Of a stretch of DNA of 64,000 nt, positions 1 through 64,000 are shown one piece after another. The notes beneath the pieces were generated by a model. The model saw nothing but the letters and a program-made list of their open reading frames with translations. It made no database searches and was not told the origin of the DNA. Each line of letters opens with the position of its first letter. Within the stretch, counting starts at the first letter, position 1. Origin of the DNA: Setoptus koraiensis (lineage: Eukaryota > Animalia > Arthropoda); the NCBI GenBank assembly GCA_048013815.1, contig CM106585.1, positions 16,926,001 to 16,990,000 on the forward strand, written 5' to 3'. Made by a program: the position numbers and the translations under genes.

Positions 1-1884
1 TTTGCACACCACAACGTAGTGGGCCTTGCCACTTCGTTCGCTTTGCAGAGCCAACAATGTCCAATCGGTGGGCGATTTGCAGGCCCTGACCTCGCGAAGA
101 GGCTCGCAAGTTTTTATTTGAGTGTAGATCTACAAATGGACCAACGAGGCAAAGTGAATGGTTAATTACACTGCTACCGAGATTCGAAGACAAACCACTG
201 ATTGCTAGCACAATGATTAGGTTGTAATTGGACAGTTGGGCCGCTGTCGAAGCCGGCAGCGATACTTACTCGCTTGTCAAACTTTCTCGTCAGCTCTATG
301 GTGTGTCCGTCCTGGGCGTCCGAACTGAACGAACATTTCCAATTGTAATTAGAGGAACATTCGCACAATTTTTGTGTGTAATTCATTCGCACAAATATAG
401 CATTGCACACTTGTTGAGTGGCGCATTCGGGCAATCCAGATCGAGATTTAGGACTCAGGCTGCTGCTGAACGAAGAATTCCTTTCTCTCTGGCGTTGTCA
501 ACATTTGTTTTTCAACAATTGCGGAGGCATGAAAATCATTGAATGATGGCATTGAAATCATTGAGAGCGCCGTCGAAGCGAGCGCCGCCGATGGAAAGGC
601 CAACAGGGGAAAAGTTAGTTAGTTGGCCGATTTATTACACATAATGAGCAAGTGAATCGAGTGTGATGCTCCAATTTTCGTCGGTCTGGTTTTCATTCGC
701 TATGTATCATTCACTATATATTACAACTATATATTTGAACTAATACATTGAACAAGTCACGACATTTTGCAACAAGTTTCGCAAAATACCGTCGTCGGCG
801 CGGTTACGTTCCATTGCGGATATGACACGAATTATATGATCTAGTTTACAGCGTACGGCATTTGTGTGACGATGGCCTAGTCCAGTTGACTGGACTGTGC
901 AACTGTCACACAAATCAACTAACAAGCTCATTAATTTGTATGCTGGCCAGTGCTGGCGCAAACCGGCCAGTCATATTATTATATAACATGCCTAATTGGC
1001 GTGTTATGTAACGGTTTGTTGCTGCTTTTGTGGCCGTCACAAGTAAGAGTATGTGGCCCTTTCACCAGACCATATGTGACATATCATCTGTCACACACGA
1101 GAATCATATGTCACATACGAGAATCATATATCGCATACGAGAATCATATGTCACATACGAGAATGCGGAGACTGCGGAGGTTGCATCATTTGATTTGTCG
1201 CAATAATTAGTAATTTGTGTTGATACTCACATTTACAAGAGCCGACACGTCGACGTATTGAGGCGGTCGCACGGGGCTGCTCTGATGATTGTTTCTGCTG
1301 TGATTGTTAATGGTGGCCGATGGCAAATCTTCTCTGTCGTCCCTTTCTCTCTGATGAATTGACATCTGAATTGATTGACCGCTTGGCGATGTGGTCGGCG
1401 AGCCATCCGTGCCAGCCGACTGCATCTTTTGCTGGGGTTGCTGCTGTTGTTGTTGCAATGATGAAATGGCCCCACTTAGAGATGGCTTGACAATTGAATT
1501 ATCTTGTTGCTGCTGCTTTTGTTGCTGTTGTTGAATGTTGTAAACTAGTGTTGTGGGCACCATTGACATCGGACTCAGTGTGGTCTGACTCAACAATGTA
1601 GACAACGACGACGACTGATAGTTAGTTAGCTTGTTGTTGTTGTTGTTTCCATTTGATGATGTCGTTGATATAGACAATGAATTTATTGTGCATATCATTA
1701 AATTGTGCACAATAGCAATCAATGTCAACTGTACAATAAATGTATTACTGTTGCTCATTATGCAACAATTTGTGTATTTTTTGTTATTAATTTGTTTTGT
1801 TTGTCTTCTCTTTACTGTAGTTGTTGTTGAAGTTGCTGATCTCGACGATGACGACAGCCGTTGCTCAATTCTGGACACTTCCAT
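1..1884 (-). CDS. Argos/giant-lens-related cysteine-rich secreted protein (U-scoloptoxin(11)-like family), 3' end runs off the window. Exons about 1884-1231, about 488-270, 129-<1
   Basis: ORF 1207..1884 has a hydrophobic signal-like stretch (FIVQLTLIAIVHNLMICTINS) and a poly-Q/S region, ending at donor AAT|GTGAGT (1230). ORF 174..434 gives LPECATQQVCNAIFVRMNYTQKLCEC...CSFSSDAQDGHT up to donor CGA|GTAAGT (269). Acceptor TTTGTAG| at 130 opens IYTQIKTCEPLREVRACKSPTDWTLLALQSERSGKAHYVVVCK. All junctions are phase 0. The acceptor near 489 is tentative and a small extra exon is possible. Confidence 0.75.
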
Positions 1885-4800
1885 GTTTGTTTGTTACTTG
1901 TCTTGTGCTTGTTGTTGTGTCATTAACGAAATTAAATTGAATCAAAATTACTGAATATGACTTATTTAAGAGTATGCTGTTCGATGAAAATGTGAATATC
2001 TGTCATTGGCGGTCATCACAAACCACATATCTATCATGGGTCTATTGTAGTGCGCGTCATGATCGCAAACGCGACTAGGCGGTGTGATTGCCGTATAATT
2101 GTATAACTTTATAATTAAATAACTGTATATTCGTGTATTCGTATATTCGTATATTCGTGTATTCGTATATTCGTATATTCGTATATTTGTGTAACTGTGT
2201 GTGCAGAGTTGATTGCCGGACTATAATAATTTAGCTGGCCGACAATTAAATTACCAACTAACTAACTGACAATGCCGCCAGTAACAACAATAATAAACAA
2301 TAACAACAATATCTGATTCGGAGTCAGTATCAATCAGCCGCCAATTAATGGAATGTCACTGTTGCTGGCGATGCGATGCTGGCGATGCGATTCTGTTGCG
2401 CAATGCGACGGTGACACTTCACTTTGGACACTCACTGGTCAAGTGTGCGTTGCGTTGTTTGCGTGCCTTGCGTAATTTTGCCAAACGTCAATTTATTCAC
2501 CTGTTGATTTGATTTGATCTGGCGATTCAATGGCCGATCAACGACAAATGATTACTGACCGAACTTAGACTGAGCGCAGCTCATACGCAAATAACCACAG
2601 TGAGTCCATCTGACTTTGAGCAACAGCAACAACATCGACATCGGCGTCGAAATCAACAGCGCCGGCGACACTGACAACAGCAACGGCAGCAGCAGCAACA
2701 ACGGCAACAACAACAACACAAACAACAGGTTGTTGGGCTGCCTCAGTCAGTGTTGTGTCCACTCGGCTTGCGCACACCAGGTAACTGGCCTGTACAATGG
2801 CGCATGGGCATGGATAATCGGTTCATTATGATTCAAGTTGCAGACTGCGACGGCGAGCAGCCAAACTGAAATATCCAGTCAAATGGTGGGCTCACCTGGC
2901 CGAACACATAGCCGCATAATAGCCGCATAATAGCCGCATATGATCAACTTATGGACATATGATTAAGTAACTATGGTTGCTTCAATGTCAGCGCTGATGA
3001 TATCAAAAAGTGGTTTGCGATGGCACTCATGGCCATTGAATTCAATTGAATCCAATGGCACCGTCTCGTCTCGTCCCGTCCAATGTCATTGGCGGTGTCG
3101 CTCGGCGTGTCGCTCGGTTTGTTGCGCAGCTTGAGTCGGCTTCGCAACCTGGCCGCCCGCTCCGACGGCCGACTCTGCGACCAGTGAGACGAGCCTGGCG
3201 ATTCCTACGGCAAATCGGCCAGACTCGTCCCACTGGCTCTCTCAAAACTCTCTCAAATAAACATAAAATACAGAATGTAAAATGAATAGTTAGGCCCAGT
3301 GAATATTGCCAGCCAACTATGGCCGCACATTGCACAGTATTGTATATTATGTAAGATTATGCAAGATTATTGTGTAATGTAAGATTATGTAATGTATTAT
3401 GTAATAGGCCGTTGGCTGTTAGCAATACCTATACACAAATGCAAATTATTGCAATGTATTTTGGCTATCACTATTATTAGCATTGATTGTGTGTGTGTGT
3501 CTGGCTATTGCTGGCTATTGTGCTCGCTTGGCATTGTTTGGCGCTCACAGCGCTCAATGGCTCAAGCCAACCAATGCCAACAGCCAGCCAAATAAACGCG
3601 CCGATATATTATGTAATCAATGGTGCACAATGTAATACATTGAATGTATCCGCTTGACTCAAGCGGCTCGAGTGATGCAAGGCTTGCGCTTGGATGACAC
3701 TGGCGCTATTTGCATACACGCTTGCCGGCTGACAATCGAAAGATTCGAGCCTTTCGAGAGCCCCTCTTTCCAATTCGAGCGACTCTTTCTCATTCGAGCG
3801 ACTCTTTCCCATTCGAGCGACTCTTTCCCGTTCGAGCGACGCCCGCAATTGGAGGCGCAATGAATTGACACACGAACTTGATCAGTCGCATATTGGCGGT
3901 TAGTCTGCAGCCTAGACTCTGGCCGAGAATCTTCTTTTGGCTTCGTCGGCTTCTCTGGCTTCTCTGGCTTCTTCGGCTTCTTCCACTTCGTCGGCTTCGT
4001 CGGCTTCGTCGGCTTCGTCGGCTCCGCCGGCTTCTTTCGGGTTGCTCGGCCCGAGTGCGAAGCCAAATTGAATTGCCATCGAATGCTCGCTGGCGTGCCG
4101 GTGCAACAGGCACGCCAATAAACACAAATAGAGGGAATAAATTATGGCCCATTGTTGCGCCGACAGTCGTATTATTATTATATTTTGAGCGACTTATTAT
4201 GACTTATCACTGCCACTTGCCAACAGTGCCGTCCAACAGTTTCCATGGCGGCCGTCCCGTCAGCTTGCCGGCCGCTGGCTGGTAAAATCGCTGGCAAAAT
4301 CGCTGGCAAAATTTCGCCGAAATAGTCATCTTTATTTATTCGCGTTTGAGTGGAAAATCACACAATTCACAATCAGGGAATAAATGATCATCATCATTCA
4401 ATCATTTTTGCAATGGGCACACTCACGCCGACAAGACTCGATTATGCGCCGACCACTTGATGCATCTTGGTCGTACCTGTTATTATTATTACGTTGATTG
4501 TTGTTGTTAGCGGTGCGTCTCTTGACCGGTGGTCAACAAGCCCGCTACCGTTTGACGGTCAGCGGCGGCGTTCCAGTTTCATATTTATATATAGTATTTG
4601 CATCAAATTTCGTAAAAAATATCACATCAAATTTTATAAAAAACATCATCATGCAATATCAAATCTGCGCCGAGTGGCCCGCTTTCAGTGACTGAATTTC
4701 GGTCGCTGAAAGCGGCGAAATTCAGTCGCTGATCAGTGGCTGCGGCGGCGCAATGTAATTTGGCAAAAGTTGGTCGCATTATAGTTGGCGATATACATAT

Positions 4801-5081
4801 ATACGTAGCCAAATATGGTCACACATGTGACTCGCATGATGTGAGTGTATTGTTTTTTATGATGATGATGATGATGGGAAAACGGCCCACAAACGACAAG
4901 TGTTAATGACAGAGAAAATGATGTAATCATCGTGACAATGACACGACAGCCAATGACAGCTCTGGCCGCTAGTCGCCGGCGAAAGGGCCGCCGAAATGGC
5001 TCAACGTTGTCAGTTGGTCAGTTGCCGTTCGAGATGAGAATTGTTGCTCGGCGCTGACCTTGACAAAGCTAGCTTGACAAA

Positions 5082-5191
5082 CGTCAATTACGTCATACGT
5101 AGTCTACGTAGCGTCAATTACGTCATACGTAGTCTACGTAGCGTCAATTACGTCATACGTAGTCTACGTTGCATAGACTACGTATGACGTA
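5082..5191. repeat. 30-bp tandem repeat x3 ending in an 18-bp perfect hairpin, rich in ACGT-core sites
   Basis: Unit CGTCAATTACGTCATACGTAGTCTACGTAG at 5082, 5112 and 5142. 5149-5166 is the exact reverse complement of 5174-5191, with a 7-nt loop. Confidence 0.9.
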
Positions 5192-6859
5192 GAGTGGTGG
5201 TCAGCGTGCGTTGTTCAGTTAGCTGGACAGTGTGTGTGTAGGTGGTGCCGACTGATTGACTTGTCATTCTCACAATCGCACAATCGCACTATCGCACAAT
5301 CGCACTATCGCACAATCGCACAGGTAGCCGCCGGTTGTAACATGTTACATAAACATGTTACGCTGCTGCGGCATTGGCATTGGCATATTTCATGGGCACA
5401 CGATGATGAAATGTGTGTTGGCCGGAGCATGATGCAATAGGCGGCCGGAGCGTGATGCAACAGGCGGCCGGAGGATGCGGCCGATCAATCAAGCAAATTA
5501 TAACTGTTGTGTTATGCCACGCCATTGCTATGCTATTGTCAATTCAATAACACTGATTCAATGCACTGACTTGATTTTATATAATGACATAATAATAATA
5601 ATAATGATATTTGCGCAAAATGAACAGCAAAAAGTATGAAAATATCAGCACGCATGATTCGGCGCGGCGCACTGACCACTGAACGGTCACTGTTCAACTG
5701 AATAACACATATTAATAATAATGTGATATTATGTAACAATAGCAGTGCATTGTTTCTGGCAACATCGGCTGCCATGTTGCGTAACTAGGGCTTGTTAGGC
5801 GGATGGAAAAATGTTTTTTTGCGTTTTTTGCTAGCTGCTGTGGTTGTTGTTGCTGCTGTTGATACACAGAACAAGTGGCCGATACAAGTGGCACTTGTTT
5901 GGTGTATCAACAACAACAGCAGCAACAACAACAACAACGACAACAACGCCGACAACAGTGACAGGATGACACGCATAAAACAGCTCCGCAAGTAGCCGCT
6001 CGGCGGCCAAATAAGATTGCTCCAAATAACAAGTCGCCTTGTCGTTGTAATTGTGTCGTAAGTCACCTGTTGATTCAGCCTGTTGCATAACGTCGCACCG
6101 ACAATTGTGAGGTGTTTACTTGGCCCGGTATGGGTTGCATGGCGCATGACAATTGAATTGCGCTCGCAATTAAATTGTGTCGTGTCGTGACATACGCTCA
6201 ATCACGCACAAATTGAGGGCTCGCCGGCCCGACGATGCCAGTGCGATGCCCGTATGACGCCGGTCTGACGCCGGTATGACGCCGGTATGATGCCCGTCAG
6301 CCGATGCGGTCCGCATCGTCGACATTGCCGGCAACAGCAACAGCAACAGTGTGCGACAACAACGACAACAACAATTGTAACGGTGCTCCCGTTCGTGTGC
6401 CGTCGTCAACCCGGTCGACTCAACCGGAGCGCCGTCTAGTTGCCGGCTGTTTGCATTCACCTGATTATCAAAACTGATACATTTATCAATGGACGCATAG
6501 ATGCCCATTATTTATTATTGTGTGCGCCGGCCAGATAACGGCTTGTAAATAAGCCAGCCAGCCAGCCAAATCACGGTTCGTAGACAGCAGTTTGTGGATA
6601 ACGGTTTGCGAGTAACGCGCTCGTATATTTACGAATCGTATAATACGATATAAACACGATAAAAATAGCAATGTACAATGAGATATCGCGACATTGTTGC
6701 ATGCTGTCGGCATTGTCGGTGTTGTCGGCATTGTCGGTGTTGTCGGCATTGTCGGCATTGTCGGCATTGTCGGTGTTGTCGGTATGCGTCGGCATATCCG
6801 ACCGTGCAACTGATTGTGCAACCGATTGCGCAACGGTGAAAGCGCACGACTTGCGCAAC

Positions 6860-6949
6860 GACTCTTATCATAAGAGTCTTATGCGACTCGTATTATCCGA
6901 GTCGCATTAGATATCGGGCTTACGTCATCGGTAACTTACCGACGGTAAG
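6860..6949. other. Run of adjacent short perfect inverted repeats
   Basis: GACTCTTAT-c-ATAAGAGTC (6860-6878); ATGCGACTCG-7nt-CGAGTCGCAT (6881-6907); TCGGTAA-c-TTACCGA (6928-6942), overlapping CTTACC/GGTAAG. Confidence 0.85.
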
Positions 6950-7509
6950 ACATGGCTCGATTTGGGCAGATTTGTGCGCAGTGTTGCATGCTGTGTCGTG
7001 TTGGGCAACTAATGCCATTAGTCTGATGGGCACAATTCGAATGCACTAATCTGATCAATTGTTAGCTATTTATTGCGTGTGTGTGTGTGTGTTACACGGT
7101 GATATTACAGGTGATGTATGATACATGACTAGACGTGATTTACCTGGCCAGCGCTGCTGGGGCCCGGGCTGTTGAGGCGTTCGCTTTCAAGTGGCGTTCG
7201 CTTTCGAGTGCCTTGAGCTTGCCCGAGACTGTGACGGGCCCGAGACTATGACGGCCTGCCGAAGCAGTAGTAGAAGTGGTTGTGGTGGTGCTGGTTGCCA
7301 ATAAGCGTGGTGCATGTAATAGTGGTGCATGTAATAGTGGTGCATGTAGTGATGATACAGTTATGGTGACAGTGATTGCGCCAACAGCAGTGATATTATT
7401 GCACAATATTATCAATGATATTACGTAATATTATCAGTGATATTATTGCAATGGTCGCCGTTGTGGCAGCGGCGCGAAATTTCGCGGGTTTCGCGCGGAA
7501 ATTTCGCCG

Positions 7510-10500
7510 CTAAAAGTACGTCTCCTCCTCTACCCAGCCGCCCGGGTACTTGCGTATGAAATACCTGCGCCCCTCGTCGTATATCATTATGAACACCGCA
7601 AAGGGCAGCGGCGGTATCCACCAGCACGCCTTTATGGGGTACATGTTTAGGGCGACATCCATGCCCGGACAATAGCTGAGGAAGGCGGCCAGCGCCGTCT
7701 CAAATAATAGCGCAAAATTCATGACATGATTAGACATGCCCTGATGAATGATAGAATTGGTGCGGGTCTTGCAAGCCACCAGCTCGCTCCATTGCACCAC
7801 CACTATCGATATAAAAAAGGCAGTTTGACAGGTGAATTCAAGCTTTTTTCTCTCCTTGTATGTCCACTCTTGACCGTAACTGTCCGTGTAGTCGTTGATG
7901 GCCTTAGATTCCCACGATTGCCTAATGCCCAATAAATCGCCCAACCAAAATCCGTTCTCTACCATAATGACACTGTAAGTGAAAAAGCCCGCCGATGCCT
8001 GAATAACCCCAATTTGTCCGTATGACAGCGACAATAAACGCTGATTGACCAGTTTGTCGTCTTTGCTGTCGCGCGGTTTCCGTTTCATAATGTCATTTTC
8101 GGGCCGTTCATACGCCAACGATATGGCGGGCACCATGTCCGTGCCCAGATCAATCCACAATATTGTCACAGTGCCCAACGCCAACGGAATACCCATCACT
8201 ATGAAGGCCAAGAAGGGCGTTATTTCGGGTATGTTGCTGGTGAGTGTGTACGCAATGGATTTCTTTAAATTGTCAAATATCAACCGGCCCTCCTCAACCC
8301 CTATGACAATGGAGGCAAAATTGTCGTCCAACAATATCAAATCCGCAGCTTGCTTGCTGACGTCGCTACCCGCAATACCCATCGCAATGCCTATGTCGGC
8401 CTTTTTGAGCGCGGGCGAATCGTTGACGCCGTCGCCCGTTACCGCAACCACGGCACCGGCCCGCTGACAGCCTTCGACAATGATGAGTTTCTGTTGGGGC
8501 GACGTGCGCGCAAACACAATCTCCGGATGTGTGGCCAATATAGAGTCCAGCTGCTGGGGGCTCATGTCGCGCAACTCCTGGCCGTGCACCACTGCCGCAC
8601 GCGCCTCGCGCGGATCAATATCCTCAACGGGCCGGTTGAGCCGTTGCGCAATGTCCTCTACGGTCTCGTTGCCCTCGCTTATGATGCCCACCGATTTTGC
8701 TATGGCTTGCGCCGTTATGGGATGGTCGCCCGTCACCATGATGACCTTTATGCCTGCCGAGCGGCACTTGGCCACCGCGTCGGGTACCGCCGCCCGGGGC
8801 GGGTCAATCATGGACACCAGACCCACAAAGCGCAAATTGTCCAACGGGAAATTGTTCTCTTGTTCATCACTGTTGAATCGATAGCCGTACGGGTACGCGT
8901 CGGGCGACAATTCCAAATCACAAAATCCTATCACGCGCTCGCCCAGGCCGCCCAGCTCCAGGTAGGCGCTGTTGAATAGCGCCTTGCGCTGCTCGTCGAT
9001 GGGCACCGACTTGCCGTTGAGCAGCATGGTCGAGCAGCGCTCCAGAATGCGCTCGGGCGCGCCCTTCATGCACAACAGGTAGCACCACTGCTTCTCCTCC
9101 TCGCGGTACTGCGCCTGGTACTGGCCGAGGTAGCCGGCCGGCCGCTCGAGCGGCCGCTCGATCGGCTGTTCGAGCTGTCCGAGCTGTCCGAGCGGCTGTT
9201 CGAGCGGCGCTTCCGGTGCCGGCGGGTCGTTGTCGAGCTTGAAACAGTTTCCCGGGCACTGGAACAGGTTTCCCGAGCGGTAGTGCGCGTTGTGCGGGCC
9301 CGCGCCCCCGCACAGACGCGGCGACCCGGTCAGGCGCGGCGACCCGGCCAGGCTGCCCGTGTGCAGTTTGTGTGTGTCTTGGGTGCTATCACTTGCTGTC
9401 GTCGCCTTGAAGCGCTTTGTGTAGGGCGAGTTCTCGTGGATGGTGACATGATATTTGCTTGTTGAATTAAACGGAATTTCGCACACCTTGTGATATTTGT
9501 GCCTATAATTGACCACGCTGCCACCTATTGTCAATTCCATGCACTTGAGTATGGCCGATTCGGAGGCGTCGCCAATTGTGTCGCGCTTCAGCACGGGCAA
9601 GTGATCTTGGCCGGGCTTGAACTCGGCCCGCGAACACAGGCAACAAATGCGCGCCAGAGCTTGCCAAGAGTCGCTTCCGGTTTGCTGATCGCTGTCTGCC
9701 TGCAACTGGTTGTTGGCCGCCGCCGCCGCCGCAGTCAGCTGTTTCCGTTCCCGGCGCGCCGGGCCGGAATCGGGGCCGCCGGCGTCCGAGTCGAGCTGGT
9801 GTGGGTGCTGCTGCGATTGAGACTGGTCCTCGGTGGTGTCCGCCTCCACTATTTGATCGTCGTACCACATGTGCGCAACGGTCATGCGGTTCTGGGTGAG
9901 CGTGCCCGTCTTGTCCGAGCAAATGGTCGACGTGGAGCCCAGCGTCTCAACCGCCTCGAGATTTTTCACAAGGCAATTCTTGGCGGCCATCCGCTTGGCG
10001 GTCAGGGTCAGGCAAACGGTCACCGTGGCTATGAGGCCCTCGGGCACATTGGCCACGATGATGCCGATGAGAAAGATGACCGCGTCCAGCCAAAAGTACC
10101 CCATCAGCAGCGACAGTATGAAGAAGGTGACGCCCAGGAAGCAGGCCACGCCCGTGATGATGTGGATGAAGTGGCTGATCTCCTTGGCGATGGGCGCCTC
10201 GCCTGTGCGCGGTAGCATTCGGGCATTTCGTATATTTCCGGTAGTTCGGGTAGTTGGGGTATTTCGTAGAAGAGCGGATATTTCGGTTACAGCGGGCATT
10301 TCGGATCGATTTCGGGCAGTTCGGGTAGTTGGGGTATTTCGGAGAAGAGCGGATATTTTGGTTAGTTGGGGTGTTTCGGATATTTCGGTTAGTCGAGAGA
10401 ATGTCGAGAGCGGCCGGGAGCCGGACAGAGTGCGGCCGATTGGGGTACTCACGCATGTCGAGCCCGGCCGCCAGGCCCGCGATGCGGCCCATGACGGTGC

Positions 10501-11296
10501 GGTCGCCCGTGTTGAACACGACGCCCAGAGCGGTGCCCTCGATGCAGTTGGTGGAGAAGAAGGCCAAATTGTGCGCCTCAATAGGGTTGTCGTTGCAGTA
10601 TTCGGTGTTGCGCGCTTGCGGTTCGCTTTCGCCCGTCAACGACGAATTGTCCACCTTGAACTGGTGCGCAAACACTACCCGTATGTCCGCCGGGACCCGA
10701 TCGCCGGCGCTCACCTCAACTAGATCGCCCACAACGACCTCGTCGGCGGTTATTGTGTCCTTTATGCCGTCCCGTATGACGCGCGCATATTGGGGCACCA
10801 TTTTCTTAAACGAATCCATTATCTTAGAGGATTTTCTTTCCTGAAAATAGGCAAAACAGCCCGTTACAAACACCACAATGGCCAACACGAGGCCCAAATA
10901 CAAATTGTCTGGCAGTACATTCTCAAAAGTGGACACCTGAATACCATAGGCCAAAAAGCACAATATGGCCCCTATCCACAACAGTAGCGAGAATCCGCCA
11001 AACAGTTGGGCGCAAAACTTTGTCCATTCGCTCGTTGTAGGGGGCGGCGTGAGCGTGTTGGGGCCGAATAATTCCAATTGTTTAGGCACTTGTTCTTGCT
11101 TTAATCCGGTGTCGATGTTTGTCGAGTAGCGCGCGCACAGCTCCTCTAGGCTGATCTTGTGGTCGTCGATGTTGACCTCTTGCTTCAGCTCGTTTATGTT
11201 CAGCTCGGCCTCCTTCTTCAGCTGCTTCTTGGTCAGCTTGGCGGGCGCCTTGGCGCCCCCGCCGATCAGCTGCTTCTTGGCCGCCTCGTCCTGCAT
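7510..11296 (-). CDS. Atpalpha: Na+/K+-ATPase alpha subunit (P2C-type), divergent, about 1178 aa. Exons 11296-10453 and 10202-7510
   Basis: Motifs [79 protein letters not shown]. ORFs 9947..11296 and 7510..10581 join in frame through a 250-nt GT-AG intron (ATGC|GTGAGT ... GCGCACAG|GC), giving [15 protein letters not shown]; total 3537 nt, divisible by 3. The 5' end may extend via an upstream exon. Confidence 0.95.
10203..10452 (-). repeat. Single intron of the ATPase gene, filled with internal direct repeats
   Basis: Repeated blocks TTCGGGTAGTTGGGGTATTTCG and AGAAGAGCGGATATTT between canonical GT and AG ends. The intron is stop-free in two frames, which explains the overlapping ORF calls. 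Confidence 0.85.
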
Positions 11297-13715
11297 TGTC
11301 TTGCGACTGCTGCCCGACCAGCTGATTGCGCCCGACCGACCAATTGGGACTGTTGCCCGACCGACCGTCTGTTTGGTCTTGGTGCGTGTGCCCGGCGCGT
11401 ACCCGGTGTGCCGAACTGTGTGTATAGTGAGTGTGTACAGTATATAGTGTAAAGTATGTAGTGTGGGGTGCGTACGCGGTTTGTGTGCGGGCCGGACACC
11501 GGCGGCGAAGTCTCAAAAATTGGCCCGAGACGCTGGCGTTTCCGTGCGCAAACAAAGACACTGGCGCATCAAACGGCACGGGTCAAGGGGCATAGGTCAG
11601 CCGAGCTGTCACAGTCGCAGTGTCCGGCTGTCGTTGTTGTCTTTGCTGTCGTTGTTGTAGCCGCTGTTGCTGTCGCTGTTGTCGCTGTTGTTGTCGTTGT
11701 CGCTGTTGTTGTTGCTGTTGTTGTCGCTGTTGTCGTCGATGCGGCCGCTTTGTTGCCGGTGAATGAACCCTCGCGGGCGCGATTGTTCATGTGCTCACTC
11801 ACCTGTGTCAATTTGATTGATTTCTCGCTGGCAAACAAACAAACGCGCTGCCCAAATCTGCTGTCTCTCGTGAGCGTTGGCCCATTGGCCAGACACGGCG
11901 ATTCGCTATGATCGGCGATTCTCTGGCTTCTGGCGGCGATTTTGCGGCGATTTTGCTGATTTTGCTATGATTTTGCTATGATTGTGCTATGATTTCGCTA
12001 TGATTTTGCTATGATTTTGCTGATTTCGCTCTGATTTTGCTGTGATGTTGCGACGATGCTGCGGCGATTGCGCGATGCTCTGCGGCGGTGACGGCGCCAC
12101 CGGCGGCCGATGCAACAAATATGATCTCGACTCGAGCGGGCAATATTTTGCCGCTCCGTGCACCGGTACACAAAGCCGTGCACGCCAATGCACGGTCTGA
12201 TGGTGTGCGAACGGAGCGTGTGTCGCTCGGATCAAGTTGCCCTGACAACGGGCCGCTCGTCGGTCTCGGTGGCACCGCCGGGCCGGCACGAATTTCTCGC
12301 TGCCGATTTTCGGTCGATTTCGGTCAATTTCTGTCTGTTTTCGGTCGATTTTCGGTCGATTTTCGGTCTGTCTTCGGTCTATTTCTGTCTGTTTTTGCTC
12401 GATTTTCGGCCAATTTCTGTCAGTTTTCTGCCTGACGGCGGCCGTGGACTCGCTCGGCGGCTCGCAATTTCAGTCAGACGCAATCTCAGGCGATCTCCAA
12501 CGATGGTGCACAAACTCAATCAGCAGCCGCTGAACAATGCTCACTAATGATTTAATTAGACGCCAACTGGCAACGCTGGCAACGGCGGCAGCAATCACCG
12601 TTGTTATTACTATCTGTTGTTATTGCTTGTGTGTTATTAACTGTATTATTTGCTGTTATTTGCTGTTATTGCGTCATCATTATTGCATCATCGCTCACTT
12701 ATTTTGTCAACATTGAGAGTTGAGAGTTGTGATTTTGTCTTGTTTTGTTCTGTCCGTTTGTTGCGCTGCTTGCGGCTTCTCGATTGCGCGATTCTTCGGC
12801 TCGATTCGGCTTCTGGCCTCGTTAACTAAAACGAACAGTTCATTAACAATCTCTCCAGAGTCTCAAGTCCATACTGACACACAATGGAAACTCAGAGCGC
12901 TCGCAACGGTCTAGCCAAGCTCGCCCGCAAAGCTCATAGACGGCCAGCAAACTATGGCGACGATGATGATGTTTTGATGGCAATGATGCGCAATTAAATT
13001 ATGCAACTCGCTGCTTTGCTGCTCACACGCTGACGTAACCGGATCACTTGGCTCGTTTGTCTATCATAACAAACAAGGGCAACAACTTTGGAGAACGACG
13101 GCAACAACTCTCACGGCATCGACAAAATGATTTTAGCGCCAGATTCACATATAAATACAATACAATACAATACGCATATAAAAATGCGCCATCACAGTCA
13201 GTCGGCCGCCGCGGCTCATTTTGTCGGGGCCGCGGCTCAGTTTGTCGGGGCCCGACATGCGCCCTGCACTGACTAGTGTCTTACATATCATAATAAATAT
13301 TGTGATACGACGCACACACACACGCATAAAACAAAGTTTGGGTCGTTATCTCGAGCGGCCCCATGTCGTGTCGGTTGTTGTGCCCAATCAATAGACGCTA
13401 TTGAATAGAGTCGCCGGCCGGAGCCCACAAAGCGCTGCAACCATCCGATGATCCCGACCGGCCCGAGCCGGCTGCGCCGGCGCCCGAGCGGGTCGGGCGT
13501 GCCCGCGGCCGAGGCACGCACAATCATGCGTGCGTAAACTGCATGCCATGGAGCTGCCATTTGGGCCGACCGATCGCGCTCGTGTTGTGCTGCGTGTGCA
13601 CGAGCACGGGATTCGCATCCGCACGCGAATCCGCGCACGAGTCCGCACCCGAGTACGCACTCAAACCCGCGTGCGGATCGTGCGCGAAATCGGGCCGACG
13701 CAGCGCGCGGCACCA

Positions 13716-13867
13716 AGCGAACCCGCAGAGCGATACCCAGCGAACCCGCAGAGCGATACCCAGCGAACCCGCAGAGCGATACCGAAAAACGCAGAGCGAT
13801 ACCAAAGAGCGACACCGAGAGCGACACCGAGAGCGATACCGAGAGCGATACCGAGAGCGATACCGAG
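13716..13867. repeat. Compound minisatellite built on GAGCGATAC
   Basis: 22-bp unit GCGAACCCGCAGAGCGATACCC about x3, then the 12-bp unit GAGCGA(T/C)ACCGA about x5. Confidence 0.85.
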
Positions 13868-15674
13868 CAACGCAGAGGGCGATGTCAAGCGAACCGCGAG
13901 CGGCGCCGTGTCCGATACTGGCGGTCGTATTACGTAACAATAAAGCAAAGTGCTAGATTGTATCCAGCGGCAGCGCGTGCAAATTGACGGTGGCAATGGC
14001 GCTGCACGCGCCGTATTCATGTGCACGCGGCACGCGCATCCAAGTGGACGCATAGCGACGTTGGCGGCGACGTTGGCGGCGACGTTGGCGGCGCTGGCGA
14101 GCTCGCGAACGCAAGTCGCTGCGGTCGCTATAACTACTGGGTCGCTATAGCACCGCGCCGGCGGCGCTGGCGACACGGGCGTCACTGGCGGCCACGCCGG
14201 CGCCATCGCAGGGGGCCCATGCGGCCCTCGGCCGCACAGCCGCACGGACAGGCGGCCCCACGGTCGAGCAGCTAAATGGCCGAACAGTCGAATGGCCGAA
14301 CAGTCGAATGGCCGAACAGTCGAATGGCCGAATAGCCACGTTAACATAACACGTTACACGGCGACGGCCTCGGTAAATGGCTCGACGCGATGGCTCAGTG
14401 TGCGCTTCCGAGCGATTGCCTGTGGGGCCCCAGAGAGCCGCTCTGGCGCGAGTCAGCGCCAGTCGGCGGGCCCCAAATAGCTTCGGCGGCTGGCTGAGTG
14501 AGCCAGCGAATTCAGGTCAAACGCGAAAAGAGCGCTGGGCACAGATTAGCCCGAGCCGAAACAATGAATATACATGGCTCGCTGTTATTAATATATAAAT
14601 TGGGTGTGGTGAGTGGCGCCAACGAGCGCTCGCGCTGGCCTTCGACTCGAAGGCTTCGAGAGCCGCTGGCTTTTATCGGATAAGCGGTCAGCGGCGCTCG
14701 AAGGCCAGCAATTTGGCCGGCCGGCCGCGCCGACTGGCAGCCGACGTGCCCGCTAACTGCCCGTTGGTTGTTATGGCGACGGCCGGCCCCCGAGCCGCGC
14801 CGCGCCGCCCCGAGCCACTCAGCCGCTCACCTGGGCCGGCTGAGTGGCTCGGCTGGGCTGTTGGCGTGCGCTTAGCGGTCGCAACAAATGTGACACAATG
14901 TGTACATAATGAGAGGGGCCCGTCACAATAGTGTGCATAATTAGAGGACTTGTTGAGGTGTGTCCCGTGGCACCTATGGCCGCATTATGGCTTGCGCAAC
15001 GCATATAGCTCGTGCGACATTTGGCCTTGGCCGGCCCGTGGCAGCTCGCGGCGGCTTGCGGCGACTGGCGGCGGCTTGCGGCGGCTGGCGGCAATGGGCC
15101 AGGACTAAAGTGCGCTTATTTGATTAGAGCCGGCTGGAAATGAGCAGGTAAATGGGGCTGTCCGAGCGGCTCGTAATGGGTGTATAATAGCGTGATAAAT
15201 GGCGCTTATATTATTGATCATGATCAAACGAGCGGCTGGCCGCATTTAATTTTGTTTGGGGATTCCGCTCGGCCGGCCCGCTAGCGTTGCGTTGCGGCCG
15301 GCGAGCCGCGCACAGTTTGTGTCGCCGGCCGTCGAGGGTCGCCACCGTGCGGCCGACCATTGCTCGCCGGCGACGAGCACGCGCTGCCACGCGCTGCCAC
15401 GAGCTGCCACGAGCAGCGACCGACAACGAGCGGCGACCGACAACGAGCAGCGACCGACAACGAGCAACGACAACGGCACCGTGTAGCCATACATCACCTG
15501 TTCAGTGTTTAGCGCTTGTCGTGTGTGTGTGTGTGCGCGTCGCTCGGTGGGCCGTGTCTATCGAGAGATTAGTCCGGTCAAGTTAATTAGTTTAGCTTAT
15601 CTTGATCGCTCGTGCAAGACACACACTATTAAACACTATTGCACGACACACCCACTGTTAGTCGGACGCCGCGC

Positions 15675-15754
15675 GGCCAGATCGAGCGGCGGGGGGCCCC
15701 CGCCGCTCGATCCGGCCAATTACCGAATGGGGGGCAGGCGGGCGGGGGGGGGGG
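15675..15754. other. GC-rich near-perfect palindrome followed by a G-quadruplex-type G-run cluster
   Basis: GATCGAGCGGCGGGGG-g-CCCCCGCCGCTCGATC (16-bp arms, 15680-15712), flanked by GGCC on both sides; then G6-CAGGC-G3-C-G11 (15729-15754). Confidence 0.85.
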
Positions 15755-18700
15755 CGCTATTGCTTAATAGATTGCAGACAGGTGTAAGCGAGCTGTTGAG
15801 CGCCGTTATAATCAAAGGCTCGCATTGCGTAACTGGCACCAATATATTGCTGATATTACATAACATTGACTGCTAGCCAGCTAGCGGCTAGCATTACATA
15901 ATAGGTCTTGTTTGGCGCTTGTTATTATGTAATGCGCCGTGTAGCGCGTGTGTGTCACGCGAACAATATTGCCCAATATCGCCCGATATTGGCCCGCGTT
16001 TTGCCTAATATTGGCCCGCGTGTTGCTTGGCATCGTGGCCCGTGCGGCCGATATTGCGTTGCGCTGTAAATTACTGTGCTGTATATTGCCCATAATGCCC
16101 ACCGAATATCCGGATAATGCACCGAACATCACTGGCGAATATCTGGATATCGCCAGCGGATGTCTGAGTGCCGCCAGCGAATATCCGATATCGGGAGTCG
16201 CATTGTCGTATTGCCGGCTATCTTGCCACCATACATGCGCCGGGCACGCTATCTGTTTGGGGGCCCAAATTATTTTTCTTTATTTTATTTTTTATTCAAC
16301 TTGTGCCTCACCTCGGTCTGTGTTATTGCCATTGCGCGCGCGTGTGCCACTACTGGATCGTAACAGTGCGCGCCCAATGTCAATGGTGATATATGCACGC
16401 TCAATGGGATATATCTATATATACATATGCGTACGTGTGCGATATGAGCCATGGGTGGCATACAAGCCATATAACACAATAATACAAGTGCATGCTGGCT
16501 GTACTTGTAATTGCGCAATAGTTCATTGGGGCCCCTCTGCACGCGGAATCGCTTCAACTGCCTTCGTCGTTCTCGCATTATAACTCTCATATTGTATATG
16601 AGAGTTGCTCTCGCCGGGCCGGCCCGCGTCCGCCCATGCCCGACCATTGGGGCCCGCCAGCGGCCACAACCACACGCACACTAGCCGCCGCCAGTATCCA
16701 GCCGCCGCCAGTACCCTCCAGCCGCCAGTACCCTGCAGCCGCCAGTACCCTGCCGCCAGCCGCTAACTAGCTACGGGGCAGCCGCGGAATCAAGTCGCGC
16801 AAGTCGCCATTTGCTCGATGTGGTCGCTATATGACTCATATAATATGAGACGGCCCGATATCGAGGCGCGTATATAGTGTCGCGGGTACATGTCGCGCGC
16901 ATATCCGCGACAAGCCCGCGCTACGTCCGCGACAGGCCCGCGACAGGCCCGCGACAAACCCGCGATATATCCGCGGGTAGCGGATCCATTTAATTTCCTA
17001 CGCATACAACAAGCAGCCAGCGAGAGGGGGCCACCTTTGCGCTGCAGTTTACACAGGCTCGCAGTTTGTTTGCACACTATCTCGTTTCCACCGGCTCACA
17101 TTTGGGCAATCGCTCGCTTACATGTACCCCATAGTATGAGGCCCAGGCAATCCGAAGCATGGGCACACAATAATATGGGCCCCATGTACACGCCGTACCT
17201 CACGTGCACCCCGTACCCCATACGCAGCCGGTTTTGCATTGTCTTTGTTTTACATGCTGAGTGTGGTACATTGATTTCGGTTAGTGGCGTTCGGTGAGCC
17301 GTCATTGCGACAATTTCACTGGTATTCACTGGTATTTCCCTTGATGGCGGTATCACCGGATTTTAGATGAGCCTGTGCCCAGTTATCCATCGATTGGCTG
17401 GTTGGCATTTTTTATGCAAATTGGTCGGTGTTCAACGATGATCGCTCCATGATTTTGCGCCACGCTGCCATTACGTCACAAAACACGTCGCTTGTCGCTT
17501 GTCACTCGATATCGTTGGCGCTGTCACTGTTGACCATTTCAACTTGACCAGTAAGCAGCCACAAACAGCTGACTGGTGCGAATATGATTTGACATTGTGA
17601 GCGACATGTGAGCCTCATCATGTGAGCCAAGCTCACCTGGATGACTCATCCATAATGAGTGATCGATGGCGAGCCGGTCAGCGGGCGCCATTCAGCAGCT
17701 TGATCAATTCATGCAAGAATCGTTTTATGCAATCGGTTGACCATTGGGCAAAACTATGAGCAGCAATTTGATTTTGTTCGTTTGCTTGTTTGCCTGTTTG
17801 TTTGTTTGCAGCTTGTTGTACATTACATTACGTAACATTGCATGGCATTACATAACATTGCATAACAATGCATAACATTGCGTTGGATGGGCCATGAATC
17901 GTTGGCGTTGTCCGATTGGCCGGGCCAAGTGCATTTGCCTGTTCGCACACCATTGCACCAAGTGGTTAAGTAGGCAGTGTTACGTAACACAACGGCACAA
18001 CAAACATAATTAATGAAATGAATGCGCACAGCGATAATGCGCATCGATGCCCAGCGAGCAGCGAAATAAGTCGACCGGCACAACTGTGCACTTGTCGCCA
18101 GCAGCCCGCTCTCTGGCTGCCCGCTCTCTAGCGGGCCGGTCTGGGGCAACACGGTCTGCGGCGGGCCGGTCTGTGGCAGACTGTGGCGGCGACCGGACCG
18201 TTGTGACTGGCACACTGTTTGCGACACGCGCACACTGTTCCACGAACAGTGTTTGCCGATTGAATCATTTATCATTTGACAGTTATTTACAGCGAGCGTA
18301 TATTGTATATTGTTGATACAATTGTATTTTTATCAAACTGGCCACATACATGCACTGCGCGCTGGCATACGACACACGAGTATTATATGATTAAATGTGG
18401 CAAGTTGTGGCAAGTTGCGCGAGTGACAAGTGCAAGTTTGTTACAAGCCAAGGTGAGCAAACTAATGAACTGGCGCTTGTGCGATACGAGTTGCGTCGGT
18501 GCGCCTAGCTTGCCAATCGCGCCTAGCTTGCCAATTGCGCTGTGCAGCTCGCCAATTGCGCTGTGCAGCTGTCAAGCGCTTATTATGCAATTGCCGCTAT
18601 CGCAACTTGTCAGCAACAATCGCGGGGCCAACGACAGCAACAAACAAACCGAATATGCTAATTTCTTCTATTTCGACTCTGTTGGGCGCTCTGCAGCGGC

Positions 18701-20916
18701 CGACACAGCAGCGCCTCTATGGTCAGTGGGTTTGTTTCAAGGGGCACTGGACGTGGCATTGGCATTGTCGGCTCGTTGCGCCGACTGCAGGCCGGCGTGT
18801 AGCACGTACTGCGTGGCGCAAGTAAATCACGCTCGACACAAACGCTTGCATTTGCATTTGGCTCGCTCGGTGGCGCTCAACAATCGCATTCAACGCTGCA
18901 CCGTCAATACTATTGACTCGGCGCTCGGTGCCGCGCTGATTCAATAGAGCATAACAAGTGTTGCTGTTGTTGTTGTCGCGCGCCTCGTCCACAATCACGT
19001 GCCCATTCATGATAATCACCTTGCTGCGTCGAGTTGGCCGTCGAGTTTGCCGTCGAGTTTGTTGTCTAGCTTGTCGTCGAGCCAGTTGCCGAGACGCGAC
19101 AAATCGCCAGCAAAGCGGGCGACAAACTGGCCTCGTGCGAGCACTAACAAGCGCCATTTGCGCCCCACCAGCGACACCGACACCGACACCGACACCAACA
19201 CCGACAACAATACACACATGGGTGCATATACGCAAATACGCTGCGGATAGCGCGCAAACCGGTAGTAATAATGACGCTGACCAAACGAAATATTAACGAA
19301 ACACTAGCGACAGTTGTCGTCACTTGCACGCGCCAAGTCAAGTGTCGCCCGTGTCACTTCCGTTTTGCCACTTGCCGGCCAGCGGGCGCTTACTTGTTCG
19401 CGCTGGCCTGCACAGTGTGTGTGTGTGCAAACTGTGCAACTTGTGCAAATGGCGAGCTGCAAATGATGCCAACCGCCGTCGCCGTCCAACAATATCGACA
19501 TTGTAACAACACACACATTGCTACAACTGTCCACTGTTGGTCGCTTTTTTGCCAAGCTCGCCAGGCTCATTAGCCGTCAACATTGGCGGCCCCATAGCAT
19601 TGTACATGGTGTAGCTAAGTATGGTGCAATATCCGTGTAGCCTCATACTGTAACACACTTATATATTATAACACTGTTACACACATATCGCTGTATCGTA
19701 TCATCATTATGTGAACGCCATGTTCACCATTTCGACATCGATAGCCGCCTAGACAGCAAATTGTTATTACAGTGTATCAGCTGACTTGTGTCGATACAAA
19801 TTTGCTTGACGGCTATTTTGTCGGTTTGCTTTGCGCCTCGCACTTGCCTCTGTCTGCCAACTCGAAAGAAATTGTGCAGTTGTATGCATGTCATCACTGT
19901 TGTTTGGCCCCATTCAATGTAGCATAAAGTTATCACAAAGTTTAGGTAGTGTCCACACTGGAATGCGACACCAAAAGGGGCCAGGTCTCGCCTGGGCCCC
20001 TTGAATCATCTCTGGGCTTTTGTACTTTGTGCCTAAATTGACAGTTTTGTCAGTTTTGTGTGTGATCATATGCACTGTAGAGGGCGATATGTCCAATTCG
20101 ATTGCGTAATTAGCCGAGCTCTTTTCTAGTCATACACACACAGTGTCCAATCTGAATGCAAGCCACCAAAAACCATGCTATTATGTATATATCCAGTGGC
20201 CAACACGATTGAATTTGGTGAGGGATCGATTAGTGTTGAGCGTTGACATTTGTCGTACGCTGTGCATATGCACAATAGAATTTTGCGAGTCTTTAATCAG
20301 TGTTTAATTAGGGCAAAACATGATTTGCCCGTCCATCATGGTACTACCATGGTAGTGTTTGGAAAAATCCACACAAAATTATCCAAGGCATTGATTGAAT
20401 CGATTCGGATTGAGTGCCCAGTTGATCCCTATACTATACAGTACAGTATGTCTCTCATGGCCAATGCAATCAAGTCATTGATTCGCATTTGCCGCTATAG
20501 AGATACCGGCTTTATTGGATTATGTCATCAGATTGGATAGAAACAGATTTAAACCAAGGCCATTCGTCGCCTTTATTGAGATTTCGATCACACTTTGTGA
20601 GGGCAGAATAGGGTCTCCTCTTTTACACTCCCGAAATTCGGGACCCGAATGAGCTCTTTGAATTTGGCGCCAATATGCCGAATTGTGCAATATTTTTCTC
20701 GATAAATATCATAAATTCACGTGATGCCGATACGTTCAGCCAAAATACACATTTATCCAGTATTTACACAGATACTACAATTATTGTTGTTATGTAAACA
20801 TCCATCTTTTGGCTTCATCACACCATCCGGACAATGATTGAACAATGATTTAAACCCTGGTCTCCACCATCACTATTTGGCAACTTTTATTCGCATGCAC
20901 CTTGCACCCACGGCCC

Positions 20917-21792
20917 ATGGACCCAACTTACAGGGCTTACTCGCCCGATGGCATTTATTATGAGCCCAGTGGCACCAGCAACAACAATCATCTATTCAGC
21001 AGCAACAATTGTGAGACTCAAGCATGTATTTACATTGATTCTAGGACACCCATAACAATCGAAATCCCCTTACCACCAGAACGAGTGACTCTGGCTGATT
21101 TTAAGATAGCCTCAGGATTGGATCACAATAACACGCTATATAAATACTTTTTTAAAACTGAAGACAGCGATTTCGGTATAGTGAAAGAGGCCATATCTGA
21201 CGATTTTGCCCCCCTACCAATGTTCAGAGGACGCATTGTTGCCTGGGTCCTCACAGAAAACATGGGTCCCAGCTGGCGCAACACGACAGCAGACTATCCC
21301 AACAATAGGTATGACACTTTACATAATAATGCTGTCAGCTACCCTGTATTGCCGCCAGCGTGTGCCACTAGTCCACGGCCATCATCTGTCGATGAGACAA
21401 CAGGTAGCAGTAATATGGGAAATTTCAACACACGATTAGGAGGATCACTGAGGTCCTATGACCGTTGTAACCCATCACCGACCATGCACAAAGATAAAAT
21501 TGATATTATCAAGGTTGTCCAAACAATGATGTTGCCAACATCAGGTTTAGAGGTCAAAGATAGAGAGTGGCTCAAGATAACAGTGCCAAAAGCATTCCTT
21601 GGCTCAGATGTCGTACAATGGTTAGAGAAAAATGTCTCTGGCTTTCAAAATAGACGGGACATAAAAAACTATGCCAGTCGAATGTTAGAATTGGGCTACG
21701 TCAAAGATATGATAGCATCTAAATCTTTTTCTGAAAGGTGCTACTACGTGTTCGCCAATAACATTTTGTCCGGTAAAGTGACATCATCCTAA
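20917..21792 (+). CDS. dsh: Dishevelled-like protein with DIX and DEP domains but no PDZ, single exon
   Basis: DIX: RVTLADFK...YKYFFKTEDSDFGIVKEAISDDFAPLPMFRGRIVAWV. DEP: SGLEVKDREWLKITVPKAFLGSDVVQWL...FSERCYYVF. First ATG at 20917 (CCCATGG). The symbol marks family membership; orthology is not established. Confidence 0.85.
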   Translation: MDPTYRAYSPDGIYYEPSGTSNNNHLFSSNNCETQACIYIDSRTPITIEIPLPPERVTLADFKIASGLDHNNTLYKYFFKTEDSDFGIVKEAISDDFAPLPMFRGRIVAWVLTENMGPSWRNTTADYPNNRYDTLHNNAVSYPVLPPACATSPRPSSVDETTGSSNMGNFNTRLGGSLRSYDRCNPSPTMHKDKIDIIKVVQTMMLPTSGLEVKDREWLKITVPKAFLGSDVVQWLEKNVSGFQNRRDIKNYASRMLELGYVKDMIASKSFSERCYYVFANNILSGKVTSS

Positions 21793-22279
21793 TACCGACT
21801 CTCTAAAGTCTTTGAATGCAAGTTTCCTAAAGTTTGTTTCATGGGTCATTATTTATTTATGCACACAACACAATAAATCCTGAGACAATTTCTTTTTTTA
21901 GTTTAAGACTGCAAGCAATTCGTCTGAGCAACTACGAAAATATTGATAAGAAGTCAATGTATAATTTCAGATATATACAATTAGAGTCACCTGAATTGAA
22001 TCCAATAAATGGGACTTTTCTCATTTTTTACAGCCAAAACACTTATGATGTGGATTGATTTTTATATCTGTTAAGATATACAAATTGTTACTCTTGTTCT
22101 GTGTCTCATATATACTACATTTTATAAATATGGGATATGTTTCAGAAGGTGTGTATCGATCAAAGTAGCAACCAACGTAGTAGTACTGTTCATGCCTAAC
22201 TCATGAAGGACAATTGTTGATCAACTATGACGATTTATAAATAGTGTGATGTATAAATACTGGATTATCCATCTAAAGT

Positions 22280-23698
22280 TTAGTTTGCCTGACAAAATGC
22301 ACTGAACGTCATGATTTGCTCCATGTTTTTCTTTGCCGTTGATGTATGATTTTCTGATTCTTGTTTTGGCTGTTGGGAATTTGATATGGTGCTGCTGTTG
22401 TTATTTGTGTCGTCTCCGAAAGCAGCCGAACCGTTATAGTGATCAGGGCAACTGTATCCTCTTTTGCATTGACACAATATGTTTGTTGTGACATCTTCAA
22501 TGTTGAATGGTAGTTTTCTAACCGAATACAATTTGCAAGGCTCTTTACGCTGACACTTCAATCTAGTCTCTGGCGAACAAGCAAACGAGTAGATGTAGTC
22601 ATTTTGATTATCAGGCTTGTTGTTGTCGTTGTTGTTATTAGTTACAGTTGATTGCTGTTGTGATGTATTATTCAATGAACGATGATCTCGTAGATAAGCA
22701 ACACTGTTTGCGGGGCATTTACAATGAACATGCTGACTAATAGAATTATCCGTGGAATGCTTAATTAGTGTCCATGTGATATCATTGAAATAGGCGCAAG
22801 TTGGCAAATCTTTTGTTGATTCGCACAATTTTAATTGTTTGCTTGCATCAACTCTGATTGTTTTGCCGTCACTGGCATCTAGCGACATGGAACACTGACT
22901 ATTCTTGCATCTACACTGTCTCTCTAGCCACGGTTCTTGGCTGTTGAATGTGTCGATTTTGTTACAAACTGAATAGGGTTCACAATATCTCAATTCAACT
23001 TCTTTGCTTATGTTGACTGGATACACCAATTTTATGGGCGGCGTTGGTATCATGATACTGCTACTACTACTAAATAGTTGTTGTTGTTTTCTCAGATTAT
23101 CAACGCTATCTTGCAATGTTTCATTGAGTTCATCATTGTCAGATACACTATAGTCATCGTCATCGGTGTCTTCACTGGCGCTTGCGCCAATACTGTCATC
23201 GTTGGACACTGTATCATTGAGATTGGCATTAGTGTTTGAATTGTAAACACGATTGTTGTCGTCATTATTATTGGGTGTGCCAACAACTTGGCTCGATGAG
23301 TCTCGATTATTATCGCGCTGACTACTACTACTGCTAATTAGTGTAACAAGATAATTAAATTGTTCGTCAGTAACTATTGTATTGTCCTTGTTGCGTGTCG
23401 TTGTTTTGCTCGGCGTAATTGTGTTGAAATTGACCAATCTACTGGCGGCCAATTGTTGTTGCTGCTGATACTTCATGTTGGTGTTGTCGTGTTGAGGCTC
23501 CGGCTCGATGAACGATGAGGTCCGGTCTGCTGTTGGGAGGCCATTGAGTTTGCTTGTGGCCGATGTAGAGCTATCAACTACACATTCGAGCGTATGCAAA
23601 TTGTTCAAGATAATCAATGAGCAAACTAGCACAAGCCTGGCCACACAACAGCCACCGTTGCTAGTGCTATAGCTGTTTATAGGTGAGCACTTGTCCAT
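22280..23698 (-). CDS. aos: Argos (giant-lens), secreted EGFR-ligand antagonist, 472 aa, single exon
   Basis: N-terminal signal peptide, low-complexity acidic/Asn linker, then the Argos Cys pattern CEPYSVCNKIDT...WLERQCRC...CSMSLDASDG...HCKCP...YSFACSP...CQRKEPCKLYSV...LCQC...C. Confidence 0.9.
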   Translation of the reverse strand: MDKCSPINSYSTSNGGCCVARLVLVCSLIILNNLHTLECVVDSSTSATSKLNGLPTADRTSSFIEPEPQHDNTNMKYQQQQQLAASRLVNFNTITPSKTTTRNKDNTIVTDEQFNYLVTLISSSSSQRDNNRDSSSQVVGTPNNNDDNNRVYNSNTNANLNDTVSNDDSIGASASEDTDDDDYSVSDNDELNETLQDSVDNLRKQQQLFSSSSSIMIPTPPIKLVYPVNISKEVELRYCEPYSVCNKIDTFNSQEPWLERQCRCKNSQCSMSLDASDGKTIRVDASKQLKLCESTKDLPTCAYFNDITWTLIKHSTDNSISQHVHCKCPANSVAYLRDHRSLNNTSQQQSTVTNNNNDNNKPDNQNDYIYSFACSPETRLKCQRKEPCKLYSVRKLPFNIEDVTTNILCQCKRGYSCPDHYNGSAAFGDDTNNNSSTISNSQQPKQESENHTSTAKKNMEQIMTFSAFCQAN

Positions 23699-25224
23699 TA
23701 TTTGTGGCTATTGTAACTGCCTATAAAGTGATAGAAGTTGTTTCTGTTGGTGTAGTGCAATTGAATTGATTTGTTGTAAACTGGTCGAAACAGTTACAGT
23801 AATTGATACTCTAATGAGTGGACACTGCAATGGGGTCACCGGCAGGTGCTTTTGCGAAGCAAACTTTGTGTACTTTTTAAGTGCTCAGGTGTATACTCAG
23901 GTGTATGGTGCAATAGTGGAAATATGAGTGATTTGGCGATATTTCGGTTGACTGTGTGCGAAACAATCGATTCAATGTTGGTTGTGCTCTATGTGGTCAT
24001 CAATGTATAATATGCTTTTTTTTTGTAATTGTGCTGCTATAAAAATTAGTGATCGCAACAGACGAGTAGTGAGAGTAGTGGCGCAATAAAAGTGATAATG
24101 CATTAGTGAACATCGATAGATACTATAAGTGGAAAGTGGCTGATTATATAGTGCACCTATATGCCGATGATCATGAATGGACGAGCCTTGGATGAGTTGT
24201 GCGGTGCGAGGTGAGAATGAGTCGATAGTATGAAGATGAAATCTGAGAGCATGAGTGATCTTTCGTTAATCTTTCGACAGAAAACACTGGCCGAGGCATT
24301 GGCGGTGCCAGCAGCGTACAGTATATAGTGGTGGCAGTGGTGGTAGTAGTGGCAGTAAAGTGAAAGAAGATGGTCTTCTCGACGGCGAGAACACGGCGAA
24401 CAGTGCGACGAGCAAAAAGAGGAAAGAACTTGCATGCGAGACAGAATATCGGCACAGAGAGAGCGAGAGAGATTTGAAGATAGGAATAGACGAAAGAACG
24501 AACGAGCGAACCAACGAACCAACCAACGAGCGAACGAACCAACCAACGAAGCGTCCGCCGAACGAACCATTGAATGAGCGAACGAAGAAACGACGAAAGA
24601 AAGAATGAATGAACGAATGTATGAATGAATTAAAGAATTAATGAACAAACAAGCCAAACGAGCCAACTAGCGTCTATCTTTTGGCGTGCTGTTCGGTGTT
24701 CTCTTTCATCATCACCTGAGACTAGGCTAGCGTTTTTATGAATGAATCGAAGCATCATATTATTATCGTCGTAGCGTAGAGGCGGCAGCGCCAGCGATAC
24801 ATGAATGGACCGGCGAGAAGGAGACGCAAACAAATAACGATGGATCATAATTCATGGGCTCGCATACGCACCGCAGACACTCGCAGCTATACATTGATAC
24901 GCACACGCTCAAACGGCCAGTAGTATGACATATAAGACATAAGAATAAATAACCAGATAAATAGCTAGAAAAGCTGGAAAATAAATGGCACGAGCAAATT
25001 GACGCTCGCTGCCAACTATTTTCCACTGGCCGCGGTCCGCGGAGCCCGATTGAGCGGGCGACCGACTGGTCAGCAGTTTCGTCGGCAGTTCAGGGCTGGC
25101 AACAAGTTAGTGAGGCGAGGAGCGGATAATCAATCACCTATTGCTGTTAGCCGTCAGCGCGTCGCTTCGAATCCGCGCTTCTTTTGCGCTCACTTGGCCT
25201 GTCTCGCGTCTGTCTATATGTCTA

Positions 25225-25256
<32 letters not shown>

Positions 25257-26866
25257 TTGTCGTTGTCGTTGCCGCTGTCGCTGTTGTTGCTGCTGTCCGA
25301 GGCATTCCCTCACTCGACTGCTGTCCGAACTGTTGTGGCGATCGGCAAAGTGTTGTTGTTGTTGTTGTTGTTGTTGTGGTGCATGCCCAAGTGGCCATTT
25401 TGATGGCAATTGGCGGCAACTTGATCGTGCAAGATTGTAAATAGTGGACAAAGTGTGTGGATTGTGAGCGAGAATCGCCAAAGTGACACGCAGACGCGCA
25501 CGCCGAACACTGGCCGGCCATGAGGCGCTAGTCCAATTATAATTGTACATGACGAATAATTATCATACAACTGCTATGATAATGATTACCGCCACCCAAT
25601 ATTTCAGATCCACTTCCGACTGCACTTGCACTTGCTGCTGGTCGCTGCCATCGGCTTATATTGGCGCCCATTTGCTTGGGCTGGTTGAGTTGCCATTGGC
25701 CAGCCATTCAATAATCGTCGGCCGTTGAATAGATGAGAATATTTCACTTAATCGCTGTTGATCACAACAACAGCAGCAGCAGCAGCAACAACAACAACAG
25801 CGGCAGCATCGACAACACGATAGAACACACGAAACAGGCGAAATACAGGCGACTTCGAAACGAACGATATTGAAATATCGAGGAAACGAAGCAGTCGATT
25901 GGACGTTCCCAACTATCATCATAATTGTTATTGTTGCCTGTTAATTGCATGCTTCTTTCTTTCAACGAGCCCCATTGCCAACGTTGTGCTGGCGCTGGCT
26001 CGGCTCGCTCTCTCGGCACAATGAGACTTGAGCATCTTTTGTAAGACGGTGCCACATTGTGTGACGGTTAATTGAACGTTGAAAACACATTCGCTACCTG
26101 CATCCACAGCGACCGTTGTTGTTGTTGCTGCTGCTGTTGTTATTGCTGCTGTTGTTGCTGTTGTTGTTGTTGATCGTGGCCCAGAATGGCGCTCAAAAGG
26201 ATCAAGTGCAATGTTGAAACTCGCCCGAAAGACCATTATCACGAACGAGAACAATTGGTGAAAAAACTTTCACCACATGATGCTAATTAGACCAGTATAG
26301 GCACGACGGCTAGGAGACACCGGAAAGAATGCACCACCAGCCGAACGAGGCTAACGTCCAACGTCAGCTCCATGTGATCTGACAGCAGCAGCAGCAGCAT
26401 CAGCAACAACTCAAACTGATGTCTAGCAACAGGTTGCCAAGTCACGAAATCAGCACGATGGGTATTAATGAATGAAAATAGATCTCTTCTTTGATGAAGA
26501 TGATGCTGTTGCCAGGAAACACACACACACGCCAGATTTAGTGTGATACACAGAGCAAGACAAGTGATACCACAACGCTTCTTCTTCATAGGTGTTGCCT
26601 TGAGGTCAAGTTCAACAGGTAAACAAAAAGACGCTTCGCCAGACGAGTGCTCCTTTAATTACCATAGCCAACATCAATTATTACTTATATGCACCATACA
26701 ATATGCCCCTATAGTTTAGTTTATCTGTTTCAGCCCCCCTCCCCCTACTTCCGATTCCATTTTGAAGCCATCAAATATTGGGCACTATCATCATGATCGC
26801 CGTCAGAAGACAGCACCAATCACCAGCAAACAATCGGGCAGCTTATCTCTGTATTGTCTATAATAT

Positions 26867-26870
<4 letters not shown>

Positions 26871-26913
<43 letters not shown>
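26871..26913. repeat. (GA)n microsatellite
   Basis: About 21 AG units with one interruption (AGCGAG). Confidence 0.9.
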
Positions 26914-27744
26914 CTTAATCACGACGATCACTAAGAAAGAGAGCGACCGTTGTAAAGTGTAATATATTTATCGCTCTCTCTCTCTCTCTGTGTCCGTGTC
27001 TGTCTATCTGCAAACATAGATTATCGGCGCCAATCTCCAACCACGAAGCAAACATTCCATTCAAACAAATCAAAAAAGATTAACGTGTATCGTCGCTGCT
27101 GCTCCACCGTCCGACATATAAGCACTCCTCCCCTACAATAATTCCCTCCCTCTCTCTCTCTCTACCTCTCTTTCTCTCTCTGAGTTATTCCGATTATTAT
27201 AGAAGGCGAGCAAACGGAGGAAAGCTCTTGTCGTTGCCATTCGGCGCTTCTTCCGCTAGTCATATAGCCTTGGCGAAAATGGTCATATAAAAGTCGACTT
27301 ACACTCACTGTGCCGGTGATAAATGCGATATCGCCGGCATTAGCTAGCATGAGATTTTGGATGACATTGGCAATGATATAATGGCATCATGATGTTGTAA
27401 AGTAAGGTTGCTAAATAAACTTTTTGCCAACACCACTGGTATCATACCATTGGTATGGCCGGCCAGATTTCGCGCCAATTTTCCGGTTTGAATTTGGGCG
27501 TGCGCAGCACATCGAATAAATTGTGCGCAACTCTTTTTTACACCTGATGAAAAGGATTCCACTGGCTTCTATTGTCAGATTGATATTCGTCGTCTAGCTC
27601 GCTGTCCATTTATCTGCAACCACAAGTATTTATATATTTATTATATTGTTGGACATGATAAACAATTCAAAATATTGAGGATAAGATACTAGCAACGGTA
27701 ACAACACAACATACAAACATATCTCTCATGAACCCATGTCCTAG

Positions 27745-29232
27745 ATGCAATCTGTTTGGGATTATTTACACAGCGAGCTTCGTCGTGGTTACGTTTTAGA
27801 AAATGACGAACAACGATACGCTGAAAGGAGACAGAAATTCTATACATTTCTCAAGGTGCCTATTGAATTGGAAAAATTTATGGTGCAGGCATTCTTTCAA
27901 ATAGTTGATGCATTCTTATTTGTTTTTACAATATTACCAATCAGATTTACATTGTCATGCTGGTTCCTATTATCAAGACCATTCACTTCATTCTCATCAT
28001 CCAAATCAAAACATCAACAGACAACAACCAGCAACAATTCAACCATATTGCAACCGGCCGAAGTATGTGATCTATTGAAGGGCATCATATTGATCTGTGC
28101 CACACTACTAATAAGTCAAATTGATACATCATGGCTGTACCATATGATCAAAAGTCAATCAGTTATAAAATTGTACATATTCTTCAATATGCTAGAGGTG
28201 GCAGACAAACTATTGTCAACATTTGGCTGTGATATATTGGACGCACTATTCTGGACTGCAACAGAACCTCGTGATAGAAGAAGAGAATTGTATAGAGTCG
28301 TTCTACACTTGTTTGCGGCAATCATTTACGTAGTTCTACATAGCCTGCTTGTTCTATTACAGGCAACCACGCTCAATGTCGCCATCAACTCCAAAAACAA
28401 GGCCCTACTTACAATAATGATGTCCAATAACTTTGTTGAATTGAAGGGCATGGTGTTCAAGAAATTTGAAAAAAACAATCTATTTCATATGTCGTGTAGC
28501 GACGTGAGAGAGAGACATCATTATCTTGTATTATTGCTAATTGTAATCGCACAAACTCTGAAAGAGTACAACTGGAACGAGGAACAATTGTGGATATTAT
28601 TACCAGACTGCATGCTCATTTTACTATCTGAAATGGCTGTCGATTGGTTTAAGCATGCATTCGTCACTAGATTCAACGAAATTAACTGCGAGGTTTACAG
28701 GGAATACACGATAACATTGGCCTACGACCTGACCAGCAGCAAACTAAAGAGAGCCTATGCCGATCATTCAGATCTAGTTTCAAGGAGAATGGGCTTCATT
28801 CCGTTGCCACTCGCTGTACTGGTCGTAAGAGTCCTTTCTGCCTCTCTGATAATTAATTGTTGGCGGGGTTATATGTGCCTATTGTTAGCCTATCTATGCC
28901 TGTTGACATCGAAAATTCTAATCAACATTGTGTTGTTGGGTAAATCCTGCGAAATAATTGAGAAACATCGGGCACGTGAAAATCCAGAAAAGATGCAACC
29001 ACCTCCCAGACAATGTAATAGTCTGCCATCTAGCCGACACGGAAGCATTGAAAACATACCCAATTTGATCTCTTCTAATTATGCCAAGAGCACACCGCAA
29101 TCTCCCAGAACTAGTCTGGCCGATATCACCCTGCAAGCTCAAGCGATGCAAGAAAACTTGGAAAAGAGTTTCATATTTGCCAACTCTACCGTCTCATTGA
29201 CTAGTCTAAAAATACGACCAACCTCAGGATAG
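27745..29232 (+). CDS. TAPT1: Transmembrane anterior posterior transformation protein 1 (TAPT1/Emp65 family), 495 aa, single exon
   Basis: YAERRQKFYTFLKVPIELEKFM; YHMIKSQSVIKLYIFFNMLEVADKL; ALLTIMMSNNFVELKGMVFKKFEKNNLF; VDWFKHAFVTRFN; SRRMGFIPLPLAVL. Confidence 0.95.
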   Translation: MQSVWDYLHSELRRGYVLENDEQRYAERRQKFYTFLKVPIELEKFMVQAFFQIVDAFLFVFTILPIRFTLSCWFLLSRPFTSFSSSKSKHQQTTTSNNSTILQPAEVCDLLKGIILICATLLISQIDTSWLYHMIKSQSVIKLYIFFNMLEVADKLLSTFGCDILDALFWTATEPRDRRRELYRVVLHLFAAIIYVVLHSLLVLLQATTLNVAINSKNKALLTIMMSNNFVELKGMVFKKFEKNNLFHMSCSDVRERHHYLVLLLIVIAQTLKEYNWNEEQLWILLPDCMLILLSEMAVDWFKHAFVTRFNEINCEVYREYTITLAYDLTSSKLKRAYADHSDLVSRRMGFIPLPLAVLVVRVLSASLIINCWRGYMCLLLAYLCLLTSKILINIVLLGKSCEIIEKHRARENPEKMQPPPRQCNSLPSSRHGSIENIPNLISSNYAKSTPQSPRTSLADITLQAQAMQENLEKSFIFANSTVSLTSLKIRPTSG

Positions 29233-29243
29233 ACATCGAACGA

Positions 29244-29880
29244 GAGTAACTCGAACGATTGATTGTTCATACTTTGACCGTCATAAAATCTTTTCCGGTG
29301 GGGTACGATCATTAGACGCCCATTCTTTACTTTTATTGTTCATTTTTTGACATCAAAGTCCGGGTTCTCAAACATTGCTTTGGATCTGTTGTCATCAAGC
29401 AGCGTACCGGTCTTCGCCGGTTCATCTTCATTTGACACTGCTGTTTTGTTATCATTAGTTTTCGCAATTCGCTTCTGGGGCTATTTGCCTTTTATTCTGC
29501 ATTAATTTTACCGCAGGTCTGTTGTTCCCATTCGGCAAATCTAATAATAACTTGACTGATAACTTGTATTCTGTTCTTTCGCTAATCCTCTGATCTGGCC
29601 TTAATCATATTGCGATGATATTCTTTGGACGAGAATGGATTCGATGCGACCAAAGTGCAGGGCCTGAAATCCATAAATATTGGACTGGTCACTATGTTTG
29701 TGCTAACATTTAGCATTTCCAAACCTTGTATCAGCCCGCTTCTGAGGCGTAGCTATTTGTTTTTCTTTAACAATTGACGCCTTTCCTATCCATCAACCAT
29801 TCGAGAATTGCTTTCCTCGTGCTCATATTGTAAATTCATACATTAGTAACTACGGGGATCAGAATATTAGTTGTCTCAAC
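29244..29880 (-). pseudogene. NOL10: Degenerate NOL10 copy with a central deletion of about 1 kb
   Basis: About 29680-29880 aligns to NOL10 35500-35700 (TGGACTGGTCAC(T/A)ATGTTTGTGCTAACATT, TTTTTCTTTAACAATTGACGCC). About 29244-29680 aligns to about 33950-34470 (CAAAGTC(C/G)GGGTTCTCAAACATTGCTTTG, GGATTCGATGCG). The start ATG is changed to ATT, there is an early in-frame TGA, and there are indels. Confidence 0.9.
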
Positions 29881-29941
29881 GCAATTGTTTTACATTGTAA
29901 TTAGTGGATACCAAGTGCTACAGAAGCCTTGATGAGCTCCT

Positions 29942-32134
29942 CTAACTGGCTAGGAATCCAATAAGATCTTTCTGGTCTTTGTTGTTGTCGCCAATGTTGT
30001 TTTTGTTGTCTTTGACTTGTTTTGATGCTCTACAATAATAGAAACAGCCTGCTACAGTCCAAACTATCGCAATAAGCATAATCCAGATGCCGATGTTGGC
30101 CCCATTCGGTATATTGATAATTAATGCTTGTTTTGAGGTCAAGGCCAGCATGGATTTTGTGTAATCCAGCTGAACTGAGCGCTGTCTAAAGTTTTTCTGG
30201 TGACTACTATTTATGGACTTGGGATTCACTGACAGCGTAAAATTTGCATAAGCAAAACCAATGGAGCTTTGGGCCTTACAAATGTAGGTTCCCTCGTCCT
30301 CTGGCGATAATTTTGTCAGTGACATGGTAGACACTCCGTCGCCGTCTTGTTTGTATATTATTCTCTTCTCTACGCCGGCGGGAATTTTCTTATATTTTTT
30401 GTCTTTATCAACGAAGCTCCACGACAGCACTGGACTAGGAATTCCGTATGTGGCACAAACAATGTCCACAGAACCATTCACACGGGCCCGAGTGTCTCTA
30501 GGCGCAGAGGTAAAATACGGATAAATATATGTGGTCATATCGATCGTTTTTGAATAGGCATTTCCGTATCTGTTTGACACAACGCATTGATATTCGCCAC
30601 TATAGGTCTCGTCGATATTGTCCAATTCCAGTGTTGTGCCCACTATTTCTCTGGTGGGGTCCGCCGGGTCTACCGTGCGCCCCTCCAACTCTGCGTACGT
30701 TCGATTCAGCAATCTAAATCCAAATCCTGGCACGTACTTTTGCCACGTTATCAATATTCTCTCTGCCGGACTGCTGGACTTGGGAACGCTAGCACGACAC
30801 GACAAACTGCTAGAATGACCCTTGATAAACAGCGATCCATTGACGGGCCTCTCGTCCAACAATACCGGCTTGCCAGGCTGGTCACAATAGGGTCTCCTCA
30901 GTCGCCATCTATAATCTTCTTCGAGAAGGTCCCGCAATTTGAGCATTCTCAACGTGTCCGGGTAGGCGCACATGGCCTCTTCGTGTCCGACAAAACTATG
31001 CTGCTGACCAACAACTTGCTGATTGGACGTTATTGATGTTGTTGTTGGTCCGGCGGCCGTTATTAGCCACTCAATGTCACAATCGCAAGTTATTCGTTGT
31101 GAGTCCATATCGAATTGCGTTAGTTTCACCAGATTGACAAATGAGGCCGGCTGCAGAGTTCTAATAGGGTTTTTGCGCATATCCAGCTCCCTCAAATTGA
31201 CCAAAGGCTCGAAACAATCCGACCTAATGGTGTCGATTTCGTTGTTTTGCAAATCTAATCGCTCCAATTCGGTGAGACCATTGAAGATGCCACTGGTTGA
31301 CTGTAGAACAACCTCCAATTTGTTGCTGCTCAGATCCAACGACTTCAACTGTCTCATGTGAACAAACGAATTTGGCTCTATGAAAGTCATGTAATTGTGA
31401 TGAAGCCTGAGATCTAACAATGATCTCAGATTGTGAAAATAGCTCTTAGTGATGCGCTTCAATTTATTGTGTCCCAACGACATATAATTAATGTTAGGCA
31501 CAAAACTCCAAAATGACCCATTAATTATCTCAATGCGATTGTGATTTAAGCTGAGTCTCTGCAAATTGATCAAACCAAATAGCCACTTGCCCGTTATCTC
31601 AGTCAACCTATTGCCATCTAGGGATAGATTCTCTAATAGATGCAAATCATAAAAGGCGCCGTCGCCTAATTTCTTGATGATGTTTCTCTTCAGTTTGAGC
31701 GTCCTTAAATGGGTATAACTCTCAAAGTAGGACTTTTGAACATCTAGCAGCATGTTTGAGGTGAAATTGAGATAACTGACTTCTTGGTGTAAATCTGACG
31801 GCACTCGATCTATGTTTAATTGTGAACAATCAATGATTAAATTTGGTGACTTGCATTTACACTTGAATTTATTGTTTGAGCATTCAGCGTAGAAATTGGC
31901 CAATGTTTGCTGGCCACTTGGTTGATTTAACTGGCTTTGTTGTTGTTGTTGTTGCTGCTGCTGCTGCTGTGTTGGTGCGTCGTCGACGCCTGAGTAGTTG
32001 CTGATTAGATCTAGTTCGTCTGACATTTGGTCTTGACCGAAAACGGTTGTGTAACATGACTCTTGTAGTAAAATTATCACTATCCACACAAATATGGATT
32101 GGCTCAAAGAATTGTATCGCGTTGTTGTTGCCAT
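29942..32134 (-). CDS. LRIG: LRIG/lambik-like LRR-Ig transmembrane protein, shortened, 730 aa, single exon
   Basis: Signal peptide, poly-Q, LRRNT, about 10 LRRs (LKLKRNIIKKLGDGAFYDL...STSGIFNGL), LRRCT (CDCDIEWL), Ig1 (SGEYQCVVSNRYGNAYS), Ig2 (IPAGVEKRI...EDEGTYIC...ANFTLSV), TM (IGIWIMLIAIVWTVAGCFYYC), short tail. Confidence 0.8.
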   Translation of the reverse strand: MATTTRYNSLSQSIFVWIVIILLQESCYTTVFGQDQMSDELDLISNYSGVDDAPTQQQQQQQQQQQSQLNQPSGQQTLANFYAECSNNKFKCKCKSPNLIIDCSQLNIDRVPSDLHQEVSYLNFTSNMLLDVQKSYFESYTHLRTLKLKRNIIKKLGDGAFYDLHLLENLSLDGNRLTEITGKWLFGLINLQRLSLNHNRIEIINGSFWSFVPNINYMSLGHNKLKRITKSYFHNLRSLLDLRLHHNYMTFIEPNSFVHMRQLKSLDLSSNKLEVVLQSTSGIFNGLTELERLDLQNNEIDTIRSDCFEPLVNLRELDMRKNPIRTLQPASFVNLVKLTQFDMDSQRITCDCDIEWLITAAGPTTTSITSNQQVVGQQHSFVGHEEAMCAYPDTLRMLKLRDLLEEDYRWRLRRPYCDQPGKPVLLDERPVNGSLFIKGHSSSLSCRASVPKSSSPAERILITWQKYVPGFGFRLLNRTYAELEGRTVDPADPTREIVGTTLELDNIDETYSGEYQCVVSNRYGNAYSKTIDMTTYIYPYFTSAPRDTRARVNGSVDIVCATYGIPSPVLSWSFVDKDKKYKKIPAGVEKRIIYKQDGDGVSTMSLTKLSPEDEGTYICKAQSSIGFAYANFTLSVNPKSINSSHQKNFRQRSVQLDYTKSMLALTSKQALIINIPNGANIGIWIMLIAIVWTVAGCFYYCRASKQVKDNKNNIGDNNKDQKDLIGFLAS

Positions 32135-34127
32135 TGTGAAATTGCTGATTGATTTGACTTTGACGCCTCGATCTCCCTGGAGGGGGTTACAACATATAAC
32201 TGGCGCAACTGTAACTTTCTCGGATGCTTATAACTGTCGATATAACTGACTACTATCGTCTCGTGTCGATAACTAACTGGAACTGAACTTGGTCTGACTC
32301 CGAACTTGTCGCGCGTATCTCCTCTAGATGCGTTCGCTGGCGAGTTGCTCAGGTGACTGATCATGGTGAGAAATTGTCTCTCAGTGTCAGCGCCAGGATT
32401 TGTTTGTCGTCCCATCATTTCAGCAGGCAGCAATACGGCAGAGAGAGAGCCGGGCAATTGGCGCAGCAACAAGTTTTGTTGACCATAAAGATACAGTTTG
32501 TTTGCAGCGAGCAGCGTTTGTTTGCACTCGGTTCTGTTTCATTCTTTTCTCTCGCTGTCACTAATCAAAGAATCATCATCATTATTTGCTCACTTGCTCT
32601 TCGAACGTTCGCCTGTTCGAATGGTCGAAGGTTCGGAGGTTGGGAAATAAACAGCAGCATCGTCAGCAAACAGTATTCATCTTCTGGTAACAATGCATCC
32701 TGGATAGTGGCTACGCGTGAATATTTACCAACCATCATTTGTGTTCAGTGTCGCGTCTCACAAGTGCGAGACTCGCAGGAGCCTCGTCGGACAGATCAGG
32801 TGACATCCACAAGCATAGTCGCTATGCAGAACGAGCCCAGATTTCGCTTGGCATTTTTTTCTTTGGATTTGGCGTTGCCCGGCGAGCATTCTCAGTGCAT
32901 GCTGAACTGCGTCAATCGCTGACCGTTGGCGCGATCAGTGGTCAGAATTGCTTTCTTCTGGATATTTGCGGCGTGGATTAAATGATGATTGCTCAAATGG
33001 TGCAATTTGGTCGGATCAATCGTCGTTTGAATTTGGTTGTTTCAGACATGCTGTCGCCGTTGTTGAGTCGCCATCGCCACTAGCCATCGTTATTTGCGCG
33101 CTAAAATAAAGTAAATACCTCAAATCTTGTGTTCGCAGGCGAGTGTCGCTTCGGCTCGCACGTCGTCTCACAAGAACGCCGACTCGTGCAACTCGTCGTC
33201 TCACCTTGTTGCCAACTTTGTTCTTAACTGTTTCGCCCGAATGGAAATTGGCCACTGGCAACACTAGACTCCATGTCTAGTGTGTGTGTGTACTGTTTAC
33301 CTGTTGCCAGCGACACGCAGAGCTATTTCGAAGCGCGAATTCTCCCTCACTCTGTCGCTTCTTTTGGCCAAAACTTCTTTGGGCTGACTGTGCAAACAGA
33401 AAATAGACCGTCGAATGGCGCTGTTTGCTCAGGTGCGCTTAAGCGAATAACTGCAGCCAGAATGAGAGAATAGGTGCGAGAATGGAAGCGCAAATAAAAA
33501 GTGTGACACACAGTATAAATCACAATAGCCACTATTTCACCACCACTGAGACAACAAATATGCTGGCCAGAGAATTGCGCCGTGATGGTGCTGCTATGAA
33601 ATGAATCGAAATTAAATCGAAAGAGAGCAAGCGATTTCATGTTTGCAGAGCCACCTTGTCTGGCAGCTCCGACGGGTTCGATGCAAAGACTAAAACAAAT
33701 TCTTGCTGCAGACACCATGGCGAAAGCATCGATCTTGCAACTATTAACTATATCCGGACCAATGTAGAGAGTCAGTTAGACTAGCAGAGGAACCAGAGAA
33801 CGAGAAATACTGAATGAATGTCGAGCGTTGTTGCAGCGATAAGGTCCTCGCGACGATTGTGCTGCAGACCAGCAACTGTCAACATGTGGCAGCGATATTT
33901 TGGAAACACTCGATATTTGGCTGTCAATTTGTTTGAAAATGTATTAGTAGTAACTCAGCACGATTGATTGGTGATACGTCTCCGACCGTCATAAAATCGA
34001 TGATGTAGTAAAGTTTGTGTTAATCACAAACTTTTTCACTCGGGTCAACCTGACTCTCAAACCTCTTGGTCCATCCGAATCTATCAAGCGCGCCATCATT
34101 GGGCGGCTATTTTTTAATTTTAATTGT

Positions 34128-35687
34128 TCACTCTTTGACCTCAAAGTCGGGGTTCTCAAACATTGCTTTGAATCTGTCGTCATCAAGCAGTGTATCCATC
34201 TGTGGTCTGACTATCTTCGCCGCTTCATCTTTATCGGAAACCGCAGTTTTGTTACTAATAGCTTTCGCCTCCTGTGCAATCTGTTCTTTCCGTTGCATCA
34301 ATTTTGCCGCAAGTCTTTTGTTTACCTTTGGCAGAGCTGATATGACTTGCACTCTGTTCTTTCGTTCATCCTCTAATTTTTCCTTAATCTTATTGCGACG
34401 ATATTCCTGGAAGGCGAACGGATTCGATGCGGCTTTTGCCTTGGTGTAAAGCCTTATATCCATGAAGAAACCATGCATGTAAGCACGCAAAAGATCAGTG
34501 CCCACTAAATGATCGATACCTAATTCTTCTAGTTCTTGCATAGTGACAAACTTATAGTCGTCATATATAATATTTTCTGTTATTTGTTCTTCACATTCCT
34601 CAGTTATTTGGTCCAAGAAAGAACACCATCTCGGTGCTGGGCCCAATGATGGAATGTAGTAAGGTTGTACTTTCTGACCTTCGTTTGTTACAAGGATCAT
34701 ACCTGTCCCTGGTAATGCACAGAAACTATTAAGATCTTTGTCAGGTTGTATGGCTGTAAAGGTTTCACCGTTATTTCTATCCCAGAGTTTTATCACTTTA
34801 TCGTCCAGTGAAATTACCAAATCATGATCATTTGATGTGTTGTGAAAATCTAAAGTTTTTATTGGCAGACCAAAATAATGATCTTTAATGATGTAAGGCT
34901 TATTGGTGCGAATGTCAAACAACATAATCTGTCCTGTTTGTGTGCCTACTGCTAGATTAAGATTATCTTTAAATTTCATCGATGTTACCCCTGGCAATGA
35001 TATGTCAGAGTCTGCTTGGTGTGTAGTGTATCTTGCACAATCGAATGAGGAGACGATTTTGGTGGATGTTCTAGCGTCCCAACATTCAAGAGTCCCCTCT
35101 TCTGAGCCGGCTACAGTCAGTTGGAGATTGTTATTAGTTATGCATGAATTGAATCCCGAACATTCAGAGGTGAATGATTCGACAAATTGGCCCAAGTCCA
35201 AGTTCAATCTATAGATATCACTTGAGGCGCCGCATGAGTACATAATACAATTACTACAATCGTAACAGAAGTCCCTTCCTGGCTTGGGTATTCTGACCTT
35301 GTAGTAGAAACCATGGGCATTGTGAAACTCTATGTGTCTATCAGATTGTAATAGAGCCAATTTGGTCCAATCCTCTGATAGGAGCATCATTTTTACACAC
35401 TCAGAGTCGAAGCATCTCTCAAATTTCAGGCCTAACTGCTTAAAATCGTAGCATCTCACGCGAGGTTTGTAGAGGCCAGAGACAAATAAATAGTTTTGAT
35501 CTGGACTGGTCACAATGTTTGTGCTAACATTTGGCATTTCCAAATCTTGTATCAGCTCGGTTCTGTGACGCAGCTCTTTGTTTTTCTTTAACAATTGACG
35601 CCTTTTCCTATCGGTCAACCATTCGGGGATTGCTTTCCCTGCGCTCAGATTGTAAATTTTTACATTGTTAACTACTGAAATCAGCAT
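34128..35687 (-). CDS. NOL10: Nucleolar protein 10 (Enp2 homologue), 519 aa, ends just after the NUC153 motif
   Basis: Start MLISVVNNVKIYNLSAGKAIPEWL (ATG 35687); GLYKPRVRCYD; YYIPSLGPAPRWCSFLD; IYDDYKFVT; LLRAYMHGFFMDIRLY; DDRFKAMFENPDF. Confidence 0.95.
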   Translation of the reverse strand: MLISVVNNVKIYNLSAGKAIPEWLTDRKRRQLLKKNKELRHRTELIQDLEMPNVSTNIVTSPDQNYLFVSGLYKPRVRCYDFKQLGLKFERCFDSECVKMMLLSEDWTKLALLQSDRHIEFHNAHGFYYKVRIPKPGRDFCYDCSNCIMYSCGASSDIYRLNLDLGQFVESFTSECSGFNSCITNNNLQLTVAGSEEGTLECWDARTSTKIVSSFDCARYTTHQADSDISLPGVTSMKFKDNLNLAVGTQTGQIMLFDIRTNKPYIIKDHYFGLPIKTLDFHNTSNDHDLVISLDDKVIKLWDRNNGETFTAIQPDKDLNSFCALPGTGMILVTNEGQKVQPYYIPSLGPAPRWCSFLDQITEECEEQITENIIYDDYKFVTMQELEELGIDHLVGTDLLRAYMHGFFMDIRLYTKAKAASNPFAFQEYRRNKIKEKLEDERKNRVQVISALPKVNKRLAAKLMQRKEQIAQEAKAISNKTAVSDKDEAAKIVRPQMDTLLDDDRFKAMFENPDFEVKE

Positions 35688-35995
35688 CTTGGTTGTCTCA
35701 ACAAGATCCTCACCAAGGATAAATCTTGTTGTTTCTTTAACGAATGGTCTGTTTGGAAACACTGATAATTGTAAACTACATATTTATTGATAATAATAAA
35801 ATAAAATAATCATTAATAATAATACTTATTTATTGAAGCAAAACAAAGCCACGTGAGAATCATGCGTTTTGCTAAAGCTCGCAGAATAACTAAACAATCA
35901 GTTTGACGCAAGTTGTGAGGCGCAAGATTTAAAATTTTTTTTTTTGACTTTTTGAGTATACATGGATTGATCACATATCAATATCAACTATATAT

Positions 35996-36775
35996 TTATT
36001 TACTTCCCAGTCTATGACCAGGACCTATAGAGGACCAGTAGTCAGAGATCTTCGTTTGATTTGGTTGGGAACTTTTAGGTTGAGCTTCTACCGCTTTTGA
36101 GGTGGAGGCTTTTTGAGTATTGTTGGACGAACTGACACTTGTTGTCGGTTTTCTCTTTGAGGTAGAAGGTTGATCGAGGGCTTTTCGCTTATTGTTTTGC
36201 TCTGGTTCGGATATCTTTACAAATTCACCATTACATGATGCCTTATGTTGAGCAAACCAAGGGTCATTTGGACCAGGCTTTCTATTCATAGATCGTTTAA
36301 CTAAACCGAAGAATGGTGGCCTGTTCTGGCAGGGTCCTGTACACTTCCAGATATGTGTTTGATAATTTCTAACCTCATCATGAAATGTATGGTAAACAGT
36401 TATACGTGTGCCAGTCATTTGATTTATTCTATACATGTGATAATGGAACTTTTGACCGTGAGATTCGTGATTGTCGTCTTCGCGTGTGACGAATAGAAAT
36501 CCGTGTATCATTTCGTGAAGCAGTGTTTCCACTAGATCCCTGCGTGCTCTTAACTGTAATAATGGTAATGATAATTTGATGCAGCAAAATGAGGTCCTAG
36601 GATTCCAGGAACATAAACCGGCTGTTAACGTCATCTTTGGCGACCAGCATAATTCAACACAATTCTTCATAAGAGTGTTCTCGAAGAAAAGCTCATCAAA
36701 CTTTCGGAATAGCTCCCATATGTCGGGATTCGGGTCATCTAGTTCCAGATTTGAAGCCACAATGTTGTAATCCAT
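35996..36775 (-). CDS. SPRTN: SprT-like DNA-protein crosslink metalloprotease Spartan, 259 aa, single exon
   Basis: WSPKMTLTAGLC; IKLSLPLLQLR; ETLLHEMIHGFL (HExxH); HESHG..F; YHTFHDEV; WKCTGPCQNRPPFFGLVKRSMNRKPGPNDPWFAQHKASCNGEFVKI. Confidence 0.95.
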   Translation of the reverse strand: MDYNIVASNLELDDPNPDIWELFRKFDELFFENTLMKNCVELCWSPKMTLTAGLCSWNPRTSFCCIKLSLPLLQLRARRDLVETLLHEMIHGFLFVTREDDNHESHGQKFHYHMYRINQMTGTRITVYHTFHDEVRNYQTHIWKCTGPCQNRPPFFGLVKRSMNRKPGPNDPWFAQHKASCNGEFVKISEPEQNNKRKALDQPSTSKRKPTTSVSSSNNTQKASTSKAVEAQPKSSQPNQTKISDYWSSIGPGHRLGSK

Positions 36776-36968
36776 TTATGGCGATGAGGCAGAAAAGCAT
36801 GAGAATATTCAATAACAAGTTAGTAAGCCAATTTGATTGTAATATAGTTAGATTTAGATAAAATATATATATTTTATTATTGAGACGTTGGATAACTTTT
36901 CTTATTGTAAGCTATAATGGTTTAACACAGGTCGCTAAATAAACATGCGCGCCAAATATAAATCTTTT

Positions 36969-37616
36969 TTATTTACGCAATAACTGTTTCATTTGCCTAT
37001 TTTGATGTTGAATAGTATCACCAGCCCGTTCGGCCTTATCTGTTATTCTATCTAGTATATCATTTTGATCTTCTATCTCGTCGCCTAATTTTAAGGCAAG
37101 TTCTTTGAGACGGCCCAGACCTTGGTTTAGGTGGCCGAGATCTCCATCTTTATTGTTGCTGCTATAATCTGTGGAGGAGTTTGCTTGAACCGGTTTTATC
37201 TCCTTTCCAGAAGGCATATCTGGTAGCTCGGATTTACTAGGCTTGGGGCTTTCTGGTGTAAAGTTCATGGTTGCTGATTTAGTTAAGGACGCATTATTGT
37301 TTGATTGAGTAAAATAGCTCTTGATGCCACCAAAGAGTGATTTCATCGAATTCAAGTTCTTCTGAGTAGCTCTGGTCATGGCGTTGATGCTATCCAGGTT
37401 GTTTTCAGCTTTCTCCAATGTCTCTCGTTGCGTTGATAGCTCCTCGATGGTCGATATGCCTGTTTTTTCGCTTTCGGCGACTAGTCTCAAACAATTTTTT
37501 ACACTAGCATTAGATTGTTCCCTGATGGCATCAGCCTTATTTTCGGCAAATATATAATGCTGAGGCTTCTTTCTGATGAATAAATCATCGATATCTTCGT
37601 CAGTTTGATTGTTCAT
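36969..37616 (-). CDS. SNAP29: Synaptosomal-associated protein 29-like Qbc-SNARE, 215 aa, single exon
   Basis: Two SNARE helices (CLRLVAESEKTG...EELSTQRETL...NLNSMKSLFGG; LGRLKELALKLGDEIEDQNDILDRI); no central palmitoylation Cys cluster. Confidence 0.85.
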   Translation of the reverse strand: MNNQTDEDIDDLFIRKKPQHYIFAENKADAIREQSNASVKNCLRLVAESEKTGISTIEELSTQRETLEKAENNLDSINAMTRATQKNLNSMKSLFGGIKSYFTQSNNNASLTKSATMNFTPESPKPSKSELPDMPSGKEIKPVQANSSTDYSSNNKDGDLGHLNQGLGRLKELALKLGDEIEDQNDILDRITDKAERAGDTIQHQNRQMKQLLRK

Positions 37617-38112
37617 AATTAAAATGTGTATGATAGTCGTAATTAAATTGCTAAACCTAAATAATATACCTTTTACGAGGAATGTTAAAAATGATCATAT
37701 TGTTGGCATTTTATAGGGCGTCAAATTTAAATCTGCCGAGAATCAGAATGGGAGTTGCTCAACAGCTGTTTTCAGCTGCTAACATTTTAGTGCATTTCTC
37801 TCGAGCTCAAAAAATGACTCATTCGCTCATGAGTCAACTGCAAACAAGTGAATTGAAATCTTTCTACAAAATCAACAGCCAGAAATGATTTATACTCCCA
37901 CAATTATTATGGATAACGTAAACACAGTCGAGGGAGAGAGAATGAAGCAATGACATTGACCCAGACTAAAATCTAGTGCGCACCAACTATAATCCTTTCT
38001 GCTACGAAACAAATACATCAATGATAATGTAATGCAACCTGTTTAGTCTTTACTTATCTGTTTATTTATTCGCATTGTCAACTATAGACGTATATCGTTG
38101 ATCTCTGTAGTA

Positions 38113-38811
38113 ATGGAGTCAAACAAAAAACCTCCAGCAGTTGCTGTCAATCCGTTACCAATCCCTATCAAGAGGTTCTCCAGTGATAAAGGTTCGGTGT
38201 GGCCGACGGATCACGAAGGACAATTTGTGTCTTTCCAAGGCAGATTGGACCCAGCCAAAAGATGTGTCATTATTGACGATGCTCCCTCTTCTAACATGCT
38301 CACCAAAATGGGCTGTTTCGGGCAACTTGTAGACTCTTCACAAACTTATGTGCTTGATCTTGTCGAAGCATACTTCTTATCATATGCTTTAGGATGTTTG
38401 ACTGTAATCGAGGACAATAAAACTCTCGATTTGAATGAACTATGGATCAGATTTCGCAATCTTCAGAGTGACTTTGCCGCTATTTATGCAGTTTACCACC
38501 TTTTCAGATCCAAAGGTTGGGTTTCCAGAAGAGGTTCTCCATTGGGAACCACATTCACATTGTACAAAGAAGGACCAGAGTTTAACCATGCCCTTTATGC
38601 TGTTGATGTCAATGTAGCATCTGGAGAGGCTAACTCCTTTAATAATTGGCAATCACTGTTGGCAAAATATAGAGTAGTACAATCTGTCTCAAAGAATCTT
38701 CTCATTGCGAATGTTGTGTTTGATAAAGAACTTGATTTATTATCGCCTAAATGTATTAAGAACTTCCACATAACAACTAACCTTGTGTCTCGGTGGCGAT
38801 GTCAACCTTAG
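38113..38811 (+). CDS. TSEN2: tRNA-splicing endonuclease catalytic subunit Sen2, 232 aa, single exon
   Basis: LDLVEAYFLSYALGCL; YAVYHLFRSKGWV; catalytic Tyr/His spacing in LYKEGPEFNHA and Lys in RVVQSVSK; C-terminal SRW. Confidence 0.9.
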   Translation: MESNKKPPAVAVNPLPIPIKRFSSDKGSVWPTDHEGQFVSFQGRLDPAKRCVIIDDAPSSNMLTKMGCFGQLVDSSQTYVLDLVEAYFLSYALGCLTVIEDNKTLDLNELWIRFRNLQSDFAAIYAVYHLFRSKGWVSRRGSPLGTTFTLYKEGPEFNHALYAVDVNVASGEANSFNNWQSLLAKYRVVQSVSKNLLIANVVFDKELDLLSPKCIKNFHITTNLVSRWRCQP

Positions 38812-39775
38812 AAAGAAATGTTTGTTCGAATCTTTGCTTAATAAAGTGCCAATAGTTTGAGCGGATTTTGTCATTTTTCTGTAAGTCGTCACATAAAGCA
38901 AAAGCTTTAGTCAGCAAAGGCTGTCTGTCGTTAATGTCACAATATGCCAGCCTTTCCCAAATTGAATCTACCATGAAAGCTAATAGATGCGATGAGCGGC
39001 AGTCTTGATTTTGATATAAATTCTCACAAAATTTCTCAATAACCGTTTCCTTCGAAATGCCATTGTGCACCAATTTCAAGAGGCCCCTCAGGTACGACCA
39101 AGAGCTTTCATTGCTAGGACATGAAAATATTTTGGACGTGACAGATTTTGTCTCATTTTCCAGCCACAGAGGATCTTCATATTTTTTTGTGTTCTGGACA
39201 ACGAAATATCGATGATTCCACGCGGAATTGTTCCTGAGATCCAGGTCTAACTGTGATTCTGTGAATTCTAATTCGCCCGGCCACATTTGGAACTCTTTGA
39301 CTGCCCATGCCCTATGTTGCCAGGCATGATAGTTTTTGCAGTCCATTTTGAGTATAAAAGCTGTGAATTCTTTCTCTTCGCTGGCGTCCTTGAGACTTTC
39401 GACAATGGCTCTCCTATGATGCCACACTTGGTAGTTTTTTGGTTCCAATGAAATGACAGTGGTCACGTATTTCAATTCATTTTCCATGTGATGAGGTAGC
39501 TCTTTGAGAATTTTACGCCTGAAATACCACACACTGAAATTAGATGGCTGGATTGCAATACAATCGGCGGTGAGCTCCAGACTGCGCTCGCTAATCTCAT
39601 TTTTAGTTAACATGGCCCGAAAATATCCAAATGTTTCCTCGAATTTAGGAGTATATTTTATGTCCATGATCGACGATGTTGTCCGTATGCTGATGGGCTC
39701 GATGTCGTTCCATTCTGGCTTCGTTTTGTACGACTCGAACGATGTGGGCTCACACTCGTCATCGGAACTGTCCAT
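38777..39775 (-). CDS. FNTA: Protein farnesyltransferase/geranylgeranyltransferase-I alpha subunit, 332 aa, single exon
   Basis: PFTA repeats: QPSNFSVWYFRR, PKNYQVWHHRR, KNYHAWQHRAW, RNNSAWNHRYFV, PSNESSWSYLRG; DKIRSNYW. Likely ATG at 39775 (MDSSDDE). Confidence 0.95.
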   Translation of the reverse strand: MDSSDDECEPTSFESYKTKPEWNDIEPISIRTTSSIMDIKYTPKFEETFGYFRAMLTKNEISERSLELTADCIAIQPSNFSVWYFRRKILKELPHHMENELKYVTTVISLEPKNYQVWHHRRAIVESLKDASEEKEFTAFILKMDCKNYHAWQHRAWAVKEFQMWPGELEFTESQLDLDLRNNSAWNHRYFVVQNTKKYEDPLWLENETKSVTSKIFSCPSNESSWSYLRGLLKLVHNGISKETVIEKFCENLYQNQDCRSSHLLAFMVDSIWERLAYCDINDRQPLLTKAFALCDDLQKNDKIRSNYWHFIKQRFEQTFLSKVDIATETQG

Positions 39776-40972
39776 TTCGAAAAATGTTATTCTGGTCTGA
39801 TTAATTGAGAATGTAGCGAAAAATATCAGAGATACAACCAATCAATGAGAGAGACCGGTCGCAAATAATAGTCACATTGGCGCAACACATTTCTTTTATT
39901 TAAGCGCCAAATTTAGAATTTCCCTTCCCCAGAGAAAGTTTCTCACTGAGTTACCGGAGTGAGTTTCTGTTTTCTCTCGGTGGAAAAATCTAACTCGGTT
40001 TTGTCCCTACACTGTCCATCAAAGAACCAGTGTCTCAGGCCGTCTAAGGGCCTTCTCGGACCCCAGCGTACTCAAAATGGTGAGAAAGCGGCAGAATCTG
40101 CGACCCATACATGCCACTACTTTCTGCCTGATATTCTAGCTTTTGGCGATGCACACAAAAAGTGATAGCTCTTGAGTGAATTGATTTGCGTCAGACAGGT
40201 GAGATCTGCAGACAGCTATAGTTAAGCCGCCAATCCGATTATCACACAGCTAATCCGATTCTGTTTATCAGTGCCGTGTATGGGGCCCAGCGCGCTATAT
40301 GTTGGGGACCGGGACTGTACAGATAGAATGCTGTCCGGCAGCCAGGATGTTAGTGACACAACGAAAAAGTGCAGCACCAAATCATCGTCGCGAAAGATAG
40401 CAGTGGACGAGGGATTTATAGTTATGACTTTAGGCTCAAATGCGGAACCATCACGAGTGGGCCCCATAGAAAATCCGGGCTAGCGCGCATGTCGCTATAG
40501 ACCCTGTAGGTAACTATTTACTATTTGCGCATGTCGCGTCCCTCTCATACTGCAATCCTATAATATTTGTAAATTGTCCAACGTAGTTTTTGGTTGATAT
40601 TCAGCGGGGACAGATTCCTTTTTCATTGTTGCTCTTGCACAAAATGAGAATCATCAGAGTGACACTGACTATATGTCACATAAGAGATTAGAGTAGTACC
40701 ACAAAATCAATTTCAACACTTGTGACTCGAATCGAATCAAGAATTCACCTCTTCATATTTTCATCACAAAACAACTGACAGTGGATCGAATAGGATAGTT
40801 GAATTTTTCAAGCCAAGTTTCAAGCCAGTGCAGCTCAGTTCTACAGTAGATAACAACAGTAGCCAATCTAACAACAAGCAGCATAAACAAAAATATGTAC
40901 AACAAGGGATCGATAACTGGAGAAGAAATCATTGAAGACAATCAGAAAAAAGAATCGTTCAACAGACACAAA

Positions 40973-41462
40973 ATGACCTTCAGCGCAACACAAAAATCCA
41001 TCATGATTGCTAGTTTGGCCATTGGCGCCGTCTTGGTTATCGCATTGATGGGCACGCAAGTCGAGGGTCGTTACCTCCCAACGAGATCCGACGAGAGTAG
41101 GCTAGAGTCATTGAAACAATTGCTGAAAACGGTGAGTTTTCATTATGGTAACAAACCAGATAAAATAAAAACACAAACAGCCAGCCTGATTGATCGCACA
41201 TGATTTATATCTATATAATTGCCTTGTTTGCCTCATTGTTCAATGTTAGATGTTGGATTATAATCAAGAAATGGAAGAGAATCAAGCTGCTAATATCTGG
41301 CCAGCAGCCATTCAAGCAGGTCGTGGTGGCAATTCGGCATTCGGACAACGTGTTCGTTCTAGCTATCATAAACGATCTCCAGAACTGGTAACGGACATGG
41401 CGGAGAATGATAATAACGTGCGCTCTCTCAGTATGGCGGAGGTTCCTGTATTGAATCGATGA
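40973..41462 (+). CDS. Proc: Proctolin neuropeptide precursor, 123 aa. Exons 40973-41131 and 41250-41462
   Basis: Signal peptide ...AIGAVLVIALMGTQVEG followed directly by RYLPT (41069-41083) and an Arg cleavage site (RSDESRLESLKQLL). Donor ACG|GTGAGT at 41132, acceptor GTTAG| at 41249, phase 0. Confidence 0.92.
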
Positions 41463-44400
41463 TGACAGAAACATAACAAGTAATAATAAGTTACCGGTTA
41501 GTCTTTATTATCGTATCGTATTCATAAAATATGAACTTATTAGACTATTCCGAGATTGAAATTAAACAACACAACAAACTGGTTTAGAACCTACACAGCC
41601 CTATAAAGATTATGTTGAATTCATTATCATAATTATTATTAATAATCATTTGAAAGAAAGTGTGCGACAAAATTCAAAACGAAATTTGCGTGCTGTCTCA
41701 CTGATCCCAACATTAGCTATACGTAACAACAACAACAACAACAACAGATGTAAACAACAGTAACAACAGAGGTCTCTTTTGGCTCATTATATCACGATAT
41801 AATGCCGGCTGTATGATGTAAGAGAGACAGAAAGAGAAAAGTTTGTTTAAATAACGAATCCTTAGTTTAAACAGTAGTATATCTGACTATCAACAATAAA
41901 GAGAATAAAACTTGAAATTGACAATGTCGATGCGAACTATCTAAAACAACAACATTCTAAACAATGGATGGTACGTAACAGTATGATGATGATGATACAC
42001 GGATTGGTTCGAACTGATCGATTGAATTGATAGTCGACAAAGGATGAATGATGCCATGCGCCATATAGCACGACCACGCGGGCCAAGTTTAGCGGTTGAT
42101 CTAGTTGGCAATATGCACTCGTCACATCGATCTAATAGCGCAAATAATTGTTGTTGTCAACATCAAACAGTACGAGTAATCTATATCAACAATATTATGC
42201 AACGAGCACAGAGACAATACAACCGGAAACTGGAGACAATAACAAACGTTTGTCACCTAGATGTGATCACAATAGAGTGGCCACAAATATGCGACATGGC
42301 CCAATATTTTGGCAAGACCGCAATGGTGTGTGTGTGTGTACGGGTGACAGATTGTGTGCAAGTCTATCGAAGGGTGTACGTGTGAGAATGTGTGCGTGTT
42401 GAGATGGTGGGTATCGATCGATCGTGAGACAGGTGAAATCGGTTGGCCCTCCTTTTAAAATAGTGATTTGCCTGTATCAAGGGGCCCAGTAGAGACAAAC
42501 TAACAGCTAGTTACGGTTCGTCGATATTACACAAGAGATTATTTAGGAGAGGGAGAGAGCGATAACAGAGGAGAGTATAACACAGTTTAACCAAGTTTAT
42601 CGCCACTATATGTGGCTGTGTGTGTCTATAAATTGTATGTGTCTAACAATTGTAAAAGTCTAATAAAGATTATCGTTAACGGTATACAATTATCAAATTA
42701 TCAAATTGAGCACGCAAGGCAACGTTGCGCACCACTCGCAGGCCGTCAGTCGTTCGAGGCAGTTCGAGGCAGTTCGAGGCAGTTCGAAGCATTTCGAAGC
42801 AGTTCGCAGCAGTTCGACGAAGAGAGCGTTGTCGAGCGAACAGTTCGCCCGCTCCTCTCTTGGGTGCAGGTCGTGTCCAAGAAAAGATAAACTCTCGGAT
42901 AAAACTTGTGTCATGCGAGTGATTCATATAAGTTATCCGGCGCGATCAAGAAGCCGAAAGTTGATTTATTGCTCATCGGTTATGAGGTGCTCGTTGGCTT
43001 GTCGCAGGCAAAACAACCGATGCTTGCGACAAGCCCCGTTCACCTGGCTTGAGAGGCTCGTCTGACTTGAGGGGCCAAATCTGAGGGGCGAACAGATAAT
43101 ATATGGGAGTTGCAGCCCGTTAGCTGCGAGGGCGAATGGGGGTGATTGGGGGTGAGTTGTTGTCGTTGGTGTCGCTGTTGTCGTTGCTGTTGGACGACAA
43201 ACAAAAGAGCCCGACAAGTTTATCATTACGTAATGTGGTGCTCAAGTTTTGACAACAGGCCTACGAAATTCAAAATGTGCTCGTGTACGTGTGCGTGTTT
43301 ATGCGATGAATATGATTGTACAATTTATGGAAACATTTCGTAACCAATCTTAATATATAATGCGCTATAAATGTAAATGTTGTTGCACAAACAACATAAC
43401 ATTTACAGTTGATATATGATCAGATTCATTGAATGGTTGCTCACACAGTAGACTCTACTGTAAGTATAGACACACAATAGAATGGAAATGGCCTGAAATT
43501 GGGCTCACTGAAATGACGTAAGCAAGCAAGATGATGCAAGAGATATGAACATTTTACAACAACACTTTACATAGTAAATATTAACCAGTTAGGGCCAGCT
43601 AAAGGGTTGACAACAAGGCTTCGAACGGGGGCCAAGTGAGCGAAATTGGCAAACGAGCAAACGTAACGTGTGACATGTTTATTCAATTTGTTGGAGGTTG
43701 TCGGGGAGGGCCCCACTTTGGTAGTCATACAACAATGATGACACAACATTTATATTATTATATTCTATTATCATCACAAACACATCTGGCCAGATTTTGG
43801 CACACGCATTTTATATGTGTGACTGTTTATACACGGCGACCACCGCTCAGTTTGTATCTAGCTAAGTTTGTATCTACAAACTGGGCCTGTCGCTTATAAA
43901 CTGAGGCACCCGATATTTCATGCCAGCAATATATTTGCCGGCAATAACGCGGGCCTCATCGCGCTTGACAACACAACAACGCTGATTATGAGTAGGTAAA
44001 TATTGTTGTTGCTTAATTCTAGTTATCCGCAATATTGTATTCATTATTGTTTGCGCGCCCGGCGGGGGGCTACGTTTATGGCTACGGGCATGAGCGTGGC
44101 CCGATGAAGATAGCGTGTCGTTACAAGTCGAGCGTGTTAATCGCAGCACCGACGAATAATCAGCCGACAACCTAGACGACATGTCGGGCTACAGCTCCGA
44201 CGACAATTCGGCCGACAGCTCCGACGATAATTCAGACGACAATTCGGGCGATAGCTGCGACAACGGCAGCCTCATTATCAAGTGGTTGCCGCAGCGGGCC
44301 AGAGATAAAAACCGGCCCCATTACGGCGGCCCACTTGCGTGCATGTTTATCTTATACGTGCGTCGGGCCGCCAGTCCGAGTCCGTGTGTCCATTGAAACA

Positions 44401-45534
44401 TGCAAAATTGCAGCTAAAATTGCCGCGTTATCGCGCATTCATATTTCAACATGGTCGCCCAAATATCACAATTTGAATTTATAAAATGTGCTAATGAGTT
44501 GCCCGACGATGAGCGGTTTGTTTGCACGCACCAACACACTGAATATGTATTACGCAACATTGGCATATTTGTAAACATTGGCCCCCGGTTGCGTCATTGA
44601 TCGTGTGGCCTATGGGTCAGTTGCAACAGTGCCATTGTGTCCTCTCTCTCTCTCTCTCTCTCTCTATGTATATATATATCTGTGTCTATACAGACACGAG
44701 CTTGCCACGGATAAACTTATGCGCGTTAGCACGCGCAGGTGACGCAATCAATTATTTTCAAGGCGCCACCTATAACACAAATAGCAGACACTCACAACTA
44801 AAAGTTGTATGTGATAACAAGCTTAACATGGCCGCTTGCCAATGGTTAACAATGGCATGGCACCGCATTATATTCGTTGATGCCAATAATAACAATAATG
44901 AGTATGTTCAAGATATTGCCGCCAGGCGCAGCTGAATTTTTGCGCTGTGTCGTGGGCGCCCTCCTGATTAGTTGTTGCCAGGGGTGCCCCTGCAACGGAA
45001 GCCGCTCGTTGTCGTGGTCGTTGTCGTCGTTGTCGTCGTTGTTGTTGTTGCTGTCGTCGTTGTTGTTGTTGCTGTCGTTGTTGCTGTTGTTGTTGTTGCT
45101 GCTGTTGTCGTTATTGTTGGCCACAATTGCCATATTCAGATAGCAGTGGTGCACAATTGTCAACTGTCGCTTTGGTGCACATTGCGTGACAATGCAAAGT
45201 GCGCGCTTACATGTTACGTAATGTTGTCAGCCATAATAATGATGCAGCCTACTTATGCCGTTGACCGTTACCCGTTACCTGCGCGCACTTACCTGTGCGT
45301 ACGTCACCTATTACCCGGCCCCCGCGCTACGTCAAATGTGCAAAACCAATGCTGCACACAGCAGTGCAAATCTCGAGTGCCCCAATCAAACCCAATAATA
45401 CACATGGATGATGATGACGATGATTGCGCAATGTGTGTGTGTGTCGTCGTATTTGTGTTTGTGTACGTCACAATGCACCCACCACTGGCTTGCTAAACAA
45501 TATGCATAGCACGACATGGTCACTCGTTAGCTGG

Positions 45535-45595
45535 CAACAACAGCAGCAACAACAGCAGCAACAACAGCAGCAACAACAGCAGCAACAACAGCAAC
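45535..45595. repeat. (CAACAACAGCAG)n minisatellite in apparently non-coding DNA
   Basis: Four perfect 12-bp copies plus a partial copy; the surrounding frame has no recognisable protein. Confidence 0.85.
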
Positions 45596-48500
45596 CCCCA
45601 CTTACTATTTGCGACTATTAGGTAATCTTTTATATATCCGATTGCGCCGGCACGATTGCCTGCGACGCGATTATAGTGGGCGACGCGCCGAGACGGTTTG
45701 TTTGAACTGGGGCCAAGTGCAAAAGCGTCACCTTGCCAAGTCGCATTTGGGCGCCGTTTCGAGCAGTCGTTTGTGTCCGGCTGTCCGGCACGACAGCAAA
45801 CATTCCACGATGCCGTTGGCGCGCCGGTCACTCGGCCCGTCACTCGGCCGGTCATACGGCCGGTCGCGCGGCCGGTTGCACGGCTGACCAGCGGGCCGGC
45901 CGGCCGGCCGGCTCTCTCTAATCGAGAGTCTCGATGGCCGGCTCGTTGATGGATAAACAATCGATCGCCGCATGGCCAATATTGGCCACAGTTTGTGAGA
46001 CGCTTTGTGAGACAGTTCGCGGGCGCCGTGCCGCGCCCGAACCGGCGCCGGATCGGGCCGCTAATGGACAACAGATCGGACTCGTCTGGCAGGAAATCGC
46101 GACACTCGCACTGCGCCAGTCGCACAGGTGAGACGAGCGGTTTAGGCCGCGATCGATGGCGCCGGTGCGATGCTTATTGCGCAATGATGGCAATGAGCTG
46201 TGCAGTATGGAAAATCAGCCATCATCCCAATTATCACACTACCTTCACTACAGTTCCAGCTGACGTCACCTGATGCGGCGACAACTGGTGCCGCCGACGA
46301 GCGCTAATCACTCGCGCCTACTACAACTGTAAACAGGTGAGCGCCGGCCCCAATCAATGCTTGTCTGGGGCCCCTTCTTCTTGGCCTCGCCACTGCTGCT
46401 GTATCGATATTGCTGCTGTATATTGGGGATGGATAATTTTTGCTGGCGAAACTGATGGCAATCAAGCCGGCGCGTTGTTGCTGGAATTTGGCTGCGATGT
46501 TAGCGCGAATTGGCGATAGGCCGCGATTCTCAGGAAAACACAAGCCATCGCGACACAACGGCAATTCTTTTCTTGCTCGCTCCATCGCCACTGTTGGCCG
46601 AATCAGGCCAGCCAACCGGCCAAGCAGTGGCACTGTCTAGCCAGGCTGTCTGACCGAGTCTGACCGAGTCTGACCGAGTCTGACGGACAAGGGGCCGCAG
46701 AATAGAACGGCAGAATAGAGCTAGAGATTATTGTGCCGACATATGGGATTATTCGGGTTGCCGGTGAACAATGAGATCCCATCATAAGAACGAGACAACA
46801 AGACGCTGAGACGCGCACAATAATGAATGACCGGCGAGCGCCGTTGTCGTCTCTGGTTGCCTGTTATTGTTACATACATGTCGTTTCGTTACAACGGGGC
46901 CCCTATTTTTATCTCATCATTATCCGATTAATGTTGTCTGCAACAACTCCAACGGTAACATGCTTATCGACATCGGCATCAACCAGCAACTTGCCACCAG
47001 CATCCATCTGTGATTGTTTGTTAGCGTCCAACAAATAATCAAGGCCGGCCAGCGGTCTCGGCGGGCCTCGTCCATTGCCCGGCTTGTCCGTTACTCGGCT
47101 TGTCCGTTACTCAGCTTGTCCGATGGCCTGACTGTCCGTTACTCAGCTTGTCCGATGGCCGGCTTGCCCGTTGGCCCAACTGTCCGTTAATGTGCCAACT
47201 AATGACAACAACAATAAAAATAAAATGAAGCATTTTCATTCGCTGGCGAGCTCGCCTCTATCGATCATAAATTAACTTGCTGCGAACAAGTAAACATTTG
47301 CATACGTTGCGAAGTTATTATACGTGCTTTCGCTATTGTGCTTGCTACATCCATTTATAACCATTTATCCAGCTTGCTGCAAAAGTTTATTATTTAACCG
47401 TTTCATTACAACTATGCGAATGCTCTCATTTAGGTGCACACATTAATGGAATGAGACGCAACGAATGAATGGGCCAGATATTGGCCCCAAAACTTGCCAT
47501 TCGGTCTGGTGCTTGTTTAATTAATCACGACACATTCGCATGAGATACTCCTGTCGTGTTACTGCTGTCCAGCTGAATATATGCATCGATGATAAATTAA
47601 AGCTGCTCATGCAACTCGCTTGTGACTCGCAACATTGCTTAACATTGCATCAGCTTATATATTGTTTGTTTTGTTTTGCCAGTTGGCGGCCCCTTTCGAA
47701 TACGGGCCCTCACTGGCCATGATAATTGGTCTGACCGACAACAATATTCGACAGCGACATCCGACAACAATATCCGACGACGACCACATGTGCGACACCG
47801 ATATCCGACCACGATGTCCGAGAGCGCGCGCGACAAACAATGGTGACTCGTTATCTTGGCTACGCAACAAATTAACCGGGCCATTGACGAGAGTTAATTA
47901 GTTGGCCATTGTGACATCAAGCCCCGGCTTGTGAATCCCGCAAACAGTCTGGCCAGCATTTACAGAAATTCATGGGGTCATGCCAACGGGTCGAGGCGAT
48001 CACCATTGCGTAATTTTTTTTTCTGTGCTTGTTTGATTTGTTCGCGTTTTAATTGGCGTACGTGAATTGTTTGGGTCCATCAATCAAGTTCAATCTGACA
48101 CACAGTTATATTGACGAAATCAGGTACGAGATACAACGGCTTCCATCACCTGTGACCGCCTGTGTACATCGCCTAGCAATTTCCCCGGGTTTGCCCCAAC
48201 GCATGCACTCGCCAAATTGGTACAAGCCGAAACGATCTACGTGACCCCTATCTCGCCATTCATCGAGATAATAATAGCCCTAGATAGCTTGCCATTACGA
48301 CGACGACGATCAGGGTATGACCCCTCTGTTGTGCATAGGTGCATCATCTATTATTATTGATAACATCGAGAGCTATAAATATCGACAAGCAAATGGTTGT
48401 GGTTGTTGTTGTTGTTGGTTACAATTGCCAATCATCTGATGAATGCAGTCGATGTTGTTATCGGTGCTGTTATCGATGTGGGCCAATCAATGATATTGGC

Positions 48501-50376
48501 ACGCACCAAGGCAAAATAAGCAAATGAACAAGACAACTAATCTAGTCACTCACTCAAGATATTGTGTTGGCCATAATCCATTACGTAGTGCACTGGTGTA
48601 ACAGCACAAATCAATTGTGTTGCTAATCGTTTCGTTGTTGATTATCTAAAAAAGATGAAGAAGTTACATTAATTATTGCGTCACAATGACACACAAAAAC
48701 AATCATTCAATAGAAATATAAAACAATTTGACGCAATAGAGAGACGCTCAACTCGATGAATGTTTGTGCTCTTTCACGAAATGTGAATTGACGAAATGCG
48801 AATTGACGAAATGTGCGCCTGATGTGCGTTATTATCATTTGAATCATTCAATCAATTCAGTTATTATCAATTAAGTAAGATAATTGGTGACTGAGAGCCG
48901 CCAGTAAGCTGATAAAATATGAGCTAAATGAGAGGAATGAGCCTGTTAGATGTAACGTAGTAACGTTTCGGCAGTGACAATAATTGTTGTGGCCCAACAG
49001 GCGACGCTCTGAACGCGACATGAATGAATGAATATACCCTCTGTGGCTGTCATCAAACTTTCATTATCAACTATATGATAACTATGATATATAACAACAA
49101 ATTGTGCATTTACAATTGTTGGTTACAATTGTGTAAGAGGACATTGTGTGAGACGACGACTCACACTCAAATATCGCTAATTATTATAGCGATACATAGC
49201 TCACTAGACGCTATAGTGACTCACTAGGGCGAGATAGTTTGACTAATTAATTGTGACGTTCATCAGTCTAATCATATCGGCCTAATATAGGTAGATGTGA
49301 TCTTATAATCTATTGCTGCTGTTGATATTATTGTCACCAACAAACTAGTTGCCTCTAACTTGTACTTGGCTATCGCTGACTTAAATGTGACTTTTCATTA
49401 TCTTTGATTTTATTTTATAGTAAAGTACAGCCAACGATTGTTGATTTGATTACTGTTGAGATTGAGATAAATCTTGTTCCTTTGTGTTTGTGTCTTATAT
49501 GTGATTCAAAGATTGTTAACTATTATGTGACGTTCTCATATACTACATGATATGCATCAAAAACAAACTGCATATCCACCCACCCTCAGTACGATCGTCC
49601 TTTGGTATGATGATACTCCAAACACTTGCTAGTTATCGGTGATTGTTTGTTTGTCTGGTCGTCGTCGTCGTCGTCGTTTGTTGATTGCTCTAATTGAAAC
49701 CACCAATAACTTTCAGTTGCAAGCTTCAAGTGCCAACTGAAAGAAGGAGAAGATATACATTAATTAAGTGAGTAGAAAACATTTCAAATGTGATCGCTTT
49801 TCAAAGGGTGAAACCAACAATAAAGAACGTTATCAGTAGATACAGCGAACAATGTTTATTGATACTGTTAGTTGTGTTTTCTATCTACATTTGTTTTTTT
49901 TTCTGACAATTTGTTTGAGAGCAACGTGAAATATTATTAATTAGTTGGTACGATGCAATCGGATGTATCACGACAATCCAAATATTCTACAGATATTATC
50001 GAACATTTTCTACTTAAAAGGCCGCCGTCTTGCAATTATCTAAATTACCCTACGAGTAGTGAGGTTATATAATAGTCAGCAATGAATTAAATGTGTATTA
50101 AATATTTAAAACTCACTGGTATCCGCGTGCTACCGTATCAGTCAAGTTAATAATTGACTCATAAAGAATTAGCAGGCGAATTTCACTATTGTTGGCACAA
50201 AACATTACGAATGTTCCATTGAATGTCCCACTACTCTTGACAAATTAAACATGACCAATACATCGACCATCAACAATTATCAAGTATTAACATGAATTAA
50301 AGTCACTAATTATTGATCATCGACAATGTACAAAAAAGACTGTTTATTTACGGAATTTATTGTTGCTATGCCGTCA

Positions 50377-50439
50377 AGATATGTTTGATATTCTTGGTTG
50401 TTGTCAGTTTCATATCCAACTGAGAATCAAACATATTCA
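50377..50439 (+). ncRNA. mir-190: microRNA mir-190 precursor hairpin
   Basis: 5p arm AGATATGTTTGATATTCTTGGTTG (50377-50400) matches arthropod miR-190-5p as I recall it. A 16-nt loop follows, then the 3p arm CAACTGAGAATCAAACATATT (50417-50437), which pairs along its length with one 2-nt bulge and three G:U pairs. Confidence 0.93.
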
Positions 50440-52170
50440 TTACGTGATAGACAACAAATCCATTCAACAACACCTCAAGTACACTTTCAATCATTGAGCA
50501 AAGCTTGGACTTTCTGTTGCTGTGAAAAAGTCACAATGAATTGTTTCAATTCGAATAGACTTTCTGAAATGAAATGCAACTGCTCTCATCAATGTCGACA
50601 GAATCAGAAAAGTCAAAACATTTTGCGAAAACTCCGCAAGGTTTATTCGTTAATTTGTGCACCGTTAGAAAAAGGCGCCTGGTATGTAAGCCGGTGAGTT
50701 TTAGCTAGTCAAATAATCTCCATCCAACTCAATTCGACAACAAATAAGATCAATGCTCAGCAGTAATTGGACTCAACTTACCTTATAATATAGAATGCCC
50801 TTGGTTTAACTCACAATCCGTAAATTTCATCATTCATAATATTGGCCGGTGAGATTGTTGACTGTGGTCCAAGAAAATAGATATTTACATAAATGCGAGA
50901 TCTGAGTGAATTTAAATGGCTGCCCCATAAAGACATTGGAAGTCAATATTGGCCCATCTCTCAACTGGCAAACAGTCGGGGAAAATCCCTATTTTTCGAC
51001 CTCGTCGTACCTCTTGGATGGTTCCGAAGCGTAGCAAGATCTTGTAAACTATAGACCGGTAATTATCGTCCATGGTGCTGCTATTTCATCTCGTATATGC
51101 CATGTTAATGTGAATTGTTGAAAATAAAACGCCAGCATATCTCTACAAATCTTTTCTACTCTAGGTGCCACTTCAGGACGATGGAAGCATGACATTTATT
51201 TTTCCAACCCGATGATATTAGAGACTCGGACTATTTATTTATACTAGATACACCTCACATAAGCAAATCGATCCACCGAAACAAGTATTAGCTTCGTAAT
51301 AGATCTCTCGACCAAGCCTGTAAGTGATTTTATTTACCTTGGGCCCCGCTCGGTCCTCCCGTCCTTCTTTGGCTTGCACTATCTATCCTAGCTCACATCT
51401 CGCATTACTAACTAGAACAACAAACGATCTAATCATCAACAAATAAAAATAGAATATATTTTTCATTTTATTGTTATTAATGCCTTATTTTAGCAATGTT
51501 TTATAGCTCTATAACATGGCTGCCGTCGAAAGCGACACCTTGGGGTAGCCAAGCTATTGTCCATAGACACTGTAAGCCAAAAGCTGCTGTTTGTGGAGAA
51601 AAACTATCGAAACAACAAATTGTTACGTCGTGATTTTAAATAAGATCTGAGGCTAAATTTGACGCGGATGTTGCGCCACCAGCAAGACCGATGAGACAGC
51701 GTATCAACAGACAATTAGGCGTCTTGTATAATGTACAACCTTGTGACCTCGTGAGAATACAGCCGATAATTATTATTTTTATGAGACGTAGCCTCAATGG
51801 TAAACTATTTCAGCCGAAATTCATAATGATTCGGGTCTAAATCTATCAATGCGAATCAATTGCTGATGCCACCGTACAATCTTTCATTCTGACGGCTTCA
51901 TTCATCCATCTTTTATATTTCTTCGTCACAGTCTTACAGCAGTTGGTTCCACATAGAGACAATTGCCCTCATAATAGGTCAATGTATTTAGGCTCGCATT
52001 CCAGGCCTCAGTATTTCTCTTGATTTGTCAGAAAATTCCTCTTTCAGTGTTGTCTTCTCATTTTTAAAACGAAATCTTTGAATCAGTTTCTACACAAAAC
52101 GAAATCCCTTTAGCGCGATTATTGTGTGCATCCATGTCGCTCATATCCACTCGCGCTGGGATAGAGAACC

Positions 52171-52221
52171 CTAAATCAACATTAAGTTTTTGCTAAATCA
52201 ACTTAATGTTGATTTAGTAAA
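52171..52221. other. AT-rich 18-bp perfect inverted repeat with an alternative inner arm
   Basis: CTAAATCAACATTAAGTT (52171-52188) / AACTTAATGTTGATTTAG (52200-52217). A second CTAAATCAAC at 52193-52202 can pair with 52208-52217. Confidence 0.85.
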
Positions 52222-54035
52222 AAAAACAAGACTTGCAAAACTTTTTATGTACAATGGATTATCATAGTTTACTCAGTAAATCGACTTTCATTGAGTAATC
52301 ATTTGATAGACTTATGTGAGGGCTGAAAAACTAGTGTATAACTATTATTATTATTATATTATATTATAACTAATTACTCTTGAACATTTATTGCAGCGAT
52401 CGGCAATAGAAGATTGAGATAATGATAGAAAGTAGTGCTATATCAACTGGCGCTTAGGTAAGACCTGATTCAATAATCATGATAAGGTATAGAAAGATTG
52501 CGCTGATATTGCTCGTGAGAGCTATTTCTGGGCTCACTCGAAACTCAAAGTAAAATTACAAAATATATATCCAAATACCTATCCATCCGGCAAATAGTGT
52601 GACGATGAGTTAGGCCGGGAGCAAACAGTTGGAGGAGGGACCCAGAAAGACTTCAGCTACAACATACAAGCTAACTAATCGCATAGCACGTAAACTCACG
52701 AGATGTTTTTTGTCTCCAATACTGTATTCCGAGCTGGAAATTTTGACAGTAGCCACAAAAAAGTCCACACACAAATACAAATAATTTAATAATACAAATA
52801 TCATGTAGTTATTCAATGGTTTCGTACATCCACATCGACTAACCAACCCACCTCATAAATGAATAGTGATTGCTTAATTTAAATATTGAATGCGACACGC
52901 ACCAAAACTGTGATTGAAAAAAGATCAATCGGATTTCGGGGGTTACTTTCTGAGTCTTTCCAGTATTTGAAGCGGTTAGGGCATCTGTAACGTTTCTCAA
53001 ATTTCGCTCTGAAGACCTTTGGTTTGTTGCTGTCCTGTAAATGTATTTAGTGGCTGGTTTTTTATCTGGTTTGGTAGACTTATTGCAATTTTACACTGTT
53101 ATGAACAGTGGCGATCAGCATTGTGGTCACTCGCAGAGATTATTTGATTTATTTCGATTTTTCGACCATCTCAAATAATTGAGTGAAAATTTTTTGATCT
53201 TGATGGTCGCAATCAAAACTGGTGTGACATCCTGCTCGATGTCACAATAATGTACAAATAACGTCCATAAAACGTCCTTCTTATAAATGAGAATGTAAGT
53301 CAAATTTTTCTCCAGATTGAGCGATAGTGATATGTGACTGATATCATCAGTTTAACTTGTGCTTATATCACACGAGCCAAGAACATGGAATTATACATGA
53401 TTATTTGGTAACATGAGCAATGAACTATTGAGATAATAGTGCAGAAAATAATCTCAGTGACCTCTAGTGACCGATAAAATCAGTGTCACCGAGTGTCGTG
53501 ATAGGTGCAAATTTGTCGCAACGACAGGTTGCCTAATTTTACGGCAGTGTCTCTTGTAGGCATTGGTTAGTATGTCATGCCATTGGCACTGCCAAGAACA
53601 AAACAGAATGGCAATCAAGCACAACCTACGATGATCTATAGAAAGAAATGCCTTACTGGTGTCCGAAAAAAATAAACATACACCAATCGACACAATTCAA
53701 ATTAGCATCGAGCATGAATAATTAGTAGCGAGATAATTGCGCGGTAACTGTTGTCGCGTAATAACGACTTGTTGCAGGACTTATTTTTTAAGTTTGTTGG
53801 TTTAAAGTGTAGCTTTGAGCTCAACTACAAACTCACTTTTACTTTAATTTTGTTGTTCGGTGGTTCTCGATTTGTGAACTAGGTTTTGTTCTGAACTGCA
53901 ATAGCTAAACGGGACTGTGAGTATTGTGCCAATTTGTGGCCTGACAATTGCTTGTTGAACTGCATCAAGATCAGACAATAATGTGACGTGATTAACCTCA
54001 CCATTTAACCTCAAGATGGACCCATGGCCAGCTTA

Positions 54036-56082
54036 TCAGATGGATAAATTGAACACGTGATTCAAGATGGGTCTCAACAGAGAGTCGGCAAGCTTGAATA
54101 TTGTAACAATGTAACCATTTGCGCCGCCGAATAAACTATCCACTTTATTTGGTGAGCTGGTCACGGGTGATTTTGTTGAGTCAATGGAATGGTCTGGCAA
54201 AAATTCTTGCGCCATTACGACTTTTTGGTCTGGATAAAAAACAGTTTCAGGGACAGTGCTTGCTACTGTTGTTGTTGTGTCGGTGTCTGATGCGATAATC
54301 ATATCATAGTTATCATATGCAAAAGGATACTCTTTTTGAGCTCTTCTTCTTTTTGGAATGAGGCGAGTTGCAATTTCGGGCACTTTAAGCAGAGTTATTT
54401 CGCGCGTATATGTTGCCCAAGAGTTTAAAATGTCCATTACGGCACCGCTAAAACCACCCGAAACAACTGGCCCCGTTTCCGGCGTTGCCTGTTGATTGAA
54501 GCGGGCCGCATCGCCAAACCTTCTCATGTAAGAGGTCGAGCTTATTCGCTGGAACGGGTCGTCCTGTTTCGTGGCCAATCTAAATCGACCACTAAACTCT
54601 GGTTCCTCCAAAATTGTGACCAGTCTCTCTGGATGGTTTGTCATTATGCCGTCCACATGCAACCTAATTATGGTCGATAGTGCGAGTTAAAATGAGCGAG
54701 AGCATAGGTCATCTCATTAGCTTATGTTTGAATTAGTGCCCGATGAAATTATTTGGGCCCCTTTTGGATTATTCAAATGGGCGCATAAGGTTGCATACTG
54801 TTGCAGCATTAAAAAAACATGCAGATTTTTGTGAGGCCAGATTGAACAAAAATTCTGGCAATTCAATTGAATCGCAATTAGGGTGAATTACCTGAGAGCG
54901 TCCCTCATGCGATCGTGCAAATCTATTGTCCACTGATACACCTTGCTCATGTAACCGCCGCTGTTGCGTATGGCCAGCGCCCTGCTGAGCCTATTGAGAT
55001 TGTAAAATGGGCTTATGCAATTTGTAAATCCGTCGCCTTGCCACAAGTTTAGCGTTGTTCGAAACTTTTTCCACATGCTCTCTATCAATTTGATGTCGTC
55101 GTTCATGCCAACGTCCCAGCCAATGTGGCGCATTAAATTGTCTGAATTGTTTTGATTGATGTAGTGCACAAAATTGAGCACCAGATCGACGTCTGTGGCG
55201 TGATTGACGGACAAAATTGTGTAAATTGGCTGAGTGATATTTGTATACAAATGTGCGCTAATCATTTTGGCCAATTGAATGCCCGCGTTCACTTTGGCCT
55301 GATGGCTCAGAGGTTCCAATTTAAGATCTAGAAAGAGTAGGGTCAAGTTGCGGCCATTGAGTCGACCGTTGACTGATCGAATCGGGGGCAAAAATCGTGG
55401 ACAACAATATAAACAGACGACAAGAATCATATGATGAGAAACGTAATTAATTAATATCACTATTATAACAGACAAGCGACGTGATATTAATTAAGTTGAA
55501 TTGAATTAATTAGTGCCTGCGTTAGTCCTACCTGGATCAATCAATTCTCTGGTGTGGCGCAAATAGTCGGCGAAAGTGTCCCGTTGATTGCAGTGTCTCA
55601 TACAATCGCACGGGGTTCCGTGAAAGGTCATCAGTGGTGTTCCGGACGCACTGAAGGTGACATCCGCCTCTATGGCGTTGGCGCCCTTGCTGGTTGCGTG
55701 ATTGATAATTGCAATTGTGATATTTGCATAGCACAATTGATTTGCATATGGTTATTGGGGCCGATTAACGTTACGTAATTGAGTGATTGATTGGATGTTG
55801 TGTTGACAAAATAAGTGGCGCAACAATTGTCGCAGTCGCAACTCACCTCAGTCTGTAGTCCAGTTCTCTGATGGAGTTCACCATGTGCGCAATGTTCCAA
55901 ATTGGCCTCCTCGGATCCATGGGGCTCGTTTCGTCTGAGGCTTGAGCATTGGTCGGGGCATGTTGCGCAATCAGCAACAGTATGCATGAACGGGCTGCCA
56001 TCAGCGACAACAATTGTCTCAATGGCGTCGCATTGTTTCGGCCATTGTCCGCTGGCCTCACTGTGGCGTTGTTGCATGTCAT
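54036..56082 (-). CDS. Sphingomyelinase D / phospholipase D (SicTox-like, class II), 500 aa. Exons 56082-55847, 55689-55532, 55372-54892, 54663-54036
   Basis: RRPIWNIAHMVN (His12), GANAIEAD (Glu32/Asp34), FHGTPCDCMRHC (His47, Cys51/53/57), LLFLDLK, HIGWD, WQGDGFTNC (Cys201), KVYQWTID, VDGIMTNHPE, RLAT..DDPF. Three GT-AG introns with matching phases; total 1503 nt. Confidence 0.93.
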
Positions 56083-56392
56083 GATCGCGTGATGTATGTG
56101 TGTTGGCAGTGTGAATTTATCAATGGCACGAATGGAATGAGGGGCCCTAAAACATGACAGCTGAAACGCACATTTGCGTCACAATTGTGTAATTTGCGTC
56201 ACAATTGCGTAACAACAGTTTGCAGCAAACTGGCGCTGCTCGTCCCCTCTTTGCGATGGTGCAAACAGCTCGCCGATCGCTCGTCGCCAAGTCAAGGTCA
56301 ACAAACTTGACTAATTATCGGGTCCTTGGGCCGTACACCGAAGTACAGAGTCTCAGAGTTTGCAGAGTGAACTCTGTCGTAGCAATAGATGC

Positions 56393-56394
<2 letters not shown>

Positions 56395-56478
<84 letters not shown>
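56395..56478. repeat. (GT)42 microsatellite
   Basis: Uninterrupted GT dinucleotide run, 84 bp. Confidence 0.95.
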
Positions 56479-56484
<6 letters not shown>

Positions 56485-57587
56485 CGGCGGAAACAACGGT
56501 GGGCACCGTGTTGCCGCTGCCCGTCGCCGCTGCCCGTCGTCGCTGCCCGTAGCCGCTGCAGCATCAATATGCAACAAGTGTTGCGTCAGACCGCTCAAAG
56601 CCGCTCACCGGTTCAACAGCCGTACCTGTTGTGTGTGTGTGTTACCTGTGCAGCAAAGCTGTCAGTGACTCACTTGACCAGTGATAGCCTCAGGTGCTTG
56701 AACTTGGAATTGACTTTGCGCCGCTGTGTAACATGCCAGTTGCAGTGGGCCGCAATTATTGGCCGATGACGGCCAATCACGGCGCTGGCAACACTGGCAA
56801 CACGCCATTCACTGTCGGACGATGCAAAGTAGGCGTCATTGCAGCGGCAATTACGTAACAGCAGCAACAATCGTTTGTAACGATAACAGTATGCGGCTAC
56901 AAATGCACATTTTTTCATACTGACACGACAAAATTCGCTAACGGCCCCCATTATGTTACGATGCAAACGATAATTGCGTACGTATCGCACATGTATTACA
57001 TAACACAATATGTAATGGCGACTTGCTGAGCGTGCTGCAACATTATAATGATGATAACGATAGCCAGAGTTGCCTGTGGGGGCGGCTCCAGTCGCCCGTA
57101 GCTTGCAGCTCGCTTGAATTCGTCGATACATCCGTTTGGGAAAAGAAAACGGAGAAAACGGAGAAAATGGAGAAAATGGAGAAAATGGAGAAAATGGAGA
57201 AAATCGGAAAATCGGAAAATTGAAAAATCGCTGATTACATCACACGGCATGTATGCTGGCTGGCTTCACCTGTGGCTCGGCTTGCCACAGGTAAAGCCGC
57301 CCGTAGCCTGGCGCGCGGTGTCCGTAATGCTAATTGCGATTGGCAATTTGTGAATGATCGCTCAGTACGCACACTGTGAGCACAGGTGAGCGCGGCTTGA
57401 TTAGCGAGACGGGCCACTTGTGCATCGAGTTCACTCATTAGCGATGACTCATCCTGTGGAGTTCATTCGTAAATTATCCACTACTGCAATAAGATAAGAG
57501 ATTTGTCCGTGAATCTAGGTTTGTATCTACAAGGTCGCGCAGCTAGTCAAGCAAAGCTCGCTGCACGCTCTACATGAGCACCGCCGA

Positions 57588-57790
57588 CTATTCACAACTA
57601 TTCACGCTCGTATTCACCTGTCGAACCCACATTCACATGTGCAAATATTCACATGTGCAAATATTCACATGTGCTAGTATTCACATGTGCTAGTATTCAC
57701 ATGTGAAAACCAAAACCAGCCAAATATTCACATGTCTCCTGTGGAAACGCTCGCCGTAGTCGCCTGTGGAAACGCTCGCCATATTCACCC
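57588..57790. repeat. ATTCAC-core repeat cluster with repeated CACATGTG palindromes
   Basis: 16-bp units ATTCACATGTGCAAAT x2 and ATTCACATGTGCTAGT x2, further ATTCACATGT copies at about 57695 and 57726, and more TATTCAC copies on both sides. Confidence 0.85.
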
Positions 57791-60550
57791 GCGGAAATAT
57801 TCATCCATGAAGGCGCCATCGCAATGGGACAAGGGGGGGGGGATATGTGTGCCAATTCACGCAGCGGCCATTACAGTGTCTATACAGTTCATTTGGCCAG
57901 CTCACTTGATTAACAAATCTTTGTGCCTTTGTGGCGCAAACTGCTCGCAAAGTCCCATTAAGTTTGTCTGTTGTAATAGTCAAGGCCGACAGAAAATAAA
58001 ATAGAGACAGAGAGAGATAAAGAAATAATAAGACTAGAAGTAAAGCCAACGGAGTTCATTCAAGGAGTGTGTGTGTGTGTGTGTCTGAACTCCACTCCAG
58101 ACAACATCAGGTAGACTTGAATTACGCAACAACTCTGCTGCCATTATAAATAGGTAACAGGTGCTTGAGTTTGTTTGAACAAGGAAATGGAGTTCATTTT
58201 ATATAAAACTGGAATAAAATTTATAAAGGTAAGATGTTGGCAGGCGAGGTGTGACTTTGTTAGCTGCAGAGTTGACTCCTTCAAATGTCGGCACCGTGTC
58301 TCTCTGATTGATTTGTTAAATTTTTAATTGCACGTATACACATGTATTCATATATAAATATATGTTCATATGAATGCACGCAGCAACATCAATCGTCATT
58401 GTAGTCGTCACAGCAAGGCAAGGTGTTGCTGTCTTTAACAACCACTGACTAAACTTTAACTTTAGCTTCAGCTTCAACTATTAGCTTGTGAGTTTGATTT
58501 CGACTTTAACTTTGAATTGATCACGTAACGCACACACAGTTGTGGATATTATTATCACAATACACGTTTATATCTAGTTTGCATCTGATGCTAAATTCTT
58601 TGGTTCCCTCATCACGTATCATTTATATCACGTATATCTCGCCCTTTGCGGTGGCACTACAGTAATACAGTAGTAGTAGTATAGTAGTAGTGGTGTAATA
58701 GTAGTAGTATAATAGAAGTAGTTGCGACGGATGCTGCAGCTCCAGTAGAAGAAGTGGTGGTGTTGTTGGTGGTTGTTGTTGTTGTTGTTATGGTTGCTGT
58801 TGCTGTTGTTATGGTTGCTGTTGTTGTGGTGTTAATGGTAGCTATTAAGAGAGTTTTATGTGTAAGATATTGCCATGGTTGCTAGACTCAATACCATTAG
58901 AGTTACGGCAGAGTTACAGCAGAGTTACAGCAGAGTTACAGAGAGAATAGTGGATGTTGGATAGTATACAAGTTGAGATAAATGTTTAGTCATTTGCGCA
59001 AAAAAAAAGATAATGTATGATTGTATCTAATCGGAAACAACGCACAACTACCAGCACTTCTAATAATAATAATAGTAATAATAACGATAATAATAGTAAT
59101 AATAATAGTTGTAATGATAGATAGATAGATAGATAGAATAATGTTTTATGTTACATGGACTTGTAGAGATGTAAAAGTTGAGTCAGTTGTTCAGCTTGAT
59201 CAGCTTTGACAAAATACATTCTGACTTGTCTAGTCTTTTCTCCTACTTCACCCTGACTCGGTGTGTTCGACAACGGCGACGACAACGACGGCGACGCTGA
59301 CTCCGGCGACGACCAGCCCCCAGAAAGACACTACCGCAGACACTATATCAATAATGAGGCAAGCTAACAAACAATAGTCAATAGCTATTGATTCAGCTAC
59401 TCAGTACACGAATCTCTCGTTCGTCAGTCAGTTTATTATCTCACCTGTTGCTGTTGCTGGTGCTGTTGATCAATCAAACAGCAACACCGGCTAGAAATAG
59501 CTACCACCAATACTAGAACAGAGAGAACGGATCAAATCAATTGAGTTATATAACACATGAAAATTGTTAGCGACAACAACAATAACAAAGTCTATAATTA
59601 CCGCTACAATCTTCTCGTGTTTTGCTAGTTTGTATGTGTGGTTGTTCAAGAACTATTACACAATATGACATTCATTATTTGTTAATAAGTGTTGGTTGTT
59701 TGCACCCAGTTATATAGTGTGCAAACAGTATATTACAACCAGTATACAACAAACAGTTTAGTTTTAAACAATCTTTACGACAATTATAGTAACTCATCGA
59801 TCGGCAGCAATTGAACAAGCTCAGTTCATTAACATCCATTGTTGGTAATATCACCAGTTAACATTACCGCCAGAGATGTGATGAAATTTCCACACAATCA
59901 ATCCACAATCAAATACCAACAAGTTGAACAGCAATCAACATCATAAGATTAGAATTTTTTCGTTGTGTACACCATCAGGTTATCCCTATGAGTCAGTATC
60001 GCTAGAGTCATCACAGAGACACAACTATCATCTAAACATCATAACAACCATCATCAAACCAGCCAGCGAGCTTACAAAAAACCGGCCACGTTTGCCACGG
60101 ATTTTCCCTTTATCATTTGTTTGCAAGTAGGCGTTAATGACCTGATTAACGCTATATCATAGTATTCATATATGGCAACTCTCTACATGGCGTCCACATT
60201 TCAGTCAGCGTCGGAACAGATGCCAATAGTTGACCATTGTGGTATTTTGAGCGAACCCAAAATCCCATTAATGTTGCCCCCAGTGATTGAGTATCCATTA
60301 GCATCGTTAATAGAGTGTATGCGATTAATTTTATTTATATTTATAGTAACGGTTTCAATGACAATGTCACAATTGGCCACCTCAACGTTTGGCCTATTCA
60401 TGGATATTGTGTCAAATTTCGACGAACACTTCCTAAGGCTAGTGCCAGTGATATTCACTTGACCACTTGGACACACATCTCAATAAATTAACAAAATCTG
60501 AGGAAACATTATCACTATGTAACATAACATGTTGTCTCATTTGACACAAT

Positions 60551-61318
60551 TTAGTCTTTAATGATCTTATTAAAATGATGATATTTACAGCTGAGGCCCC
60601 CGTCAATAGATATATCACAACCATTCAATAATTTGCTGCCATTTTGCTCTATTACAAACAAAATCAAATCTACAACTTCCTTCATCTCACCGCATCTATT
60701 CAACAATGTTAATGGTGCATGCTCGGCGTGATAAGGTCTGTCCTCAGTCAGTATAGGACCCGGCGAAACAGCTACAAAATTAACCCGATCAAAGTATCTT
60801 TCGTCTTTTGCTAGCTCCTGTGTAAATTGAGTGAGACAAGCTTTAGATATACTGTAGGATCTGAGTAAAACGGCGACTCTACTAGCTACCGAGGACACAT
60901 TTAAAACAAGGCCTCTATAGTTTTGTTTTGGTTCCTCTAGATATGGCAACGCCAATTGACACAATCTAATAGGAGCATAGACATTCACCTTTAAAACTTT
61001 CAAGAAATCGTCCATCCATTCACTATCACCAATGTCTTTTATGTCACCTCGATAGCCGGCATTGTTGACTAATACATCTATTCTGTGGTATTTCTCTACT
61101 GTTTTGCTAATAATACCACTCACCTCATCTTCTTTGCAAAGGTCGGCCACAATGCACAACGAGTTGTCGGGATATTGAAGCTGTCGAGCCACCTCCTGAA
61201 GTCTGTCTATGTTGCGTCCAGTTAGCACCACCGAGTAGCCCAATTTGTTCAATTCAATGGCCAACTTGGCACCTATTCCAGTGCCGGATCCAGTAATGAT
61301 TGCCACTCTGCTTGCCAT
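60551..61318 (-). CDS. Classical short-chain dehydrogenase/reductase, 255 aa, single exon
   Basis: IITGSGTGIG (TGxxxGIG), RIDVLVNNAG, NVSS, YSISK (YxxxK), VSPGPILT, GCDISIDGG. Confidence 0.92.
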   Translation of the reverse strand: MASRVAIITGSGTGIGAKLAIELNKLGYSVVLTGRNIDRLQEVARQLQYPDNSLCIVADLCKEDEVSGIISKTVEKYHRIDVLVNNAGYRGDIKDIGDSEWMDDFLKVLKVNVYAPIRLCQLALPYLEEPKQNYRGLVLNVSSVASRVAVLLRSYSISKACLTQFTQELAKDERYFDRVNFVAVSPGPILTEDRPYHAEHAPLTLLNRCGEMKEVVDLILFVIEQNGSKLLNGCDISIDGGLSCKYHHFNKIIKD

Positions 61319-62060
61319 GATTGTCGTCTCTGGTCGTTGCGCTCAAATGCTGGTGACTAGACTGTATTCTTTGCTTTATTGCTTTATGTATTTTGTTATT
61401 GCTATGCGTATTTCGTTATTGCTATGTGTATTTTGTTATTGCCAAGTCCCAATGGCGTTTGCGTTCTGAAGCTCAGAGGTTTGGCTTGTTGATTTCTTGT
61501 GTGAGAAAATCTGGCACTCGATTCTTGGTGAGAATGACAGTGTCCAGCCCTTCAGATCCTTGTATTATGTCCGCTGTGTCTGCATCAAGAGCCACTAATT
61601 AGCCAGTTAATTAATACAACACCACACAGTAATATCAATCAACATGTTGTGGAAATAATAAGCCGTCATCTGTGTCGAATTGTCCACTCGCTCCATTCAC
61701 AGTGGTCGTCGTCCATCTTTTAGTCTTCAAATCGATGGTTGTAAACAATGCTGCTGTGTGCTTTGTCTGTTCATGATGATTCTGACACAGTTTTGCCTGT
61801 GAGCCTGTCTGTCCGTGTGTTTGCTTGTGTGTGTGTGTGTGTGTGTGAGTGTGTGTGTGTGCGTGTGTGTGTGTGTGTGTGCTGCTGGACTGGCCGTGGA
61901 ATAAAATGAGGAAAAATTCTCACAGATCTGATACAAATAGCCATCGTCCAAAAACAATTGTCCATATATTTACATACACATATATTTACATTATTATCTG
62001 ATGACAATGATGCATTTATCAGCTCACTAGTTTAAGTGTGTGTTATTCAAATTATGATCC

Positions 62061-63845
62061 ATGGTGATGCCAGATGAAATGACGGAAGTAAGTAATATTA
62101 TTTGTCGAACACACATATTTTTATTTGGCTGGCGTAGGTCACCATGCAAATCAATCGCCACAAACAATATCAGTCCAACCACGAGCACAACATATGACCA
62201 TCTCAACAGAATATCACCAAACTGAATTTGTCCATTCGCTGTTATAATATTCTCTTATTCTATCATGTTCATTAGGGTTTGCCTGCCGGCACAGAGGTCG
62301 TGGCCAGGTATGACTTTGAGGGAAACTCCGACAAGGACCTGCCATTTGACAAAGGCGACATACTCACTATAGTATCACAGGCAATGGACACTAATTGGTA
62401 TCATGCACAACATGTCGACGGCAGAAAGGGTCTCATACCAGCCAATTATATACAAAAAAGGTCCGAGGTCAAACTAAATTCTATGCCATGGTTTCATGGA
62501 AAAATAACCAGAGACGAAGCAGAAACACTACTTCAGCCAAGAGAGGTAAACACAAACACCACCCGATCATTGCCAGTGACTTGTCACGGATGCTTTTGAA
62601 CGATTCAACATTGTATTTTCTTCTAACATTATTTCTTGCATTCTTTTTTTTTCTAACTATGCAATCAGGATGGCTTGTACTTGGTCCGAGAGAGCACCAA
62701 TTTTCCAGGAGACTATACCCTGTGTGTTTGCTGCAACAACAAGGTAGAACATTACCGAATTATATTTATGAACGCTAAATATACCATCGATGAAGAGGGC
62801 TTCTTCAGCAGTTTAACAGAATTAGTTGCGGTGAGTTCTAACTACGAGGAAAAAATAACTCTCTTGTAGTTTCCGGCCTGACATCTATTTCATCATGATC
62901 ATTTCTATCATCTTTCCACTCTGCCCCTACTCAATGATACAGCATTATCGACACGACGCCGATGGTCTTTGCACAGCACTCAAAGTTTCAGTACCTAAGA
63001 AAAGCGATAGGGGTGACCTCAAGGCTTTCGAGGCAGCCGGATGGGTCATCAAAACGAAAGATCTCAAATTTTCAGGTGAAAGTCTTGGCAAGGGCGAGAC
63101 TGGCGATGTTGAATTAGCTCTCTATGGACACCAGAAAGTAGCAGTGAAAAAGATGAAGGATTGTAAAGAGGCCATCAATAGCTTTCTCACCGAGGCCAGT
63201 GTCATGACATCACTGAGACATAAGAATCTAGTTCAATTACTTGGAATAACAATCGACAGTCCAACCATTTGCTTGGTCACAGAATATATGGAAAAGGGAT
63301 CTATAGCAGAATATTTGCGCTCTCGTGGACGCTCAAGAGTTTCTAAGTATGATCAAATCAAGTTTGCCACCGATACATGCGCGGGAATGGCTTATCTAGA
63401 GTTGAAGAAAGTTGTACATAGAGATCTAGCAGCCAGGAATGTTTTAATATCCGAAGATAATACAGCCAAAGTCTGTGACTTTGGCTTAGCCAGCTACGAT
63501 AAATTGGTCCAACTCTCTGGCCCAGTTCCAGTAAAATGGACAGCCCCCGAAAGTTTGAAATTTGGAAAATTCTCATCGAAATCGGACATGTGGTCTTTTG
63601 GAATTCTACTGTATGAAATATATTCATTTGGTCGCATGCCATACCCCAAACTTCTCGCAGACGATGTTGTTAAGCGCGTTGAAAATGGGTACAGGATGGA
63701 CGCTCCAGATGGTTGTCCAAGTGAAATCTATGATATCATGAAACAAGCATGGTCGGCTGATCCAAACAAGAGGCCCACGTTCGCTCTTGTTCTAAGCAAA
63801 CTCGAGCAGTTAAAAGAAACCACAGATGCATCTATTTTTACATGA
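62061..63845 (+). CDS. CSK: C-terminal Src kinase, about 453 aa. Exons 62061-62087, 62276-62545, 62669-62830, 62943-63845
   Basis: SH3 ([19 protein letters not shown]...NWY...GLIPANY), SH2 ([21 protein letters not shown]), kinase ([23 protein letters not shown]). No activation-loop Tyr and no C-terminal regulatory Tyr tail. All splice junctions are GT-AG, phase 0. The first 27-nt exon is less certain. Confidence 0.92.
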
Positions 63846-64000
63846 CCGTCCACACCAAGTACATATGATAAAATGCAACTTGATATTTGTAAAGATTTTG
63901 TTGCATCAACTTTCTTTTACAGACTGACCAACAGGTACCTAGAAATATTTTAAACTAAACACGCACCATGATGGCTCCTACATTTTAACTGGTGCTATGT

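Follow-up and report, generated by a model that had tools for sequence, protein, structure and literature searches.

Background

The microRNA gene mir-190 has a textbook position in animals, in sense orientation within an intron close to the 3' end of talin, and the relation between this miRNA and its host gene has been documented (PMC2702505; PMC3675212). The canonical arrangement is represented by Drosophila rhea and by vertebrate mir-190a, the latter within TLN2 intron 51-54. The talin-hosted intron is the usual genomic setting of mir-190, but does not define the family. Vertebrates also possess a second paralogue, mir-190b (human 1q21.3), which lies outside either talin gene and so has outlived or left its host; it is a product of the genome duplications of vertebrates, with a mature sequence slightly different from that of mir-190a. 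In chelicerates, extra copies of mir-190 accompany whole-genome duplication in scorpions, pseudoscorpions and horseshoe crabs (PMC8136511), invertebrates being otherwise described as single-copy for mir-190 (bioRxiv 10.1101/2021.09.01.458616).

In this study we analysed the mir-190 hairpin found in a 64-kb stretch of DNA of the mite Setoptus koraiensis (hereafter the window, G000:C1:16926001-16990000), taken from an assembly of 48.76 Mb in two contigs, C1 and C2. This mite has one of the smallest animal genomes. The hairpin of the window shares with canonical talin-intronic mir-190 the family model, the arthropod 5p arm and the hairpin geometry, but it has no talin exon within the 64 kb or on its chromosome, and both its 3p arm and its basal stem are its own. 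As in the chelicerates with duplicated genomes, more than one mir-190 gene occurs here in a chelicerate; in the mite, talin is single-copy and no paralogue of a talin neighbour lies near the window copy. Compared with vertebrate mir-190b, the window copy is likewise placed outside talin, but the 5p arms of the two mite copies are identical.

Results

Identity and fold of the window hairpin

The Rfam model of mir-190 (RF00672, gathering score 48 bits) matched the + strand of the window over its full length (model positions 1-78) at 50368-50448, the mir-190 precursor, with a score of 64.8 bits and an E value of 1.5e-10, whereas the - strand of the same hairpin reached just 26.6 bits. When positions 50360-50456 were folded with RNAfold, they formed one hairpin extended by a basal stem of ~12 bp (-31.1 kcal/mol, z -4.49), and 0 of 200 shuffled sequences were as stable. 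This confirms the well-paired + strand mir-190 hairpin reported in a preliminary description of the same DNA, whose interval 50377-50439 corresponds to the 5p-loop-3p core. The complete pri-miRNA-like stem extends over 50361-50455 (+); it is a single stable hairpin, its basal stem is suitable for Drosha, and it keeps the pairs found throughout the family. The miR-190-5p arm (50377-50401) has the mature sequence and seed of arthropod miR-190, and its first 24 nt are also those of 31 arthropod metagenome loci; the 3p arm lies at 50416-50438. By every defining feature checked in its sequence, the window hairpin is a member of the mir-190 family. Its setting differs: the window copy is not located, in sense orientation, in the talin intron that precedes the I/LWEQ exons, a position that is occupied by the copy on C2 described below.

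Other miRNAs with which this hairpin might form a cluster were sought in 40-62.5 kb with Rfam at a relaxed threshold, and mir-190 was the only one returned. An RNAfold scan of 41-60 kb gave GC-rich palindromes, none of them supportable as a miRNA.

That the locus represents an assembly artefact or foreign DNA is very improbable. We found no supporting point for such an origin, and the hairpin is surrounded by mite genes within a contig of 24 Mb, in a region syntenic with a sister species up to 42.7 kb. Moreover, of the words sampled from the 6-kb stretch bearing the hairpin, a fraction of 0.80-0.98 was present in sequencing runs of four studies.

Surroundings of the window hairpin

The hairpin is contained in an interval of ~12.8 kb (41204-54035) without a credible protein-coding ORF, as judged from the ORF list and from Pfam, in agreement with the ~12.5 kb free of long ORFs previously described. 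The interval is GC-rich between 44 and 48 kb, where microsatellites and a dispersed short repeat occur, and AT-rich between 48 and 54 kb. Only two ORFs of more than 120 aa were found in 41.2-54.0 kb, at 44972-45496 (+) and 45520-46125 (-); both are of low complexity, belong to the GC-rich microsatellite zone and lacked any Pfam match. The same zone holds an element of ~60-120 nt (44999-45129 and 45534-45595 in the window), of which well over 100 copies, 80-90% identical, exist on both contigs, often locally clustered and in both orientations.

Upstream, the nearest + strand gene codes for the proctolin precursor (40895-41203), in which RYLPT comes right after a signal-peptide-like stretch, and to which a syntenic, 65% identical ORF corresponds in the sister species. 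Downstream, the nearest gene on the same strand is a Csk-like kinase (62279-63845), with Pfam matches to SH3_1, SH2 (start of the domain) and PK_Tyr_Ser-Thr; both neighbours are those named in the preliminary description. On the - strand, two genes separate the hairpin from Csk, namely a short-chain dehydrogenase gene and a sphingomyelinase-D-like gene (54036-55475), the 3' end of which bounds the interval. The latter is related to spider dermonecrotic toxin, the most distant homologue listed for it being dermonecrotic toxin SPH.

Just past the hairpin, by 180 nt, begins a non-coding segment of ~2.3 kb (50628-52908, +) with one paralogue, on the other contig (G000:C2:24187527-24189665). The two copies are 67% identical over 1.65 kb (50628-52268 against C2:24187527-24189179), with runs of 15-23 identical bases, and two short blocks prolong the match to 52908. 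Similarity extends to all frames, and the window copy has stops in every one of them. The C2 site of this segment lacks mir-190. The C2 paralogue (L047 6527-8665) starts where a 183-aa ORF ends, a donor-like GTGAGT site coming next.

The neighbourhood was compared with that of the sister species (run SRR33593474), in which the talin exon is 97% identical. One of its contigs (L049), retrieved with proctolin as anchor, is syntenic with the window up to 42.7 kb and stops 7.7 kb before the position of the hairpin; another (L011) approaches from the right and reaches ~53.7 kb, i.e. ~3.2 kb downstream of it. When the sphingomyelinase-D-like gene was used as anchor, five loci were obtained, none of them with mir-190, and the contig of the sole close relative among them ends before the hairpin position. 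In the sister species this gene has a different location, being followed by the counterpart of 59.8-60.5 kb of the window; therefore the interval between the hairpin and Csk has been rearranged between the two species. More precisely, the counterpart of 59764-60463 directly follows the 3' flank of the sphingomyelinase-D-like gene in L011, so that the blocks 53668-56016 and 59764-60463 are either swapped in order or part of a tandemly repeated unit in the sister species. Two other features of this comparison concern regions away from the hairpin. The block 60155-60463 shows 88% DNA identity to the sister species, against 75-79% for neighbouring coding sequence, and has open frames on both strands. 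In the opposite direction, the window holds ~4.3 kb that are extra relative to L049 between the DUF747 gene and the NOL10 gene (29346-34134), comprising a 730-aa ORF at 29942-32134 (-) and NOL10-like fragments at 29346-29647 and 29681-29865.

These data bear on the idea that the hairpin is intronic in a host other than talin. Such a host might be a non-coding RNA that is spliced and unannotated, or the Csk-like gene, which lies 11.8 kb downstream, if its 5' UTR has a long intron. Csk is on the same strand with no + strand coding gene in between, a gene-free interval of 12.8 kb is large for a genome of 48.8 Mb, and the segment starting 180 nt downstream, with blocks perfectly conserved against its C2 paralogue, could be part of such a transcript. 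We nonetheless consider another host quite unlikely, as the two - strand genes intervene between the hairpin and Csk, and the rearrangement of that interval in the sister species argues against a conserved transcription unit across it.

Talin and a second mir-190 on the other contig

Talin was absent from the window: its own exons, used as queries one by one and not as a joined protein, gave a best E value of 1.3 in tblastn against all 64 kb. The assembly holds a single talin gene, on the other contig (G000:C2:672687-676951), coding for a short protein of ~1257 aa in four exons, its best named match being the talin of Fragariocoptes setiger. The Talin_middle profile had one match in the genome (C2:673860-674315), and I_LWEQ and Talin_IBS2B matched the same locus. 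The only other match of these models in the genome was that of I_LWEQ to an unrelated ORF of 947 aa on C1, 3.3 Mb from the window, which we take to be a HIP1/Sla2-type protein. The talin gene is largely intron-free, with a single first coding exon of 2.5 kb, and keeps three small introns at its 3' end. In the coordinates of the extracted locus (L005, C2:672001-682000), exon A (687-3164) codes for FERM, IRS, Talin_middle and rod segments and is followed by intron 1 (3165-3274), exon B (3275-3937) with Talin_IBS2B, intron 2 (3938-4212), exon C (4213-4290), intron 3 (4291-4396), and exon D (4397-4951) with I_LWEQ.

Intron 2, of 275 nt, has GT and AG ends, lies just before the I/LWEQ exons and carries a mir-190 hairpin on the same strand (L005 3988-4073). 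In a search of the whole genome the family model recovered exactly two loci, that of the window and this one (C2:675988-676073, +, 58.3 bits), the latter folding at -34.9 kcal/mol with z -7.6. The copy on C2 is the canonical talin-intronic arrangement, retained in this genome. A pattern search for the mir-190 5p sequence with up to 3 mismatches added one site only, C2:3779171-3779194 (L050 501-524). It was rejected as a third mir-190, for it has 3 mismatches including the seed, forms no stable hairpin (z -0.53), and scores 15 bits to mir-50, of the same clan; this 24-mer is probably due to chance, or is possibly a decayed third copy.

The preliminary description had suggested that the window hairpin may have been relocated or left behind after loss of its host intron, in which case the locus would show how an intronic miRNA survives intron loss. 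The absence of talin from the window fits that reading, as does a talin gene largely devoid of introns with its 2.5-kb first coding exon. Locating talin in the assembly upheld the part of the claim that concerns the lack of a host at the window, and contradicted the rest, because the talin intron has not been lost and still contains a mir-190, which makes the window hairpin a second copy. Given, in addition, that the hairpin in the talin intron is 97-98% identical in the sister species, the view of the window hairpin as the only mir-190 of the genome, displaced from talin, is almost certainly wrong.

Distribution of mir-190 in relatives and metagenomes

The position of mir-190 near the 3' end of talin, to which the preliminary description had also referred as the usual one, holds throughout the other loci that we surveyed. 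In three related mites the hairpin was found after the last large talin ORF and before the I_LWEQ ORF (L010, 62.5 bits; L009, 57.5 bits; L007, 53.1 bits), and in the sister species it occupies the same intron (L051), the differences from the S. koraiensis talin copy affecting two loop positions only. Thus, 5 of 5 mite talin loci carry mir-190. The exact 24-nt 5p sequence was found in 31 contigs of JGI metagenomes, representing 29 distinct hairpin sequences, and in all 31 of them same-strand talin exons flank mir-190, at the same exon junction. No talin-free mir-190 was found outside the window among the mite talin loci and these 31 contigs, and one related genome present in the JGI metagenomes provided no talin-free contig bearing the exact 5p sequence. 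Bacterial and archaeal genome contigs, screened as possible contaminant mite contigs, had no exact 5p match. Short contig pieces from four other runs of the same studies, compared at 80% likeness, reach the 5p arm only; one that matched this arm ran on into a 3p arm of the talin type, CAACCAAG, of another species. For Aculops lycopersici, the supplementary miRNA listing of the genome paper contained no mir-190 entry in the files consulted.

Some of these loci have features of their own. The talin-intron hairpins of L010 (6848-6928) and L007 (8296-8389) have a T-to-C change at 5p position 22 (GGTCGT in place of GGTTGT), because of which both were missed by exact 24-mer searches. An arthropod contig (L046 746-911, JGI contig Ga0194133_10119932) contains two tandem mir-190 hairpins, 142 nt apart, in a talin intron, a duplication kept within the host. 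In S. koraiensis, the 120 nt of intron 2 located 3' of mir-190 (L005 4090-4212; G000:C2:676090-676212) are ~97% identical to the sister species (L051), whereas the 5' portion of the same intron, like intron 3, reaches only ~70-75%; the 120 nt form no stable hairpin (z -0.63) and may represent a second constrained element of the miRNA-bearing intron.

Comparison of the two copies

The window and talin copies are identical at 25 of 25 nt of the 5p arm. The two loops are different in both length and sequence, no alignment of the flanks is possible, and only a hairpin core of 60-65 nt was recovered when the loci were compared by blastn. The 3p arms show 4 differences, every mite talin copy having CAACCAAG and the window CAACTGAG; two of the changes in the window turn Watson-Crick pairs, one G-C and one U-A, into G·U, and all 18 upper-stem pairs are kept. 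The basal stem covaries, with 6 pairs changed on both sides in an alignment of 18 sequences. Among the mite copies, that of the window has the top Rfam score (64.8 bits, against 53-62.5 bits).

The sister species was used for calibration. Apparently neutral DNA, represented here by intron 3 of talin, the 5' portion of its intron 2 and intergenic DNA by the proctolin and sphingomyelinase-D-like genes, is still 70-80% identical between the two species, while the flanks of the two mir-190 paralogues are unalignable; we therefore infer that the duplication is old and predates by far the divergence of these species. If 40% or more of flank sites differ, the probability of finding 25 sites unchanged under neutrality is, by our estimate, 0.6^25 or ~3e-6; purifying selection has thus most likely acted on both hairpins. 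In principle, gene conversion could also maintain a short identical stretch in the absence of selection on the window copy.

The same comparison is relevant to whether the window copy is a silent relic, i.e. a duplicated hairpin that still looks intact and is unexpressed or unprocessed. We regard a silent relic as rather unlikely. Consistent with it, no orthologue was found among the mite loci reached, the contigs of the sister species ending on either side of the hairpin position, and a search with a strict pattern of TATA box and initiator element (Inr) gave no recognisable promoter near the hairpin. A relic would, however, be expected neither to keep every 5p position and every upper-stem pair once flanks and loop had diverged beyond alignment, given the neutral estimate above, nor to score above the talin copies with the family model.

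Discussion

A probable second mir-190 gene independent of talin

Our analyses favour, with a probability of about 0.6, the interpretation of the window hairpin as a functional second mir-190 gene, independent of talin and paralogous to the copy in the talin intron. The negative searches for an orthologue in the mite loci reached, for a talin-free contig in the related genome of the JGI metagenomes and for a promoter of the strict TATA plus Inr type speak against it. Since the hairpin has no talin host, it is predicted to need some other transcription unit. Transcription of the window copy would proceed from its own non-coding unit or from an unannotated one, and the transcript would be cropped by Drosha/Pasha and then diced by Dicer-1. 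The expected products are a miR-190-5p the same as that of the talin copy and a different 3p species. The likely effect would be a supply of miR-190 that depends neither on transcription of talin nor on splicing of its 275-nt intron.

Two routes could have led to this second gene. It may be either a DNA-level duplicate of the 3' region of talin, all exons of which have since decayed, or the result of the insertion of a small fragment comprising little beyond the hairpin. No talin exon remnants were detected near the hairpin by tblastn with each exon, and no paralogues near it of the genes neighbouring talin in 30 kb of C2. The sole weak match of the latter search (E 4.85e-05, 38 aa) falls in an exon of the Csk-like kinase at 63.2 kb, ~13 kb away. 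The lack of any talin-neighbour paralogue around the window copy speaks for an event of small scale, and small-scale duplication is also the better reading because talin is single-copy and the genome tiny. As the segment at 50628-52908 begins so close to the hairpin, the latter lies at the edge of another duplicated segment, a position that may bear on its origin.

Retention of the host intron and uncoupling from talin

Few miRNA-host relations in animals are as stable as the pairing of mir-190 with talin, seen here in all the metagenome contigs and mite talin genes surveyed. The original question of how intronic miRNAs survive intron loss is not addressed by our finding. As far as the sequences tell, the data suggest retention: a talin gene without half of its rod and most of its introns still keeps the miRNA-bearing intron, in which the hairpin and ~120 nt downstream are nearly invariant between the sister species.

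A broader interpretation is possible, about which we remain doubtful. The talin-free copy might be an old, eriophyoid-wide and independently transcribed miR-190 gene, which would uncouple the supply of the miRNA from a drastically shortened talin and add a new 3p (star-strand) seed, in a lineage midway through a host switch. If this were true, the talin intron could then be lost without loss of the miRNA. A talin-free copy of mir-190 in a genome that has not undergone whole-genome duplication constitutes in any case a small natural experiment, and could show whether the function of miR-190 depends on its co-expression with talin.
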